A stretch of 64,000 bases of DNA from Alphaproteobacteria bacterium (GCA_965248835.1 CBDFLJ010000002.1:1120001-1184000); one strand, 5' to 3'. Shown: positions 1 to 64,000, counted from the stretch's first letter. Numbers and translations: made by a program. Notes: a model not told the origin generated them from the sequence alone.

Positions 1-56
1 CGGGTCCGCCGCACCCTCAGGCCATTGTCCTGTGGGAACGGTCCGGTCCGGCTTGT

Positions 57-1052
57 TCAGCGGAGCAACGTCCTGGGGACCTCCTCGTAGATCGCGCGCC
101 GGTCGTCTTCGGTGCATTCCAGCGAATCGATCACTTCGATCGTCAGGCGCAGATTTCGCATGCCGTGCTCGTAATCGAACGGATAGTCGGTGGCGAAGGT
201 CGAATGGTGGGCGCCGAAGAAATCGAGGCCGCATTGGCTGGCCGCCTTCGCGCCGAACATCGCGGTATCGCCATAGAACAGCTTGAAGGACTCGACCAGC
301 GAGCGCGACTTGTTGTGCCACAAGGGCTCATCCTCGAACGTGTCGGAGACCATCATGCCGCGCTCCCAGTTGGGCCCTAGCCGGCCCTCGGCGTGCGGGA
401 TGTATGCGCCCCAGTGGTGGGCGACGATCTTGAGGTCGGGCAGGCGCTCGAAGACATCGGAGAAGACGATCCGCGCCATCGCGGCCGAGGTCTCGTAGGG
501 CCAGCCGAGCCCCCACCAGACATCGAACTTGGAGGTCTTCTCGCTGGCGTAATCCGCGAAGTTCGGCCCGCGGATCGGATGCAGCCAGATCGGCCGGTCG
601 AACTGCGCCATGCGCTCGAAGACCGGGTAGAACTCGGGCAGATCGAGCGGCTTGCCGGCAACGTTGGAATAGATCTGGATGCCCGAGGCGGCGCCGTCGC
701 GCACGGTGCGGTCGATCTCGGACAGTGCGGCCGCGGGATTGTTCATCGGCAGCGAGGCGATATAGCCCGGAAAGCGGTCCGGATGCGCGGCCGCGATGGC
801 CGCGATCTCGTCATTGAGCAGACGGGCCAGCGCCGGCGTGTCCTCCGGCCCTGCCCAGTCGTCGATCACCGGGTTCCCCGCCGCCAGGATCTGCTGATAG
901 TCCTCGAACGGCTCGATATGGCGCAGCCGCGCATCGACGTCGTGAATGGTCGGGATCGACCGCAGCACCTTGATCATGAAACCCGGCGCGAAGGCCTCCA
1001 GCCGCTCGATGAACGCCGGCGGCATGATGTGGTTGAACGTGTCGATCTTCAT
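57..1052 (-). CDS. Amidohydrolase_2 family protein (ACMSD/LigW-like metal-dependent decarboxylase/hydrolase)
   Basis: ATG at 1052 after GGAGGG; N-terminal KIDTFNH, WLHP, AHHWG and FATDYPF motifs. Confidence 0.85.
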   Translation of the reverse strand: MKIDTFNHIMPPAFIERLEAFAPGFMIKVLRSIPTIHDVDARLRHIEPFEDYQQILAAGNPVIDDWAGPEDTPALARLLNDEIAAIAAAHPDRFPGYIASLPMNNPAAALSEIDRTVRDGAASGIQIYSNVAGKPLDLPEFYPVFERMAQFDRPIWLHPIRGPNFADYASEKTSKFDVWWGLGWPYETSAAMARIVFSDVFERLPDLKIVAHHWGAYIPHAEGRLGPNWERGMMVSDTFEDEPLWHNKSRSLVESFKLFYGDTAMFGAKAASQCGLDFFGAHHSTFATDYPFDYEHGMRNLRLTIEVIDSLECTEDDRRAIYEEVPRTLLR

Positions 1053-1141
1053 GGCCCGTTCCCTCCGGGTGAGTTGCGGTCCGCGACAAAGCCCGATACT
1101 ACCCTTTCCGGGCGCGCAGGACGCCCCGGGCGGGGAGACGA

Positions 1142-1984
1142 ATGAACAAGGCGAAATCAGGGAGTGGGCACAAGTCCGCACCGCATGCCAGAAGCAAGGA
1201 GACGCTCAGGATTCAAGGCGCCAGGATCGAAGTCGAGCGGTGCGGCAAGGGCGCGCCGCTGGTGCTGCTGCAGTCCGAGGAGACGTACGAGACGGGCCTG
1301 CCGCTGATCGAGCGCCTGGCCGAACGCTTCGAGGTCATCCTGCCGTGGGCCCCGGGTTACGGCCGCTCGAGCCTGCCCGAGACGATCACCGGCATCGACG
1401 ACATCGCCTACATCTATCTCGACCTGATGGACCGTTACGATCTGCACCGCGCGATCCTGATGGGCTTCTCGGTCGGCGGTTGGATCGCTGCCGAGATGGC
1501 GACCAAGTCCTGCGCCAGGCTGGAGTCCGTCGTCCTGGTGAGCCCTCTGGGCGCGAAGTTCGGCGGCGCGTATGACCGTGACATTGCCGACATCTACTTC
1601 CTGCCCTTCGCGACGGTGAAGGCGCTCAAGTTCGCCGACCCCTCCAAGGACCCGCTGGGCGACTTGATGGGGCTGTCCGACAGGGCGGCGATGCGGGTGG
1701 CCAAGCACCGCGAGACCACGGCACGGCTCTGCTGGGAGCCCTATTTCCACAACCCGGCGCTCAAGAACCGGCTGCATCGCATCCAGGCGAAGACGCTGGT
1801 CGTCTGGGGTGCCGATGACGGGTTGGTGAGCGCCGGATACGGTCGATCCTATGCCAAGCGCATCCCCCGCGCGCGGTTTGTCAGCCTGCGCAATGCCGGC
1901 CATTATCCCCATATCGAACGGCCCGAGGCGTTCATGGCCACCCTCGAAGCCTTCCTCGGCGTTAGCGCGGCGGCGCGCGATTAG
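1142..1984 (+). CDS. Alpha/beta fold hydrolase
   Basis: PGYGRS, GFSVGG nucleophile elbow, WGADD, AGHYPHIE; GGAG RBS. Confidence 0.85.
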   Translation: MNKAKSGSGHKSAPHARSKETLRIQGARIEVERCGKGAPLVLLQSEETYETGLPLIERLAERFEVILPWAPGYGRSSLPETITGIDDIAYIYLDLMDRYDLHRAILMGFSVGGWIAAEMATKSCARLESVVLVSPLGAKFGGAYDRDIADIYFLPFATVKALKFADPSKDPLGDLMGLSDRAAMRVAKHRETTARLCWEPYFHNPALKNRLHRIQAKTLVVWGADDGLVSAGYGRSYAKRIPRARFVSLRNAGHYPHIERPEAFMATLEAFLGVSAAARD

Positions 1985-1998
1985 GAGTCCGAAGCCCG

Positions 1999-3219
1999 AT
2001 GGAGCTTTATCACTTCACCGAATTTCCCTGGCCGCATTTGCCGCCCGACGACGCGTTCACCTCGATGCGGCTGAGCCTGCCGAGCCGGTACTACGATCCC
2101 AAGATCGGCGCGGACCTCTACAACATGTACCTCGACCAATACATGCTGGCCGACGAGCTCGGCATCAACTGCATGATCAACGAGCACCACCAGACCGCGA
2201 CCTGCCTGAACTCTTCCGGCCCGGTCGCACTTGCGATCCTGGCACGCCAGACCCGGAACGCACGGCTGTGCATCCTCGGCAACCCGGCGGCCAACCTGGC
2301 CGATCCGATCCGCTGCGCCGAGGAGATGGCGATGATCGACAACATCTCGCACGGCCGGCTCGAGTGCGGCTTCGTGCGCGGTGTGCCCTACGAGCTGTTC
2401 GCCTCCAACGCCAACCCGACCGAGACCAAGGAACGGCTTTGGGAATCGATCGATCTGATCATCCGCGCCTGGACCAGCCACGACGGGCCGTTCAACTACG
2501 AAGGGCGCTGGATCCACAAGCGCCAGGTCAATGTCTGGCCCAGGCCCTATCAGCAGCCCCATCCGCCGATCTGGACCACCGGCGGCAGCGATGTCGAGCA
2601 CGGCTTCAAGACGGTCTCACGCGGGTTCACGTTTGCGATGTTCCTGACCCCGGTCGATGTCCTGGCCAAGATGTTTCAGGGCGTGCGCGCGCGTTGCCGC
2701 GCCGAAGGCCATGTCGATCCCGCCGACGACCAGTTCGCCTTCATGCCGCTGGTTGCCGTCGGCGAGACCGAGGAGGAGGCGCGCAAGGTGATCGACGGCG
2801 TCTTCTGGTACGTCACCCACAACAAGTCCGAGCCGCAGTTCCGCGCCCCGCCGGGCTACGTCCAGCGCCGCCTCTACGCCAACTTCCTGACCGGCAAGTT
2901 CTCGGGCGGACGTACCGATGCGATCCGCAAACTGGGCATGGAGTATTTCCGCGACAACCACGTCGCGCTCTACGGTACGCCGGACCAGGTCGTCGACCAG
3001 ATCCGCGCGCTCTACGACAAGGTCGGCGGCTTCGGCCACCTGATCGCCATGTTGCACGCCGGCGACATGGACTATGCGACCACCGCTCGGTCGATGACCC
3101 TGTTCGCCGAGGAGGTCATGCCGCGGGTCCGCGATCTCGGCAGCAGGAGCACCGGTTTCGGCCCGCTCGCCAAGCGCGGCGAGGAGATCAACGGCAACGT
3201 GCGCTCTTGCGCGGCCTGA
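1999..3219 (+). CDS. LLM-class (luciferase-like) flavin-dependent monooxygenase
   Basis: NEHHQT, DNISHGRLECGFVRG, PRPYQQPHPPIW, LFAEEVMP; AGGAG RBS. Confidence 0.9.
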   Translation: MELYHFTEFPWPHLPPDDAFTSMRLSLPSRYYDPKIGADLYNMYLDQYMLADELGINCMINEHHQTATCLNSSGPVALAILARQTRNARLCILGNPAANLADPIRCAEEMAMIDNISHGRLECGFVRGVPYELFASNANPTETKERLWESIDLIIRAWTSHDGPFNYEGRWIHKRQVNVWPRPYQQPHPPIWTTGGSDVEHGFKTVSRGFTFAMFLTPVDVLAKMFQGVRARCRAEGHVDPADDQFAFMPLVAVGETEEEARKVIDGVFWYVTHNKSEPQFRAPPGYVQRRLYANFLTGKFSGGRTDAIRKLGMEYFRDNHVALYGTPDQVVDQIRALYDKVGGFGHLIAMLHAGDMDYATTARSMTLFAEEVMPRVRDLGSRSTGFGPLAKRGEEINGNVRSCAA

Positions 3220-3235
3220 GGTGCGGCCGGGCGCG

Positions 3236-4144
3236 ATGAAGCTCGGCGTCGTCTTTCCCCAGACCGAGATCGGCGCGGATCCCGGCGGCGTCGCCGCCTT
3301 CGCACAAGCCGCCGAAGATCTGGGCTACCACCACATCGCGGCCTTCGATCACGTGATCGGCGCCAATCCTGCGAGCCGGCCGGGCTATGCCGGGCTGTAC
3401 AACCACGAGTCGATGTTCCACGAGCCGATGGTGCTGTTCGCTTACCTCGCCGGACTGACCGAGACGATCGCGTTTGCCACCGGGATCCTGATATTGCCGC
3501 AGCGCCAAACCGTGCTGGTGGCCAAGCAGGCCGCTGCGCTCGACGTCTTGTCCGGCGGGCGGCTGCGGCTGGGGATCGGCATCGGCTGGAACCCGGTCGA
3601 ATACGAGGCGCTCGGCGAAAGCTTCGCCGACCGCGGCCGGCGCTGCGAGGAGCAGGTCGCGGTCCTGCGTGCGCTGTGGACCCGGAACCCGATCAGCTTC
3701 GAAGGGCGTTGGCACAGGATCGACGATGCGGGCCTCAACCCGCTGCCGGTCCAGCGTCCGATCCCGATCTGGTTCGGCGGCATGGCCGAGCCGGTGATCG
3801 CCCGCGTCGGGCGTATCGGCGACGGCTGGTACCCGCGCTTCCCGGGCCTCGGTCAGCGCGCCGATTCCTCAGTGATGCCTCACCACAGCGGCGCTCCGGC
3901 CGCGGTCATCGCGCGGATGCATGATCATGCCCGCGCCGCCGGCCGCGATCCCGCCGCCATCGGCATCGAGGGCCGCGTCTTCCACCGTGGCGCCGACCCG
4001 GACGATTGGCGGGCCGAATACGAGACCTGGCGTGCGCTCGGCGCAAGTCACATGCAGGTCTTCGCCATGGGCGCCGGCCTCGAGGGTCCCGACGCCCACA
4101 TTGCCGCGATCCGTGCGATGAAGGCAGCGCTGAACGGCGTCTAG
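3236..4144 (+). CDS. LLM-class oxidoreductase, putatively F420-dependent subfamily
   Basis: MKLGVVFPQTEIG, FDHV, ILPQRQTVLVAKQAAALDVLSGGRLRLGIGIGWN. Confidence 0.8.
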   Translation: MKLGVVFPQTEIGADPGGVAAFAQAAEDLGYHHIAAFDHVIGANPASRPGYAGLYNHESMFHEPMVLFAYLAGLTETIAFATGILILPQRQTVLVAKQAAALDVLSGGRLRLGIGIGWNPVEYEALGESFADRGRRCEEQVAVLRALWTRNPISFEGRWHRIDDAGLNPLPVQRPIPIWFGGMAEPVIARVGRIGDGWYPRFPGLGQRADSSVMPHHSGAPAAVIARMHDHARAAGRDPAAIGIEGRVFHRGADPDDWRAEYETWRALGASHMQVFAMGAGLEGPDAHIAAIRAMKAALNGV

Positions 4145-4155
4145 CCGATCGCGGG

Positions 4156-5850
4156 TCAGTGACTCGCGAACACCTCCTGGTATTGAGCGATTTTGGCGGC
4201 GATGGCGTCGAGCTCGGCCCTGGTCGGGGCGTCCTCGTCCGCCGGCACGGGCAGGCCGCCGAACTTGAGCTGGCAGGCGAGCAGCACCAGCCGCGCCTTG
4301 GTCGCGGTCAGGTTGCCGCCGCCGATGAAATACGCGGTGCCGGCGGTGAAGCCGTCGTTGTTGCCGCGCCCGACCCGGACGACCGGCATGCCGTTGTGGA
4401 TGGCCCGGGTCATCATCCGGTTGCGCACCTGCGAGGTGAGCGTGCCGTAGGGTGACTGGCCCTCCAGCACGAAACCCGCCAGCGGACAATGGCGCAGATT
4501 GTAGTCGATCAGGGCGGTGATATCGGTCTCGGGCTCGGTCGAGAGATCGAGGCTGCGGGCGGAATAGTTGCCGTCCTTGAGGATCGAGACCCTGGGCATC
4601 GCATCGCCCAGAAGCGCGCCGGCAGCGTCCTTGATGCGGACCGTGGTCTGCCGTCGCCTGCCGTCTTCGAGGATCGTGCCGGAAACCTCTTCGGGCAGCA
4701 GGGAACGCTTGACCGCCGAGCGGTAGGTATGCCGGGCATGGGGCAGGTAGGTCAGGACCGGCGGTGCGTCGTGCGGCAGCCCGCCGAGAATCCCGCCGTG
4801 GCCGCCGGTGGTGACGTAGCCGCCCGGCCGGGCATCGCCCTTCTGGACATCGCGCGCGGAAAAGATCTGCTGCTCCTGGATCAGCACCATACCCGCCTTG
4901 TTGCGGCCTTCCTCATCCGCCCAGACGCGCGAGGTGAGGTACTCCACCGAGTCGACCAGATTCTTGGGCCCGTCGTTGCTGATCTCGCCCATGGTACGCT
5001 GCGCGGCGTTGCCGCAGATCGGCAGCGTTGTGTCGAGCAGAAGGTTGAACCAGTACATCGTCTCTTCGATGCGCGGGCTGCCCTGGGTCCAGATCGCGCC
5101 GATATAGGCTCCGCTGTCGAGGATCTCCTGGACCCGGTTGACCATGTGCGCCAGGGCTTGCCGCGCCGGCGATGCGGCGAGGTGGACCGGACGGTAGGGG
5201 AAGAAGTCCCGCCCCAGCATCTCCGGCGGGATGTCACCGGTCCCCACATCGGTCCGTTCGGCCTCCGGCAGGCCCTTGGTGTAGCCGCCCGGGGGAATGA
5301 TCCGGTGGAAGTCGATATCGGCCATCCGTGAGATCAGGCTTCCCTCGCCCAACATGCCGACACCAAGCCGGTCGACATCCTCGAACAGCCGCGCGCCGTC
5401 GGGATAGTACGCCTGGCGGCATTTCTCGGCCGGCGCCCCCGGATGGGCGGCGTCGTCCTCCCAGGCGCTGCCGTCGGCTTGGCGGCTCATATAGGGCAGC
5501 GGATAGACCCCGTCCTCCGGCCGCAACTCGACGTTGTAGACCGGCTTGTCGGTCTCGCTCTGCCGGGTTTCGTGGAAGGTCCCGTCGGCATCGACGTAAC
5601 CGTCCGGCGGGGCGTAGAGCTCGGCCGCGTCACGCTCCAGCGGATGGGCGCTGAACTGCTCGATATAGACCGTCACCGGCGCCGCCAGCCGCTGCGTGCG
5701 CAGCACGTCGAAACGCACCGGCGTGCCGTCGGCATCGGTGATCAGCGGCAGTCCGTGACGAGCACGCGCCTTGTTCGAAGTCACCAGAGGCGGGCTGTTC
5801 TGGATCGTCGCGTTGGGCCCGGTGAGATGGGCGATCTTCGGTTTGGCCAT
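4156..5850 (-). CDS. Asparaginase-domain protein with non-canonical active-site motifs
   Basis: TGPNATI, WTQGSPRIEETMYW, GNAAQR, ARDVQK, GNLTATKARLVL resemble the asparaginase fold; 564 aa. Confidence 0.7.
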   Translation of the reverse strand: MAKPKIAHLTGPNATIQNSPPLVTSNKARARHGLPLITDADGTPVRFDVLRTQRLAAPVTVYIEQFSAHPLERDAAELYAPPDGYVDADGTFHETRQSETDKPVYNVELRPEDGVYPLPYMSRQADGSAWEDDAAHPGAPAEKCRQAYYPDGARLFEDVDRLGVGMLGEGSLISRMADIDFHRIIPPGGYTKGLPEAERTDVGTGDIPPEMLGRDFFPYRPVHLAASPARQALAHMVNRVQEILDSGAYIGAIWTQGSPRIEETMYWFNLLLDTTLPICGNAAQRTMGEISNDGPKNLVDSVEYLTSRVWADEEGRNKAGMVLIQEQQIFSARDVQKGDARPGGYVTTGGHGGILGGLPHDAPPVLTYLPHARHTYRSAVKRSLLPEEVSGTILEDGRRRQTTVRIKDAAGALLGDAMPRVSILKDGNYSARSLDLSTEPETDITALIDYNLRHCPLAGFVLEGQSPYGTLTSQVRNRMMTRAIHNGMPVVRVGRGNNDGFTAGTAYFIGGGNLTATKARLVLLACQLKFGGLPVPADEDAPTRAELDAIAAKIAQYQEVFASH

Positions 5851-5869
5851 TCGATGCGCTCCCCGCCGA

Positions 5870-6448
5870 TCAAGCGTTGACCGGCGGGTCTATGGCGAAG
5901 ACTCCGGCAAAGGCGTCGACGACCTTTTTACCGAAGTCGCGCTCGACCTCCTGGGCGATCGAGCCGGCGATCGAGACGTCGTTGCGGTTCTCGTCCTGGC
6001 CGGTGATGACGGTGAGCTGAACCGCATCGATATCGCCGACATTGCGGAAGCCGCGATAGACCCGCGGCGGGCAGGAGAAAGTGTCGAACTTCTCCAGCGT
6101 CACCTTGTGCTCGACCGGGTCGCCGATGTGGTATTCGATCCGGCCGTCCAGGACCATGAAGGTCTCGAAGGTCGTGTTGTGCGAGTGCAGGCACGGACCC
6201 TGGCCGGGCGGCATGATCGAGATGAACATCGTCGCGCCGGCAGCGCCGAAGATCGGCGCGATGTTGCCGAACGGATTCTTGGTGTCGTCCAGGATCAGCG
6301 GCATGATCTTGCGGGCGAAGAAGACGTCCATCGCCTCCTGGCCGACCCAGCCGAGGTCGCCCTCGGTCGACATCGCCTGGAGATCGGCATAGCGACCGAT
6401 CCGCGAGTCCAGCTCTTCCTTGGTCGGGGTGTAGATCTTGTGCGCCAT
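5870..6448 (-). CDS. Cupin domain protein
   Basis: PGQGPCLHSH..TFETFMVLDG and PPRVYRGFRN cupin motifs; GGAGG RBS. Confidence 0.85.
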   Translation of the reverse strand: MAHKIYTPTKEELDSRIGRYADLQAMSTEGDLGWVGQEAMDVFFARKIMPLILDDTKNPFGNIAPIFGAAGATMFISIMPPGQGPCLHSHNTTFETFMVLDGRIEYHIGDPVEHKVTLEKFDTFSCPPRVYRGFRNVGDIDAVQLTVITGQDENRNDVSIAGSIAQEVERDFGKKVVDAFAGVFAIDPPVNA

Positions 6449-6647
6449 TGCTCCATACCTCCCTGGGCGGCTTGGCCATTTCGATCGATGGCATTATGGA
6501 CGAGCCGAACGCGCCGCGCGAGAGATCGAACACGGCATGAAATCCCCGACCGAAATCAATCCGGACGAATGCCGGGCAGCCGGTTGCCAGGACACGGCTT
6601 GGACCTGTTAAGTTTGTCCGGGTCCACGGTTGGGAAAGCACATCGGC

Positions 6648-7526
6648 ATGCACGATTTCAGTTTTGGCGAGATCAGCCTCACCCGGGTCGTCGAGATGGA
6701 AATGCCGCTTCTGCAGGCACGGGACTTCTTCCCGGACTGGGACGAGGCCGCCGTCGCGCCACATTCCGGATGGATGGTGCCGCGCCACTATCAGCCGGAG
6801 ACCGGGCTGGTGGTGCTGGCGATCCAGGCCTTCCTGATCCGCACGCCGCATCACACGATCCTGATCGATAGCTGCGTCGGCAATCGCAAGCCGCGCAACC
6901 GGGAGTCTTTCAACGATGCCGAATTCCCGTGGATGGACCGGTTTCTTGCGACCGGGGCCCGCCCGGAGGATATCGATTTCGTCCTGTGCACCCATCTGCA
7001 CGTCGATCACGTCGGCTGGAACACCAGGCTCGAAGACGGACGCTGGGTGCCCACTTTCCCCAACGCGCGCTACATCTTTGCCCGCACCGAGCTCGACTTC
7101 TGGCTGGAACAGTCCAGGCAGGGGCTGATGACCCGGACCGGCGATTACGTCGCCGACAGCGTGATCCCGATCCTGGAGGCCAGGCGCGAGCTCCTGGTCG
7201 AGATGGATCACCAGATCGAAGACGGGATCACGCTCGAACCGCTGCCCGGCCACACCCCGGGCCAGGTCGGGCTGCGCATCGCCTCGGGCGGGGTGGAGGC
7301 GCTGCTCTGCGGCGATCTGATGCACCACATGATCCAGTGCCATATCCCCGACTGGAGCACGATCGCGTGCGCCGACCAGGACGCGGCGCGCATGACCCGC
7401 AAGGCGTTCCTCGATCGCTACGCCGAGACCGAGGTGACCATCCTGCCGTCGCATTTCCCGAACCCGACCGCCGGCCACATCATCCCCAAGGGCGAGGCCT
7501 TCGCCTTTCGCTACATCGGGGAATGA
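6648..7526 (+). CDS. Metallo-beta-lactamase fold hydrolase (lactonase-like)
   Basis: THLHVDHVG, PGHTPG, GDLMH, PSHF metal ligands. Confidence 0.9.
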   Translation: MHDFSFGEISLTRVVEMEMPLLQARDFFPDWDEAAVAPHSGWMVPRHYQPETGLVVLAIQAFLIRTPHHTILIDSCVGNRKPRNRESFNDAEFPWMDRFLATGARPEDIDFVLCTHLHVDHVGWNTRLEDGRWVPTFPNARYIFARTELDFWLEQSRQGLMTRTGDYVADSVIPILEARRELLVEMDHQIEDGITLEPLPGHTPGQVGLRIASGGVEALLCGDLMHHMIQCHIPDWSTIACADQDAARMTRKAFLDRYAETEVTILPSHFPNPTAGHIIPKGEAFAFRYIGE

Positions 7527-7532
7527 CGGGTG

Positions 7533-8621
7533 ATGCGGGTCCATGTCGAGGCCTACCCCACTGTTGGACCGCAAGACGTCGAGGGGCTGAAACGGATCCT
7601 GAGCCGCTTGCCGAAGGGCGGCATCAAGCGTCTGGCGCTGGTCGCCAAGACCGAAGGGACCGCAACCATCAACGATTTCTCCCGCGAGCTCGCGATGGGC
7701 GCGGCAATGGATACGATCGGGGCGTTCGGCGGTGAACGTCTGCTGGGGGACTCCACCCTGATCTTCTCCACCGGCTCGGAAGGTGCGCTGAGCCCGGTGG
7801 TCTATGTGCTTGCCGCGATCGAGGATGCCGGCACCGGCGAGGACGAGCGTCTGGTCATCGGCGGCGCGCGGACCCGGGCGATGGCGCCCGAAGAACTCGT
7901 CACCCGCGCCCATACAAACCTGATTGCCGATGCCGTTCGCGAGGCGATGGACGAGGCGGGGCTGGTGCCCGGGCAGGTCGGTCTGGTCTTCGTCAAGAGC
8001 CCGATTCTCGGCCACCGCGATGCGGTCGAGACCGGTGATCCGGCGGTCATCGCGCGGGCCGGCTCCAGCGGGCAGTCGCGCGGCGCTGCGGCGCTCGGGG
8101 TTGCGCTGGCCCTCGGCGAGTTGGACGACGCGGCGATTGCCGAGACCCGGATCGGCATCGATCTCGATCGTCATTCCAGCCGCGCGATGAGTTTCTCGGG
8201 CACCGAGGTCGCGGTCGGCGAAATCCTGGTGCTCGGCAACCGCCCCGGCGTGGGCGGTTCGTCAAAAATCTATTCGCGTCCGATGGCCGACATCCTGGAT
8301 TCGCGCGCGCTCAAGGCGCTGTTCCGCGACGCCGGCTGCGGCTTCGACGAGGCCGGCGAGATCACCGGCCGGGAGCGGCTCCGTGCGGTGTTCCTCAAGG
8401 CCGGGGTTGCCCCCGACGGACGCATTCGCGGCGAACGCACGACGGTCTTCAACAGCGAGCTCGACCCCGACAAGCACATGCGCGCCACCGCGAGCGGGGT
8501 GATCGGCGGCATCCTCGGCACCGGCCGCGTCTTCGTCAGCGGCGGCACCGAGCACCAGGCGCCGCCCGGCGGCGGGCTCTGCGCCTGTATCGCGGCCGCG
8601 GGGGAGGGCGCCGATGGATGA
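7533..8621 (+). CDS. Ring-opening amidohydrolase (cyanuric acid hydrolase/barbiturase family)
   Basis: KTEG, NDFSR, VKSP, SRGAAALGVALALGE and C-terminal SGGTEHQAPPGGG signature. Confidence 0.88.
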   Translation: MRVHVEAYPTVGPQDVEGLKRILSRLPKGGIKRLALVAKTEGTATINDFSRELAMGAAMDTIGAFGGERLLGDSTLIFSTGSEGALSPVVYVLAAIEDAGTGEDERLVIGGARTRAMAPEELVTRAHTNLIADAVREAMDEAGLVPGQVGLVFVKSPILGHRDAVETGDPAVIARAGSSGQSRGAAALGVALALGELDDAAIAETRIGIDLDRHSSRAMSFSGTEVAVGEILVLGNRPGVGGSSKIYSRPMADILDSRALKALFRDAGCGFDEAGEITGRERLRAVFLKAGVAPDGRIRGERTTVFNSELDPDKHMRATASGVIGGILGTGRVFVSGGTEHQAPPGGGLCACIAAAGEGADG

Positions 8622-9357
8622 GCTTCCCGCCATCGGCCCCTATGCCGGGCTCGGCAGGATCGGGCTGATCTGCCCCTCGACCAACACCAGCATCGAGCCC
8701 GAGTTCCAGCTTATGGCACCGCCGGGGCTTGCCATCCACGTCGCGCGCGCCTTCCAGGACGGACCTCAGGCGCCGGCACTCTACGAGCAGATCGCGGCCA
8801 ATGTCGAAGGGGCCAGCCGCGACCTCGGCTCGGCGGGGGTGGACGTGATCGCCTTCGGCTGCACCTCGTGCACCTATTTCTTTCCCGGCGCGGTGCTCGG
8901 CGAAACAATGACCCGGATGACCGGCGCGCCCGCGGTCCTGACCGCCGATGCTGTGGTCGCGGCGCTGCGCGTGCTCGGCGCCCGGCGGATCGCCTTGGCG
9001 ACACCGCGAACCGACTTCGTCAACCGGCAGGAGAGGGAATGGCTCGCCGAGCGCGGCTTCGAGGTCGTCTCCGCCGAAGGGCTGCAACTCGGCAAGACCG
9101 CCGCCGAACGAGCCGGCATCGGCCGGGTGCCGCTCAATGCGACCTACGATCTCGCGCGCCGGGTCGACCGGGAGGGCGTCGAGGCGGTGTTCATAAGCTG
9201 CACCAACCTGCCCTCGCTCGCGCTGATCCCGCTTCTGGAGGACGATCTCGGCAAGCCGGTTGTCACCAGCAACCAGGCGACCTTCTGGCAGTGTCTGCGA
9301 GCGATGGGATCGACGCTCAGGCTCCCAGCGCATGGAAAGCTGCTTTGCGAACACTGA
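8614..9357 (+). CDS. Maleate isomerase/arylmalonate decarboxylase-like protein (Asp/Glu racemase superfamily)
   Basis: GLICPSTN, FGCTS and ISCTN paired catalytic cysteines, GKPVVTSNQA; overlaps upstream stop. Confidence 0.85.
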   Translation: MDELPAIGPYAGLGRIGLICPSTNTSIEPEFQLMAPPGLAIHVARAFQDGPQAPALYEQIAANVEGASRDLGSAGVDVIAFGCTSCTYFFPGAVLGETMTRMTGAPAVLTADAVVAALRVLGARRIALATPRTDFVNRQEREWLAERGFEVVSAEGLQLGKTAAERAGIGRVPLNATYDLARRVDREGVEAVFISCTNLPSLALIPLLEDDLGKPVVTSNQATFWQCLRAMGSTLRLPAHGKLLCEH

Positions 9358-9361
9358 GCCC

Positions 9362-10354
9362 TTATTCGAAGAGATCGAGCATGCTGCCCAATCCCCGCCT
9401 TCGCGCTTCGTCCAGGGCGTGGCAAGCGAGCGCGAGGTCGCAGATCGCCATGCCCTGAATGATGGCGAATATGCGCTGATCCTCGTCGCTGCGCCCGGGG
9501 ATCGTCCCGGCGACGATCTGGCCGATATGCCCGTCGAGGCGGGACTGCAACCGCTCGCGTGATGCGCGCCCATCGGCGAGCCATGCGGCGATGTCGCCCA
9601 GCACGCATGCATATTCGAAGTCGTCGACGATGAAGCGGTCGATCTCCTCGAGAACGGGAAAGGCGACCTCCTCCGTCTCGCCCATCGAGCACAGGAAGGC
9701 ACCCGGGGCCAGCATGCCGGGCATGATCACCGGCTCGGCCGCCAGGGTGAGGGTGACCACGATGTCGGCGCCGTCCAGCGCCTCATCGGCCCGTTGCTCC
9801 GCGCGAAACCGCGGGCCTTCCTGGGCGTAGCGTTCGCAGAACGCCGCCGCGCTGGAATGCCGTCTTGCAACCACGCGGACCTCGTCGAGATCGAACGTTC
9901 GGGTGATCGCCGGGAAGAGCTCGCGCGCGATCGCACCGGCGCCGATCACCGCAAGAACTCTCGAGCTGGGTCGCGCGAGATGTTTGGCGGCGACCACGCC
10001 GGTCAGCGCGGTGCGGAAGCGATGGAGCCAGGTCTCGTTCAAAAGCCCGATCGGCGCTCCGGTCGAGTCGTCGAAAACACACAACATGTGGTGGGAGCGG
10101 TACCCTTGGTCCCGCGCCACGTCGCTGATCATGCGGATCCCGGTGACGTTCTCGGAGATCAGCGTCGCGCCCTTGGACTTGTAGCGCGCCGCGCCGTCCA
10201 GCCCGGAGCCGCCGAACAGCGCCGCCGGCTCGGACAGACGGAAGATGTCTCTGGTGCCCAGATCGCGGAACGTGCGCTCGATGATCTCGAGCCCGGTTGC
10301 GACATCGAGCACGGCCCTGAGGTCGGCCTCCTTCAAGACGCGCAGTCCCGGCAA
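9362..10354 (-). CDS. Ornithine cyclodeaminase/mu-crystallin (imine reductase) family protein
   Basis: Only the C-terminal ~330 aa of the 954-aa ORF looks coding: RTALTG, IGAGAIA, GMAICDLA; probable TTG start at 10354 (uncertain). Confidence 0.8.
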   Translation of the reverse strand: MPGLRVLKEADLRAVLDVATGLEIIERTFRDLGTRDIFRLSEPAALFGGSGLDGAARYKSKGATLISENVTGIRMISDVARDQGYRSHHMLCVFDDSTGAPIGLLNETWLHRFRTALTGVVAAKHLARPSSRVLAVIGAGAIARELFPAITRTFDLDEVRVVARRHSSAAAFCERYAQEGPRFRAEQRADEALDGADIVVTLTLAAEPVIMPGMLAPGAFLCSMGETEEVAFPVLEEIDRFIVDDFEYACVLGDIAAWLADGRASRERLQSRLDGHIGQIVAGTIPGRSDEDQRIFAIIQGMAICDLALACHALDEARRRGLGSMLDLFE

Positions 10355-10459
10355 CGCAAGGATCCCTTGTTCACGCGCCCGGGTGGACGCCGATGGTCCG
10401 AACCGCGAGTATACCGGACGTGCGGGCAGGGGAGGGGCGTTCTGAACGGGACTCGCGGT

Positions 10460-12325
10460 ATGGCCGAAGCGTTCCGGGGCGAGTGGAAATCGCTCGGCTT
10501 CGTCATCGGCCTCGGGACGACCTGCTATTACCTCTATGTCGCGACCCTGGGCACGTTCAGCCCGGCGCTCGACCGCAGCCTGTTCATCTATGTCGGCGTG
10601 GCGATTGCGATCTGCGTGCATCCGTTGGCGAAGACGGTCCCGGCCCGCCTGTTCGATGCCGTCTTCCTGGCCGCGGCGAGCTACGCGACCTTCCGGTTCA
10701 ACGACCGCTACCTCTACTTCGCCGAGAACGAGGGCTTCGATATCGGCGACTTCGACATGGCGGTCGGTTGGATCATGATTCTGGGCGTGATCGAGGCCGG
10801 CCGGCGGGCGCTCGGCATCGCCATGGCGCTGATCTCGGCGGCGTTCCTGCTGTTTCTTTACTTCGGCGCCTCGGTGCCTTGGCCGTTCGTCCATAGCGGG
10901 TTCAACCTGCGCCAGATCGCCACCGCGCTCTATGCCCAGACCGACGGTCTTTACGGCTCGATCACCTACGTGCTGGCCTCCAACCTTTTCCTGTTCCTGG
11001 TCTTCGGCGTGTTTCTGATCCGCTCGGGCGCCTCGGACTTTTTCACCAACATCTGCCTGTCCTTCCTCGGCACACGGCCGGGCGGCGGGGCCAAGGCGGC
11101 GGTGGGCTCGTCCTTCATCACCGCCTCGATCTCCGGTTCGGCCTCGGCCAATGTCGCGATCACCGGCAACATCACCATCCCGATGATGATCAAGACCGGC
11201 TACCGGCCGGCGGTGGCGGGCGGGATCGAGGCGGCCGCATCGACCGGCGGGACGGTCATGCCGCCCGTGATGGGCGCCTCGGCCTTCATCATGGTCGCGC
11301 TGACCGGCTTCTCCTACGGTACGATCGTGATCGCGGCGACGATCCCGGCGCTGCTCTATTTCCTCAATGTCTACATGCAGGTCCACTTCTATGCCCGGCG
11401 CAACGACCTGACCGGGCTGCCGGCCGAGGAATGTCCGTCCTTCCGCGAGACCCTGCGGGCAGGCTGGGTCTATCTGGTGCCGATCCTGGTGGTGATCGTG
11501 CTGATCTACCTCGACTATTCGCTGCGGCGGATCGGCATGCTGGCGATCCTCAGCGTGATTGCCGCAAGCTGGCTCACGCGGCGCCCGATGGGCCCGCGGG
11601 AGATCGTCGAGACGCTCGCCGAGGGCACGAAGGCCTCGCTTCCGATCATCGCGATCGCCGGGCCGGTCTCGATCATCGCCGGCGCGGTCCTGCTGCCCGG
11701 CACCGGTATCCGGGTGACCGGGCTGATCATCGACCTTGCCGAAAGCAATCTCGCCTTCACCGTGATGTTCATCTTCGTGATCGGCTACATCCTCGGGATG
11801 GGGCTGTCGGTGATCCCGGCCTACGTGATCCTGGCGACCCTTGCCGCGCCCGCCTTGATCCAGCTCGGAATCCCGGTGATGGCCGCCCATTTGCTGGTGC
11901 TGTGGTGGGGCCAGGCCTCCAACGTCACCCCGCCGGTCGCGCTCGCCGCCTATATGGCCGCCGGGATCTCCAAGGAGCGGCTGTGGCCGGTCTGCAACGT
12001 CGCCATGGTCAAGGCGATGGCGATTTTCTACCTGCCGGTCCTGTTCGTCTATCAACCCGGCCTGCTGCTGCAGGGCAGCCCGCTGGACATCGGCCTGACG
12101 ATCGTCTCGCTCGCCCTTGGCGGGCTCGCGATCTCGGCCGGCGTGGAGGGCTTCTTCCACACGCGCCTGTCGCTTGCGGCGCGGCTTGTCGCGGTCCTCA
12201 TCGGCGTCGGTCTGGTGCTGACCCATGGCACCCAGGCGCTGATCCCGGTGGCCTGCTTCGCCGTCTTCTGGGTCTGGCAGATCCGGCAGGGCAAAGCGCT
12301 CCGGGCGCCGGCGGCACGCTCCTGA
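10460..12325 (+). CDS. TAXI-TRAP transporter fused permease subunit
   Basis: GGGAKAAV, SGSASANV, EAAASTGGTVMPPVMG, NVTPPVALAAY; many TM helices. Confidence 0.92.
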   Translation: MAEAFRGEWKSLGFVIGLGTTCYYLYVATLGTFSPALDRSLFIYVGVAIAICVHPLAKTVPARLFDAVFLAAASYATFRFNDRYLYFAENEGFDIGDFDMAVGWIMILGVIEAGRRALGIAMALISAAFLLFLYFGASVPWPFVHSGFNLRQIATALYAQTDGLYGSITYVLASNLFLFLVFGVFLIRSGASDFFTNICLSFLGTRPGGGAKAAVGSSFITASISGSASANVAITGNITIPMMIKTGYRPAVAGGIEAAASTGGTVMPPVMGASAFIMVALTGFSYGTIVIAATIPALLYFLNVYMQVHFYARRNDLTGLPAEECPSFRETLRAGWVYLVPILVVIVLIYLDYSLRRIGMLAILSVIAASWLTRRPMGPREIVETLAEGTKASLPIIAIAGPVSIIAGAVLLPGTGIRVTGLIIDLAESNLAFTVMFIFVIGYILGMGLSVIPAYVILATLAAPALIQLGIPVMAAHLLVLWWGQASNVTPPVALAAYMAAGISKERLWPVCNVAMVKAMAIFYLPVLFVYQPGLLLQGSPLDIGLTIVSLALGGLAISAGVEGFFHTRLSLAARLVAVLIGVGLVLTHGTQALIPVACFAVFWVWQIRQGKALRAPAARS

Positions 12326-12393
12326 GCCCGGCTATCATCCGGTGAGGATCCGGTGGTAGTGTTGTGGGCCAAGATTCAACAGGGGAGCCTGGA

Positions 12394-13356
12394 ATGAAAA
12401 GAATCCTTGCAACCACGCTTGCCTCCGGGGCGGTGCTCGCGCTGGCCCAGGGCGCGGCGGCACAAAGCCTGGTGATCGGGACCAGCTCGCCCGGCGGCAG
12501 CTACTTCCTGATGGGCGGCGGGCTTTCGACCGCGGTCACCAGGGACCTCGACGGCATCATCCTGTCGACCCGCACGACCGCCGGATCGACCACCAATATG
12601 CGCATGCTGAGCCGCCAGGGCGGTGGGCTCGACCTCGGGCTGGCGAACCTCGGCGCGGTCTACAACGCGGTCACCGCGACCGGCAAGTTCAAGGACAAAA
12701 AGCCGGCCACCAACGTGCGGGCGCTGATGGCGCTGACGATCTCGCCGATCCATTGGGTCAGCCTGGCCAAGGACAACATCAAGTCGTTCGCCGACCTCAA
12801 GGGCAGGCGCGTCTCGCTGGCCAAGGCGGGCAGCGGCACTGCGGCGAACGCCGATCTGATCCTGCGGACCGTCGGCATGCGCGATCAGATCAAGGCCCAG
12901 TTCCTCGGCTTCAGCGAGGCGGGCAACGCGCTGCGCGACGGCAACATCGATGCTTTCGCCGTCGCCTCGGCGGTCCCGGTGCCGGTGGTCATGGCCATGG
13001 CGGCCACGCGCAAGATCCGCCTGATCCCGCTGAGCCCGACGGAGCTGAACAACGTCCTGGGCAAGAACCCGGCCTTCGCACCGGTGGTCATCAAGGCATC
13101 GGAATATGGCGGCGGCGTGGTTGGCGATGCCCAGTCCTACGGCGTGCCGAGCACCATCATGGCCCAGGACAGCGTGCCCGACGAGACGATCTATCGCATC
13201 GTCAAATACGTGTTCACCGAAAAGACCATGAAATACATGACGACGGTCTACAAGTCCTGGAACCCCAAGCCCGGGACCGATGCCTTCAAGAATGCCGGCA
13301 TCAAGCATCATCCGGGCGCCGTTAAGGCCTACAAGGAGCTCGGCCTGCTGAAATAG
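12394..13356 (+). CDS. TAXI family TRAP solute-binding protein
   Basis: Signal peptide, IGTSSPGGSYF, DLKGRRVS, GSGT, HPGAVKAYKE. Confidence 0.92.
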   Translation: MKRILATTLASGAVLALAQGAAAQSLVIGTSSPGGSYFLMGGGLSTAVTRDLDGIILSTRTTAGSTTNMRMLSRQGGGLDLGLANLGAVYNAVTATGKFKDKKPATNVRALMALTISPIHWVSLAKDNIKSFADLKGRRVSLAKAGSGTAANADLILRTVGMRDQIKAQFLGFSEAGNALRDGNIDAFAVASAVPVPVVMAMAATRKIRLIPLSPTELNNVLGKNPAFAPVVIKASEYGGGVVGDAQSYGVPSTIMAQDSVPDETIYRIVKYVFTEKTMKYMTTVYKSWNPKPGTDAFKNAGIKHHPGAVKAYKELGLLK

Positions 13357-13581
13357 CGCTTGGACGCCTGCAACAACGGGCCACTGCGGGGCGATTTGCG
13401 CGGGATTTAGCTGCCGGGGCGAAATCTTGGTCCGGCTGGCGTTACTGACGCGCCTGTTTGACCGGCATTTCTGTCTGGCGGAGCGTTTTTCGTTGTCCGG
13501 ACAGCCCCATGCCATGGCCGCCGCTCGCCGCGCGTGCTTCACCGCCCCGGGGGGGAGACCTCAACCAGGGAGCTGCGACAC

Positions 13582-14433
13582 ATGGCGTTGCCGCAACATC
13601 GCATCGGGACGACGCCGTCGGGCGACGTCGAAATCTTCTACCGCGCTTTCGGCACCAGCGGCGCGACGCCTATCCTGATCATCCACGGCCTGTCTTATTT
13701 CTCCTACGATTGGATCGCCGTCGCGGACCGCCTGGCGGCTGATCGCGAGGTCGCCGCTATGGACATGCGCGGCTTTGGGGACTCGACCTGGAGCACGGAC
13801 AAGAACTACGCGGTCGGTGATTTCGCCCAGGATTGCCTGAACCTGATGGATCACCTGGGTTGGCGGAAGGCAGTGCTGATGGGCCATTCCATGGGCGGAC
13901 GCAACGCGACCTGGTGCGCAGCGGAAAATTCCGATCGCCTCGCGGCGCTGGTGCTGGTCGACTATACGCCGCAGAACGCGCCGACCGGCTCCAATCGCGT
14001 CGCCACCACGGTCGCCGGCGTGCCCGATCATTTTGCATCGATCGCCCAGGGAATGGCCTATTTCGGCGCCGATGCGAGCGACCCGGTTGCCCGGGCACGT
14101 TACGAGGCCTACCTCGACAAGCGTGACGGCGGCTATGTCGTCAAGCGCGACACCATACACCGCGACCGCTTCCGCAAGCTGCTGGCGGGCCAAGCACCCG
14201 GCGGCGGTCCCGACATGTGGGACGCGCTGGCGCGGGTCGGCTGCCCGATCCTCGCAGTGCGCGGTACCCGGTCGGACATGTTTGCCAAGGAGACCGTTGG
14301 ACCGATAAGATCGACCAACGAAAACATCACCCTGGTCGAGGTCGACGCCGGCCACAACGTCGGCGGCGAGAACCCCGAGGCCCTGCTGGCCGAGGTCGGC
14401 AAGTTCCTCGACTCACTGGAGCGGCTGCCATGA
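13582..14433 (+). CDS. Alpha/beta fold hydrolase
   Basis: IHG, DMRGFGDS, GHSMGG, AGHNV. Confidence 0.88.
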   Translation: MALPQHRIGTTPSGDVEIFYRAFGTSGATPILIIHGLSYFSYDWIAVADRLAADREVAAMDMRGFGDSTWSTDKNYAVGDFAQDCLNLMDHLGWRKAVLMGHSMGGRNATWCAAENSDRLAALVLVDYTPQNAPTGSNRVATTVAGVPDHFASIAQGMAYFGADASDPVARARYEAYLDKRDGGYVVKRDTIHRDRFRKLLAGQAPGGGPDMWDALARVGCPILAVRGTRSDMFAKETVGPIRSTNENITLVEVDAGHNVGGENPEALLAEVGKFLDSLERLP

Positions 14434-15056
14434 ACGAAATGACCAAGCCGATCGCCGAGGCGCGTGGCATCCGGGTCGTTCCGACCCGAGGGGTCGATCA
14501 CCTGGCGCTGGTCAGCGACGACATGCCGACGACGATGGACTTCTACACCCGCGTGCTGAAGATGCAGCTCGTCCACGTCCGCCGCGTTCCGTTCGCCGCG
14601 GACCGGGGCCAGCCTCCCCATGACAACCTGCGCCACTACTTCTTCGACATGGGCGGCGACCAGCTGCTGGCCTTCTTCGAATATCCCAAGGACGCCCCGC
14701 GAGGCGACCGCGACCATCTCGGCATGATGCAGCACCTTGCCCTCCACGTGCCGCGCGAGGAGTTCGACCCGCTCATCGCGCATATCCGTGCCTGCGGGGT
14801 CGAGGTCACCGGTCCGGTGTGGTTGGGCGGCCGGTTCTGGTCGGCCTATTTCTTCGATCCCAACGGCATCCGGCTGGAGCTTGCGACCACGCTGGCGGTC
14901 GCCGATATCGGTGTTGTCGGCTCGGCGTACCAGACGGTCGAGGAGGCTCGCGCCGAGCTCGAGACCTTGTTCGACGATGCGGCGGAGGTCGAGCGCTGGC
15001 TCGCCCGGATGCCGCTTGTCGACCAGGACGTGCCCTGCCACCCACCGCCGGCGTGA
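14430..15056 (+). CDS. VOC family (glyoxalase/dioxygenase) protein
   Basis: GVDHLAL, MQHLALH, YFFDPNGIRLEL; ATGA overlap with upstream gene. Confidence 0.88.
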   Translation: MNEMTKPIAEARGIRVVPTRGVDHLALVSDDMPTTMDFYTRVLKMQLVHVRRVPFAADRGQPPHDNLRHYFFDMGGDQLLAFFEYPKDAPRGDRDHLGMMQHLALHVPREEFDPLIAHIRACGVEVTGPVWLGGRFWSAYFFDPNGIRLELATTLAVADIGVVGSAYQTVEEARAELETLFDDAAEVERWLARMPLVDQDVPCHPPPA

Positions 15057-15155
15057 GGCGTCGCGGCATCAGACTCGTCATCGCGAGATCGCCATAGGCG
15101 GCGGCGGGGCAGGGCCGATTTCCGGTAATCTTTGGCGCAACGAAGGGGTCCTGCG

Positions 15156-16295
15156 ATGGCGGACTCGATCGGGGCCGGCCCGCCGTTCCGCGCGGAGCAT
15201 GTGGGCAGTCTGTTGCGGCCGCGTGAGCTGCTCGACGCCCGCACGGCGCGGCAGGGCGATTGGACCGTTCCGGTCAGCGGCTCCCTCGCCCTGGACGAGC
15301 TCAAACCCCTGGAGGACCGGTGTATCCGCGATGCCGTCGCGCTGCAGGAGGAGGTCGGCCTCCAGGTCGTTACCGATGGCGAGTTGCGGCGCCGGACGTG
15401 GTGGCAGAACTTCATCTCGGCGCTTGATGGTACGACCATCAAAATCGCCGAGCATGGTGCGGAATTCGGCGACCATGAAGGGCACCAGCATGTTGCGCCC
15501 ACGCCCTATACCGACGGCAAGATACGGCGGGCGGGCAGCATCACGGGCGCGGACTACACGTTCATCAAATCGCTGACCAGCCGTATGCCCAAAGTGACGA
15601 TCCCGTCCCCGCCGGTGCTGCATTTCTTCGGCGGACGCCATGCTATCAGCGAGGCGGTGTACCCTGATTTGCAGGAGTTCTGGGCCGACGTGGTCGCTGC
15701 GTATCGCGAGGAGATCGCGGAACTCGCCGGTCTTGGGTGCACGTATCTGCAGCTCGACGAGACCAACCTTGCATGTCTTTGCGATCCCAAGATCCAGGAT
15801 CAGTTCCGCGCGCGCGGCGAGGACCCGGAGCTGACCGCGCGCCAATACGGCGAAGTGATCGAGGCGGCGATCTCGGAGCGGCCCGGATCGATGGTCATCG
15901 GAATGCATCTCTGCCGGGGCAACAGCCAGGGCCGCTGGCTCGCCGAAGGCGGTTACGACTACGTCGCCGATATCATGTTCAACCAGATCTCGGTGGATAC
16001 CTATTTCATGGAGTACGACTCGCCAAGGGCCGGAGACTTCAGCCCATTGAGGCTGGTTCCACCGGATAAACTGGTCGTTCTCGGCCTGATTTCCACCAAG
16101 ACGCCGGAGCTCGAACTGTCCGAAGACGTCAAGCGCCGGATAGATGAAGCCGCGCGGTATCTCCCGCTGGAGCAGCTTGCCCTCAGCCCGCAATGCGGCT
16201 TCGCCAGCAACTATCTCGGCAACCCGGTGACGATCGACGACCAGAAGCGCAAGCTTGCCCTGGTCGTGGAGATCGCCGAGGAAGTCTGGGGCTAG
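15156..16295 (+). CDS. Cobalamin-independent methionine synthase-like protein (single-barrel Meth_synt_2 family)
   Basis: RAEHVGSLLRP, TDGELRR, LQLDE, HLCRGN, MEYD, SPQCGFAS zinc-ligand motifs. Confidence 0.88.
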   Translation: MADSIGAGPPFRAEHVGSLLRPRELLDARTARQGDWTVPVSGSLALDELKPLEDRCIRDAVALQEEVGLQVVTDGELRRRTWWQNFISALDGTTIKIAEHGAEFGDHEGHQHVAPTPYTDGKIRRAGSITGADYTFIKSLTSRMPKVTIPSPPVLHFFGGRHAISEAVYPDLQEFWADVVAAYREEIAELAGLGCTYLQLDETNLACLCDPKIQDQFRARGEDPELTARQYGEVIEAAISERPGSMVIGMHLCRGNSQGRWLAEGGYDYVADIMFNQISVDTYFMEYDSPRAGDFSPLRLVPPDKLVVLGLISTKTPELELSEDVKRRIDEAARYLPLEQLALSPQCGFASNYLGNPVTIDDQKRKLALVVEIAEEVWG

Positions 16296-16317
16296 CGGAC
16301 TACGAAGGCGGGCGCCC

Positions 16318-17379
16318 ATGTCGAAATCCGAAGACATTGTCCACGACACGTTGCTGCTGGGCAGCTTTCCCGCCGAGAGCGCCGAGGAGGTTTTCCTGAC
16401 AACCAGCGAGGCGCTGGGCGAATGCGTCAGCCGAATTCCCGACGGCGAGGTCGGCCCGCGTAATATATGGATCGGCTGGCAGGAGCACGTCCTGAGGGAT
16501 CATCCTCAATTCGAGCTGGTCCACGATGACCGGACCAGGCGCGCCGAGCATCGCAAGATGGCCGATGGATCGCTGATCCCGCCGCGCTACCGGTTGCGCG
16601 ACGGCATCGCGCGGGAGGAGATCGCTTTCTCGAGCTTGGGCCATGTCGAGGCCGCGCGCGAGTCATATGCCGTCTTCTCGATGCTCAAGAATGCCGGAAA
16701 GATCCCGGCGAGGATGCGGTTTCAGGTCTGCCTGCCGACGGCCATCGCTTTTCTGGAGCATCTTGTCCTGACCGCATCACAGCCGATGGTCGAGCCGGCT
16801 TATGAAGCGCGATTGTTCGCCGAGGTGCGCGAGATCGCTGCCTTTGTGCCGCCCGGGGAACTGGCCATTCAGTGGGACGTATCGAAGGAGATGGCGATTT
16901 GGGAAGGCGTATGGCCAATCCATTTCGAGGATGTGGAGGCGGGAATCGTCGAGCGTCTGGCGCGCCATGGCGAGGCCGTGCCGAGGACGGTCGAGCTCGG
17001 CTTTCATCTGTGCTATGGCGACTTCGGCCACAAGCATTGGAAGGAGCCGGCCGACACCGCCAATATGGTCGATGTGGCCAATGGCCTATTCGCGTCCGTT
17101 CGCCGGCCGATCGAGTGGCTGCACATGCCGGTGCCGCGCGCTCGCGAAGACGAAGCGTATTTCGCGCCTTTGGCGAACTTGCGTCTGCCTCCCGAGACGC
17201 GCTTGTATCTCGGGCTGGTGCATCACACCGGCGGTGAAGACGGCACCAGGCGGCGCATCGCCGCCGCGAAGAAGTTCGTGCCCGATTTTGGCATAGGGAC
17301 CGAATGCGGGATGGGCCGACGGCCCACCGAGACGATTGCCGAGCTGCTGCGTATCCACGTTGCCGTGGCGGGCGGTTAG
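16318..17379 (+). CDS. UROD/MetE-like fold zinc protein of unknown function
   Basis: LLGSFP, IPDGE, IQWDV, HLCYGD, GTECGMGR. Confidence 0.72.
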   Translation: MSKSEDIVHDTLLLGSFPAESAEEVFLTTSEALGECVSRIPDGEVGPRNIWIGWQEHVLRDHPQFELVHDDRTRRAEHRKMADGSLIPPRYRLRDGIAREEIAFSSLGHVEAARESYAVFSMLKNAGKIPARMRFQVCLPTAIAFLEHLVLTASQPMVEPAYEARLFAEVREIAAFVPPGELAIQWDVSKEMAIWEGVWPIHFEDVEAGIVERLARHGEAVPRTVELGFHLCYGDFGHKHWKEPADTANMVDVANGLFASVRRPIEWLHMPVPRAREDEAYFAPLANLRLPPETRLYLGLVHHTGGEDGTRRRIAAAKKFVPDFGIGTECGMGRRPTETIAELLRIHVAVAGG

Positions 17380-17525
17380 CCGTCGCCGTGCCGCCGGTTT
17401 CCGCGCGGACGATTCCATGGAAGCGATAGACCTCGAGCACTCTTGACGCTCTATCGGCGTGCCGATAACGTTTTGTGTCATTGGCAACGAATAACAAGAC
17501 AGCGATGTTGACAGGGAGGAATGTC

Positions 17526-18566
17526 GTGAATGGACTCTATACCAGAACCACATGTGCGGTGATTGTCGGCTTGACTTTGGGACTTTCGGTGGCGCCACCT
17601 GCCAACGCCGAAACCAACTTGCGCTTCAATCGATGGCTGCCGGCGTCTCATTTCCTCCAGAAAGTGGTCCTTGACGGGTGGATGGCCGATGTCGCCAAAG
17701 TCACCCAGGGCCGGATCAAGCCGCAGGTCACGGCCGCCGGTGTCGGCGGGCCCAAACGGCAATATCAGGTGGTCGCCGACGGGATTGTCGATGTGGGCTG
17801 GATCGCGCATGGCTACACGCCGGGCGAATTCCCGCTGACCGAGTTCGTCGAGCTTCCTTTCCTCGGCGAAAGCGGCGAGGCGATCTCCGTCGCCTACTGG
17901 AATACCTACAACAAGTTTCTGTTGTCGGCCAAGGAGCACCGGGCGACACATCTGGTGACCCTCCATACCCATACGCCGGGCCATGTGTACAACAAGAAAC
18001 GGGCCATTAAGACGGTCGCCGATTTCAAGGGCCTGAAAATCAGGGCGAATAATCGCACGACGACCAAGTTCCTGAAATCCGTCGGTGCGACGCCGCTGTT
18101 CATGCCGGTGACGACGATGGGCGATGGTCTGGCCAAGGGCGTGCTCGACGGAACCGTCTTCACCGATGAGGCGTTCGTCAACTTCCGGATCCAAAAACAG
18201 GTGAAATACGCGCTCAAGTTCCCTGGCGGGCTTTACAACACCAGTTTTGCAACGGTTATGAACAGAGACGCCTGGAAGAAGATCTCGGCACAGGACAGAG
18301 CGGCGATCTCCAAGATTTCCGGCGCCGCGTTCGCCCGAAAAGCGGGCCGCGAATGGGATCGTCAGGAACGCATGGGGGAAAAAACGCTCGCCGGAATCGG
18401 CGTTCAGACGATTCATCTGAAAGGCAAGTTTCTCGATCTGATGCGTGCCAGGGTGTCGGGGTTCGAGCAGGATTGGATCAAGACTGCCGACGCCCGGGGG
18501 TTTGACGGCGCGGCGATCCTTCGGCAATTCCGTAAAGAAATCGCGGACTATCAAAAGAAGATGTAG
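17526..18566 (+). CDS. dctP: TRAP transporter substrate-binding protein (DctP family)
   Basis: GTG after GGAGG; signal peptide; PGEFPLTEFVELPF, DFKGLKIR. Confidence 0.88.
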   Translation: MNGLYTRTTCAVIVGLTLGLSVAPPANAETNLRFNRWLPASHFLQKVVLDGWMADVAKVTQGRIKPQVTAAGVGGPKRQYQVVADGIVDVGWIAHGYTPGEFPLTEFVELPFLGESGEAISVAYWNTYNKFLLSAKEHRATHLVTLHTHTPGHVYNKKRAIKTVADFKGLKIRANNRTTTKFLKSVGATPLFMPVTTMGDGLAKGVLDGTVFTDEAFVNFRIQKQVKYALKFPGGLYNTSFATVMNRDAWKKISAQDRAAISKISGAAFARKAGREWDRQERMGEKTLAGIGVQTIHLKGKFLDLMRARVSGFEQDWIKTADARGFDGAAILRQFRKEIADYQKKM

Positions 18567-18653
18567 GCGCGGCCCTCTCGCCACCGGGCATCCAGGCTCG
18601 ACCCGGACAGATCCGCCACGCCATCCGGGTTGAGCCGAACCCACGATCACACC

Positions 18654-19205
18654 ATGTCAGAGACCCCCAGCCGGACGACCTCCGACCGCGCCACGGCAAC
18701 CCGGGCCGTCCGGCGGCTCGAACAAGCACTCGGTTATTTCGCCGCCTTGATCCTGTTCGTGACGATGGTGATGACCCTTGTCGACGTCTTGGGGCGGTAT
18801 TTTTTCTCCACCCCCTTGCCCGCGGGTCACGAGCTGACGGAACTGCTGGTCGGGCTGGTCGTCTATGCGGCCATTCCTCTGATCACCATCCGGAACCAGC
18901 AGATCACGATCACCCTGTTCAGCACGCGTTTGCGCGGTCTGTTCCGTTACATGCTGGACACGATTCTGCCGCTGTTCAGCGCCGTCGTCATGGGTCTTTT
19001 CGCCTGGCGGCTCGTCGTACAGGCGAGCAAGCTGGCCGAGTTCGGCTCGGCGACACTTTACCTGCAATGGTCGATTTATCCGTTCGTCTACTTCATGGGC
19101 GTCATGGCCGCGCTGTCCGCACTGATCTATCTGATCCTCGCGATCTTTCGGATAAAGCTCCACGGTGACGATGCCGATGCCGGTGCCGGTGTCTCGGCGG
19201 TATGA
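18654..19205 (+). CDS. dctQ: TRAP transporter small permease (DctQ)
   Basis: Four TM helices, DVLGRY..PL..ELTE; between dctP and dctM. Confidence 0.88.
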   Translation: MSETPSRTTSDRATATRAVRRLEQALGYFAALILFVTMVMTLVDVLGRYFFSTPLPAGHELTELLVGLVVYAAIPLITIRNQQITITLFSTRLRGLFRYMLDTILPLFSAVVMGLFAWRLVVQASKLAEFGSATLYLQWSIYPFVYFMGVMAALSALIYLILAIFRIKLHGDDADAGAGVSAV

Positions 19206-20494
19206 CGCTCAGCATCATCGCTTTCGTGAGTCTGTTCGCGCTTCTTTTCCTCGAAGTGCCGATCGCCTTTGGCATGGCCGCCGTCGGTTTCGTCGGTTTC
19301 GCCGTCGTGATCGGCATCAATCCCGCGCTCAACCTGGTCGGCCAGATCGCATCCGACACGGTCATGAACTACACGCTGTCCGTCGTGCCGCTGTTCGTGC
19401 TGATGGGAAATTTCGTGACCCAGTCGCGGATCTCGCACGATCTCTACGATGCGTCCAATGCCTTTCTGGGCCATCGGCGCGGTGGGCTCGCGATGGCGAC
19501 GATCGTCGCCTGCGGCGGATTCAGTGCGGTCTGCGGCTCGAGCCTGGCGACGGCCGCAACCATGAGCCGGATCGCCATCCCGTCGATGCGGCGCTTTGGC
19601 TACGCCGACAGCCTGGCGGCGGGATCGGTCGCGGCCGGGGGCACGTTGGGGATCCTTATCCCACCCAGCGTAATCCTCGTCCTTTACGGCGCGATGACGG
19701 AACAGAATGTCGCGGCCCTGTTCGCGGCCGGCATCCTGCCCGGTATCATCGGAATCCTGCTTTATATCGCAGCGATCGCGGCCGCCACGGCGATCAACCC
19801 GGCGCTAGGACCGCGCGCGGATCGAACCAGCTGGGCCGGCCGTTTGCGGGCCCTGACGGGTGTATGGGGCGTGCTGCTGCTGTTTTCGCTGGTCATGGGT
19901 GGGATCTATTTCGGCGTGTTCACCCCGACCGAGGCGGCGGGGATCGGCGCGAGCGGCGCGTTTCTGATCGCAGCGCTGCGCGGCACGTTGACGGTGCGCT
20001 CGACGATTGCCGTCCTGATCGATGCCGCCCGCACGACGGCGATGATGTTCATCGTCCTGATCGGCGCTCTGATTTTCGCCAACTTCATCAATATGGCCCG
20101 GCTGCCGAACATCATCGCGGACTGGGTCCAGGGCCTCGACGCTTCACCGATCGCGGTGATCTTCATCATATTGGCGATATACGTGGTCCTGGGATGCATC
20201 TTGGAGAGCCTGTCCATGATGCTGCTGACCGTGCCGCTGTTCTATCCGATGGTATCGGCGCTTGGATTCGATCTGGTCTGGTTCGGGATCTTCGTCGTCG
20301 TGGCGATCGAGCTCAGCCTCATCACGCCGCCCATCGGGCTGAACGTGTTCATGTTGAAAGCGATGCTGCCGGACGTCGAGACGGCAACGATCTTTCGTGG
20401 CGTCGTTACGTTCATCGTGGCGGATTTCTTCCGGTTGGCAATTCTGGTGTTCTTTCCCGGCCTCGTATTGTTCCTTCCGAGGCTGATGGAATAG
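19202..20494 (+). CDS. dctM: TRAP transporter large permease (DctM)
   Basis: GSSLATAA, GGTLGILIPPS, FTPTEAA, ITPPIG. Confidence 0.93.
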   Translation: MTLSIIAFVSLFALLFLEVPIAFGMAAVGFVGFAVVIGINPALNLVGQIASDTVMNYTLSVVPLFVLMGNFVTQSRISHDLYDASNAFLGHRRGGLAMATIVACGGFSAVCGSSLATAATMSRIAIPSMRRFGYADSLAAGSVAAGGTLGILIPPSVILVLYGAMTEQNVAALFAAGILPGIIGILLYIAAIAAATAINPALGPRADRTSWAGRLRALTGVWGVLLLFSLVMGGIYFGVFTPTEAAGIGASGAFLIAALRGTLTVRSTIAVLIDAARTTAMMFIVLIGALIFANFINMARLPNIIADWVQGLDASPIAVIFIILAIYVVLGCILESLSMMLLTVPLFYPMVSALGFDLVWFGIFVVVAIELSLITPPIGLNVFMLKAMLPDVETATIFRGVVTFIVADFFRLAILVFFPGLVLFLPRLME

Positions 20495-20499
20495 CCCGG

Positions 20500-20680
20500 A
20501 CGACAATGACGACGTGATTCTCATACCCGAATACCGGGATTGTAATTTCGGATATGTGCCGCTGCGCCCCGTCGGGGTTCTTGCCCCGCCGGTCTTCAGC
20601 GTCCAGCGCGCTTGCGTATCCGTCTGTGCCGTCTTGGCCGGCCTGTCGTGCCAGATCTCGGACGTGCTCTCGCCCGGACC
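20500..20680 (-). mobile_element. Degenerate internal fragment of an IS5-family transposase
   Basis: Minus strand reads EIWHDRPAKTAQTDTQARWTLK and, after a frameshift, ITIPVFGYENHVVI, matching the recalled IS5 motif Q(K)DxDARWT.K...FGYKxH. Confidence 0.65.
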
Positions 20681-20879
20681 TGATCGGCGCAACCCCCGCC
20701 GAGCAGAACGACCAGTGGGCGGTCCACAGGGCGCACTACATGACACTGGAAACCATCGCTCCGCTCGGCGAGGATGAATTTATCAAGCTGCCTCCCGTGG
20801 CCGCTTGACCGGACCCGCCTCAATCCGCCGGACACCGCGTGGTGCTCGATGCTGCTACGCCACAACGCGGGACACGATC
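20680..20879 (+). mobile_element. 3' remnant of an IS256-family element with right terminal repeat
   Basis: LIGATPAEQNDQWAVHRAHYMTLETIAPL...LPPVAA* (stop 20808) resembles the IS256/ISRm3 transposase C-terminus; ends CTACGCCACAACGCGGGACACGATC, like IS256 termini. Confidence 0.75.
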
Positions 20880-20896
20880 AGCAGAGGAGTTTCCAA

Positions 20897-21635
20897 ATGA
20901 TGCGCTACATGCTCCTTTTCACAATTTCGTTGCTGGCGAGCGGCGCCTGTTGCGAAGCCGTGGCCGAGACCTGCGCCACAGGAGAAATCAGGATCAACGC
21001 TCCGGGGCTGTCCGCCTCCGAAGAGGTCGCGTTCCGTGAGCGCTTCGCCGTTGCGGCAGAAAGAGTCTGCGCATGGTGGGGGCCGTCATGGACGGGGGCT
21101 TCGAAATCGATGTCGAGGACAATCGCGGCCCGTCCATGGCGCTGCTGCCTGCTTGGCGCGGGAACCGCGGCCGCATGATCTTCCGTGCTCCCACCGTACG
21201 CCGCGCCGCCTCGGCCATCATCCACGAAGTCACGCATGTCACGGCGCCGAACGCGAACCGGTTCCTCGCGGAGGGTCTTGCGGTCTACGCACAGAAAAAA
21301 TTGCGGGGCCAGGCCGCCTACCCCAATTTCGGCCGCGATCTGCACCGACGGGCATCGACGTTCGCCAGGGCGGCTGACATACCGACATTGGAGCGCCACG
21401 CGACGCCGAAGCGGCTTCGGTCCGACACACTTCGGGCGGGACGTATATCGTCGCCGGATCTTTCATCAGGTACCTGATCGAGACCTACGGGTTCGAAAAG
21501 TTCCGCGCCTTATACGCCTTGACGCCGCTGGTCTCCCGGGCGCGAGACGCCGGTGATCCGGTACGTTGGGAACCGGTCTATGGAAAATCATTATCGGCTC
21601 TCGCGCGGGACTGGGAACGGATGCTCCAAAAATAG
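20897..21635 (+). pseudogene. Secreted gluzincin/peptidase MA-like gene with two frameshifts
   Basis: GAGGAG RBS and signal peptide in frame 1; HEVTH..EGLAVY in frame 2; AGSFIRYLIETYG...DWERMLQK* in frame 3; shifts near 21094-21098 and ~21435-21441. Confidence 0.75.
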
Positions 21636-21770
21636 TCCCGGGACGTTGCGGTGAAACAAAGCCCGGTACATTGAGGCGGACCGCTTCACCCCATCAACGC
21701 AAGTGACCTTGCGGACCGGGGCGGGCCATGCATTTTCTCATGTGGCCGCCCGGGACGGATCCGATATCGC

Positions 21771-21797
21771 GAAGAAGGGGCCACCGGCCCCTTCTTC
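21771..21797 (-). terminator. Hairpin, probable terminator of the BMP-family gene
   Basis: Perfect 12-bp stem GAAGAAGGGGCC-acc-GGCCCCTTCTTC just past the minus-strand stop. Confidence 0.55.
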
Positions 21798-21824
21798 CGT
21801 TACCGGCGTTTCTTGAAGCTGGGA

Positions 21825-22796
21825 TCAGCGGATCTTGGGCAGGTCCTCGACCTTGCCGGCGATGATGTCGGCGATGAGCCGCTTGATCTTCATCTTGTCG
21901 GCGTCCGGGATCCGGTTTTCGAACTTGTAATAGGGTGCAAGGCCGAGCGCGTTCTCCTTGAAGCCCAGCAGGTAGTTCTTCGGCTCGATGGTGCCGGCAA
22001 CCACTTTCCCCAGCACGTGGTCGATGGCGACGTCCATATTGACCAGCGCGGTGCTGAGGATGGTGTCGGGCGCGAGCCCCGCGGAGTCGAAGAAAGTGCC
22101 GATCGCCATCACGCCCGCCTCCTTGGCGGCGTTGATCGTGCCCATCACCGACTCGTTGCCCTGCGCGGTCACCACGTCGGCTTTGCGCTCGATCATGGCG
22201 ACGGTGATCTCCTTGCCCTTGGCGGCATCGGTGAACGAGCCGACATAGGCGGAGAGCACCTTGATGTCCGGGCGCATCCGCTTGGCGCCGCGCTCGAAGC
22301 CGTCGGCATATTCCTGGATGACCGGGACCGGGATGCCGCCGACGGTGCCGATCACTCCGGTCTTGCTGGCCAAGGCAGCCAGCGCACCGGCGACATAGCC
22401 CGCATCGCCCAGCCGCACATCGAGCGAGGCGAGGTTGGGTGGGGCCGAGGCCTTGACCATGGTCACCAGGAACCACGTCTTGGGAAACTGCTTGTGGATC
22501 TTCGCTGCCGACTCGGCGAACTGGAACCCGTGGGCGATGATCACGTCGTAGCCGGCGCGCCCGTAACTGACCAGCGCCTCGTCGATCGCAGCGACCGAAG
22601 TGTTCTCCTGCATCGAGACCGAGATGTCGTAGTTCTTCCTGGCCATCTCGATGCCCTTGTGGGCGGCCGAGTTGAAAGTCCCATCGGTAATCGGGCCCGG
22701 CAGGACCAGGGCGACCTTGAGCGTCCTGGCTTGCGGCGCGGCCAGCACCGGCACCAGCAGGATCAACGCGGCAAACGCGAGCTTTTTGATTTTCAT
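21825..22796 (-). CDS. BMP family ABC transporter substrate-binding protein (nucleoside/purine-like)
   Basis: PGPITDGTFN, HGFQF, GYVAGALAA, GSFTD..KGKE; GGAGG RBS. Confidence 0.88.
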   Translation of the reverse strand: MKIKKLAFAALILLVPVLAAPQARTLKVALVLPGPITDGTFNSAAHKGIEMARKNYDISVSMQENTSVAAIDEALVSYGRAGYDVIIAHGFQFAESAAKIHKQFPKTWFLVTMVKASAPPNLASLDVRLGDAGYVAGALAALASKTGVIGTVGGIPVPVIQEYADGFERGAKRMRPDIKVLSAYVGSFTDAAKGKEITVAMIERKADVVTAQGNESVMGTINAAKEAGVMAIGTFFDSAGLAPDTILSTALVNMDVAIDHVLGKVVAGTIEPKNYLLGFKENALGLAPYYKFENRIPDADKMKIKRLIADIIAGKVEDLPKIR

Positions 22797-22910
22797 CGGT
22801 GATCCTCCATCTCGCGAGCGTTCAAATGCTTGGATCGCACGAGTCAGGCTACAGTCAGGTTTCCCGATGGGCAAGCGGAGCCGCCGGGCAGCGCGATGGC
22901 GCGGGTGCGC

Positions 22911-24080
22911 TTAGCGCCTTGCGACCGGCTCGCCCCACAGGATGTACTCGATCGCCGGGCCGATCCTCTCGAAGGGACCGAGCTCCTCGATATCCTCGCC
23001 AGCCAGCAGCGGGACTTCGAGCGTCTTGAATTCGGGCGCGGTTACCACCAGCCGGGCGATCGGATCGCCCTTGTTGATCGGGGCCGGCACCGGACCGGCA
23101 TAGGCAATCACCGCCTTGAGCTTGCTGCGTGCGCGGCGTTGCAGCGTGATCTTGATGTCCTGCTCGGCGATTAGACGCACGAGATCCCGTTTGCCCAGCC
23201 ATACGCCGGCCGCGCCGACCACCGCGCCCTTCTCGAACAGGGCATAGTTGCGGAACCGGCGGAAGGCGAAATCCATCAGCCGGCGCGATTCCCGCGCTCG
23301 CTTGCGCGCGGTCGGCAGGCCGGCGAGGACCAGGATGATGCGCCGGCCATCGCGGGCCGCCGATCCCGCCAAGCCGTATCCTGCAGCCGCGGTGTAGCCG
23401 GTCTTGAGCCCGTCGGCCCCGCCATCGCGGTACAGCAGCGGGTTGCGGTTGCCCTGCTTGATGCCGCCGTGCGCGAAGCTCTTTTCGGCGAACAGAGGAT
23501 AGTATTCGGGGAATTCCTCGATGATCCGCTGCGACAGGATCGCGATGTCGCGCGCGCTCATCAGATGGCCCTCCTCAGGCCAGCCGGTCGCGTTGTGGAA
23601 GGTGCTGTTGCGCAGACCGATCTCGCGCCCGCGCTCGTTCATCTGCTCGGCGAACCGTTCCTCGCTGCCGGCGATTCCCTCGGCCAGGACGATGCAGGCG
23701 TCGTTGCCCGACTGGACGATGATGCCGCGCAGCAGATCCTCGACGCGGACCTGCTTGTTGATCATCACGAACATCTTCGAGCCGCCCTTGCGCCATGCCT
23801 TCCGGCTGACCAGGAACTTGTCGTCCATGCTCAGCCTTCCGTCCTTGAGCTGTTCGAAGGCCATGTAGACGGTCATCAGCTTGCTCATCGACGCCGGCGG
23901 GATCGGCGTGTCGGCGTCGCGCTCCAGCAGCACCGTGCCGGTCTCGGCATCGAGCAGGATCGCGTGCTTGGCGGTGGTCTGGAAGGATGCGGCCGGCGCC
24001 GGGCGAATCTGGACCGCAAGACACAGCGCAAGCGCCGCCGTGACGGCAAGCAGTCGCCGGTTGTGAAGCCCAGATCTCAT
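22911..24080 (-). CDS. dacA: D-alanyl-D-alanine carboxypeptidase (peptidase S11)
   Basis: PASMSK (SxxK), SGNDA (SxN), KTG; signal peptide; C-terminal PBP5 domain. Confidence 0.92.
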   Translation of the reverse strand: MRSGLHNRRLLAVTAALALCLAVQIRPAPAASFQTTAKHAILLDAETGTVLLERDADTPIPPASMSKLMTVYMAFEQLKDGRLSMDDKFLVSRKAWRKGGSKMFVMINKQVRVEDLLRGIIVQSGNDACIVLAEGIAGSEERFAEQMNERGREIGLRNSTFHNATGWPEEGHLMSARDIAILSQRIIEEFPEYYPLFAEKSFAHGGIKQGNRNPLLYRDGGADGLKTGYTAAAGYGLAGSAARDGRRIILVLAGLPTARKRARESRRLMDFAFRRFRNYALFEKGAVVGAAGVWLGKRDLVRLIAEQDIKITLQRRARSKLKAVIAYAGPVPAPINKGDPIARLVVTAPEFKTLEVPLLAGEDIEELGPFERIGPAIEYILWGEPVARR

Positions 24081-24358
24081 CGCGGCAGCCTCCTCACGGG
24101 TCACCCTCTCACCGAGTCAAAATATCTGTAGCCGATTCTGGGACCGCCGGGTAGCTTCGCCACTCATGGACGATTCGGGCTTCCCCGACCCATTTGATCG
24201 CGCATTCCCTTCCCGGACGCATCGGATCGGTTTTTCGGTCGGGCAAGCCGTTTCCGACACCCGTACCTTCCGCAGCCACCATCCTTCGATCACCGACGGC
24301 CCGCACCGGACGGCTCCCGGCTGTCCGGCCGCACGGCGCCCAAGACAAGGCGAACGCG

Positions 24359-25165
24359 ATGTATGACCCCGATGACATCTTCCCGCTGATCGGCCGCCCG
24401 GCGTCCGCCGCAGGCGTTCCCATCGCGCTGATATTCGACCAGCCTTCGACCCGCACCGACATGTCCTTTCGTCTGGCCTGCCACGCCATCGGGGCGATCC
24501 CCGATCCGAAGCCCATGGGGATGTCAAGCATGGCCAAGGGCGAAACCCTGACGCACACCTTCCAGGCGCTCGCCGACATGGGCTATGCCGCGATCGTCTA
24601 CCGCGGCTATGGAACCTACGAGGAGCCCGGCATACCGGTGATCAACGCCGGCAACAAGGGAGAACATCCGACCCAGGCGCTGATCGACCTCTATACCGCC
24701 GAGTGCGCGCTCGGCAAGACCGAGGGCATTCGGGTGCGCCTGGAGGGCGATAGTTCGAGCCGGGTGGCCCAGTCGGTCACCGACCTGTTCCGCCGGCGCG
24801 GCCATCGGGTGATGATCGACTATCAGTGCGACCCGCCGCTCGAAGACCCTGACCGGCTGAACTACGACATTCTGATGGTCTTCCGCTGGCAGGACGGCCG
24901 CCCGGCGGAACGGCCCATCTCGCGCATTCCGCCCGGCATCCGCCTGATGGCGCCAGGTCCGGTGATCGACGAGATCGATCACGGCCTGATCAGCATGCCC
25001 CAATCGCTTATCCGCGAGCAGGTGAGGAACGCGGTTAAAGTCCGCGCCGCGGTCATCCTGTGGGAGCTGGACCGCGCCCAGCGGCTGCGCGAGCTTTCAC
25101 TTCCCGAGATTGACGTGCTCCATCGGCCCGATCAGGCCGCGGTGCGAGAGATCGCGGCCCACTGA
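24359..25165 (+). CDS. Compact aspartate carbamoyltransferase-like protein
   Basis: PSTRT, SSMAKGET, NAG..EHPTQAL.D, SRVAQS, RWQ, APGP; 268 aa; start uncertain. Confidence 0.75.
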   Translation: MYDPDDIFPLIGRPASAAGVPIALIFDQPSTRTDMSFRLACHAIGAIPDPKPMGMSSMAKGETLTHTFQALADMGYAAIVYRGYGTYEEPGIPVINAGNKGEHPTQALIDLYTAECALGKTEGIRVRLEGDSSSRVAQSVTDLFRRRGHRVMIDYQCDPPLEDPDRLNYDILMVFRWQDGRPAERPISRIPPGIRLMAPGPVIDEIDHGLISMPQSLIREQVRNAVKVRAAVILWELDRAQRLRELSLPEIDVLHRPDQAAVREIAAH

Positions 25166-25230
25166 GGGGGCAAGCGCGCGATCTGGCGCGGCGTTCATCG
25201 CCCCGGCGGTCGTTTGAGGGCGGCTGAGGG

Positions 25231-25671
25231 TTACGTGCCGGCGATCGCCTCGCGCACCCGTGCGGAGTCCTCTTTCTTTTCGATCAGCGGCAGCTTGGCC
25301 TTGGCGTAGGTGTGCTTCTCCTTGAGCTTGCCGTTCTCGAAATGGAGGATGTCGAGGCCGCGCCAGCCGCCCGATCGCTCCTCGGTCTCGATCGTCAGGA
25401 GCCAGCGGATCAGTGCCTTTCCGGCGGCGACGTCGAGGAACATGTCCTCGGTGTGAAAGCGCAGCTTGCCGTAATCGCCGCGGAACTGCGGGACGAACGC
25501 CTGTTGGATCGCTTCCCTGCCGTGGTGGCGCACGCCGTGAAATTCGTCATAGATCGCATCCTCGGCGAAATACGACATCACCTCCTCGATGTTCTCGCGG
25601 TTGAAGGCCTCTGTGAAATCGACCACCAGCGCCGCGAGCGCCGCCCGGTCCGTGCTGTCGTTGGATGTCAT
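25231..25671 (-). CDS. SnoaL/NTF2-like protein
   Basis: AFNREN..MSYFAEDAIY, GREAI, GLDILHFENGKLKEK. Confidence 0.85.
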   Translation of the reverse strand: MTSNDSTDRAALAALVVDFTEAFNRENIEEVMSYFAEDAIYDEFHGVRHHGREAIQQAFVPQFRGDYGKLRFHTEDMFLDVAAGKALIRWLLTIETEERSGGWRGLDILHFENGKLKEKHTYAKAKLPLIEKKEDSARVREAIAGT

Positions 25672-26447
25672 CGTCTTTGCTCCAGTTCTGACGGGGCCGA
25701 ACCGTCCCCGGTCACCGCCGGTTCATCGCCGCGCGGCCATCGCCGGCCGAGCACGACCAGCGCATCGACCGCCACCGGATCCGCGCCGGTGACGATCATC
25801 GGGTTGACGTCGATCTGCTCGATCTCGGGGTGATCGAGGCCGATCCTGCCCAGCGCGACGATCGACCTGGTGAGCGCGGCCAGATCGACCGCCGGCATGC
25901 CGCGGATGGCCTCGAGCAGCTTGTGCCCCCTGATGCTCCGGACCATTTCCAGCGCATCGCGCTTGCGCACGGGCGCGATGCGGAACACAACGTCTTCGAG
26001 AACCTCGGTGAAGATGCCGCCAAGGCCGAACATGACCGATGGTCCGAACTGCTCGTCGCGGATCATCCCGATCGCGACCTCGCGCTCGCCTCTGATCATC
26101 TGCTGGACCAGGAAGCCGCCGGTAAACGCCGGCCCGGCGCGTTGGTTGATGGTGCGGAAGGCATCGCCCAGCGCCCTGTCCGAGCTGAGATTGACCGCGA
26201 CCAGACCCTTTTCCGTCTTATGGGTCGCTTCCGCTGCACATGCCTTCAGCACGACCGGATAGCCGAGTGTCTTTGCTGCGTCCCTGGCCTGTGCAAGCCG
26301 GCTCACCAGCACCTCACGGGTCACCGGGATGGCGTAGGCGGCAAGAATCCGCTTGCTGTCGTACTCCGAAAGCGTGCGCTCGCCGCGGGATTTCGCCGCA
26401 TCGATGACTGCGGCCGCTTGTCTTGCGGCGTCGCTTCGCCCCGCCAT
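25668..26447 (-). CDS. ADP-forming acyl-CoA synthetase beta subunit (stand-alone ATP-grasp domain)
   Basis: LSEYDSK, GYPVVLK, HKTEKGLV, D.QFGP..MFGLGG, DVNP. Confidence 0.88.
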   Translation of the reverse strand: MAGRSDAARQAAAVIDAAKSRGERTLSEYDSKRILAAYAIPVTREVLVSRLAQARDAAKTLGYPVVLKACAAEATHKTEKGLVAVNLSSDRALGDAFRTINQRAGPAFTGGFLVQQMIRGEREVAIGMIRDEQFGPSVMFGLGGIFTEVLEDVVFRIAPVRKRDALEMVRSIRGHKLLEAIRGMPAVDLAALTRSIVALGRIGLDHPEIEQIDVNPMIVTGADPVAVDALVVLGRRWPRGDEPAVTGDGSAPSELEQRR

Positions 26448-26469
26448 CGAAGCCGGTCCGGCGGCCGGC

Positions 26470-27468
26470 TCAGCCGGCCTTGCCCGTGGTCAGCACGATC
26501 TTGCCGATCGATTTGCGCTGGCCGAACAGCGTGATCGCCTTCTGGAAGTCTTCCAGCGGATAGGTGGCGGTGATCGCCGGACGGATCTCGCCCTTGACGC
26601 ACATCTCCAGGACCTCGGCGACGACCTTCTCCATGGTCTCGGGCACGTAGCGGAAGTGCAGGTCGAGCGATACGCCGGCCATGGTCAGGTTCTTGACGTT
26701 GAAATAGCCGACCTTGGCCTCGGGGATGCGGCCGGCCGCGAAGCCGATGGCGACGATCCGCCCGGCGAAGGCAAGCGTGCGGATGGCGGCATCGAACACG
26801 TCGCCGCCGACCGGATCGAGCACGATGTCCACGCCCCTGCCGTCGGTCACGGCGAAGATCTGCTCACGCAGGGACTCGCGCAGGTCGCCGACCGACAGGT
26901 CGATCGTATGATCGGCACCGTTGGCCTTCGCCAGCGCGTTTTTCTCCTCGGAAATATCCGCCGCGAGCACGACCGCGCCCTTGGCCTTGGCGATCTGGAC
27001 GGCCGCCAGCCCGACACCGCCGGAGGCGCCCAGCACCAGCACGGTCTCGCCCGGCTGATACTGACCGCGGATCATCAAGGACACATAGGCGGTGTTGTAG
27101 ATGGTCGTCATTCCCGCCCCGGTGATGAAATCGATGCCCTCGGGCAGCGGGAAACACCGCGATTCCGGAGCAACGACCTGTTCGGCATAGGCGCCGGTCG
27201 GGACGAGGACCGCGACCCTGTCGCCGACCTTGACCTTGGTGATCTTCTCGCCAATCGCGGTGACGATCCCGGCGGCGTCGCGGCCGGGAACGAAGGGGCG
27301 CTGGGGCTTGGTCTGATAAAGACCCTGCATCATCAAGGTGTCGGGGAAGTTGACGCCGATTGCGTGGACCTCGACCAGCACTTCCTGCGGTCCGGGTCTG
27401 GGGTCGGGCACCTCCTCGAGCTTGTGGCTTTCCAGCGGCCCGAATTCGTGGATGAGGACACCGCGCAC
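26470..27468 (-). CDS. NADPH:quinone oxidoreductase family (MDR/zeta-crystallin)
   Basis: GVNFPD, GASGGVG, DPVGG, GFAAG, GKIVL; probable GTG start after GGAGG. Confidence 0.88.
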   Translation of the reverse strand: MRGVLIHEFGPLESHKLEEVPDPRPGPQEVLVEVHAIGVNFPDTLMMQGLYQTKPQRPFVPGRDAAGIVTAIGEKITKVKVGDRVAVLVPTGAYAEQVVAPESRCFPLPEGIDFITGAGMTTIYNTAYVSLMIRGQYQPGETVLVLGASGGVGLAAVQIAKAKGAVVLAADISEEKNALAKANGADHTIDLSVGDLRESLREQIFAVTDGRGVDIVLDPVGGDVFDAAIRTLAFAGRIVAIGFAAGRIPEAKVGYFNVKNLTMAGVSLDLHFRYVPETMEKVVAEVLEMCVKGEIRPAITATYPLEDFQKAITLFGQRKSIGKIVLTTGKAG

Positions 27469-27799
27469 TGTTCTTGCCTCCGATCTTTCCGGGCCACCAT
27501 CGGCCGCATCGTTTTCGGTGGGCGACATCCCCGGCGGAGTGATCCACCGCGCGCGCGCACCGTTTGGTTCAAAGAGGCGGACTCTGGCTCAACGAGGCGG
27601 ATCGATCACGCCCCCAGCCCTGCCGCACAACGAAATTTCCGGCAAAATATCATCGCCATACGCGGCATGAAAGCCTCAAACAAGCGCCGCCCGAACAGGT
27701 TCGGGGACCCGCTTGACCCCGGTCGGCATCCTATCGACTATCGCGTCAATGAACGCCGGGCCGGGTTCCGGCCGAAGCGACAAGGATGGGGTAAAGGCA

Positions 27800-29395
27800 A
27801 TGGCGCAAAAGCCGGGTGGGACCAGGCCCGGGGCGAAGCACGACCTCGCCATCCCCTTCCAGTCGGTGCGCTCGCTGCTCGACCGTTACAAGGCGAGGGA
27901 CCCCGACAAGACCGCACTCTACGACCTCGACCAGGGCAGCTCGATCACCTTCGGCCAGCTCCACACCGAGGCCAACCGCATCGCGAACTTCCTGGCCCAG
28001 CGCGGGATCGGCAAGGGCGACAACGTCGCGGTGCTGTCCGACGAACGGCTGGAGAAGCTCATCCTGTGGATGGGGGTCTGGCGCGCCGGTGCGGTGGTCT
28101 GCCCGCTCAACGTCGAGATGAACATCGCCTATATCGCCGAGATCCTGCAAAATCTCGCGCCCAAGCTGACGCTCTGGCACGAGGCCATGGACGGCCCGCG
28201 GATGACCCGGGGCGTCGGCGGCGAGATCATGGCGTTCTCGACCTGGCGCCCGAGCACCCAGGGCGCGGCGGATGCCGAGGAGTTCTTCACCCGCGTTGCC
28301 GCCTGTCCCGCCTCGCCGGAACAAGGCCTCGATAACGCGCCCGAGGATATCGGCAGCATCTATTGCACTTCGGGCACCACCGACAAGCCCAAGCTGTTCG
28401 TGTGCGACCAGCTCGGACATTGGTTGTTCGGCCTGTCGACGATCGATTTCCTCGGGCTTACCGAAGACGACCGGACCCTGGAGTACCGCTCGTTCGGCTG
28501 GAACTCCGCCCAGGGGCTGAGCCTTCTGCCATGGATGCAGACCGGCTGCACGCTCTACTTCGCCAGGCGGTTCTCCGCCAGCCGGTTCTTCGACTGGATC
28601 AAGACCCACGGCATCACCTTCTCTGTCGGCATCCCGACGGTGATCAACATGCTGCTCAACGAGCCTGCCGGGGTGACGGCAAAGGACCTGCCGACGCTTC
28701 GGCTGATGAGCTCGAGCACCGCGCCGCTGGCGCCCGAGCGCTGGCAGCAGTTCGAGGATACCTACGGCATCCCGGTCATCCAGTTCTACGGCTCCTCGGA
28801 GGGCGGCTGGGGGTGCGGCAACCGGCATTACTACAAGAAAAAGGGCACCGTCGGCCCGCCAGCCAAGCACCAGGAATTTCTCATCGTCGATGCGGACGGC
28901 AACCCATGCCCGCCGGGTGTCGAGGGCGAGGTTACCCTGGGCGGTCCGCAATGCGTCGTCGCCTCGATCTCCGCCGACGGCGCGTGGGAGGATCTCCGGG
29001 GCCACCGCATCCACCTGGGCGATCTCGCGGTGATGGACGACGACGGATTCGTGACCGTCACCGGCCGGCTCAAGGACCTGATCATCCGTGGCGGTGTCAA
29101 CATATCGCCGAACGAGATAGACAACGTGATCCTGCGCCACCCCAAGGTGCTGGAGGCCGCCGCCGTCGGCGTGCCCGATCCCATCTATGGCGAAGAGGTG
29201 GTGTGCTACGTCGTCGCGCGGGCCGGCGAGTCTCCGACCGAAGATGAGATCAAGGGCCATTGCGTTCGGGTCATGCCGGAATACCGGGTGCCGAAAACGG
29301 TCCATTTCATCGACGCTCTGCCGAAGAACGACCGCGGCAAGGTCCGCCGCGACGATCTCAAGGCGATCTGGCAGCGCGACCATCCCGACGCCTGA
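27800..29395 (+). CDS. Class I adenylate-forming acyl-CoA ligase
   Basis: TSGTTDKPK, YGSSEG, GDLA, GRLKDLIIRGG, LPKNDRGK. Confidence 0.9.
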   Translation: MAQKPGGTRPGAKHDLAIPFQSVRSLLDRYKARDPDKTALYDLDQGSSITFGQLHTEANRIANFLAQRGIGKGDNVAVLSDERLEKLILWMGVWRAGAVVCPLNVEMNIAYIAEILQNLAPKLTLWHEAMDGPRMTRGVGGEIMAFSTWRPSTQGAADAEEFFTRVAACPASPEQGLDNAPEDIGSIYCTSGTTDKPKLFVCDQLGHWLFGLSTIDFLGLTEDDRTLEYRSFGWNSAQGLSLLPWMQTGCTLYFARRFSASRFFDWIKTHGITFSVGIPTVINMLLNEPAGVTAKDLPTLRLMSSSTAPLAPERWQQFEDTYGIPVIQFYGSSEGGWGCGNRHYYKKKGTVGPPAKHQEFLIVDADGNPCPPGVEGEVTLGGPQCVVASISADGAWEDLRGHRIHLGDLAVMDDDGFVTVTGRLKDLIIRGGVNISPNEIDNVILRHPKVLEAAAVGVPDPIYGEEVVCYVVARAGESPTEDEIKGHCVRVMPEYRVPKTVHFIDALPKNDRGKVRRDDLKAIWQRDHPDA

Positions 29396-29478
29396 TTCCT
29401 CCAGTGCGGCATAGCGTTTCACGCTGGTTGTAATCGAAACAAAATCTCGCTCGACGCCGCGCTATATTTTGCCTTTAT

Positions 29479-29668
29479 GGACGCGGACGGGTAGTGTCCG
29501 CTCCGCGATCCGCTGTGCGCGGATCGCTGCGCCGCCCGGTCCGGCGCGCCGGCCGCGATGCCGGGAAACAGACCGGAAAGCGCGTTGCGGTGGGTTTTGT
29601 CGACCGATCGCTCGTTTCCGCCGCCGACTAACGCGGCATCGAACCGCCCCGGCCGCCGATTAACGCGG
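29479..29668 (+). promoter_or_regulatory. Structured leader and direct repeat upstream of the UbiD-family gene
   Basis: Three consecutive hairpins, a nested long-range helix and a 17-nt direct repeat, downstream of a GCTATA -10-like element at 29461. Confidence 0.35.
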
Positions 29669-29697
29669 GCCCATGGGGACGCTTGAAGGAGAGACTG

Positions 29698-31275
29698 ATG
29701 AGCACGGCTGCAAAGGAAGCCCTCGGTGCGCCGCCCGAGGCGATCTTCGATCTGCGCAACACGCTGGAGTGGCTGAAGAGCGAAGGCGACCTGATCGAGA
29801 CCGACAAGGAGGTCGATCCGGACCTCGAGCTAACCGCGATCCAGAAGCAGATGGACGGCGGCTGCCCGATCCTGTTCAACAACGTCAAGGGCAAGCCCAA
29901 CCATCGCCTGATCACCAACCTGTTCGGCGACATCTCGGTGATCAACAAGATGTTCGGCTGGGCGGACGATACCGACCGCACCCGCAAGCTCGCCCATGCT
30001 CTGTCACATCCGCTGGCCCCTGTGGAGGTCTCCCAGGACGAGGCCCCGGCCCAGCAGCATGTCATCGAGAACCCGGCGGACGTCAATGACTACATGGTCC
30101 CGATCCGCCATACCACCTACGAGCCCGAACTGACGGTGGGCTCCGGCAACCGGGTCGTCACCGGCGAATATTTCGACGGCGGCTCCGACCTCGGATACAA
30201 CCGGATGAACTTCCGCTGGGGCAATGTCGGCACCTTCCAGATCTCGCCCGGCTCCCACATGTGGCAGGTCGTTTCCAAACACTACAAAGACGACAAGCCG
30301 GTGCCGATCACCATGTGCTTCGGCGTGCCGCCGTCCTGCACACTGCTTTCCGGTGCGGGCTTCGACTACGTGATCCTGCCCCAAGGCTGCGACGAGATCG
30401 GCATCGCCGGCGCCGTCCAGGGCCAGCCGGTCCGTCTGGTCAAGGCGCGCACGGTCGATGCGATGGCGCTTGCCGATTGCGAGGTCGTGCTGGAGGGCTA
30501 CGTCAACCCGCGCGACCGCCGCTACGAGACCGCCGAGTCCGAGGAAGCCGGCGTCCAGGGACGGTTCCATTTCCACCCCGAATGGGCCGGTTACATGGGC
30601 AAGGCCTATAAGGCGCCCACCTTCCACGTCACCGCGGTGACCATGCGCGATCCGGCGACCAAGCCGATCATCTTTGCACTCGGCGTGCACACGCTGGACG
30701 ACCACAACATCGACACGACGGTACGCGAAGCGGCGATGTTCGAGCTGTGCGAGCGCATGCAGCCCGGCATCATCCAGGACTGCGTCATCCCCTACTGCAT
30801 GACCGACTGGGGCGGCGGGATCATCCAGGTCAAGAAGCGCAACCGGCTGGACGAAGGCTGGCAGCGCAACTTCATGGCCGCGATCCTGGCGACCTCGCAA
30901 GGCGCGCGCCTGTGCGTGGCGGTCTCCGAGGACACCGACCCCTATGACATGGACGACGTGATGTGGTGCCTGACCACGCGGGTCAACCCGAAGACCGATA
31001 TCCTGAACCCGCTGCCGGGCGGCCGCGGCCAGACCTTCATGCCGGCCGAGCGGATGACCGCCGGGGATAAGGAATGGACGGCGTCGAACACCACGTTCGA
31101 GGGCGGAATGGGCATCGACGCCACGGTACCGTTCGGCTACGAGAGCGACTTCATGCGTCCGGTCTATCCGATCGAGAAGGTCACGCTGTCGGACTTCTTC
31201 TCCGAAGACCAGATCAGCAACGCCCGTTCGCGCATGAAGGGCTGGGTCCACAGCCTCGCGCGCACCGGCAGGTAA
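29698..31275 (+). CDS. UbiD-family prFMN decarboxylase, phthaloyl-CoA decarboxylase (PCD/PhtDa)-like
   Basis: GYNRMNFRWGNVGTFQISPGSHMWQV, QGRFHFHPEWAGYMGKAYKAPTFHVTA, IPYCMTDWGG and C-terminal SLARTGR match my recollection of PCD; GGAGAG RBS. Confidence 0.85.
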   Translation: MSTAAKEALGAPPEAIFDLRNTLEWLKSEGDLIETDKEVDPDLELTAIQKQMDGGCPILFNNVKGKPNHRLITNLFGDISVINKMFGWADDTDRTRKLAHALSHPLAPVEVSQDEAPAQQHVIENPADVNDYMVPIRHTTYEPELTVGSGNRVVTGEYFDGGSDLGYNRMNFRWGNVGTFQISPGSHMWQVVSKHYKDDKPVPITMCFGVPPSCTLLSGAGFDYVILPQGCDEIGIAGAVQGQPVRLVKARTVDAMALADCEVVLEGYVNPRDRRYETAESEEAGVQGRFHFHPEWAGYMGKAYKAPTFHVTAVTMRDPATKPIIFALGVHTLDDHNIDTTVREAAMFELCERMQPGIIQDCVIPYCMTDWGGGIIQVKKRNRLDEGWQRNFMAAILATSQGARLCVAVSEDTDPYDMDDVMWCLTTRVNPKTDILNPLPGGRGQTFMPAERMTAGDKEWTASNTTFEGGMGIDATVPFGYESDFMRPVYPIEKVTLSDFFSEDQISNARSRMKGWVHSLARTGR

Positions 31276-31311
31276 TCCGGCGGAAATTCCGGACAAACAC
31301 CGGACCTGCGA

Positions 31312-31341
31312 GTCGGGGCGGCCCTGCCGGGCCGCCCCGAC
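31312..31341. terminator. Hairpin between convergent genes
   Basis: Perfect 13-bp stem GTCGGGGCGGCCC-tgcc-GGGCCGCCCCGAC. Confidence 0.6.
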
Positions 31342-31345
31342 CCGC

Positions 31346-31370
31346 TTCATTCCCGCGAAAGCGGGGATGC
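31346..31370 (+). repeat. Degenerate REP-like palindrome
   Basis: TTCATTCCCGCGAAAGCGGGGATGC resembles the common proteobacterial GTCATTCCCGCGAAAGCGGGAATC repeat; single copy in the window. Confidence 0.4.
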
Positions 31371-31421
31371 TTGCACCGTGGGACAATCCGCCGCTTCGAT
31401 CGATCGGTCGGCGGCAAGCGC

Positions 31422-33002
31422 TCAGCTCGGCGCGCGCAGCCGGAAGCGCTGGATTTTGCCGGTCGCCGTCTTGGGCAGCTCGTCGAGGAAGTTGAACCAG
31501 CGCGGGTATTTGTAGCGGGCGAGCCTGTCTCGGCAGTGCTCGCGCAGATCATCGGCCAACGCATCCCCGGCGTCGGCGGCGTCATTGAGGACCACGAACG
31601 CCTCGGGCTTGATCAGCCCGTCGTCGTCGGCGCGGCCGACGACCGCGGCTTCCAGCACCTTGGCATGCTCGATCAGGGTGGCCTCGATCTCGAAGGGCGA
31701 ACACCACAGCGCGCCGACCTTCATCATGTCGTCGCCGCGGCCGCAGTTGACGAAATAGCCGTCCTCGTCCTGATAGTACATGTCGCCGGTGTTGAGCCAT
31801 TCGCCCAGCATGGTGCTGGCGGTCTTCTCCGGATTGTTCCAATAGCACTTGGCTGCGGATTCTCCCTTGACGTGGACGACGCCGATCTCGCCGGTCGGGA
31901 CGGTGTCGCCGTTTTCATCGACGATCTTGACCTCGTATCCCGGGACCACGCGGCCCGAGGTGCCGCGCTTGTGGTCGGCCTCCGTGTTGGTGATGAAGAT
32001 GTGGAGCATCTCCGTCGATCCCAGCCCGTCGAGGATCAGGGTGCCGGTGCGCTCGGTCCAGCGCCGCAGGACGTCCGCCGGCAGCGCCTCGCCGGCGGAG
32101 ACGCAGATGCGCAGCGGCGACAGGTCCGGGCGCGCGGTCTCCATGGCCCGGAGCTGCTGGGCGTAAAGCGTGGGCACGCCGTAGAAGACGGTGGGGCGAA
32201 ACGCCTCGATGATCTCGAAGGTCATCTCCGGCGAGACCCGGCGGTCGCTCAGCACGATGGTCGCACCTGCCCAGAGCGGGAAGGTCATCGCGTTGCCGAA
32301 GCCATACGAGTGGAAGAGCTTGCTGACAGAATAGACCGTATCGTCCTGGCGCAGTCCGGTGGCCGCTACTGCATAGCGCTCGGACGTGCACACCATGTCG
32401 CGGTGGGCATGAACGACGCCCTTGGGGTTGCCGGTCGAGCCCGAGGAGTAGAGCCAGAAGCAATCGTCCTCGGGCGCGCATCGGGCGGACTCGAGGTCGG
32501 TCGCGGCCTCGTCCATCAGCGCGGCCAGACCGCCCGCGCCGTCGGTCGCGAACGCATGCCTGGGCGCGTGGCCGGCCCCGGCCAGCGCCTGTTCGAGGGT
32601 CTCGGTGAACTCCGGGCTGTAGACCAGCGCCGCGCACTGCGAATCCTCGATCAGGAATCGGTAGTCCGCGCTGCGCAGAAGCGTGTTGACCGGAACCGGT
32701 ATGGCGCCCGCCTTGATCGCACCGAAGAAGAGACAGATGAACTCCGGGCTGTCCTTGACCACCATCAGGACGCGCTCGCCCGCCGCGATCCCGAGCATCC
32801 TGACCGCGTTGCCGCACCGGTTCACGCGTTCGGCAAGCCCGGCATAGGTGAGCGTTTCATCGACCGTCCGGATGGCGGGCTTGTCCGCGCGGCCCTCATC
32901 GAGATGGCGGTCGATGAACGGCACCGTGACGTTGAAGACCGGCGCGAACCGCAACGCGGCGGGGCTCACCGACGTGTCGACGATCACGGTGTTGTCCTTC
33001 AT
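31422..33002 (-). CDS. Benzoate-CoA ligase family protein
   Basis: FWLYSSGSTGNPKG, KLFHSYGFGN, SAGEALP, DGLGSTEMLHIF, LPKTATGKIQRF; GGAGG RBS. Confidence 0.9.
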   Translation of the reverse strand: MKDNTVIVDTSVSPAALRFAPVFNVTVPFIDRHLDEGRADKPAIRTVDETLTYAGLAERVNRCGNAVRMLGIAAGERVLMVVKDSPEFICLFFGAIKAGAIPVPVNTLLRSADYRFLIEDSQCAALVYSPEFTETLEQALAGAGHAPRHAFATDGAGGLAALMDEAATDLESARCAPEDDCFWLYSSGSTGNPKGVVHAHRDMVCTSERYAVAATGLRQDDTVYSVSKLFHSYGFGNAMTFPLWAGATIVLSDRRVSPEMTFEIIEAFRPTVFYGVPTLYAQQLRAMETARPDLSPLRICVSAGEALPADVLRRWTERTGTLILDGLGSTEMLHIFITNTEADHKRGTSGRVVPGYEVKIVDENGDTVPTGEIGVVHVKGESAAKCYWNNPEKTASTMLGEWLNTGDMYYQDEDGYFVNCGRGDDMMKVGALWCSPFEIEATLIEHAKVLEAAVVGRADDDGLIKPEAFVVLNDAADAGDALADDLREHCRDRLARYKYPRWFNFLDELPKTATGKIQRFRLRAPS

Positions 33003-33310
33003 CGCGACCTCCCGCCCGCTGGGCGATGCTTCCCGGGAAACCTCGGGATATCCTGTCGCGTTCGGCTCCGGCGGGCAAGCTGTCCAGCCGGAGCGCGGCA
33101 CGCTCGTCCCCGACGTGCGAGGAAATCCGATAACGCCAGCCGGGTTGACGACCTATTGGAAAACAGGGCTTTTTACGGCGGGCGGTGTCGGATTGTCGGC
33201 CACCCCAAGACCATAAGAGACACCGGGGAATACGTGCGTAGCGCTTCGCCAAGCGACAATTCGGGCAGGTGGCAGGGCTCCGGCAGGCGGCCGTGGGCGG
33301 GAAGGATGAG

Positions 33311-36280
33311 ATGACCGAACAGAGCGAACGGCAGAGGTTCGTCGGTCAGCCGCTGGAGCGCGTCGAGGACGCGGTCCTGTTAACCGGCAGGGCGATGTTC
33401 TCCGACCATTTGCCGACCCGGACCGGGACATTGCACGCGGCGATCCTGCGCTCGCCGCACGCCCACGCCGAGATCGTCTCTTTGGACACCGCCAAGGCGA
33501 AGGCGCGGCCCGGCGTGGCTGCGGTCCTGACCGGAGACGAACTCAGGGAAATCTCCGATCCGTTCCTGATCGTCCTCAGGCAGCCGATGCTGCAATGGGC
33601 GCTCGCCGTCGGCAAGGTCCGCTATGTCGGCGAGCCGGTGGTGCTGGTGCTGGCGAGCGACCGCTACAAGGCCGAGGATGCGCTGGCTTACATCGAAGTC
33701 GCGTACAGCCCGCTCAAGCCCGCCGTCGACGCCGAGGCGGCGGCCGCAGACGGCGCCCCGCTGGTGCATGAGGAGGTCGGCAGCAATATCGTCTCTACGC
33801 GCGACTTCGTCTATGGCGAGCCCGACAAGGCCTTTGCCGAGGCCGACCGCACGGTCTCGCTCAAGGTCTCGTATCCGCGCAATTCCCAGACCCCTCTGGA
33901 GGGGTATGTGGTCACCGCCGACTACGATCCGGCGACCGGGTCCTACGACGTGGCGTCCAACTTCCAGGGTCCGTACACGACGCACACCGTCATCTCGAAG
34001 GCGCTCCGGGTGTCGAGCGCCAAGCTCAGGATGCGCACGCCCAACTTTTCCGGCGGCGGATTCGGGGTCAAGGTCCAGATCTTCCCCTATGTCGTTCTGA
34101 TGGGCTTGGCGTCCAAGGTGGCGGGCCGGCCGGTCAAATGGGTCGAGGACAGGCTCGAGCACCTGAGCGCGGCGAGCGCCGCGCCCAACCGGGTGATCGA
34201 GATCGCGGCCGCGGTCAAGGATGACGGCGAGATCACCGCATTTCGCTTCGATCAGCTCGACGATTACGGCGCCTTTCTGCGTGCGCCGATGCCGGGACCG
34301 CTCTACCGCATGCACGGCGTGCTGACCGGCGCATACGACATCAAGAACCTTGCGGTCACCAACCGCGTGGTGATGACCAACAAGTGCCCCTCGGCGATGG
34401 TCCGCGGCTTCGGCGGGCCGCAGATGTATTTCGCCATCGAGCGGCTGGTGCAGCGCGTCGCGGTCGTCCTCGGGCTCGACCCGCTGGACGTGATCCGCCG
34501 CAACCTGGTCCCGGCCGGGGTCTTTCCCTACCGCGCCGCCGCCGGAGCGCTGCTCGATTCGGGCGATTTCCCGAAGGCTATCGAGATCGGCGTGGGTCAG
34601 GGCGGGCTCGAGGACCTCAAGCGCCGGCGCGAGGAAGCCCGCGAGGAAGGCCGGCTCTATGGCATCGGCTATGCCGTGGTCGTCGAGCCGGCCCAGTCCA
34701 ACATGGGCTATCTCAGCAACATCCTGCCGCGCGAGGAGCGCCGCCGGAACCCCAAGGGGGGCGCGGTCTCCAATGCAACCGTCAACGTCGATCCGCTGGG
34801 CACCGTCAACGTGACGGCGGATTCGATCCCTCAAGGCCAGGGGCACATGACGGTGCTGTCCCAGATCGTGGCCGACAATCTGGGTCTCAAGCCCGAGAAC
34901 ATCCATGTCAACCTCGAACACGACACCGCCAAGGACGCCTGGTCGATTGCAACCGGCAACTATTCCTCGCGGTTCTCTTCGTCCACGGCGGTTGCGGCCG
35001 ATATCGCGGCCAAGAAGGTCCGCGCCAAGCTTGCGCGGATCGCGAGCCAGACACTCAACGTACCGGCCGAGAGCCTGGAGTTTGCCGACGGCAAGATCTT
35101 TGCGGTCGACAACCCGGAGAACGCCATCAACGTGTACCGTGTCGCCGGTTCGGCCCACTGGACGCCGGGCAATCTGCCTGACGGCATGGAGCCCGGCGTG
35201 CGCGAGACCGGCTCGTGGTCGCCGCCGGAAATGGAGCCGCCCAACGACGCCGACCAGATCAACTCCTCTTTGACCTACGGCTTCGTCTTCGACTATTGCG
35301 GCGTCGAAGTCGACCGCGACACCGCACAGGTCAGGATCGACAAGTACGTCACGATGCACGATTCCGGCAAGCTCCTGAACCCGCTGCTTGCCGACGGACA
35401 GATCCACGGCGCGTTCGCCTGGGGCGTGGGCTGCGCGCTCTACGAGGAGTTCGTCTACGGCGAGGACGGGAGTTTTCTCACCGGGACGTTCGCGGACTAC
35501 CTGGTGCCGACATCCTGGGAGGTGCCCGAGCCGGTGGTCCTGCACATGGAGACCCCGTCCTTGCTGACCCCCCTGGGTGCCAAGGGGATCGGCGAGGGCA
35601 ACTGCATGTCCACGCCGGTGTGCATTGCCAACGCGGTGTGCGATGCGCTCGATGTCGAGAACCTTACACTGCCGTTGACCCCGGCCAGGGTCAGCGCGCT
35701 GATCCATACCGATGAGCCGCCGCCGCCCGCCGACCAGGCGGTGGAAGCAGGTGAGCGGAAGGCGACCGGACAGGTGCTGTCGGGGACAGGCGAGACCCTG
35801 GTGCCGGCCCGCCCCGAGCAAGTGTGGCAGACGCTGCTCGATCCCGACAAGCTCGCCGCCGTGATACCGGGTTGCCGCGCGCTCGACCTGGTGGGAGAGA
35901 ATCTCTATCGCGCCGAGGTGAGCCTCGGCGCGGGGCCGGTGCGCGGAAAATTCCGGGCAGATGTAGGCCTGACAGAGCTCGACCCACCGAACGCCGTCCG
36001 GCTGTCGGGCGGTCTCGTCGGGCCGCTCGGCGCCTCGCAAGGCGAAGGTAGGGTGCGGCTGTCGCCTGCTGAGGGCGGCACGCTGGTCTCCTACGACTAC
36101 ACCATCGAGATCACCGGCACGGTGGCTGCGGTCGGCGGGCGCATGCTGGAAGGGGCCGCCCGCGCATTGGTGCGGCAGTTCTTCCAGCGGCTGGCGGCAC
36201 AGGTCGACGGCGACGGGCACGGGCCGCCCGCGGGCGCGTGGTGGCAGCGGCTGCTTGCCGCGCTGGGGTTCAGGCAATGA
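33311..36280 (+). CDS. Xanthine-dehydrogenase-family molybdopterin subunit with fused C-terminal CoxG/SRPBCC domain (HmfA-like)
   Basis: GGGFGVK, VRGFGGPQ, QGQGH, GQIHG, GAKGIGEG; C-terminal VWQTLLDP..IPGC...VGGRML domain. Confidence 0.88.
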   Translation: MTEQSERQRFVGQPLERVEDAVLLTGRAMFSDHLPTRTGTLHAAILRSPHAHAEIVSLDTAKAKARPGVAAVLTGDELREISDPFLIVLRQPMLQWALAVGKVRYVGEPVVLVLASDRYKAEDALAYIEVAYSPLKPAVDAEAAAADGAPLVHEEVGSNIVSTRDFVYGEPDKAFAEADRTVSLKVSYPRNSQTPLEGYVVTADYDPATGSYDVASNFQGPYTTHTVISKALRVSSAKLRMRTPNFSGGGFGVKVQIFPYVVLMGLASKVAGRPVKWVEDRLEHLSAASAAPNRVIEIAAAVKDDGEITAFRFDQLDDYGAFLRAPMPGPLYRMHGVLTGAYDIKNLAVTNRVVMTNKCPSAMVRGFGGPQMYFAIERLVQRVAVVLGLDPLDVIRRNLVPAGVFPYRAAAGALLDSGDFPKAIEIGVGQGGLEDLKRRREEAREEGRLYGIGYAVVVEPAQSNMGYLSNILPREERRRNPKGGAVSNATVNVDPLGTVNVTADSIPQGQGHMTVLSQIVADNLGLKPENIHVNLEHDTAKDAWSIATGNYSSRFSSSTAVAADIAAKKVRAKLARIASQTLNVPAESLEFADGKIFAVDNPENAINVYRVAGSAHWTPGNLPDGMEPGVRETGSWSPPEMEPPNDADQINSSLTYGFVFDYCGVEVDRDTAQVRIDKYVTMHDSGKLLNPLLADGQIHGAFAWGVGCALYEEFVYGEDGSFLTGTFADYLVPTSWEVPEPVVLHMETPSLLTPLGAKGIGEGNCMSTPVCIANAVCDALDVENLTLPLTPARVSALIHTDEPPPPADQAVEAGERKATGQVLSGTGETLVPARPEQVWQTLLDPDKLAAVIPGCRALDLVGENLYRAEVSLGAGPVRGKFRADVGLTELDPPNAVRLSGGLVGPLGASQGEGRVRLSPAEGGTLVSYDYTIEITGTVAAVGGRMLEGAARALVRQFFQRLAAQVDGDGHGPPAGAWWQRLLAALGFRQ

Positions 36281-37104
36281 AACCCTGTTCGTTCGATTAC
36301 CTGCGCGCCGAGACGGCTGAGGAGGCGATCGCAGGCCTTGCGGGCGCCGGGGAAGACGCCCGGGTGCTCGCCGGCGGTCAGTCGCTGATGCCGATGCTCA
36401 ACTTCCGCCTCGTGGAGCCCGAGATCCTGGTCGACATCTCGGGCATCGAGGCACTGTCCTACATCCGGTCCGATGCCGACAGGGTCGAGATCGGCGCCAC
36501 CGCGCGCCAGTGCGAGCTCGAGCGCTGGCCGGACCTTGCTGCGCGCCTGCCGCTGGTGCACAAGGCGCTGCCTTATGTCGGCCATTACCAGACCCGCAGC
36601 CGCGGCACGGTATGCGGCTCGCTGGTCCATGCAGATCCCAGCTCGGAATTGCCGCTGTGCCTGGCCACGCTCGGCGGCGAGGTGGTGCTGCGCTCCACGG
36701 CCGGCGAAAGGATGCTCGCGGCGGCCGATTTCCAGGTCGGCATGCTCACCACCGCCAAGCGCGCCGAGGAGATGGTGGTTGCCGCGCGCTATCCCGTCGC
36801 GCGGCCGGGCGACGGCCACGCGTTCGTCGAGATGGCCCAGCGTCGGGGCGACTTCGCCATCGTCGCGCTTGCCGCCGTCGCCTCGGCCGACCGCATCCGA
36901 CTCGGGGTCGGCGGCGTCGCCGACCGGCCGACGGTAAAGGACTGGCCGATGTTGGCGGGCGCCGAACTTGACGATGCGCTGAACGCCTTCGCCTGGGAGC
37001 TCGGCGGTTACGACGACGTGCACGCGAGCGCGAAATACCGCCGCGAGCTGGTGCGGCGCCTGGGCCGCCGCGTGATCGAGGAGGCCAAGTCATGCCGAAG
37101 CTAG
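36277..37104 (+). CDS. Molybdenum hydroxylase FAD-binding subunit (HmfB/CoxM-like)
   Basis: AGGQSLMPMLNFR, RSRGTVCGS..HADP, RRGDFA; ATGA overlap. Confidence 0.9.
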   Translation: MKPCSFDYLRAETAEEAIAGLAGAGEDARVLAGGQSLMPMLNFRLVEPEILVDISGIEALSYIRSDADRVEIGATARQCELERWPDLAARLPLVHKALPYVGHYQTRSRGTVCGSLVHADPSSELPLCLATLGGEVVLRSTAGERMLAAADFQVGMLTTAKRAEEMVVAARYPVARPGDGHAFVEMAQRRGDFAIVALAAVASADRIRLGVGGVADRPTVKDWPMLAGAELDDALNAFAWELGGYDDVHASAKYRRELVRRLGRRVIEEAKSCRS

Positions 37105-37592
37105 ACCGCGGCGCCCGGCATCCGGTCGCCTTCACGGTCAACGGGCAGCACATTACCGGCGATTCCGAGCCGCGCATGCTGCTGTCCGATTTTCTGGTGC
37201 ACGAGCTCGGGCTGACCAGCGTCCACGTCGGCTGCGAGCACGGCGTGTGCGGGGCCTGCACGGTGAGGATCGACGGCCGCGTCGCGCGGGCCTGCCTGAC
37301 CCTCGCCGTCCAGGCCGATGGCAAGCGTGTGGAGACTGCCGAGGGCCTGGCCTCCACCGAGGGCGAGCTCAGCGACCTGCAATTGGCCTTCCGCAGGCAT
37401 CACGGCCTGCAGTGCGGCTACTGCACCCCCGGCATCCTGATGTCGCTCAGCGCCTATCTCGAGGAAGACCCGGCGCCGACGGAACAAGCCCTGCGCGACA
37501 TGCTGAGCGGCCACCTGTGCCGCTGCACCGGCTACGTCAACATGGTCCGCGCCATCATGGATCTTGTCTCGACCGCGAGAGAATCGGAATAA
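37092..37592 (+). CDS. Molybdenum hydroxylase 2Fe-2S subunit (HmfC/CoxS-like)
   Basis: GCEHGVCGACT, QCGYCTPG, CRCTGY. Confidence 0.92.
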   Translation: MPKLDRGARHPVAFTVNGQHITGDSEPRMLLSDFLVHELGLTSVHVGCEHGVCGACTVRIDGRVARACLTLAVQADGKRVETAEGLASTEGELSDLQLAFRRHHGLQCGYCTPGILMSLSAYLEEDPAPTEQALRDMLSGHLCRCTGYVNMVRAIMDLVSTARESE

Positions 37593-37643
37593 CGCGGCAA
37601 CCGGTCCGCGTCCAAGCGGGCAATCCCGCCCGGCGAAGCAGGA

Positions 37644-37733
37644 TGGCGGATGGGGTGGGATTCGAACCCACGAGACGCTCGCACGTCTGCCGGTTTTCAA
37701 GACCGGTGCCTTCAACCGCTCGGCCACCCATCC
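37644..37733 (-). tRNA. tRNA-Ser(TGA)
   Basis: 90-nt cloverleaf, anticodon arm CCGGT-CT-TGA-AA-ACCGG, long variable arm, GGTTCGAATCC, encoded CCA. Confidence 0.97.
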
Positions 37734-37843
37734 GTGCGATGACATCTACAGCGATTCCATCGCTCCAGACACTGCTTTTCGCGCTGTGTGCACCGGAGCA
37801 CAGTCTTATGATCGGCGCGGGATGACACCGTGGGAGGAGCGAT

Positions 37844-38464
37844 ATGACGGACGTGGTGCGGCAACAGGCAATGCAGGACGAGCACGAAATCGCCGATCTT
37901 CTGGTGCGCTGGGGCCATGCGCGGGACGCCGATGATTGGGAGACGCTGGCGGCCTGCTTCCACGGCGACGCGACGATCAGCATCTCCTGGATGTCCGGGG
38001 CCGCCCGCGATTTCCTCGAAGGCTCCAAGGCGATGGCGGAGAGGCGCCGGCCGGGCAGCCATGTCAAGCATGTCTTCACCGGGCCGTTGATCCTGGTGAA
38101 CGGCGATCGCGCCTTCAGCCGCTGCCATGTCACGCTTTTCGCGCGCGCGTTCATCGACGGCCACGAGTTCGATTTCCAATCGCTGTTCCGGTTCTTCGAT
38201 CTGCTGGAGCGGCGTGCTGGCGTCTGGCGCATCTTCAAGCGGACCGGCGTATACGAGAAGGACAGGATGGACCCGGTCGATCCGCGCGGCGTGCCGGCGA
38301 GCTTCTACGAGGCCATGGACCTGTCGTCCTTCCCGCCGGAGATGCGTTTTCTGTGCTTTCGCCAGTCGAAAACCGGCGTCCCATCGGTCCCCTGCATTGC
38401 CGTCTACAGCCCCGAAGAGGCAGCGCTGCGTTCGGCGTGCCTGGAATGGTTGGCCGGTCCGTGA
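37844..38464 (+). CDS. SnoaL-like/NTF2 family protein
   Basis: RDADDWETLAACFHGDA, RFFDLLERR..WRI..R..YEKDRMDP; GGAGG RBS. Confidence 0.8.
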   Translation: MTDVVRQQAMQDEHEIADLLVRWGHARDADDWETLAACFHGDATISISWMSGAARDFLEGSKAMAERRRPGSHVKHVFTGPLILVNGDRAFSRCHVTLFARAFIDGHEFDFQSLFRFFDLLERRAGVWRIFKRTGVYEKDRMDPVDPRGVPASFYEAMDLSSFPPEMRFLCFRQSKTGVPSVPCIAVYSPEEAALRSACLEWLAGP

Positions 38465-38538
38465 GGCAGCGCCGGATATCGCCGGGCTGACCGCTCTGCT
38501 ATGCTCGGACGAACGGAATTCAAGACAGGGGATGGGTC

Positions 38539-40170
38539 ATGGCGGATCGCGCCAGCTACGACTACATCGTCGTCGGCGCGGGCTCGGCAGGCTGCGTGCT
38601 GGCCAACCGGCTGAGCGAGGACGCGGACGTCCAGGTGCTGTTGATCGAGGCCGGCGGCTGGGACCGCGACCCGATGATCCACATTCCCCTCGGTTGGGGC
38701 GTGCTGCTCGAAGAGCGCCGGCATGACTGGATGTATTTCACCGAGCCGGAGCCAAACCTCGACAACCGAAGCATCGAATGCGCCCGCGGACGGATCATCG
38801 GCGGGTCGTCCTCGATCAACGCCATGGCTTATGTCCGCGGCCATCGGGGCGACTACGACCGGTGGCGCCAGAAGGGCTGTCCGGGCTGGTCCTATGCCGA
38901 GGTGCTGCCCTATTTCCGCAAGGCCGAGAACTGGGGGGGCGGTGCCGACGCGTTCCGCGGCACGGACGGGCCGTTGTCGGTCCGCACCGGCACCTACAAC
39001 GACGATTTCGTCGATGCCTATGTCGAGGGCGCCAGGGCGATCGGCCACAAATACACCGAGGACTACAACGGCGCCGAGCAGGAGGGCTTTTGCCGGATCC
39101 AGCAGACCATCCGCGACGGCAAGCGGTGCAGCACCGCGGTGGCCTATCTGAAGCCGGTGCTGAAGCGGCCCAACGTGAGGCTTCACACCAGGGCGCTGGC
39201 CACCCGACTGCTGATCGAGAATGGCCGCGCCGTGGGGCTGGAATACGAGCACGGAGGGCAGATGCACGAGGTCCGGGCCGAGCGCGAGGTGCTGCTCTCG
39301 GGCGGGGTCATCAACTCCCCGCAGGTATTGTTGCTGTCAGGCATTGGCAGGCCTGACGAGCTGGGCGAGCACGGCATCCGGACCGTCCACGAGCTGCCCG
39401 GTGTGGGCAAGAACCTGCAGGACCATCTTTCGGCCATCGTCAACTACAGCCGCGAGAAGGCCGGGGTCTTCCGCACCCAGATGCGGCTCGACCAGCTCGC
39501 GATGGACATGCCGCGGGCCTATCTCGCCGGCAGTGGACCGGCGACCGACCTGCCGGCAGGCGTGATGGCCTTCGTCAAGAGCCGGCCCGAGGCCGACTTG
39601 CCCGACATCCAGTTCCTGTTCCGCGACTTGCCGGTGGAGACCTATCCCTGGTTCCCCGGATATCGGCGCGCGTGGCCCGACGGGTTCGGCTGCCGTCCGG
39701 TGCTGCTGCGCCCGCAGAGCAGGGGCGAGGTCAAGCTCGCCTCCGCCGATCCGCGCAAAAAAATCCGCATCATCCAGAATTTCCTGTCCGAGCCGGCCGA
39801 TATCGAGACTCTCCGCGAGGGATTCAAACGGGTGCGCGAGGTCGGTGAGACCAAGGCGCTGGAGCGCTTCGGCGTTGCCGAGACCGACCCCGGAGTCGAC
39901 GTGACCTCCGATGCGGAGATCGATGCCTATATCCGCGCGACCTCGGCGACAGCGCACCATCCGGCCGGGACCTGCAAGATGGGAAGTGACGACATGGCGG
40001 TCGTCGACCCCGAACTGAAGGTGCGCGGGATTGACGGGCTGCGGGTTGTCGATGCCTCGGTCTTTCCCGACCTGGTCGGCGGCAACATCAACGCCCCGGT
40101 GATCATGATCGCCGAGAAGGCCGCCGACATGATCCGGGGCCGCGCGCCCCTGGCGCCGGCGGAGGTCTGA
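38539..40170 (+). CDS. GMC family FAD oxidoreductase (choline dehydrogenase-like)
   Basis: GAGSAGCVLANRL, GGSSSINAM, VGKNLQDH, HPAGTCKMG, GNINAP. Confidence 0.92.
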   Translation: MADRASYDYIVVGAGSAGCVLANRLSEDADVQVLLIEAGGWDRDPMIHIPLGWGVLLEERRHDWMYFTEPEPNLDNRSIECARGRIIGGSSSINAMAYVRGHRGDYDRWRQKGCPGWSYAEVLPYFRKAENWGGGADAFRGTDGPLSVRTGTYNDDFVDAYVEGARAIGHKYTEDYNGAEQEGFCRIQQTIRDGKRCSTAVAYLKPVLKRPNVRLHTRALATRLLIENGRAVGLEYEHGGQMHEVRAEREVLLSGGVINSPQVLLLSGIGRPDELGEHGIRTVHELPGVGKNLQDHLSAIVNYSREKAGVFRTQMRLDQLAMDMPRAYLAGSGPATDLPAGVMAFVKSRPEADLPDIQFLFRDLPVETYPWFPGYRRAWPDGFGCRPVLLRPQSRGEVKLASADPRKKIRIIQNFLSEPADIETLREGFKRVREVGETKALERFGVAETDPGVDVTSDAEIDAYIRATSATAHHPAGTCKMGSDDMAVVDPELKVRGIDGLRVVDASVFPDLVGGNINAPVIMIAEKAADMIRGRAPLAPAEV

Positions 40171-40263
40171 TGGCGCCGATTGACATCGACCCGGAGCGCC
40201 TGACTGCGATACTGTGGCCTGGGCGGTACCGGTGAACCGGCTGGCGCAACGTAAAGATTTCGC

Positions 40264-40863
40264 GTGCGGTTGTTCTGTCTCGATCTCGAAGGCGTCCTGA
40301 TACCCGAAGTCTGGATCGGGCTCGCGGAACGTACTGGCATCGAAGCGCTTCGCGCGACCACCCGCGACATCCCCGACTACGATACCCTGATGCGCCAGCG
40401 GCTTCGGCTGCTGGACGAGAACGGGTTGGGGATGGCCGACATCGGCGCAGTGGTCGCGGGCATGGAGCCGCTACCCGGCGCGGCCGTCTTCCTCGACTGG
40501 CTGCGCGAGCGCGGGCCGGTGGTCATCCTGTCCGATACCTTCGCCGAGTTCGCTCGGCCGCTGATGCGCGCACTCGGCTGGCCGACGCTGTTCTGCCACA
40601 GCCTTACCGTGGCCGACGACGGCGCGATCACGGACTACACCCTGCGCCATGCCGATCACAAGCGCGCCAGCGTGCTCGCTTTCAAGGCGCTCAACTTCCA
40701 CGTCACCGCGGTCGGCGATTCCTACAACGACACCGCCATGCTGGGCGCGGCCCACGCCGGCATTCTGTTCCGCGCCCCGCCGGCCGTCCGCGAGGAGTTC
40801 CCCGACTTCCCGCCGGTCGAGGACTACGCTGCGCTGCGGGAGGCGATTCTCGATTGCGGCTGA
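40264..40863 (+). CDS. thrH: Phosphoserine phosphatase/homoserine phosphotransferase
   Basis: CLDLEGVLIPEVW, TTRDIPDYD.LM, LSDTF, GDSYNDTAML. Confidence 0.92.
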   Translation: MRLFCLDLEGVLIPEVWIGLAERTGIEALRATTRDIPDYDTLMRQRLRLLDENGLGMADIGAVVAGMEPLPGAAVFLDWLRERGPVVILSDTFAEFARPLMRALGWPTLFCHSLTVADDGAITDYTLRHADHKRASVLAFKALNFHVTAVGDSYNDTAMLGAAHAGILFRAPPAVREEFPDFPPVEDYAALREAILDCG

Positions 40864-41002
40864 GCCGGGCAGGCGGAGAATCGCTCTGTCCTGTCGAGCT
40901 TCTTGTCCGATCACAACGGATTGATATAGTGAGCCGCCGCGCGTTTCCGAGCGGCATTCCGCCCGTTTGGGCTCGGTTCCAGGAAAATCGGAGAAACGAA
41001 CG

Positions 41003-42106
41003 ATGACCAGCCGTTGGAAATTGGCGCTTGCGGTCGCTGGCGCCTCTCTGCTCGGCATCACGGCGGCCAAGGCCGAGATCGCGATCGCGACGGCCGGACC
41101 GATGACCGGGCAATATGCCGCATTCGGCGAGCAGATGCGCCGGGGCGCAGAGATGGCTGCGCGCGATATCAACGCCAAGGGCGGCGTGCTCGGCCAGAAG
41201 CTCCGTATCGAGATCGGCGATGACGCGTGCGATCCCAAGCAGGCCGTGGCGGTCGCCAACGAGATGGTGGGCAAGGGCATCCGGTTCATGGCCGGCCATT
41301 TCTGCTCAGGGTCTTCGATCCCGGCCTCGGACGTCTATGCCGACGAGGACATTCTGCAGATCTCGCCCGCATCGACCAACCCCAAGCTGACCGAGCGCGG
41401 GATGGCCAACGTCTTCCGGGTCTGCGGCCGCGACGATCAGCAGGGCAAGGTCGCCGGCAACTTCCTGGCCGATATGTTCGGCAACAAGAAGATCGCGGTC
41501 CTCCATGACAAGACGGCCTACGGTAAGGGGCTTGCCGATGAGACCCGGAAGACGCTGCGCGGCCGGGGCAAGAGCGAGACGCTGTACGAGGCCTTTACCG
41601 CCGGCGAGAAGGACTATTCGGCGCTGGTCTCCAAGCTCAAGAAGAACGGCATCAATGTGGTCTATCTCGGCGGCTATCACACCGAGGCGGGGCTGATCGT
41701 CCGCCAGATGCGCGCCCAGGGCATGGCGACGAAACTGGTCTCGGGCGATGCGTTGGTGACTGATGAGTACTGGGCGATTACCGGCGCGGCGGGTGAGGGG
41801 ACGCTGATGACCTTCAGCCCCGACCCGCGCAAGAATCCGGTCGCCAAGCCTCTGGTCGAGCGTTTCCGCGCCGGTGGCTACGAGCCGGAGGGATACACTC
41901 TTTACACCTACGGGGCGATCCAGGCCTGGGTTCAGGCAGTCGAGAAAGCCGGCACCACCGACACCTCCAAGGTGATCGAGGTCCTCAGGTCGGCCAGCTT
42001 CGAGACGGTGCTGGGCAAGATCGGTTTCGACAGCAAAGGCGACGTGACCGCGCCCGGCTACGTCTTCTATGAATGGAGCAACGGCAAGTACGACTACATT
42101 AACTGA
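41003..42106 (+). CDS. Branched-chain amino acid ABC transporter substrate-binding protein (LivJ/LivK family)
   Basis: AGPMTGQYA, DDACDPKQAV, GHFCSGSSIPAS, HDKTAYGKGLA. Confidence 0.92.
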   Translation: MTSRWKLALAVAGASLLGITAAKAEIAIATAGPMTGQYAAFGEQMRRGAEMAARDINAKGGVLGQKLRIEIGDDACDPKQAVAVANEMVGKGIRFMAGHFCSGSSIPASDVYADEDILQISPASTNPKLTERGMANVFRVCGRDDQQGKVAGNFLADMFGNKKIAVLHDKTAYGKGLADETRKTLRGRGKSETLYEAFTAGEKDYSALVSKLKKNGINVVYLGGYHTEAGLIVRQMRAQGMATKLVSGDALVTDEYWAITGAAGEGTLMTFSPDPRKNPVAKPLVERFRAGGYEPEGYTLYTYGAIQAWVQAVEKAGTTDTSKVIEVLRSASFETVLGKIGFDSKGDVTAPGYVFYEWSNGKYDYIN

Positions 42107-42150
42107 GCGCCCGCTCCGTCGGAGCAACGCTCAGATCAAGACCGGCGGAT

Positions 42151-42188
42151 CAAGACCGCGCGCCCCGAGCCCGGGGCGCGCGGTCTTG
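42151..42188. terminator. Bidirectional terminator-like hairpin
   Basis: Perfect 17-bp stem CAAGACCGCGCGCCCCG-agcc-CGGGGCGCGCGGTCTTG between convergent genes. Confidence 0.7.
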
Positions 42189-42201
42189 TCTTGCGCTTCG
42201 A

Positions 42202-42651
42202 TCAGCTACGGCGCGTGCGCCGCGGCTTTCGTACCACCTTCTTGCGGCCAAGCCCGATCTTCTTGGCGAAGTCCGAGCGCTGGGCGGCATAGTTCGGCGC
42301 CACCATCGGATAGTCCGCCGGCAAGTTCCATTTGGCTCGATATTCATCGGGCGTCATGTTGTATGCAGCTCTCAGATGCCGCTTGAGCATTTTGAGCTTT
42401 TTGCCGTCTTCCAGGCATACGATGTGGTCCGGTGTCACCGAGCGCCGAATGCTGACGGCCGGCTTCGCGGGCTCCGCCACCGGTTCGGGCTTGCCGCCTT
42501 CGACGCCGATTAGAGAACTAAAGACGGTATTGATGACTTCCGGCACCTGATTTGCCGGCACGGTGTTGTTGCTCACATACGCCGCAACGATGTCGACTGC
42601 CATGCGCAACATTTCACTTCGATCGGCCACAGTTTTTCCCTCTTCCACCAT
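42202..42651 (-). CDS. mucR: MucR/Ros family zinc-finger transcriptional regulator
   Basis: IVAAYVSNN, CLEDGKKLKMLKRHL, YPMVAPNYA..RS..AKKIGLG. Confidence 0.95.
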   Translation of the reverse strand: MVEEGKTVADRSEMLRMAVDIVAAYVSNNTVPANQVPEVINTVFSSLIGVEGGKPEPVAEPAKPAVSIRRSVTPDHIVCLEDGKKLKMLKRHLRAAYNMTPDEYRAKWNLPADYPMVAPNYAAQRSDFAKKIGLGRKKVVRKPRRTRRS

Positions 42652-43068
42652 TCAACATTTTACCCTTGTGTTGGTTACACGCCTGCGTGATGACACGAAC
42701 AGTTTCGGATGTCAATTCTGTTATGTCGACAATGTCAGGGAGGTTTTTTCGACAACAGCACACGAAATTGCGATGGAACCCGGCATTTGCCGGATTGATT
42801 GGTTTGATGTGCGCGGTCAATGTTCCCGATTTGCTCGGAAACGACGGGCAAGACAGTCGGTCAGTGAAGTCTTGCCACGCGGAGAACCAACCATCGGGAT
42901 CGCTGTTGGACCATATCCGCGGCGGGTAGATTTCGTGCGGCCGCGACAAATTGTCGACTCGGAAACCTGCGGCGATTGGCGCACACGGTCCGAACCACAG
43001 CGTCGGCGCCGGGGTGGAATGCCCGCCGATGCTATGATAGTTAGGCGCCCATACCGCTGAGCCGCAAT

Positions 43069-43539
43069 GTGAGCATGGCTGCCAAACCCATTTCCCTGGC
43101 TGCGGACCACGCCGGCTTTCCGCTCAAGCAGGCGGTTCGTGCCTGTCTTGCCCAGCGTGGCCTCGAGGTGCTCGATCTCGGGACCGACGACGATCAGCCG
43201 GTGGACTATCCCGACTTCGCCAATGCGTTGGCGGAAAAGCTTGCTGCGGGCATTTCCGAACGCGGGGTGCTGATCTGCGGCAGCGGCGTTGGAATGTCCA
43301 TCGCGGCCAACCGGCATTCCGGCATCCGCGCCGCGCTGGTCCATGACGCCGAGGGCGCGCGGCTTGCCCGCCAGCACAACGACGCCAACGTTCTGGTGCT
43401 TGCGGGGAGGCGGCTGACCGGGGAGGCGGCCCGGAACTGCGTCGCGGCGTTTCTGGAGACCGATTTCGAAGGTGGGCGCCACCGCCGGCGCCTCGACAAG
43501 CTGGCCAAGGGCGCATCCGCCTTGGCCGCAGGTTCGTAG
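43069..43539 (+). CDS. rpiB: Ribose-5-phosphate isomerase B
   Basis: ADHAG, VDYPD, CGSGVG, HNDAN, FEGGRH..R. Confidence 0.95.
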
Positions 43540-43549
43540 TGGAGAGATC

Positions 43550-44860
43550 ATGGCTTTGAACCCGCTTGGCGCCGATCCCGATTCGTTTGACGACTTCTTT
43601 ACTGCGGCGCTCGAAGACAGTGATCCGGATCTTCACGCGGCGATGCGTGCCGAGCTCGTTCGCCAGCAGGACCAGATCGAGCTCATCGCCTCGGAGAACT
43701 TCGTCTCGCGCGCGGTCCTCGAGGCCGCCGGCTCGGTGCTCACCAACAAATATGCCGAGGGCTATCCCGGGCGGCGCTATTACGGCGGCTGCGAGTTCGT
43801 CGACATCGTCGAGGAGCTGGCGCGCGAGCGTGCCAAGGCGCTGTTCTCGTGCGCATACGCCAACGTCCAGCCGCATTCGGGCGCCCAGGCGAACAACGCG
43901 GTCTATTTCGCGCTCTGCCAGCCCGGCGACACGATCCTCGGGCTGTCGCTCGCCGCCGGCGGTCATCTGACCCATGGCGCGCCGCCCAGCCAATCGGGCA
44001 AATGGTTCAATGCCGTCCAGTACGGCGTGCGGCCCGAGGATGCGCTGATCGACTACGACGAGGTCGAGCGCCTGGCCCGGGAGCACCGTCCCCGGATGAT
44101 CATCGCCGGCGGCTCGGCCTATCCCCGGATGATCGATTTCGCGCGCTTCAGGGCGATCGCCGATGCCGTAGAGGCCTGCCTGTTCGTCGATATGGCCCAT
44201 TTCGCGGGGCTCGTGGCGGGCGGCGTCCACCCCAGCCCGCTGCCCCATGCCCACGTCGTCGCCACGACCACCCACAAGACACTCAGGGGACCGCGCGGCG
44301 GGATGATCCTCACCAACGACGCCGAGATCGCGAAGAAGGTGAACTCGTCCATTTTTCCCGGCACCCAGGGCGGACCCTTGATGCACATCATCGCCGCCAA
44401 GGCCGCCGCGCTCGGCGAGGCGCTCAGGCCCGAGTTTGCGGCCTACTCGGCATCCGTGGTCGCCAACGCCAAGGCGCTCGCCGCGCGGCTGATCGAAGGC
44501 GGGCTCGACATCGTTTCCGGCGGGACCGATACCCATCTGATGCTGGTCGACCTCAGGCCCAAGGGCCTGACCGGCAAGCTCGCCGAGCAGAGCCTTGAGC
44601 GCGCCGGCATCACCTGCAACAAGAACGGCGTGCCGTTCGATCCGGAGAAGCCGACGATCACCTCGGGCATCCGCCTGGGATCTCCTGCGGCGACGACACG
44701 CGGCTTCGGAATCGCGGAATTCGAGCAGGTCGGTGCGTTGATCTGCGAGGTCGTCGACGGGCTCGCCGGTGCCGGCCAGGACATCGGCGCCATCGAAGAC
44801 TCGGTCCGCACGCGGGTACTGGCGCTGTGCCGAAGGTTTCCGATATACCCCGATGTATGA
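43550..44860 (+). CDS. glyA: Serine hydroxymethyltransferase
   Basis: [28 protein letters not shown]. Confidence 0.97.
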
Positions 44861-44937
44861 TCGCGGCCCGCCGGCGTTTCCATCCGTGCGGATAGTGCGT
44901 TAGCGTCGATCGAACAGGAAAGCGGTGGAGCGCCGGC

Positions 44938-45402
44938 ATGCGTTGTCCGTTCTGCGGATCCGAGGATACACAGGTCAGGGACTCTCGCCCCACCGAAGAC
45001 AATTCGGCGATCCGGCGCCGCCGCGTCTGCGTGACATGCTCGCAGCGCTTCACCACCTTCGAGCGCGTCCAACTGCGCGAACTCACGGTGGTCAAGAAGG
45101 GCGGTGCGCGCGAGCCGCTCGACCGCGAGAAGCTCGCCCGGTCGATGAAGATCGCGCTGCGCAAGCGGCCGGTCGAGGCGGAGCGGGTCGAACGCATCAT
45201 CAACGGGATTATCCGCCGGCTGGAAAGCGCCGGCGAAACCGAGATCGAGTCCAGCACCGTGGGCGAAATGATCATGGATGCCCTGGCCAGCCTCGATCAG
45301 GTTGCCTATGTGCGGTTCGCCTCGGTCTACCGCAACTTCCGCGAGGCGCGCGATTTCGAGGACTTCGTCGGGACGTTGAGTGACACCGGTGCCAACGAGT
45401 GA
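44938..45402 (+). CDS. nrdR: Transcriptional repressor NrdR
   Basis: [30 protein letters not shown]. Confidence 0.97.
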
Positions 45403-46489
45403 CCGGTCTCACATGCGGGCCGCGATCGCGCTTGCGCGCCGCGCGCTTGGCCGTGCCTGGCCCAACCCCGCGGTGGGATGCGTGATCGTCGCCGACGGCG
45501 AGGTCGTCGGCCGCGGAACGACGGCCGATGGCGGGCGCCCGCACGCCGAGACGATCGCGCTGGAGCGCGCCGGCGCGCGCGCGGCCGGTGCGACCGCCTT
45601 CGTGACCCTGGAGCCCTGCGCCCATCACGGCCAGACCCCGCCCTGCGCGGATGCCCTGATCGCGGCCGGCATCGCCCGAGTCGTGGCCGCGGTTCCCGAC
45701 CCGGACCCGAGGGTCGACGGTCGCGGCATCGCCCGGCTGCGCGAGGCGGGCATCGCCGTGGAGACCGGTCTGTGCGCCAGCGCGGCGGAAGGAGTCCTGG
45801 CCGGCTTCCTGCTGCGCGCCGCGCTCGGCCGGCCGCTGGCGACATTGAAGCTCGCCTCGACGCTCGATTCGCGGATCGCGACCCGGGACGGGCAGAGCCG
45901 GTGGATCACCGGCGAAGCGGCGCGCCAGTCGGTTCATCTGCTGCGCGCGCGCCACGATGCGGTCCTGGTCGGCGCCCGGACCGCGCTGTACGACGATCCG
46001 GCGCTGACCTGCCGGCTGGCCGGGCTGGAGGGGGCGAGCCCGGTCCGCGTGCTGGTCGACGGTGCGACGGCCTTGCCGCGGACCCATGCCCTGATCGCGA
46101 CCGCGTCACAGACGCCGACCTGGCTGGTTCTGCCGCGCGCACGCGAGACCCGCCGCCGCACCGACTACGAAGGCAGCGGCGTCAAGTTCCTTCCGGTCGC
46201 CGACGGCGAGGACGGCCGGGTCGATCTGGCGGCGGCGCTCAAGGCGCTCGCCGGCGAGGGGATCACCTCTGTCCTCATCGAAGGGGGCGCCGGGATTGCC
46301 GCATCGCTGCTGCGCGCCGGGCTGGTCGATCGGCTGGTCTGGTATCGCGCGCCGCGGCTGATCGGCGCGGACGGGCGCGAGGCGGTTGAGGCGCTCGGGG
46401 TCGACACGCTTGACGCAGCGATGGACTTCGCCAAGATTTCCGCCCGGCCCGTCGGTCAGGATCTGGTCGAGACCTATCTGCCGGCATAG
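45380..46489 (+). CDS. ribD: Riboflavin biosynthesis deaminase/reductase
   Basis: [17 protein letters not shown]...PPC, SRWIT, IEGG. Confidence 0.96.
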
Positions 46490-46512
46490 CGCCGAAGGCG
46501 GCGAGAGGAACG

Positions 46513-47100
46513 ATGTTTACCGGTATCGTCACCGATCTGGGCCGGGTCCGCGCCGTCGAGCGGCGCGGCGACACGCGCATCGAAATCGAGACCGCCTATG
46601 ACACCGCCGAAATCGATATCGGCGCCTCGATCGCGTGCTCGGGCCCCTGCCTGACGGTGGTCGACCGCGGGCCGGGCTGGTTCGCCATCGAGGCTTCGGC
46701 CGAGACCATGGACAAGACGACGCTGGGTGACTGGCAGGTCGGTTCGGGCGTCAACCTGGAGCGTTCTCTAAAGATCGGCGACGAGCTGGGCGGGCATATC
46801 GTCTCCGGCCACGTCGACGGCACAGCCCGGATACTTGACACCTTGCGGGAGGGGGATAGTGTCAGGTTCACCTTCGAGGCGCCCGAAGGCTTCGGAGCCT
46901 ATGTCGCGCCGAAGGGATCGATCGCTCTGGACGGCGTGTCTCTGACCGTCAATGAAGTCGACGGACGGCGGTTCGGGGTGAACATTATCAGCCACACCCG
47001 CACCTGCACGACATTCGGGCGGCTCGGTGCCGGTGACCGGGTCAATTTCGAAGTCGATACCATCGCGCGCTACGTCGCAAGGTTGGTAGACCGCGATTGA
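46513..47100 (+). CDS. ribE: Riboflavin synthase (alpha chain)
   Basis: MFTGIV, GPCLTV, GGHIVSGHVD, KGSIALDGVSLTVN. Confidence 0.96.
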   Translation: MFTGIVTDLGRVRAVERRGDTRIEIETAYDTAEIDIGASIACSGPCLTVVDRGPGWFAIEASAETMDKTTLGDWQVGSGVNLERSLKIGDELGGHIVSGHVDGTARILDTLREGDSVRFTFEAPEGFGAYVAPKGSIALDGVSLTVNEVDGRRFGVNIISHTRTCTTFGRLGAGDRVNFEVDTIARYVARLVDRD

Positions 47101-47124
47101 CAGGTCGATGGAAGGGGTCCCTGG

Positions 47125-48351
47125 GTGAGCGATAAGCTCCAACGCGTATCGAAATCCGAAGTCGGCCAAGCCGCGATCGACAACGCCGCCGGCTACCTGT
47201 CCTCGATCGAGGAGGTGATCGAGGATATCCGCAACGGCCGCGTCGTAATCCTGGTCGATGACGAGAACCGCGAGAACGAGGGCGACCTGGTGGTTGCGGC
47301 GCAAATGGCGACGCCCGAGGTGGTCAACTTCATGGCCACCCACGGGCGCGGGCTGATCTGCCTGGCGATGACCCGCCCGCGGGTCGAAACCATCGGCCTA
47401 CCGCTGATGTCCCAGCACAACCGGACCCGCCACCAGACAGCCTTCACGGTCTCGATCGAGGCGCGCGACGGGGTGACGACGGGAATCTCCGCGCCGGACC
47501 GCGCACGCACGATCGCCGTCGCGATCGATTCCACCAAGGGCGCCGAGGACATCGTAACGCCTGGTCACATCTTCCCGCTGGTAGCGTCCGACGGCGGCGT
47601 GCTCGAGCGCGCCGGCCATACCGAGGCCTCGGTCGACATCGCTCGGCTCGCCGGGTTGAACCCTTCGGGCGTGATCTGCGAGATCATGAATGACGACGGC
47701 ACCATGGCCCGGCTGCCGGACCTGGTCAGCTTCGCCCAGTACCACGGCCTGAAAATCGCTACCATAGAGGCCCTGATCGCCTACCGTCTGCGCCACGACA
47801 CCCTTGTCGAGCGCCTGCTCCAGACCCGCGTGCGCCGAGCCAATGGCGGCGACTTCCGGCTGATCATCTACGTCAACCGGATCAGCGGCGCCGAGCACCT
47901 GGCGCTGATCAAGGGCGAAATCTCCGGGTCCGAACCGTTGCTTGTGCGCATGCACGCGATCAACGTGCTCGACGACGTGCTGCACGACCAGACCAGCGGC
48001 CGGGGCGATGAAATGGAAGCCTGCATCCGGGCGATCAGCGAGGCGGGCCGCGGGCTCGTGGTGATGATCCGCGATTCCTATGCGCAAAGCTTCGCCAATC
48101 AGGTTCGCCAACGCCACGAGCTGCCCGACGATCCCGGCGCGGCCTCGGTCGAGGTCAGCGTGACCACCGGCGGCGAGCGCGCCTTCAGCCCGCCGGCGCT
48201 GCGGGACTACGGCGTCGGCGCCCAGATCCTGCGCGACCTCGGGGTCCACGACATGATCCTGCTGACCAACCATCCGCGCGCGGTCGTGGGTCTGGAAGCC
48301 TACGGTCTGCGCATCGTCGAACGTCGCGCCATCGGCTCCTCGCGCTGCTAG
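47125..48351 (+). CDS. ribB: DHBP synthase with degenerate GTP cyclohydrolase II domain
   Basis: [24 protein letters not shown]; C-domain lacks the zinc cysteines. Confidence 0.93.
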
Positions 48352-48359
48352 GAGCTGGC

Positions 48360-48821
48360 ATGGCCGACAATCCCCACGTCATGATCGTCGAGGCGCGGTT
48401 CTACGATGCCATTGCTGACGAGCTGGTTGCCGGTGCGACCGCGGTGCTCGAGGACGCCGGCGCGAGCCATGAGCGCTTCGTGGTCCCGGGGGCCTTCGAG
48501 ATACCCGGAGCCATCCGGTTCGCCGCCGAGGCGATGAAAAAGGACGACGCGGCGCACCGCTTGGACGGGTTTATCGGGCTCGGCTGCGTCATACGGGGCG
48601 AGACGACGCATTACGACTATGTTTGCCAGGAGAGCGCGCGCGGCCTTCAGGACCTCGTGCTGGTCCACGGCTTGGCGATCGGCTACGGGATCCTGACCTG
48701 CGAAAACCGCACGCAGGCGATGGCCCGCGCACGGCGCCAGGAACAGGACCGGGGCGGTGCGGCCGCACGCGCCTGCCTTGCCATGATCGCCCTGAAACAG
48801 CGGTTCGGGCTGGGCGGGTGA
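48360..48821 (+). CDS. ribH: 6,7-dimethyl-8-ribityllumazine synthase
   Basis: VPGAFEIP, GCVIRGETTHYDYV, GILT. Confidence 0.96.
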   Translation: MADNPHVMIVEARFYDAIADELVAGATAVLEDAGASHERFVVPGAFEIPGAIRFAAEAMKKDDAAHRLDGFIGLGCVIRGETTHYDYVCQESARGLQDLVLVHGLAIGYGILTCENRTQAMARARRQEQDRGGAAARACLAMIALKQRFGLGG

Positions 48822-49360
48822 TGGCCGAAGCGGGATCGAGGGCGCCGAAGGCCAGCGCCAAAACCCCGTCGGCAAGGTTGAGCGCGGCGCGCCTTGCCGC
48901 AGTCCAGGCGCTTTACCAGGCGGAAATCACCGGCATGCCGCCCGATTCGGTGATTCTGCAGTTCCTCGAGTTCCGCAGCGACGGCGTGCTCGACGACGAC
49001 GAGGCGCCGGTCAAGCCCGACCCGGCGCTGTTCACCGAACTGGTGCGCGGCGCCCACACGCGATCCGGGGAGATCGACGACATGCTGCGCTCGGTGCTGC
49101 AGGAGACGTGGGCCTTGGAGCGGGTCGAGCTGCTGTTGCGCTGCATCCTGCGTGCCGGGGTTTACGAGCTGCTGGCCCGCCGGGCGGTCCCCGCCCGCGC
49201 CGCGATCTCGGAATATGTCGATCTGACCGATGCCTTTTTCGATCCTGCCGAGCGCGGCATGGCCAATGCGATCCTCGACCGGCTGGCCCGCCGGCTGCGC
49301 GAGGCCGAGTTCACCGACACCGAAGACGCCAGTGATGTCGCTTCGGCTGCCGCGCGATGA
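48821..49360 (+). CDS. nusB: Transcription antitermination factor NusB
   Basis: ARLAAVQALYQ, ILRAGVYEL, ISEYV, NAILD; TGATG coupling to ribH. Confidence 0.93.
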   Translation: MAEAGSRAPKASAKTPSARLSAARLAAVQALYQAEITGMPPDSVILQFLEFRSDGVLDDDEAPVKPDPALFTELVRGAHTRSGEIDDMLRSVLQETWALERVELLLRCILRAGVYELLARRAVPARAAISEYVDLTDAFFDPAERGMANAILDRLARRLREAEFTDTEDASDVASAAAR

Positions 49361-50348
49361 GTTCGCGCTGATCGAAGCGCTGTTCGCGCCCCTCGCCGCG
49401 GGCGATGCCGGGGCGCTGGGCCTGCGCGACGACGCGGCCCTGATCGCGCCCGAACCCGGTTGCGAGCTGGTGGCAACCACCGACATGCTGGTCGGCGGCG
49501 TCCATTTCTTCCCGGATGATCCGCCCGACCTGATCGCCAGGAAGCTCTTGCGCGTGAACCTCTCGGACCTTGCCGCGATGGGCGCGCGGCCGCGGGGCTA
49601 TCTGCTGAGCCTGGCGCTGCCCGCCGACATCGAAGGGCGATGGATTGATCGTTTCGCGGCCGGGCTCAAGCAAGACCAGGCGTTCTTTGGGATCTCCCTG
49701 CTGGGCGGCGACACCACGGCGACTGCCGGATCCACCTGTCTTTGCGTTACCGCGTTTGGCGAGGTCGAGGCGGGCACCGCGCTCCTTCGTTCCGGTGCGC
49801 GCAGCGGTGATGAGGTCTACGTATCCGGTACGATCGGCGATGCCGCGCTGGGGTTGCGGGCGCTCGGCGTCCCAGACGCGGCTGCGGCCGCCGATGAGGG
49901 GCAGCGCGCGTATCTGGTCGACCGCTACCGGCTGCCGCAGCCGCGGCTCGACCTGGGGGTGCGGCTGCGCGGGCTGGCGACGGCGGCCGCCGATATCTCG
50001 GACGGTCTGGCCGCCGACCTCGGCCATATCTGCAGCGCGTCCGGCCTCGGTGCGGAGATCGAGGCGCGCGCGGTCCCGCTGTCGCCCGCAGCCAGGGCCG
50101 CGGACCTCGAAGATCCGTCCACAATGGCCCTGATCCTGACCGGCGGCGATGACTATGAACTGGTCTTTACCGTTCCGCCGGACCGTGCCGGGGAAGTCCG
50201 GGCGTTGGCCGAAGAATTCGCCATCCCGTTGAGCCGCATCGGCCGGATCAAGACCGGCGAGGGCGTAACGGTGCTCGGCAAGGACGCACAGCCGCTCGCC
50301 CTGCCGCAGACGGGCTACCGCCATTTCTCGGGCTCTTCGGGGAACTGA
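49335..50348 (+). CDS. thiL: Thiamine-monophosphate kinase
   Basis: EFALI, DDAA, VNLSDLAAMGA, GGDT, DISDGL, GGDDYEL. Confidence 0.95.
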   Translation: MSLRLPRDEFALIEALFAPLAAGDAGALGLRDDAALIAPEPGCELVATTDMLVGGVHFFPDDPPDLIARKLLRVNLSDLAAMGARPRGYLLSLALPADIEGRWIDRFAAGLKQDQAFFGISLLGGDTTATAGSTCLCVTAFGEVEAGTALLRSGARSGDEVYVSGTIGDAALGLRALGVPDAAAAADEGQRAYLVDRYRLPQPRLDLGVRLRGLATAAADISDGLAADLGHICSASGLGAEIEARAVPLSPAARAADLEDPSTMALILTGGDDYELVFTVPPDRAGEVRALAEEFAIPLSRIGRIKTGEGVTVLGKDAQPLALPQTGYRHFSGSSGN

Positions 50349-50432
50349 CCGGCGGTGCGAGATCGGCGTTCTGCGCTGGGCTGCCTGCCGAAGTTTGGCA
50401 TTCACCGACGGCTGTCTTGGGCGTAGTCTGCC

Positions 50433-51629
50433 ATGGTGACCTTTTTCGCCGGCATCAATCGCAACGTCGCGCTGCTCGCCCTGTGCCAAGCGCTGTTCAT
50501 GACGACCACCTCGGCGATCATCGCCTCGGGGGCGCTGATCGGCTACCTGCTCGCCGAAGACAAGACCTATGCGACCATCCCGATCGCGCTGCAGTTCGCC
50601 GCGACGATGGCAACGGCGATCCCGGCCTCGCTCTACATGCGCCGCGTCGGGCGCCGGCTCGGCTTCGTGACCGGGGCTGCGATCGGCGCCTTCGGCGGGG
50701 TGATAGCGACGGCGGCGATCTTCCTGGGTTCCTTCTGGTTGTTTGCCGCGGGCACCGCGCTGATCGGCTCGTTCAACGCCTTCAGCCAGTTCTTCCGGTT
50801 TGCCGCCGCCGATTCCGCCGGTCCGGCGATGCGTGGGCGGGCGATCTCGCTGGTGCTCGCCGGCGGGCTCGTCGCCGCCGTGACCGGCCCGAACATGGCG
50901 CGCCTTACCAAGGACATGTTCGATCCGATCGTCTATGCCGGCACGTTCGCTGTCGTCGTCGGCCTCTGCATCGCGATCGGTCTGGTGACCTCGCTCCTGC
51001 GCATCCCGCCGATGAGCCAGGCCGACCGCAGCGGTCCGCAACGCCCGTTGCTGGAGATCCTGTTACAGACCAAATGCCTGGTCGCGATCATCGGCGCCGT
51101 GTCGAGCTATGTCGTGATGTCCTTCCTGATGACCGTCACGCCGCTTGCGATGAAAGACAGCGGGTTCAGCTTCGGCGACTCGGCGATGGTGATCCAGGCC
51201 CACATCATCGGGATGTTCCTGCCGTCCTTTTTCACCGGACATCTGATCGCCCGCTACGGCACGACGAACGTCATGACCGCCGGCGCGCTGCTGCTCGCCC
51301 TGTGCGTTGTGATCAACTTGGCCGGAATCGGGTTTCTTAATTTCCTCAGCGCGCTGATCTTCGTCGGGGTCGGCTGGAACTTCCTGTTCATCGGCGGCAC
51401 GACCTTGCTGACCGATTGCTACCGCCCCTCGGAAATGGCCAAGATCCAGGGCTTCAACGATTTCTGTATCTGGGGCTCGGTGGCGATCGGCGGCGTGTTC
51501 TCCGGCGCCTCGCTCCATCTCTACGGCTGGGCCATGGTCAACCTGGTCGTCGTCCCGCTGATCGTCCTGATCCTGTGCGCCATCGTCTGGCTTAAATTCG
51601 ACCAGGCCCGTCAGAGCCAAGCGGCATGA
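50433..51629 (+). CDS. MFS transporter
   Basis: About 12 TM helices; GRRLGF, RFAAAD, GVGWNF motifs. Confidence 0.9.
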   Translation: MVTFFAGINRNVALLALCQALFMTTTSAIIASGALIGYLLAEDKTYATIPIALQFAATMATAIPASLYMRRVGRRLGFVTGAAIGAFGGVIATAAIFLGSFWLFAAGTALIGSFNAFSQFFRFAAADSAGPAMRGRAISLVLAGGLVAAVTGPNMARLTKDMFDPIVYAGTFAVVVGLCIAIGLVTSLLRIPPMSQADRSGPQRPLLEILLQTKCLVAIIGAVSSYVVMSFLMTVTPLAMKDSGFSFGDSAMVIQAHIIGMFLPSFFTGHLIARYGTTNVMTAGALLLALCVVINLAGIGFLNFLSALIFVGVGWNFLFIGGTTLLTDCYRPSEMAKIQGFNDFCIWGSVAIGGVFSGASLHLYGWAMVNLVVVPLIVLILCAIVWLKFDQARQSQAA

Positions 51630-51800
51630 GCCGTCAGGGCCCGTCGTCCGGGCCGGCGTTGTTGCCTTGGCCGGCGAGTTCTGGCATGTTCCGCGCGCAT
51701 TTCTGACTGCCCCCCCTTCACCAGTCAGTTTCCTGATTTCCAGTGCCGTGCGCGCCTTGGGCCGGCCCTGAATCCGGATCAGAACAGAGGCTTTCCGACG

Positions 51801-53909
<2,109 letters not shown>

Positions 53910-53952
53910 TCCGATACCGCGCGAGCCGGCGGGTGGGACGCGCTGCGGTCGA

Positions 53953-54459
53953 TCAGGGGCCGCCCAGGCTGCCGCCGTCTCCGCCGCCCCCGGCCTGGTT
54001 GAACCGCCCGAGGTTGCCGATCAACTGCTCGACGAAGGTCAGCTCGTTGCCCTTGGTCGGCGTGGTCCGCTCAACCAGGTCGACTTTGTCCGCGGTTGTC
54101 GCGTCGTGGCGCTTGACCTCCTTGACGATACCCTGGTCGTCGAAGCGGATTTCCAGGACCCTGTGCTCGAGGACTTCCGGGGTGAAAAAGGCCAGTGTTT
54201 CCGTGCGCTTGCCGATGTAATACCAGGCCTGCTCCTGCTCGAAGGTCGCCCGGGCGGACGGACTGCCCAGCATCGTCGCGACCTCGTCGCGGGTGTGCTT
54301 GCCGGGCTTGATCGCTTCGACGACCTCCACCAGGGGGATGTTGCCGTTGTTGTCGCGCTGCGGCGTGCACCCGTCGAGAATGGCAGCGCTGAATGCCAGG
54401 GCCAGCGCCAGGGCACCCGTCGATGCGCGCAGCGATTCCGTGAATGGGAGGATACTCAT
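53953..54459 (-). CDS. bamE: Outer membrane protein assembly factor BamE
   Basis: Lipobox LDGC, V..MLGSPS, WYYI, QLIGNLGRF; divergent from cbp3. Confidence 0.88.
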   Translation of the reverse strand: MSILPFTESLRASTGALALALAFSAAILDGCTPQRDNNGNIPLVEVVEAIKPGKHTRDEVATMLGSPSARATFEQEQAWYYIGKRTETLAFFTPEVLEHRVLEIRFDDQGIVKEVKRHDATTADKVDLVERTTPTKGNELTFVEQLIGNLGRFNQAGGGGDGGSLGGP

Positions 54460-54579
54460 ACCAAGAGCCACGTTGCCTTGTACGCGATCCGGACCGATGG
54501 ATAATTCTAACCCGGATCCGCACACCGCGGTAGCGAAGCTTGGGGGAGACAGGCGCCCGAGGGGAGGGGGGTCAGGAAG

Positions 54580-55137
54580 ATGAGGTTGACTCGGCGGTTT
54601 CGCGCCAACGCCCAATCCGCCGTCGCCTGGCGACTCTACGAAGCCGTTGTCGATCAGGCGCGAATGCCCGAATTCTACCTCCAAGCCGGCGTCCCGGACA
54701 CGCTCGACGGCCGGTTCGAGCTCATCGCCCTTCACGCATTCGTCGTCCTGCGCCGGCTCAAGATTGAGCATGACCGGACAAAGGCACTGGCGCAGGCGCT
54801 GTTCGACCGGATGTTCGACGACATGGACCGGAGTCTGCGCGAGATGGGCGCGGGTGATCTCGGCGTCGGCCGCCGGGTCAAGGCGATGGCCAGCGCGTTC
54901 TACGGGCGGATCGGCGCCTACGAGACCGGGTTGGCCGGCGATGACGCGGTGCTCCACGCGGTGCTCGCGCGCAATCTCTACGGGACCATCACGCCCGATC
55001 CGGCTTGCATCGAGACGATAGCCTGCTATCTACGGACCCAGATCGATCACATCGACTCGCTGCCGCTGGACCGGCTGATGGGGGGCGACATCGATTTCGC
55101 GCCGCTCGCCGGGCGGCTCGGCGGCGCCGAACGATAA
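54580..55137 (+). CDS. Ubiquinol-cytochrome c chaperone (Cbp3 family)
   Basis: VPDTLDGRFEL..LH, DRSLREMGAGDLGV, FYGR..AY. Confidence 0.92.
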   Translation: MRLTRRFRANAQSAVAWRLYEAVVDQARMPEFYLQAGVPDTLDGRFELIALHAFVVLRRLKIEHDRTKALAQALFDRMFDDMDRSLREMGAGDLGVGRRVKAMASAFYGRIGAYETGLAGDDAVLHAVLARNLYGTITPDPACIETIACYLRTQIDHIDSLPLDRLMGGDIDFAPLAGRLGGAER

Positions 55138-55150
55138 GGCAGCAAGGCGC

Positions 55151-55678
55151 GTGCAAGCCGAATTCTCCCGCATTGTCGACGTCGACGCGCTATGCGCGGC
55201 AGACGCGGCGGTCTTCGAAATCGAGGCCAGCGAAGCCGAGCGCGTCGCGCTCGCCGCACGCTTCGAGCTCGAGGCGATCGACAGGCTTGCCGCGCGGGTC
55301 ACGCTCAAACGAATCGGACCCTCGGAGGTGATGTTCAGCGCCGATATCCGGGCAGATGTCGTCCAGACCTGCGTGCTCACGCTGGAGCCGCTAGCCAAGC
55401 GCATCGAGGATCGGGCCACGCTCCGTTTCGGCGCGGTGGATGCGTCGGACAGCGGGGGAAAGGCGGAATTTGCCGCCGAAGACGATTTCGAACCACTGCC
55501 CGAAGGCGCGTTCGATATCGGCGAGATCGTCGCCGAGGAGCTTTTCCTGCTTCTCGATCCCTATCCCCGGCAGGCCGCCGCCGCCGCCGCGACGGCGGAT
55601 TCCGAATACATCTTGATTCATGAAGAAAAGCCGGATACCCCGTTTCGCGCGCTGGCAGGGTCGCGGCGAAAGGATTAG
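55151..55678 (+). CDS. yceD: DUF177/YceD family protein
   Basis: [26 protein letters not shown]; upstream of rpmF. Confidence 0.88.
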
Positions 55679-55764
55679 ACTTCGGCTTTGGGTTGCCGGT
55701 CGCCGTGGAGTTCGGTAGTTATCCACGCTGCCCTTTCAGACAATGTGGAACGAAGAGCGTCCTT

Positions 55765-55947
55765 ATGGCTGTTCCCAAGAGAAAAACGTCCAAGTCCCGC
55801 CGCAACATGCGGCGGTCCCATCATCGCTTGGCGAGCGCTGCTTACGGCGAATGCGCCAATTGCGGCGAGCACAAGCGGCCGCATCACGTCTGCCTGTCTT
55901 GCGGCCATTACGATGGCCGCGATGTGATGGACGCGAGCGCGGCCTGA
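55765..55947 (+). CDS. rpmF: 50S ribosomal protein L32
   Basis: [19 protein letters not shown], two CxxC. Confidence 0.97.
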
Positions 55948-55948
55948 T

Positions 55949-57025
55949 GTGCCGTCGCTCAGGGGGGCCGCCGGTTTGAGCCCGCCTCTGACGATTGCCC
56001 TGGATGCGATGGGGGGCGATTTCGCCCCTCGGATCGTGGTCAGGGGTGCCAATATCGCCCGGCAGCGCTATCCCGGTGTCCGGTTCGGCCTGTTCGGCGA
56101 TGAGCGCAAGATCGCGCCCCTGTTGCGGCGCTTTCCTAAGCTGCGCAACGTGATTTCCATCCGGCACACCGAGGAGGTCGTGACCGCCGATGCCAAGCCC
56201 TCCCAGGCGCTGCGCCAGGGCAGAGAGTCCAGCATGCGGCTTGCGATCAACGCGGTGCGCGACGGCGAGGCGGCCGGCGTGGTCTCCGCCGGCAACACCG
56301 GCGCGCTGATGGCGATGGCGAAGGTCACGCTCAAGACCCTGCCGGGCATAGACCGGCCGGCGATGGCAGCGGTCTTCCCCAGCCAGCGCAGCGAATCGGT
56401 GATGCTGGATCTGGGCGCGAACGTGGAATGCGATGCCGAGAACCTGATCGAGTTCTCGATCATGGGCGCGGAATTCGCGCGCACGGTGCTCGGCCTGTAC
56501 GACCCCAGCGTCGGGCTGCTGAACGTCGGCACCGAGGAAGCCAAGGGGCACGAAGCCGTCCGCCAGGCCTCGGCCCGCCTGCGCGAACGGTCCGGCGGGT
56601 TCCGCTTCCACGGCTTCGTCGAGGGCGACGACATCGCCAAGGGCACTGTCGACGTGATCGTCTCGGACGGGTTTTCCGGCAACATCGCGCTCAAGACAAT
56701 CGAAGGCTCGGTAAGGCTTTATTCCGATTTCCTGCGCAAGGCGTTCAAGAGCTCGATCGCCTCCAGGCTAGGCTACCTGCTCGCGCGGCGGAGCCTCAAC
56801 AAGCTGCGCGCTCGCCTCGATCCCAGACGTTATAACGGCGCCATGTTCCTCGGCCTCAACGGCATCGTCGTCAAGAGTCATGGCGGGACGGATGCCTTCG
56901 GCTTCGCCAACGCAATCGGCGTGGCGGTCGACATGGCGGTCAACGGCTTCAACGACAAGATCATCGCGGAACTGGACAAGAACGGCTCTACCCTGCCCAT
57001 GGAAGCACGCGCGGCCGCGTCCTGA
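55949..57025 (+). CDS. plsX: Phosphate acyltransferase
   Basis: [24 protein letters not shown]; exact start uncertain. Confidence 0.95.
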
Positions 57026-57999
57026 TGGTGTTGCGTTCCATCGTCGCTGGTTGTGGGTCCTATCTGCCCGAGCGCATCCTCACCAATGCCGAACTCGCCC
57101 TGCAGGTCGACACCTCCGATGAATGGATCGTCCAGCGGACCGGCATCCACGAGCGGCGGATCGCCGCCGACGGCGAGAAAACATCCGATCTTGCGATCGA
57201 GGCCGCCACGCAGGCGCTTGGCCGCGCGGGCATGCAGCCCTCCGACATCGATCTGATCGTTCTGGCGACGGCGACCCCGGACCACACCTTCCCGGCGACG
57301 GCGACCCGGGTTCAGGGCGCGCTGGGGATCACCCGCGGCGCCGCCTTCGACATCCAGGCCGTCTGTTCGGGCTTTCTCTACGCGGTCACCGTCGCGGACA
57401 ACTTCATCCGTCTCGGCCAAGCCGGAACCGCTCTGGTCATCGGCGCGGAGACCTTTTCGCGGATTCTCGACTGGTCCGACCGGGGCACCTGCGTGCTGTT
57501 CGGCGACGGCGCCGGCGCGGTGGTCCTGCGCGCCGAGGAGGGCAACGGCGAGGCCACCGACCGCGGCGTGATCTCGAACCACCTGCACTCCGACGGGCGG
57601 TACCACGATTTGCTCTATGTCGACGGCGGCCCGTCGAGCACGCGCACGGTCGGCCACCTGAAGATGGTTGGCCGCGAGGTCTTCCGCCATGCCGTCAACA
57701 ACCTCTCCGCGGTGGTCGGCGAGGCGCTCGATGCCAACGGCCTGCGCGCCGAGGACATCGATTGGGTGGTCCCGCACCAGGCCAATCTGCGCATCCTCAA
57801 CAGCACCGCCGCCAAGCTCGGGCTGCCGATGGACAAGTTCGTCCTGACGCTGGACCGCCATGCCAACACCTCGGCGGCCTCGATCCCGCTCGCGCTCGCC
57901 GAGGCGGCCGGGGACGGCCGGATCAAGCGCGGCGACCTCTGCCTGCTCGAAGCGATGGGGGGCGGGTTCACCTGGGCTGCCAGCTTGCTGCGCTGGTAG
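57025..57999 (+). CDS. fabH: Beta-ketoacyl-ACP synthase III
   Basis: [25 protein letters not shown]. Confidence 0.97.
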
Positions 58000-58136
58000 A
58001 CCGGCACTCCGGGCGGCCGGGAGATCCGAGGCCGTTAAGCGCGGATTTACTTTAGGAAATCGCTCTATCCCTTTGATAATTGACTAGCTTATTCACTTGC
58101 GATAGGGTTTGTCGAAATTCGGCGGGGACACATGGA

Positions 58137-58463
58137 ATGGCGCCACAAACGGTTACCCGTGCTCAGCTGAGCGAGGCGGTCTATCAGGAAGTCGGGCTGT
58201 CTCGAAACGAGTCCGCCGACCTCGTCGAGACCGTGTTGCGAGAGATTTCCGATACGCTGACTCGCGGCGAGCCAGTCAAGATCTCGTCCTTCGGCAGCTT
58301 TTCCGTACGCCAAAAGGGCCAGCGTGTGGGCCGCAATCCCAAGACCGGCCAAGAGGTGCCGATACCACCCCGCAAGGTTCTGGTCTTTCGCGCCTCCAAC
58401 GTCCTGAAGGCGCGCATCAACGGCGCCTTGTCCCGCCCCTCGGGCGTCGAATCGAACCGTTAG
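58137..58463 (+). CDS. ihfA: Integration host factor subunit alpha
   Basis: VTRAQL, VKISSFG, GRNPKTG. Confidence 0.96.
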
Positions 58464-58483
58464 ACGGTTAAGGCGTCCTGACG

Positions 58484-58993
58484 ATGGCCGAACCCGCAGA
58501 AGCGACAGGGCCGGAAAGGCGCCGCGGGACCAAGTCCGCAGCCGCGTTCAGGACGATCAGCGAGGTCTCCAGCGATCTCGCCGTCCCGCCCCATGTGCTG
58601 CGGTTCTGGGAGAGCAAGTTCGCTCAGGTCCGACCACTCAAGCGCGGCGGCGGGCGGCGCTACTACCGGCCCGAAGACGTCGACCTGCTGCGCTTGATCC
58701 GCGAACTGCTCTACACCGACGGCTACACCATAAAGGGCGTCCAGAAGCTGCTCCGCGAGCGCGGCATCAAGGGTCTGATCCAGGGTGCGGAGACCGGCGC
58801 GCCGACGGAACCAGGCGAAGACCGGAGCGCGGCCGAGCCTGCCGATCCGGCGCTCGCGCCAGCGCCAGCCGCAGCGATGGAGGCGCCGGCGGCCGCGGAG
58901 CCCGGCGAGATCGAAGCGCTCAGGGCCGCGCTCGAAGACGTGCTCGGCGAACTCGAGGCGCTCAGGGAGAGTCTCCGCAAAGCGATCGGCTGA
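58484..58993 (+). CDS. MerR family transcriptional regulator (ihfA-linked)
   Basis: [33 protein letters not shown]. Confidence 0.93.
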
Positions 58994-59062
58994 GCGCCGG
59001 GACGTTGTCATCGACCTCGAACCGCCGTATGATTCCCGCGCGCTTGGCGCGTAACCGGCCGA

Positions 59063-59139
<77 letters not shown>

Positions 59140-59143
59140 AGAA

Positions 59144-59179
59144 GATCAGGGGGTTAGGGGAAACTCTGACCCCCTGATC
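59144..59179. terminator. Hairpin immediately after tRNA-Pro
   Basis: 16-bp stem (two G-U pairs) with a GAAA tetraloop, between the tRNA and the convergent dctM. Confidence 0.6.
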
Positions 59180-59270
59180 CGTTGTGCGCGGCCGAACGGG
59201 GTAGAGTCCTCGAACGTATTGCGGGTGTCGGTTGTCGCGCCGCAATTCCGGAATTCTGCGATGGCGGGCC

Positions 59271-60587
59271 TCAGTCCATCGTCCCCGGCAGATAGAGGGA
59301 GATCTGCGGAAACGCCACGAGGAGCGCGACGACGACGACCTCGCACGCCAGGAACCAGCCGACGCCGCGGAAGATCGTCTCCAGCGGGATCGTATCGCCG
59401 ACGACGGACTTGATGACGTAGACGTTGAAGCCGACCGGCGGGGTCAACAGACCGATCTCGAGGAATTTCACCACCAGCACGCCGAACCAGACCAGATCGA
59501 GGTTCAGCCCTTCGAACATCGGCAGAAGGATCGGCAGCGTCAGCAGCAGCAGCCCGAGCGGGTCGAGGAACATCCCGAGGACGACGTAGATTACCGAGGC
59601 TGCGAGCACCAGCAGCAGCGGATCAAGCGCCCAGTCGCCGATCAGGTTGGCGAGATAGCTGGGCATGCCGGTCAACGCGAGAAACTTGGTGTACATCACC
59701 GCACCGACCGCGACGAAAAAGATGCGGGCGGTCGCGGTGATCGCCTCGACCAGGCTTTCGCGGAACACCTCGAAGTTCATCCGGCGCTGAATGAAGGCGA
59801 CGATCAGCGCCAGCACGGCGCCGGCCGCGCCAGCCTCGGTCGGCGTGACGATGCCGGCATAGAGCCCGCCGATGATGCCGACGATCAGCGCGAGCAGGGG
59901 CCAGACCCGCCACAGGGCCCGCATGCGCTCGGGCCTGAGCCGTGCGATCTCCCGAGGATCGATCGGCGGTGCAAGCCCGGGGTCGAGCTTGCAACGGGTC
60001 AGGATCATCACCGTGTAGACCGCGGCTGTCAGAAGGCCGGGAAGGACGCCCGCGATCAGCAGCTTGACGATCGAGACCTCGGCAAAGATGCCGTAGAGCA
60101 CGAACAGGATGCTGGGCGGGATCAGCGAGCCCAGCGTGCCGGCGCTGGCGACCACGCCGGTGGCCAGACCCTTCTCGTAGCCGTGCTCCAGCATCTCGGG
60201 GATGGCGATGCGGCCCATCGCGGCCGCGGTCGCGACCGAGGAACCCGATGCGGCCGCGAACGCCGCACAGGCAAGGTTGGTCGCCACCGCAAGGCCGCCG
60301 GGCAGCCCGCCGAACCACAACCTGGCCGCCTGGAACAGGGCCTGGCTGATGCCCGAATGATGGGCGATCGATCCCATCAGCAGGAACATCGGGATGGCCG
60401 ATAGGCTGTAGTTGGCGGCGAACTCGAACGGCGTGTCCTTGATGATGCCGAAAGCGACGTTGATGTTGCGGATATGGGCGATCCCCAGGAACGCGATCCC
60501 GCCCAGCGCGACCCCGATCGGCAAGCGCCCGCCGATCAGCAGCAGGATGGCGCCGAGGCTCCAGAAGCCGAGTTCGACCGCGCTCAC
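59271..60587 (-). CDS. dctM: TRAP transporter large permease (DctM)
   Basis: SGSSVATAA, GTLGSLIPPS, TPTEAG, LTPPVG. Confidence 0.93.
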   Translation of the reverse strand: MSAVELGFWSLGAILLLIGGRLPIGVALGGIAFLGIAHIRNINVAFGIIKDTPFEFAANYSLSAIPMFLLMGSIAHHSGISQALFQAARLWFGGLPGGLAVATNLACAAFAAASGSSVATAAAMGRIAIPEMLEHGYEKGLATGVVASAGTLGSLIPPSILFVLYGIFAEVSIVKLLIAGVLPGLLTAAVYTVMILTRCKLDPGLAPPIDPREIARLRPERMRALWRVWPLLALIVGIIGGLYAGIVTPTEAGAAGAVLALIVAFIQRRMNFEVFRESLVEAITATARIFFVAVGAVMYTKFLALTGMPSYLANLIGDWALDPLLLVLAASVIYVVLGMFLDPLGLLLLTLPILLPMFEGLNLDLVWFGVLVVKFLEIGLLTPPVGFNVYVIKSVVGDTIPLETIFRGVGWFLACEVVVVALLVAFPQISLYLPGTMD

Positions 60588-61099
60588 TGTCCGCCGGGGT
60601 CCGAGCTATCGCGAAGGCGGCGCAGGTCCTCGAAAACCCGGTAGAGGACGTAGAGCGCCATCGCGGCGATGCCGACCGGCAGCAGCCACCGGCTGGGCCA
60701 GACATCGACGAAGCCGGCCGCGGTCTCCCACATCTCACCCCTGTCCGTACGCTCGAGCGCCACCACCGTCGTCTGCCAGGCGAACACGGCGAGATAGGCG
60801 AAGGTGATGACGTTTACCGCGATCTCCAGACGGAACAGCGGTCTGGCCGAAAGCGAGCGGGTGAACAGCTCGACGATGATCTGTCCTTCGTGCCGGCTGA
60901 TATAGGCCAGTGGCAGGAACGAGACCGCGACCATGTAGTAGGCCGAGACGACCTCGATCGTGCCCTGGAAGGGGTGGTTGAAGACGACGCGGCCGATCAC
61001 GTCGATCGTGATGTGGGCCATCATCAGAAACCCGCTGAAGCAGGCCAGCCACATCAGGAAGTTGATCGGCAGGACGAGCGCCTTGCTGAGCCTGTCCAA
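60584..61099 (-). CDS. dctQ: TRAP transporter small permease (DctQ)
   Basis: DVIGR...P..GTIEVV, four TM helices. Confidence 0.88.
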   Translation of the reverse strand: MDRLSKALVLPINFLMWLACFSGFLMMAHITIDVIGRVVFNHPFQGTIEVVSAYYMVAVSFLPLAYISRHEGQIIVELFTRSLSARPLFRLEIAVNVITFAYLAVFAWQTTVVALERTDRGEMWETAAGFVDVWPSRWLLPVGIAAMALYVLYRVFEDLRRLRDSSDPGGQ

Positions 61100-61177
61100 G
61101 ATGCCGCTTTCGTTGCCTCGACCGAGCGCGAGGCACGAACGGGCCGGTTCGGCCCGCTCGCGCGGTGCCGCCGCCCG

Positions 61178-62296
61178 TTAGAGCTTGTTGATGTCGATCT
61201 GGTCGTAGATCTCGCGCTGCAGGATGGCCTCGTACTTCGCGGTGTCGCTGCCGATTTCCTTCGACAGCTTGCCCCACTTCACCAGCGCTGCTTCGAACGC
61301 ATCGGCGATTCTTTCCGGGTTCTTGACGCCGAATTTTCGGGCGTTGGCGATGTTCTGCTCGCGCTGCACCTTCTTGCGCTTTGCGACGAGCTCGGCGAAC
61401 TCCGCGCCGCCGGGATAAAGGGTGACGCCGACCTCCTTGGCCGAGGCGAGAATCGCCGCATCGCGCAGCTTGTAGGCCGTGATCACCGAATCGGCGATGA
61501 CCCGCGGGGCGTATTTCAGATGCGCTTTCTTCTGGGCCAGGGTCAGCTTGTCCCAGCTATCGCGGTTGAGAAAGATCGAGAGCACAGGCCCGACCATGCC
61601 TAGCGGATAGTTCAGGATGTGCTTGGCGACATCCTGGTATCCGTAGGACTTCAGCCACGATGGCGCGCCAAGGACGCAATCGACGGTCCCGCGCTGGAGT
61701 GCGGTGGTCGCCTTGGCCGGGCTCATGGCGACGGGAGTCGCACCGGCCTGCCTCATGAGATAGACCCCGCCCCCCGAGCTGCGGACCTTCTTTCCCTTGA
61801 GCTCGGCGAGGTTCCTTACCGGCTTGCGGCACATCAGCATGAACGGCGAGGCCGAGTAGCTGCCCAGAACGACGGCATTGTTCCTTCTGATCTCCGCTAG
61901 GCATTCGGGGCAGCGGAGCAGCAGCGTTTCGGCGCTCGCGCCGCCCGCGGCGACGATGTCCTCGCCGAAGACCAGAGTCGAGAAGACGCTGTTCGTCGCC
62001 GGCAGATCGGCCGGCGTGTAGGAGGGGATCGGCATCCCGGCATCGGCGATGCCGTCGCGCACGCCGGCGAGCGTGCCGCGCCCGTTCATCAACTGTCCGC
62101 CGGCGACCATCTTCCAGGTGATCTCGCCGCCGGTGTCCTTGGTCACCCCTCTGAACATGTGCGGCAACGATCCGGACATGACTGGATGCTTGGGGCTGAC
62201 CCAGCTCCCGTAGATCAGCTCGCGGGCCTCGGCCGACTGCGCGGCGAGCGCGCCGACGGTCATTGTCGCGGCCAGTAGCGGCAGTATCCGCTTCAT
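61178..62296 (-). CDS. dctP: TRAP transporter substrate-binding protein (DctP family)
   Basis: Signal peptide MKRILPLL, GVRDGIAD, ELKGKKVR, ALQRGTVD. Confidence 0.88.
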   Translation of the reverse strand: MKRILPLLAATMTVGALAAQSAEARELIYGSWVSPKHPVMSGSLPHMFRGVTKDTGGEITWKMVAGGQLMNGRGTLAGVRDGIADAGMPIPSYTPADLPATNSVFSTLVFGEDIVAAGGASAETLLLRCPECLAEIRRNNAVVLGSYSASPFMLMCRKPVRNLAELKGKKVRSSGGGVYLMRQAGATPVAMSPAKATTALQRGTVDCVLGAPSWLKSYGYQDVAKHILNYPLGMVGPVLSIFLNRDSWDKLTLAQKKAHLKYAPRVIADSVITAYKLRDAAILASAKEVGVTLYPGGAEFAELVAKRKKVQREQNIANARKFGVKNPERIADAFEAALVKWGKLSKEIGSDTAKYEAILQREIYDQIDINKL

Positions 62297-62416
62297 CACG
62301 GTTTCCTCTCCTGCTCCATTCTGCGGCGTTCGTTCCTCTCGGCATCGAGGCGACGGATTTGAATTCATCCAACTCGATTCACCAAATACGCGCAAGCCAC
62401 AACCCATTTCGATGCG

Positions 62417-62908
62417 CTAGACGATGATCGACAATCGGCCTTGCGGCCGAAGCGCCTCCATTTCCAGGATTGTGCGCTTCTCTCTGATCCGCCAGCTATC
62501 ACCGTGGGTGAGCAGGACGTATTCATGCCGGCCGAAAAAGCTGTCGGTGACGCCCTGGCTCGACCGCATAGTGATGAAGGCGCTCTGGGTCTTGAGCGTG
62601 GTGCCGGTGTTCCCGAGCACCCGGACGTTGGAGACCAGGCGCTTGGTCCGCGAGCGCGGGTGTTCGGAATGGGCGGACTCCTTGCCGAGCCGCCCGACCC
62701 GCTCGGCGAGGTGATGGGCATCGTCGGCGATCAAATAAAGCGTCGAGGCGGGCGGCGCATAAGGATCCCCAGCCGGGTTCGGCACGAGATACCGGCAATC
62801 CTCGGTGAACAGCGCAAGCCAGTCCTCAAGGCGCCATTCGTCCAGCATCGCGGCTTCCTCGATCAGGAACATCTCGACCCTGATTTTCAGGTCGGCAGCC
62901 TCGGTCAC
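62417..62908 (-). CDS. Aromatic-ring-hydroxylating dioxygenase beta subunit
   Basis: EAAMLDEWRLEDWL.LF, EHPRSRTKRLVSNV, IREKR; GTGA overlap with the alpha subunit. Confidence 0.92.
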   Translation of the reverse strand: MTEAADLKIRVEMFLIEEAAMLDEWRLEDWLALFTEDCRYLVPNPAGDPYAPPASTLYLIADDAHHLAERVGRLGKESAHSEHPRSRTKRLVSNVRVLGNTGTTLKTQSAFITMRSSQGVTDSFFGRHEYVLLTHGDSWRIREKRTILEMEALRPQGRLSIIV

Positions 62909-64000
62909 GCCCGGCCTTCGACATCCAGCAGGCATTGCTGCCAGGCACGCCAGAACGCGCGCTGCGGCAGTTCGTCCTTGGTCTGTCCGTGAACATCCTC
63001 GGACGACCCGCGGAAGCCCTTCGACAGGTCGTTCCACGGAGCCTCCCGACATGCGGCAAACGCGCGGTGGCAGGATTCCAGAGCCTCGACGTCATCGGGC
63101 GTGGCAAATCCCGCCGGCCCGAGGAATTCCAGAAAGTTGGTCAGCCGGCGTTCGAGGGCGGGCGTGCCGCGCTCCTCGATCGGCGCCAGGGCCCAGGCGC
63201 TGACCTCCATGTAATCGACCGCCGTCGGCTGGAAGGTCCTGATAGTGAGCGACATGATGTCGTTGATCACCAGGTTGGGAAAGATCAGCATGTTGCGGCT
63301 GCATCCGGCCATCTTGTTCGCGGTTTCCTCGCCGAAACGGCGGACCAGGCGTTCGCGGGTTCGCGCGATCTCGGCCTTCGCCTCGGCGCCCCAGAGCGAG
63401 ATCCATTTGGCGATGGGCCGCCCGTGCGGCGCGTCGCGTTCGACCACTGCGTGGCCGTTGCCAAGGTCGATGCTTTCCCCCTCCATCGCGCCGCCCCCGA
63501 TCGCGCCGTCGGAGTTCCGCCTGACCAGATCAAGATAGGTCGCATGCAGCGTGTGAATGTGCACGATGTCGGTGCTGTTCTCGGCCAGCAGCTTCCAGTT
63601 CGCCCGCATGCTGTATTCCTGCGGCTGCCCGACGATCTCCATGCCCATCTCGGCCTGGTCAACGACGCGGTCGATAAAGGTGCGGGCCGCGCCCAAATAG
63701 TCCGGCAGGGCCGGCGCATCGGGATCGAAGTTCAGGAACCATAAGCCGCGGTATTGGTCCAACCGCGCAACCGGTACCAGGTCGTTGCCTCCGTTGGCCT
63801 TGAAACCGGGCGGATAGGTGTCCTCCTCGGTGATATGCAGCACCGTGCCGTCGCTTGCGAAGGACCAGCCGTGATAGAGGCAATGGAACGCCCTGGCGTT
63901 GCCCTCGCGATGGCGGCAGAGCTGCGCGCCACGGTGCGGACAGATGTTGAGGAGGCATCTTACGGTGCCCGCCCCGTCCCGCACGAAGATGACCGGACGC
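62905..64000 (-). CDS. Rieske aromatic-ring-hydroxylating dioxygenase alpha subunit (5' end outside window)
   Basis: CPH..CLYH Rieske motif, NWKLLAEN..D..H....H, IFPN, PDDVEALE. Confidence 0.93.
   Translation of the reverse strand, partial: RPVIFVRDGAGTVRCLLNICPHRGAQLCRHREGNARAFHCLYHGWSFASDGTVLHITEEDTYPPGFKANGGNDLVPVARLDQYRGLWFLNFDPDAPALPDYLGAARTFIDRVVDQAEMGMEIVGQPQEYSMRANWKLLAENSTDIVHIHTLHATYLDLVRRNSDGAIGGGAMEGESIDLGNGHAVVERDAPHGRPIAKWISLWGAEAKAEIARTRERLVRRFGEETANKMAGCSRNMLIFPNLVINDIMSLTIRTFQPTAVDYMEVSAWALAPIEERGTPALERRLTNFLEFLGPAGFATPDDVEALESCHRAFAACREAPWNDLSKGFRGSSEDVHGQTKDELPQRAFWRAWQQCLLDVEGRA

Follow-up and report, generated by a model that had tools for sequence, protein, structure and literature searches.

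In an alphaproteobacterium and many of its relatives, the gene for an orthologue of phthaloyl-CoA decarboxylase (PCD) adjoins those for a molybdenum enzyme akin to furoyl-CoA dehydrogenase, a pairing that suggests an undescribed form of benzoyl-CoA breakdown. We read the locus as the core of a catabolic supercluster that has been conserved, with two entries that would converge on one aryl-CoA, most likely benzoyl-CoA, before hydroxylation with water by the Mo enzyme, and we give this reading a little less than an even chance. CoA-dependent degradation of aromatics centres on benzoyl-CoA, for which, to our knowledge, reductive dearomatisation and box epoxidation are the only established fates; a text search of the literature found no paper on a Mo-dependent benzoyl-CoA hydroxylase. 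If the reading is true, water-dependent hydroxylation coupled to the respiratory chain would be a new branch at benzoyl-CoA, and a widespread clade of HmfA-like Mo enzymes would gain a function.

Gene content and layout of the locus

The window, that is, the whole stretch of 64,000 nucleotides that was analysed, contains the six adjacent genes claimed in the initial annotation. Gene calls and domain searches confirmed them at their position, all with a strong third-position GC bias (Table 1); the start given there, 27800, falls just within the first gene, LIG1, which begins at 27713. The claim of at least three transcription units also held, as three transcription directions were seen. A fourth unit, on the minus strand just upstream of LIG1, comprises QOR, ATP-grasp_5 and SnoaL2 genes that in relatives are part of the same cluster. 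The likely start of PCD is the ATG at 29699, which is preceded by the word GGAGAG. Downstream of the small Mo subunit the window holds a tRNA gene, a SnoaL_4 gene and a GMC oxidoreductase gene; a GMC homologue (55% identical) directly adjoins the small Mo subunit in one other genome (G033) and is absent from the other loci viewed.

Table 1. Features of the cluster and its borders, in window coordinates
Feature	Coordinates	Strand	Evidence or remark
SnoaL2 (NTF2-like) protein	25231..25671	-	Pfam SnoaL_2; last gene of upstream minus-strand unit
ATP-grasp_5 protein, beta part of ADP-forming acyl-CoA synthetase	25668..26447	-	Pfam PF13549, 220 bits
QOR, PIG3-type NAD(P)H quinone oxidoreductase	26470..27528	-	TIGR02824, 254.8 bits, below cut-off of 296.8
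LIG1, AMP-forming acyl-CoA ligase	27713..29395	+	Pfam AMP-binding and AMP-binding_C
UbiD gene, PCD orthologue	29683..31275	+	Three UbiD domains; 884.5 bits to solved PCD
BCL_Mo, benzoate-CoA-ligase-family aryl-CoA ligase	31422..33101	-	TIGR02262, 599.6 bits
Mo large subunit, C-terminal CoxG (SRPBCC) fused	33269..36280	+	Hammerhead (Ald_Xan_dh_C), MoCoBD_1, MoCoBD_2, COXG
FAD-binding medium subunit, 288 aa	36238..37104	+	Pfam FAD_binding_5 and CO_deh_flav_C
2Fe-2S small subunit	37092..37592	+	Pfam Fer2_2 and Fer2
tRNA-Ser (TGA), right-hand cluster boundary	37644..37733	-	ARAGORN; Rfam tRNA, 61.4 bits
GMC oxidoreductase, possible accessory gene (weak evidence)	38539..40170	+	Choline-dehydrogenase subfamily NF002550, 637 bits, above cut-off

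Decarboxylase, ligases and molybdenum hydroxylase

The UbiD gene, initially described as PCD-like, proved to be a close relative of the solved phthaloyl-CoA decarboxylase (PDB 8pmk and 8oz5; 884.5 bits, E 2e-265). The alignment is ungapped over 509 residues (22-530 against 19-527 of 8pmk), the next-best solved relative reaches 149 bits, and the N-terminal, rift-related and C-terminal UbiD domains (PF20695, PF01977 and PF20696) all score above their cut-offs. At 22 positions that discriminate it from the box-linked paralogue, compared by eye against the alignment to the solved enzyme, PCD carries the majority and solved-PCD residue in 16. The Mo-linked PCD is the conservative copy, with residues common to the solved enzyme and 73 other PCDs and a short branch (0.035) to its clade. 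It is predicted to decarboxylate phthaloyl-CoA to benzoyl-CoA, and the solved-type residues at these 16 positions make the conversion of o-phthalate to benzoyl-CoA the simplest reading. A domain search found no UbiX gene in the window cluster; the single UbiX gene of the genome lies about 740 kb away (C2:1889332-1889877; 236 bits, above cut-off), so that a supply of prenylated flavin exists, though unlinked.

LIG1 is a candidate phthalate-CoA ligase. Its best solved relatives activate dicarboxylates (oxalate-CoA ligase, 196 bits; malonyl-CoA synthetase, 167 bits), and its orthologues (73-86% identity) immediately precede PCD in 11 loci; those of family f3 (62-75%) are found 6-8 kb upstream of it. 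In CoA-dependent o-phthalate degradation, as outlined in passages of the review PMC13040137, succinyl-CoA:phthalate CoA-transferase or phthalate-CoA ligase acts first, and PCD with UbiX then yields benzoyl-CoA. The locus shares with this pathway the PCD orthologue and, with its variant in sulfate reducers in the same passages, a gene of an ATP-dependent ligase family directly upstream of PCD. Unlike the known phthalate clusters, which in those passages all have UbiX, the window cluster is without it; its host differs as well, being an alphaproteobacterium with box genes in which no reductase B subunit was found, and so do the neighbours of PCD, an HmfABC-like enzyme and a second aryl-CoA ligase.

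That second ligase, BCL_Mo, exceeds the cut-off of the benzoate-CoA ligase model TIGR02262 (375.25 bits). All characterised members of this family known to us act on benzoates. Among solved relatives, anthranilate-CoA ligase (4wv3, 457 bits) leads benzoate-CoA ligase (2v7b, 454 bits) by 3 bits. BCL_Mo carries the motif KLFHSYGFGN where 2v7b, 4eat and the box-linked paralogues read KLFFAYGLGN; in f1 and f3 no BCL linked to PCD or Mo genes departs from the His-Ser form, which is fixed in 10 of 10 further copies checked. We take this stretch to line the acyl pocket, and if it does, the change points to an acid more polar than benzoate, which counts against benzoyl-CoA and leaves a substituted analogue in play as an alternative substrate. 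The same architecture could then serve a substituted or heteroaromatic ortho-dicarboxylate for LIG1 and PCD, with BCL_Mo activating the matching polar monocarboxylate (a hydroxy- or aminobenzoate, or an N-, O- or S-heteroaromatic acid) and the Mo enzyme hydroxylating the thioester, a scheme close to the initial proposal that we consider unlikely. Besides the replacement of Phe-Ala by His-Ser and the narrow lead of anthranilate-CoA ligase among the solved relatives of BCL_Mo, it would suit the two parallel gene sets of f3 genomes (LIG1, PCD, BCL_Mo and Mo genes; LIG1-like ligases, a second PCD, BCL_box and boxBC), which look like two pathways for two substrates, and the five-membered heteroaromatic thioester used by the Mo enzyme's nearest physiologically supported relatives. 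It fits poorly with the conservative nature of the Mo-linked PCD, with the switch of ligase partner from the HmfD type to the benzoate-CoA-ligase family, and with the HpaB and DOPA-dioxygenase-like genes of relatives, which suit a 4-substituted phenol and a catechol. As for the furan, thiophene or pyridine substrates initially put forward, no positive evidence was found at the locus.

The Mo large subunit matches the HmfA proteins of named hmfABCDE clusters at 53-58% identity and shares with them the L-M-S gene order and the fused CoxG domain (residues 841-979, Pfam), which upholds its description as HmfABC-like; loci L162, L163 and L164 have the same layout, in which the CoxG-bearing large subunit is about 1000 aa long. 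The clade goes under the name 2-furoyl-CoA dehydrogenase in at least one source. In a quick LG+G4 tree rooted on four paralogues, the subunit falls in a BCL-linked clade of 36 rows (SH-aLRT 95), nested in a clade of 50 rows (SH-aLRT 100) that arises from an hmf-type grade, and not among the hmfABCDE large subunits. This HmfA-derived clade is paired with a BCL-type ligase, not with HmfD and HmfE. We infer that the enzyme is an HmfA-like aryl-CoA hydroxylase, with its substrate predicted.

According to passages of PMC3223595 and PMC8091172, hmfABCDE, together with hmfFGH, encodes the pathway by which Cupriavidus basilensis and other Proteobacteria degrade furoate and HMF, with a UbiD decarboxylase and a GMC oxidoreductase feeding in from the dicarboxylate, and the hmfABCDE order is kept in 85 of 99 genomes in the latter source. 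The window resembles this system in its three-subunit Mo hydroxylase, in a CoA ligase that would make the Mo enzyme's substrate thioester, and in the presence of UbiD and GMC genes. It departs from it in that its ligase is of the benzoate-CoA-ligase family and divergently transcribed, where the HmfD-type ligase sits downstream of hmfC; no enoyl-CoA hydratase gene of the HmfE type was found in the window cluster; decarboxylation is predicted to act on the CoA ester (PCD type) and not on the free acid (HmfF type); the large subunit belongs to a separate derived clade; and relatives of the window add synthetase or thioesterase, HpaB and dioxygenase genes.

Two other identities were considered and rejected. 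The equivalog models of 4-hydroxybenzoyl-CoA reductase were missed for all three subunits (alpha 357.8 against 994.6 bits, TIGR03194; beta 59.2 against 404.6; gamma 152.7 against 257.8), and the medium subunit matches the beta model at model positions 5-115 only. The CoxL model of aerobic Mo-Cu carbon monoxide dehydrogenase was also missed (TIGR02416, 430 against 991 bits), and the CoxL active-site loop signatures are absent from the large subunit. 4-Hydroxybenzoyl-CoA reductase (PDB 1rm6) remains a useful comparison: it belongs to the same xanthine-oxidase family, binds a benzoyl-CoA-type thioester and interconverts C4-H and C4-OH, the reverse of the reaction proposed here. The similarity to 1rm6 amounts to 238.6 bits, and the fused CoxG points to a quinone acceptor rather than the low-potential donor of the reductase. 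According to PMC12202499, CoxG is a quinone-binding electron outlet of Mo-CODH.

Linkage across genomes

Searches of this genome gave 69 matches for the Mo large subunit and 20 for the UbiD gene, and with so many paralogues of both families adjacency within 4 kb could arise by chance at a rate that is not negligible (rough estimate ~0.1); it is conserved synteny that lifts the finding above chance. The Mo orthologue is present in 41 of 78 genomes of the order, 30 of which carry it on one contig with PCD, and in 27 of these 30 the two lie at most 15 kb apart. Across the 41 genomes, PCD is within 4 kb in 19, at 7-15 kb in eight, beyond 30 kb in three, on another contig in nine and not found in two. 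The linkage spans two families, with identities down to 72-76% for PCD and 70-75% for the Mo large subunit. Because the compared genomes are relatives, the counts are not independent. The initial annotation had allowed for coincidence and named missing linkage elsewhere as a finding that would tell against its proposal; with the genes kept together across two families of the order, the linkage is not coincidental.

Outside the order, most PCD genes are unlinked to Mo genes. Among 80 PCD loci, eight showed the full arrangement and 69 had no LIG1, BCL or Mo orthologues within the flanks covered; of the other three, two (L002 and L010) reach a contig edge just after PCD and one (L003) has LIG1-PCD only. 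PCD also occurs without a Mo orthologue in families f2 and f4, and although BCL_Mo orthologues adjoin Mo genes in 27 of 78 metagenome loci, 25 of these 27 have no PCD within 10 kb of the Mo module; these observations, like the 69 unlinked PCD loci, count against our preferred reading. In 18 sampled loci outside Mo linkage, PCD was accompanied by family III CoA-transferases in seven and by other ligases in five. PCD orthologues are near-universal in the order, with 68 of its 78 genomes carrying one, and relatives of at least 78% identity stand under record titles from several other phyla. So wide a distribution seems hard to reconcile with a purely recent xenobiotic trait and would widen the view of phthalate degradation.

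This scatter would fit two independent modules that travel together, LIG1 and PCD supplying the box pathway, BCL_Mo and the Mo enzyme degrading an unrelated aromatic acid, and their linkage reflecting shared ancestry or a catabolic island, an explanation that we regard as rather unlikely. An aerobic hybrid route for phthalate through box is known. A full box cluster that includes a canonical BCL is present in this genome and in most others of the order (BoxB in 70 of 78 genomes) and already offers benzoyl-CoA a route there, a point that also counts against our preferred reading. The occurrence of PCD without Mo genes in f2, f4 and other phyla, the Mo module standing alone in many metagenome loci, the crowding of the genome with paralogues, and the several transcription units, with no shared regulator gene seen at the locus, fit such independence as well. 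Against it, the linkage survives rearrangements in two families, and in one genome (G020) BCL_Mo is still with PCD and LIG1 although the Mo genes have moved 84 kb away. In three genomes that carry PCD-BCL-MoLMS (G026, G027 and G028; 99%, 94% and 86% complete), BoxB, BoxC and Oah all lacked a match above cut-off, and a reductase B subunit was not found either. In f3, moreover, the canonical PCD accompanies the Mo cluster, and it is a divergent second copy that lies by boxBC.

Proposed route and accessory genes

In the preferred reading, LIG1 would convert o-phthalate to phthaloyl-CoA, from which the PCD orthologue, with prenylated flavin from the unlinked UbiX, would form benzoyl-CoA; BCL_Mo would make the same thioester from the free monocarboxylate. 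The Mo enzyme would then add a water-derived hydroxyl, probably para to the thioester, by analogy with C5 attack on furoyl-CoA and with the reverse of the 4-hydroxybenzoyl-CoA reductase reaction, and electrons would pass from 2Fe-2S to FAD and, via the fused CoxG domain, to quinone. Removal of the thioester could fall in relatives to a 4HBT-type thioesterase or, with possible recovery of ATP, to an ADP-forming acyl-CoA synthetase, after which an HpaB-type enzyme would hydroxylate the 4-substituted phenol and an extradiol dioxygenase open the ring. The window itself encodes together only the steps up to Mo hydroxylation, plus an orphan synthetase beta subunit. Relatives' loci contain synthetase alpha and beta genes in six cases and a 4HBT_2 thioesterase gene in 11; their HpaB gene is nearest to 4-hydroxyphenylacetate 3-hydroxylase (2yyg, 370 bits), and their extradiol enzyme is 4,5-DOPA-dioxygenase-like (231 bits). 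Taken to its full length, the scheme would be a third benzoyl-CoA route, with phthalate entering via ligase and PCD, C4 hydroxylation with water, electrons to quinone via CoxG, ATP via the ADP-forming synthetase, and 4-hydroxybenzoate passing through protocatechuate to extradiol cleavage; in this complete form we think it possible but doubtful.

Transient CoA activation has a parallel in 4-chlorobenzoate dehalogenation, in which a ligase, a dehalogenase and a thioesterase act in turn: CoA activation opens the para carbon to nucleophilic attack, and a 4HBT-type thioesterase frees 4-hydroxybenzoate. The leaving group here would instead be hydride to molybdenum, not chloride, and the enzyme family is wholly different.

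The Mo enzyme might also act upstream of the decarboxylase, with BCL_Mo activating 2-formylbenzoate and the Mo enzyme oxidising the aldehyde, so that PCD would receive phthaloyl-CoA. Aldehyde oxidation is common among enzymes of the xanthine-oxidase family, a polar BCL_Mo pocket could hold an ortho-formyl group, and a GMC oxidoreductase is nearby. We nevertheless hold this order of steps to be highly improbable, since it accounts neither for what comes after the Mo genes in relatives (genes for a synthetase or thioesterase, HpaB and a dioxygenase) nor for loci in which BCL, Mo genes and thioesterase stand alone as a trio, and box-less genomes would still need a sink for benzoyl-CoA.

Under the benzoyl-CoA scheme that we prefer, QOR, SnoaL2 and the orphan ATP-grasp_5 fit no step, which counts against it. 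SnoaL2 orthologues (65-89% identity) occupy the same place in 12 loci (L001-L010, L012 and L125) and also lie beside BCL-MoLMS in L112 and L117, and QOR orthologues (54-86%) accompany BCL-MoLMS in loci from f1, f3 and metagenomes. ATP-grasp_5 has no adjoining alpha partner in the window; in f3 genomes and five other loci (L098, L101, L105, L106 and L110) it stands between QOR and a CoA_binding/Succ_CoA_lig alpha subunit. The nearest synthetase alpha gene that this genome has (51% identity) is located at C1:55516, where it adjoins a gene for a 4HBT_2 thioesterase. An alpha/beta hydrolase gene adjoins PCD in f3 loci and in L110.

Gene content of the cluster and its decarboxylase

The six adjacent genes proposed in the initial annotation were all supported by ORFs backed by GC3 and by Pfam and NCBIfam scans. 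A tRNA-Ser gene lies directly 3′ of the last of them, and the wider neighbourhood consists of housekeeping genes (among them SHMT, NrdR, riboflavin genes and H+-pyrophosphatase).

Features of the cluster, with positions in the window
Feature	Position	Strand	Basis or remark
LIG1, AMP-forming ligase, candidate phthalate-CoA ligase	27713-29395	+	ORF GC3, Pfam/NCBIfam
PCD, UbiD-family decarboxylase	29683-31275	+	ORF GC3, Pfam/NCBIfam
BCL, benzoate-CoA-ligase family	31422-33101	-	TIGR02262, 599.6 bits against a cut-off of 375
Mo hydroxylase large subunit	33269-36280	+	C-terminal CoxG (SRPBCC) domain, residues 841-979
Mo hydroxylase FAD subunit	36238-37104	+	ORF GC3, Pfam/NCBIfam
Mo hydroxylase 2Fe-2S subunit	37092-37592	+	ORF GC3, Pfam/NCBIfam
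Quinone oxidoreductase (QOR), ATP-grasp_5 and SnoaL2 genes	25231-27528	-	Upstream of LIG1

The ATP-grasp_5 gene (25668-26447) has no alpha partner in the window; the nearest alpha gene, 51% identical, is on the other contig (G000:C1:55516-57400), where it adjoins a 4HBT_2 thioesterase gene (58% identical). Elsewhere in the window, positions 7530-9357 hold a gene for a ring-opening amidohydrolase of the AtzD/TrzD type and, after it, one resembling arylmalonate decarboxylase; the pair adjoins a fused TRAP transporter and a binding protein.

PCD matched the solved phthaloyl-CoA decarboxylase (PDB 8pmk, 8oz5) over 509 residues without gaps (884.5 bits, E 2e-265), while its next solved relative reached only 149 bits, which bears out the earlier description of a PCD-like decarboxylase. 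A scan using one genome per species returned 411 relatives, the best 80 of which were 78-95% identical, with record titles spread over several phyla. Among 18 loci sampled from those best 80 of 411, a family III CoA-transferase adjoined PCD in seven and an AMP-forming ligase in five, matching the two modes of phthalate activation described in the review PMC13040137. UbiX was present in 2 of the 18 loci; in the window's genome it is a single gene distant from the cluster. Within the order, PCD was found in 68 of 78 genomes, including 42 of the 43 of high quality. Such a near-core distribution is surprising for an enzyme associated with the degradation of xenobiotic phthalate. A second ligase-UbiD pair in the window's genome (L166, G000:C2:1661024-1664036), whose members share about 37% identity with LIG1 and PCD respectively, may be another dicarboxyl-CoA decarboxylase system.

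The molybdenum hydroxylase and its accompanying genes

Over 100 proteins, each some 990 aa long and with a CoxG domain, were 64-91% identical to the window's Mo large subunit, and some of them are labelled 2-furoyl-CoA dehydrogenase in one source. The hmfABCDE clusters on named plasmid records of Cupriavidus pinatubonensis, Dinoroseobacter shibae (pDSHI01) and Azospirillum oryzae encode large subunits 53-58% identical to the window's, in keeping with the HmfABC-like hydroxylase that had been proposed. Furoate or furfural use is reported for strains of these three species in PMC3223595 and PMC8091172. Carbon monoxide dehydrogenase, 4-hydroxybenzoyl-CoA reductase and xanthine dehydrogenase were rejected as assignments, all scoring far under the cut-offs.

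In a quick tree of 75 large-subunit rows (LG+G4), hmf-type sequences formed a basal grade and the window's sequence fell inside a derived 50-row clade (SH-aLRT 100), within which the large subunits linked to a BCL-type ligase made up 36 rows (SH-aLRT 95). The hmfABCDE clusters have an HmfD-type ligase downstream, whereas the window's Mo genes are accompanied by a BCL-type ligase. Across 78 metagenome loci, a BCL orthologue (51-71% identical) stood beside the Mo genes in 27 and an HmfD-type ligase took its place downstream in 14; both of the two loci of the latter kind checked with Pfam contained an enoyl-CoA hydratase. Because of its separate derived clade and its BCL-type partner, the Mo enzyme is predicted from sequence to be HmfABC-like in action but to fall outside the furoyl-CoA orthologue group. 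In two further loci of the window's genome, L165 (G000:C1:751521-757211) and L169 (G000:C2:453449-458823), Mo genes in the L-M-S subunit order stand with a ligase of the acyl- or aryl-CoA type; the ligase of one belongs to the TIGR02262 family (553 bits), and the other has a large subunit without CoxG that is 47% identical to the window's.

In relatives, the BCL and Mo genes came with one of two systems for removing the thioester: a 4HBT_2 thioesterase, or an ADP-forming acyl-CoA synthetase (alpha and ATP-grasp_5 beta) together with QOR and a monooxygenase of the HpaB family. The HpaB of genome G033 was nearest to 4-hydroxyphenylacetate 3-hydroxylase (370 bits), and the gene beside it encodes an extradiol enzyme resembling 4,5-DOPA dioxygenase (231 bits). 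An Amidohydro_2 gene lay 3′ of the small Mo subunit in loci L105 and L106 and in genome G026. Such a module would activate its substrate, hydroxylate it and remove the thioester, after which the product would be processed like a 4-substituted phenol. The G033 cluster has, next to QOR at its margin (L174:1-744), an aldehyde-ferredoxin-oxidoreductase-family gene of which only the N-terminal domain was observed, the locus being cut there.

Linkage of the decarboxylase and hydroxylase genes

The initial annotation had allowed that the linkage might be coincidental and had proposed a synteny survey. With 10-kb flanks, the arrangement LIG1-PCD-BCL-Mo appeared in only 8 of 80 PCD loci, none of these partners in 69 of the 80, and PCD in only 2 of 78 Mo loci. 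We surveyed 78 whole genomes of the order, taking at least 70% identity as the threshold for a Mo orthologue; BoxB, of the epoxidation route for benzoyl-CoA, occurred in 70 and a Mo orthologue in 41 (families f1 and f3). Of these 41 genomes, 27 had PCD within 15 kb of the Mo genes, 19 of them at no more than 4 kb and 8 at a distance of 7-15 kb. PCD and the Mo genes shared a contig but lay over 30 kb apart in 3 and occupied separate contigs in 9, and PCD went undetected in 2. The f3 loci examined had the complete set: LIG1 orthologues (62-75% identity), PCD with an alpha/beta hydrolase gene, BCL and the Mo genes, followed by HpaB, the synthetase and QOR. In genome G020, the Mo genes were 84 kb away and BCL was still with PCD and LIG1.

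PCD-Mo linkage is thus conserved in the window's order. That two modules merely travel together is somewhat unlikely; the sparse 10-kb counts would suit it, and the linkage counts are not independent because the genomes compared are relatives, while the arrangement survives divergence to 72-76% identity in PCD and 70-75% in the Mo large subunit, as well as several rearrangements. Adjacency in the window's genome alone is weak evidence because both families are many-copied there: at 50% coverage or more, tblastn matched the Mo large subunit 69 times and the UbiD gene 20 times in 4.9 Mb, an unusually large expansion of both. Locus L110 was dropped as an independent juxtaposition, since by the order-wide data it may belong to f3. 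Transposase or IS21-type genes were observed within or beside the cluster in L003 (G022) and L004, and 37.5 kb separates the Mo genes from PCD in G022.

A further, divergent PCD copy is present in the f3 genomes, at 69-72% identity to that of the window. It lies near boxBC, 6-10 kb from boxB, in the company of a canonical BCL and two ligases resembling LIG1 at 37-44% identity (L187, L188 and L189, from G046, G033 and G037). At the 22 positions separating the two copies, the Mo-linked copy agreed with the other 73 PCDs, and the solved PCD, compared by eye, sided with the Mo-linked copy at 16, with the box-linked copy at 3 and with neither at the remaining 3. It is thus the canonical PCD that has stayed beside the Mo genes.

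Candidate mechanism and its proposed shared intermediate

The most parsimonious mechanism, which we favour tentatively at a little short of an even chance, is that phthalate and a free acid converge on benzoyl-CoA, which is then hydroxylated by the Mo enzyme. Phthalate would reach benzoyl-CoA through LIG1 and PCD, and the free acid through BCL. The HmfABC-like enzyme would then hydroxylate benzoyl-CoA, probably in the para position, with water as the oxygen source and a quinone as electron acceptor, CoxG being described in PMC12202499 as a quinone-binding electron outlet. Three genomes, G026, G027 and G028 (99%, 94% and 86% complete), carry PCD-BCL-Mo; none of BoxB, BoxC and Oah scored above cut-off in them, and neither a reductase B subunit nor any other consumer of the PCD product was seen. 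Two sister genomes of their genus have BoxB and BoxC. A reversed order, with the Mo enzyme acting ahead of PCD, appears very improbable.

The ligase pocket bears on the identity of the intermediate. Every BCL copy linked to PCD or Mo genes in f1 and f3 has KLFHSYGFGN, in a stretch that we take to line the acyl pocket, whereas solved benzoate-CoA ligases (2v7b, 4eat) and all box-linked paralogues have KLFFAYGLGN. In more distant copies linked to Mo genes, the motif is KLFFS(Y/F)GFG(N/G), which resembles the corresponding part of the solved anthranilate-CoA ligase. The KLFHSYGFGN motif speaks against benzoyl-CoA as the shared intermediate, and a second benzoyl-CoA route would be redundant in the window's genome because it has its own boxC, boxB and canonical BCL. 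The motif would fit the same architecture acting on a polar analogue, a reading that we nevertheless consider unlikely given the closeness of PCD to the phthaloyl-CoA enzyme. Literature searches found no paper on a benzoyl-CoA hydroxylase or dehydrogenase, primary phthalate papers lying outside their reach, and none on thiophene-2-carbonyl-CoA.

Among regulatory signals, a search for an operator word common to the four intergenic regions gave only chance-sized 10-11-mers, promoter and terminator scans gave no signal exceeding shuffles, and the tRNA was the sole Rfam match above its family's gathering score. The LIG1-PCD spacer (29396-29698, about 300 bp), with no RNA family above its gathering score, contains two hairpin-like inverted repeats and two occurrences of a word of about 17 nt.
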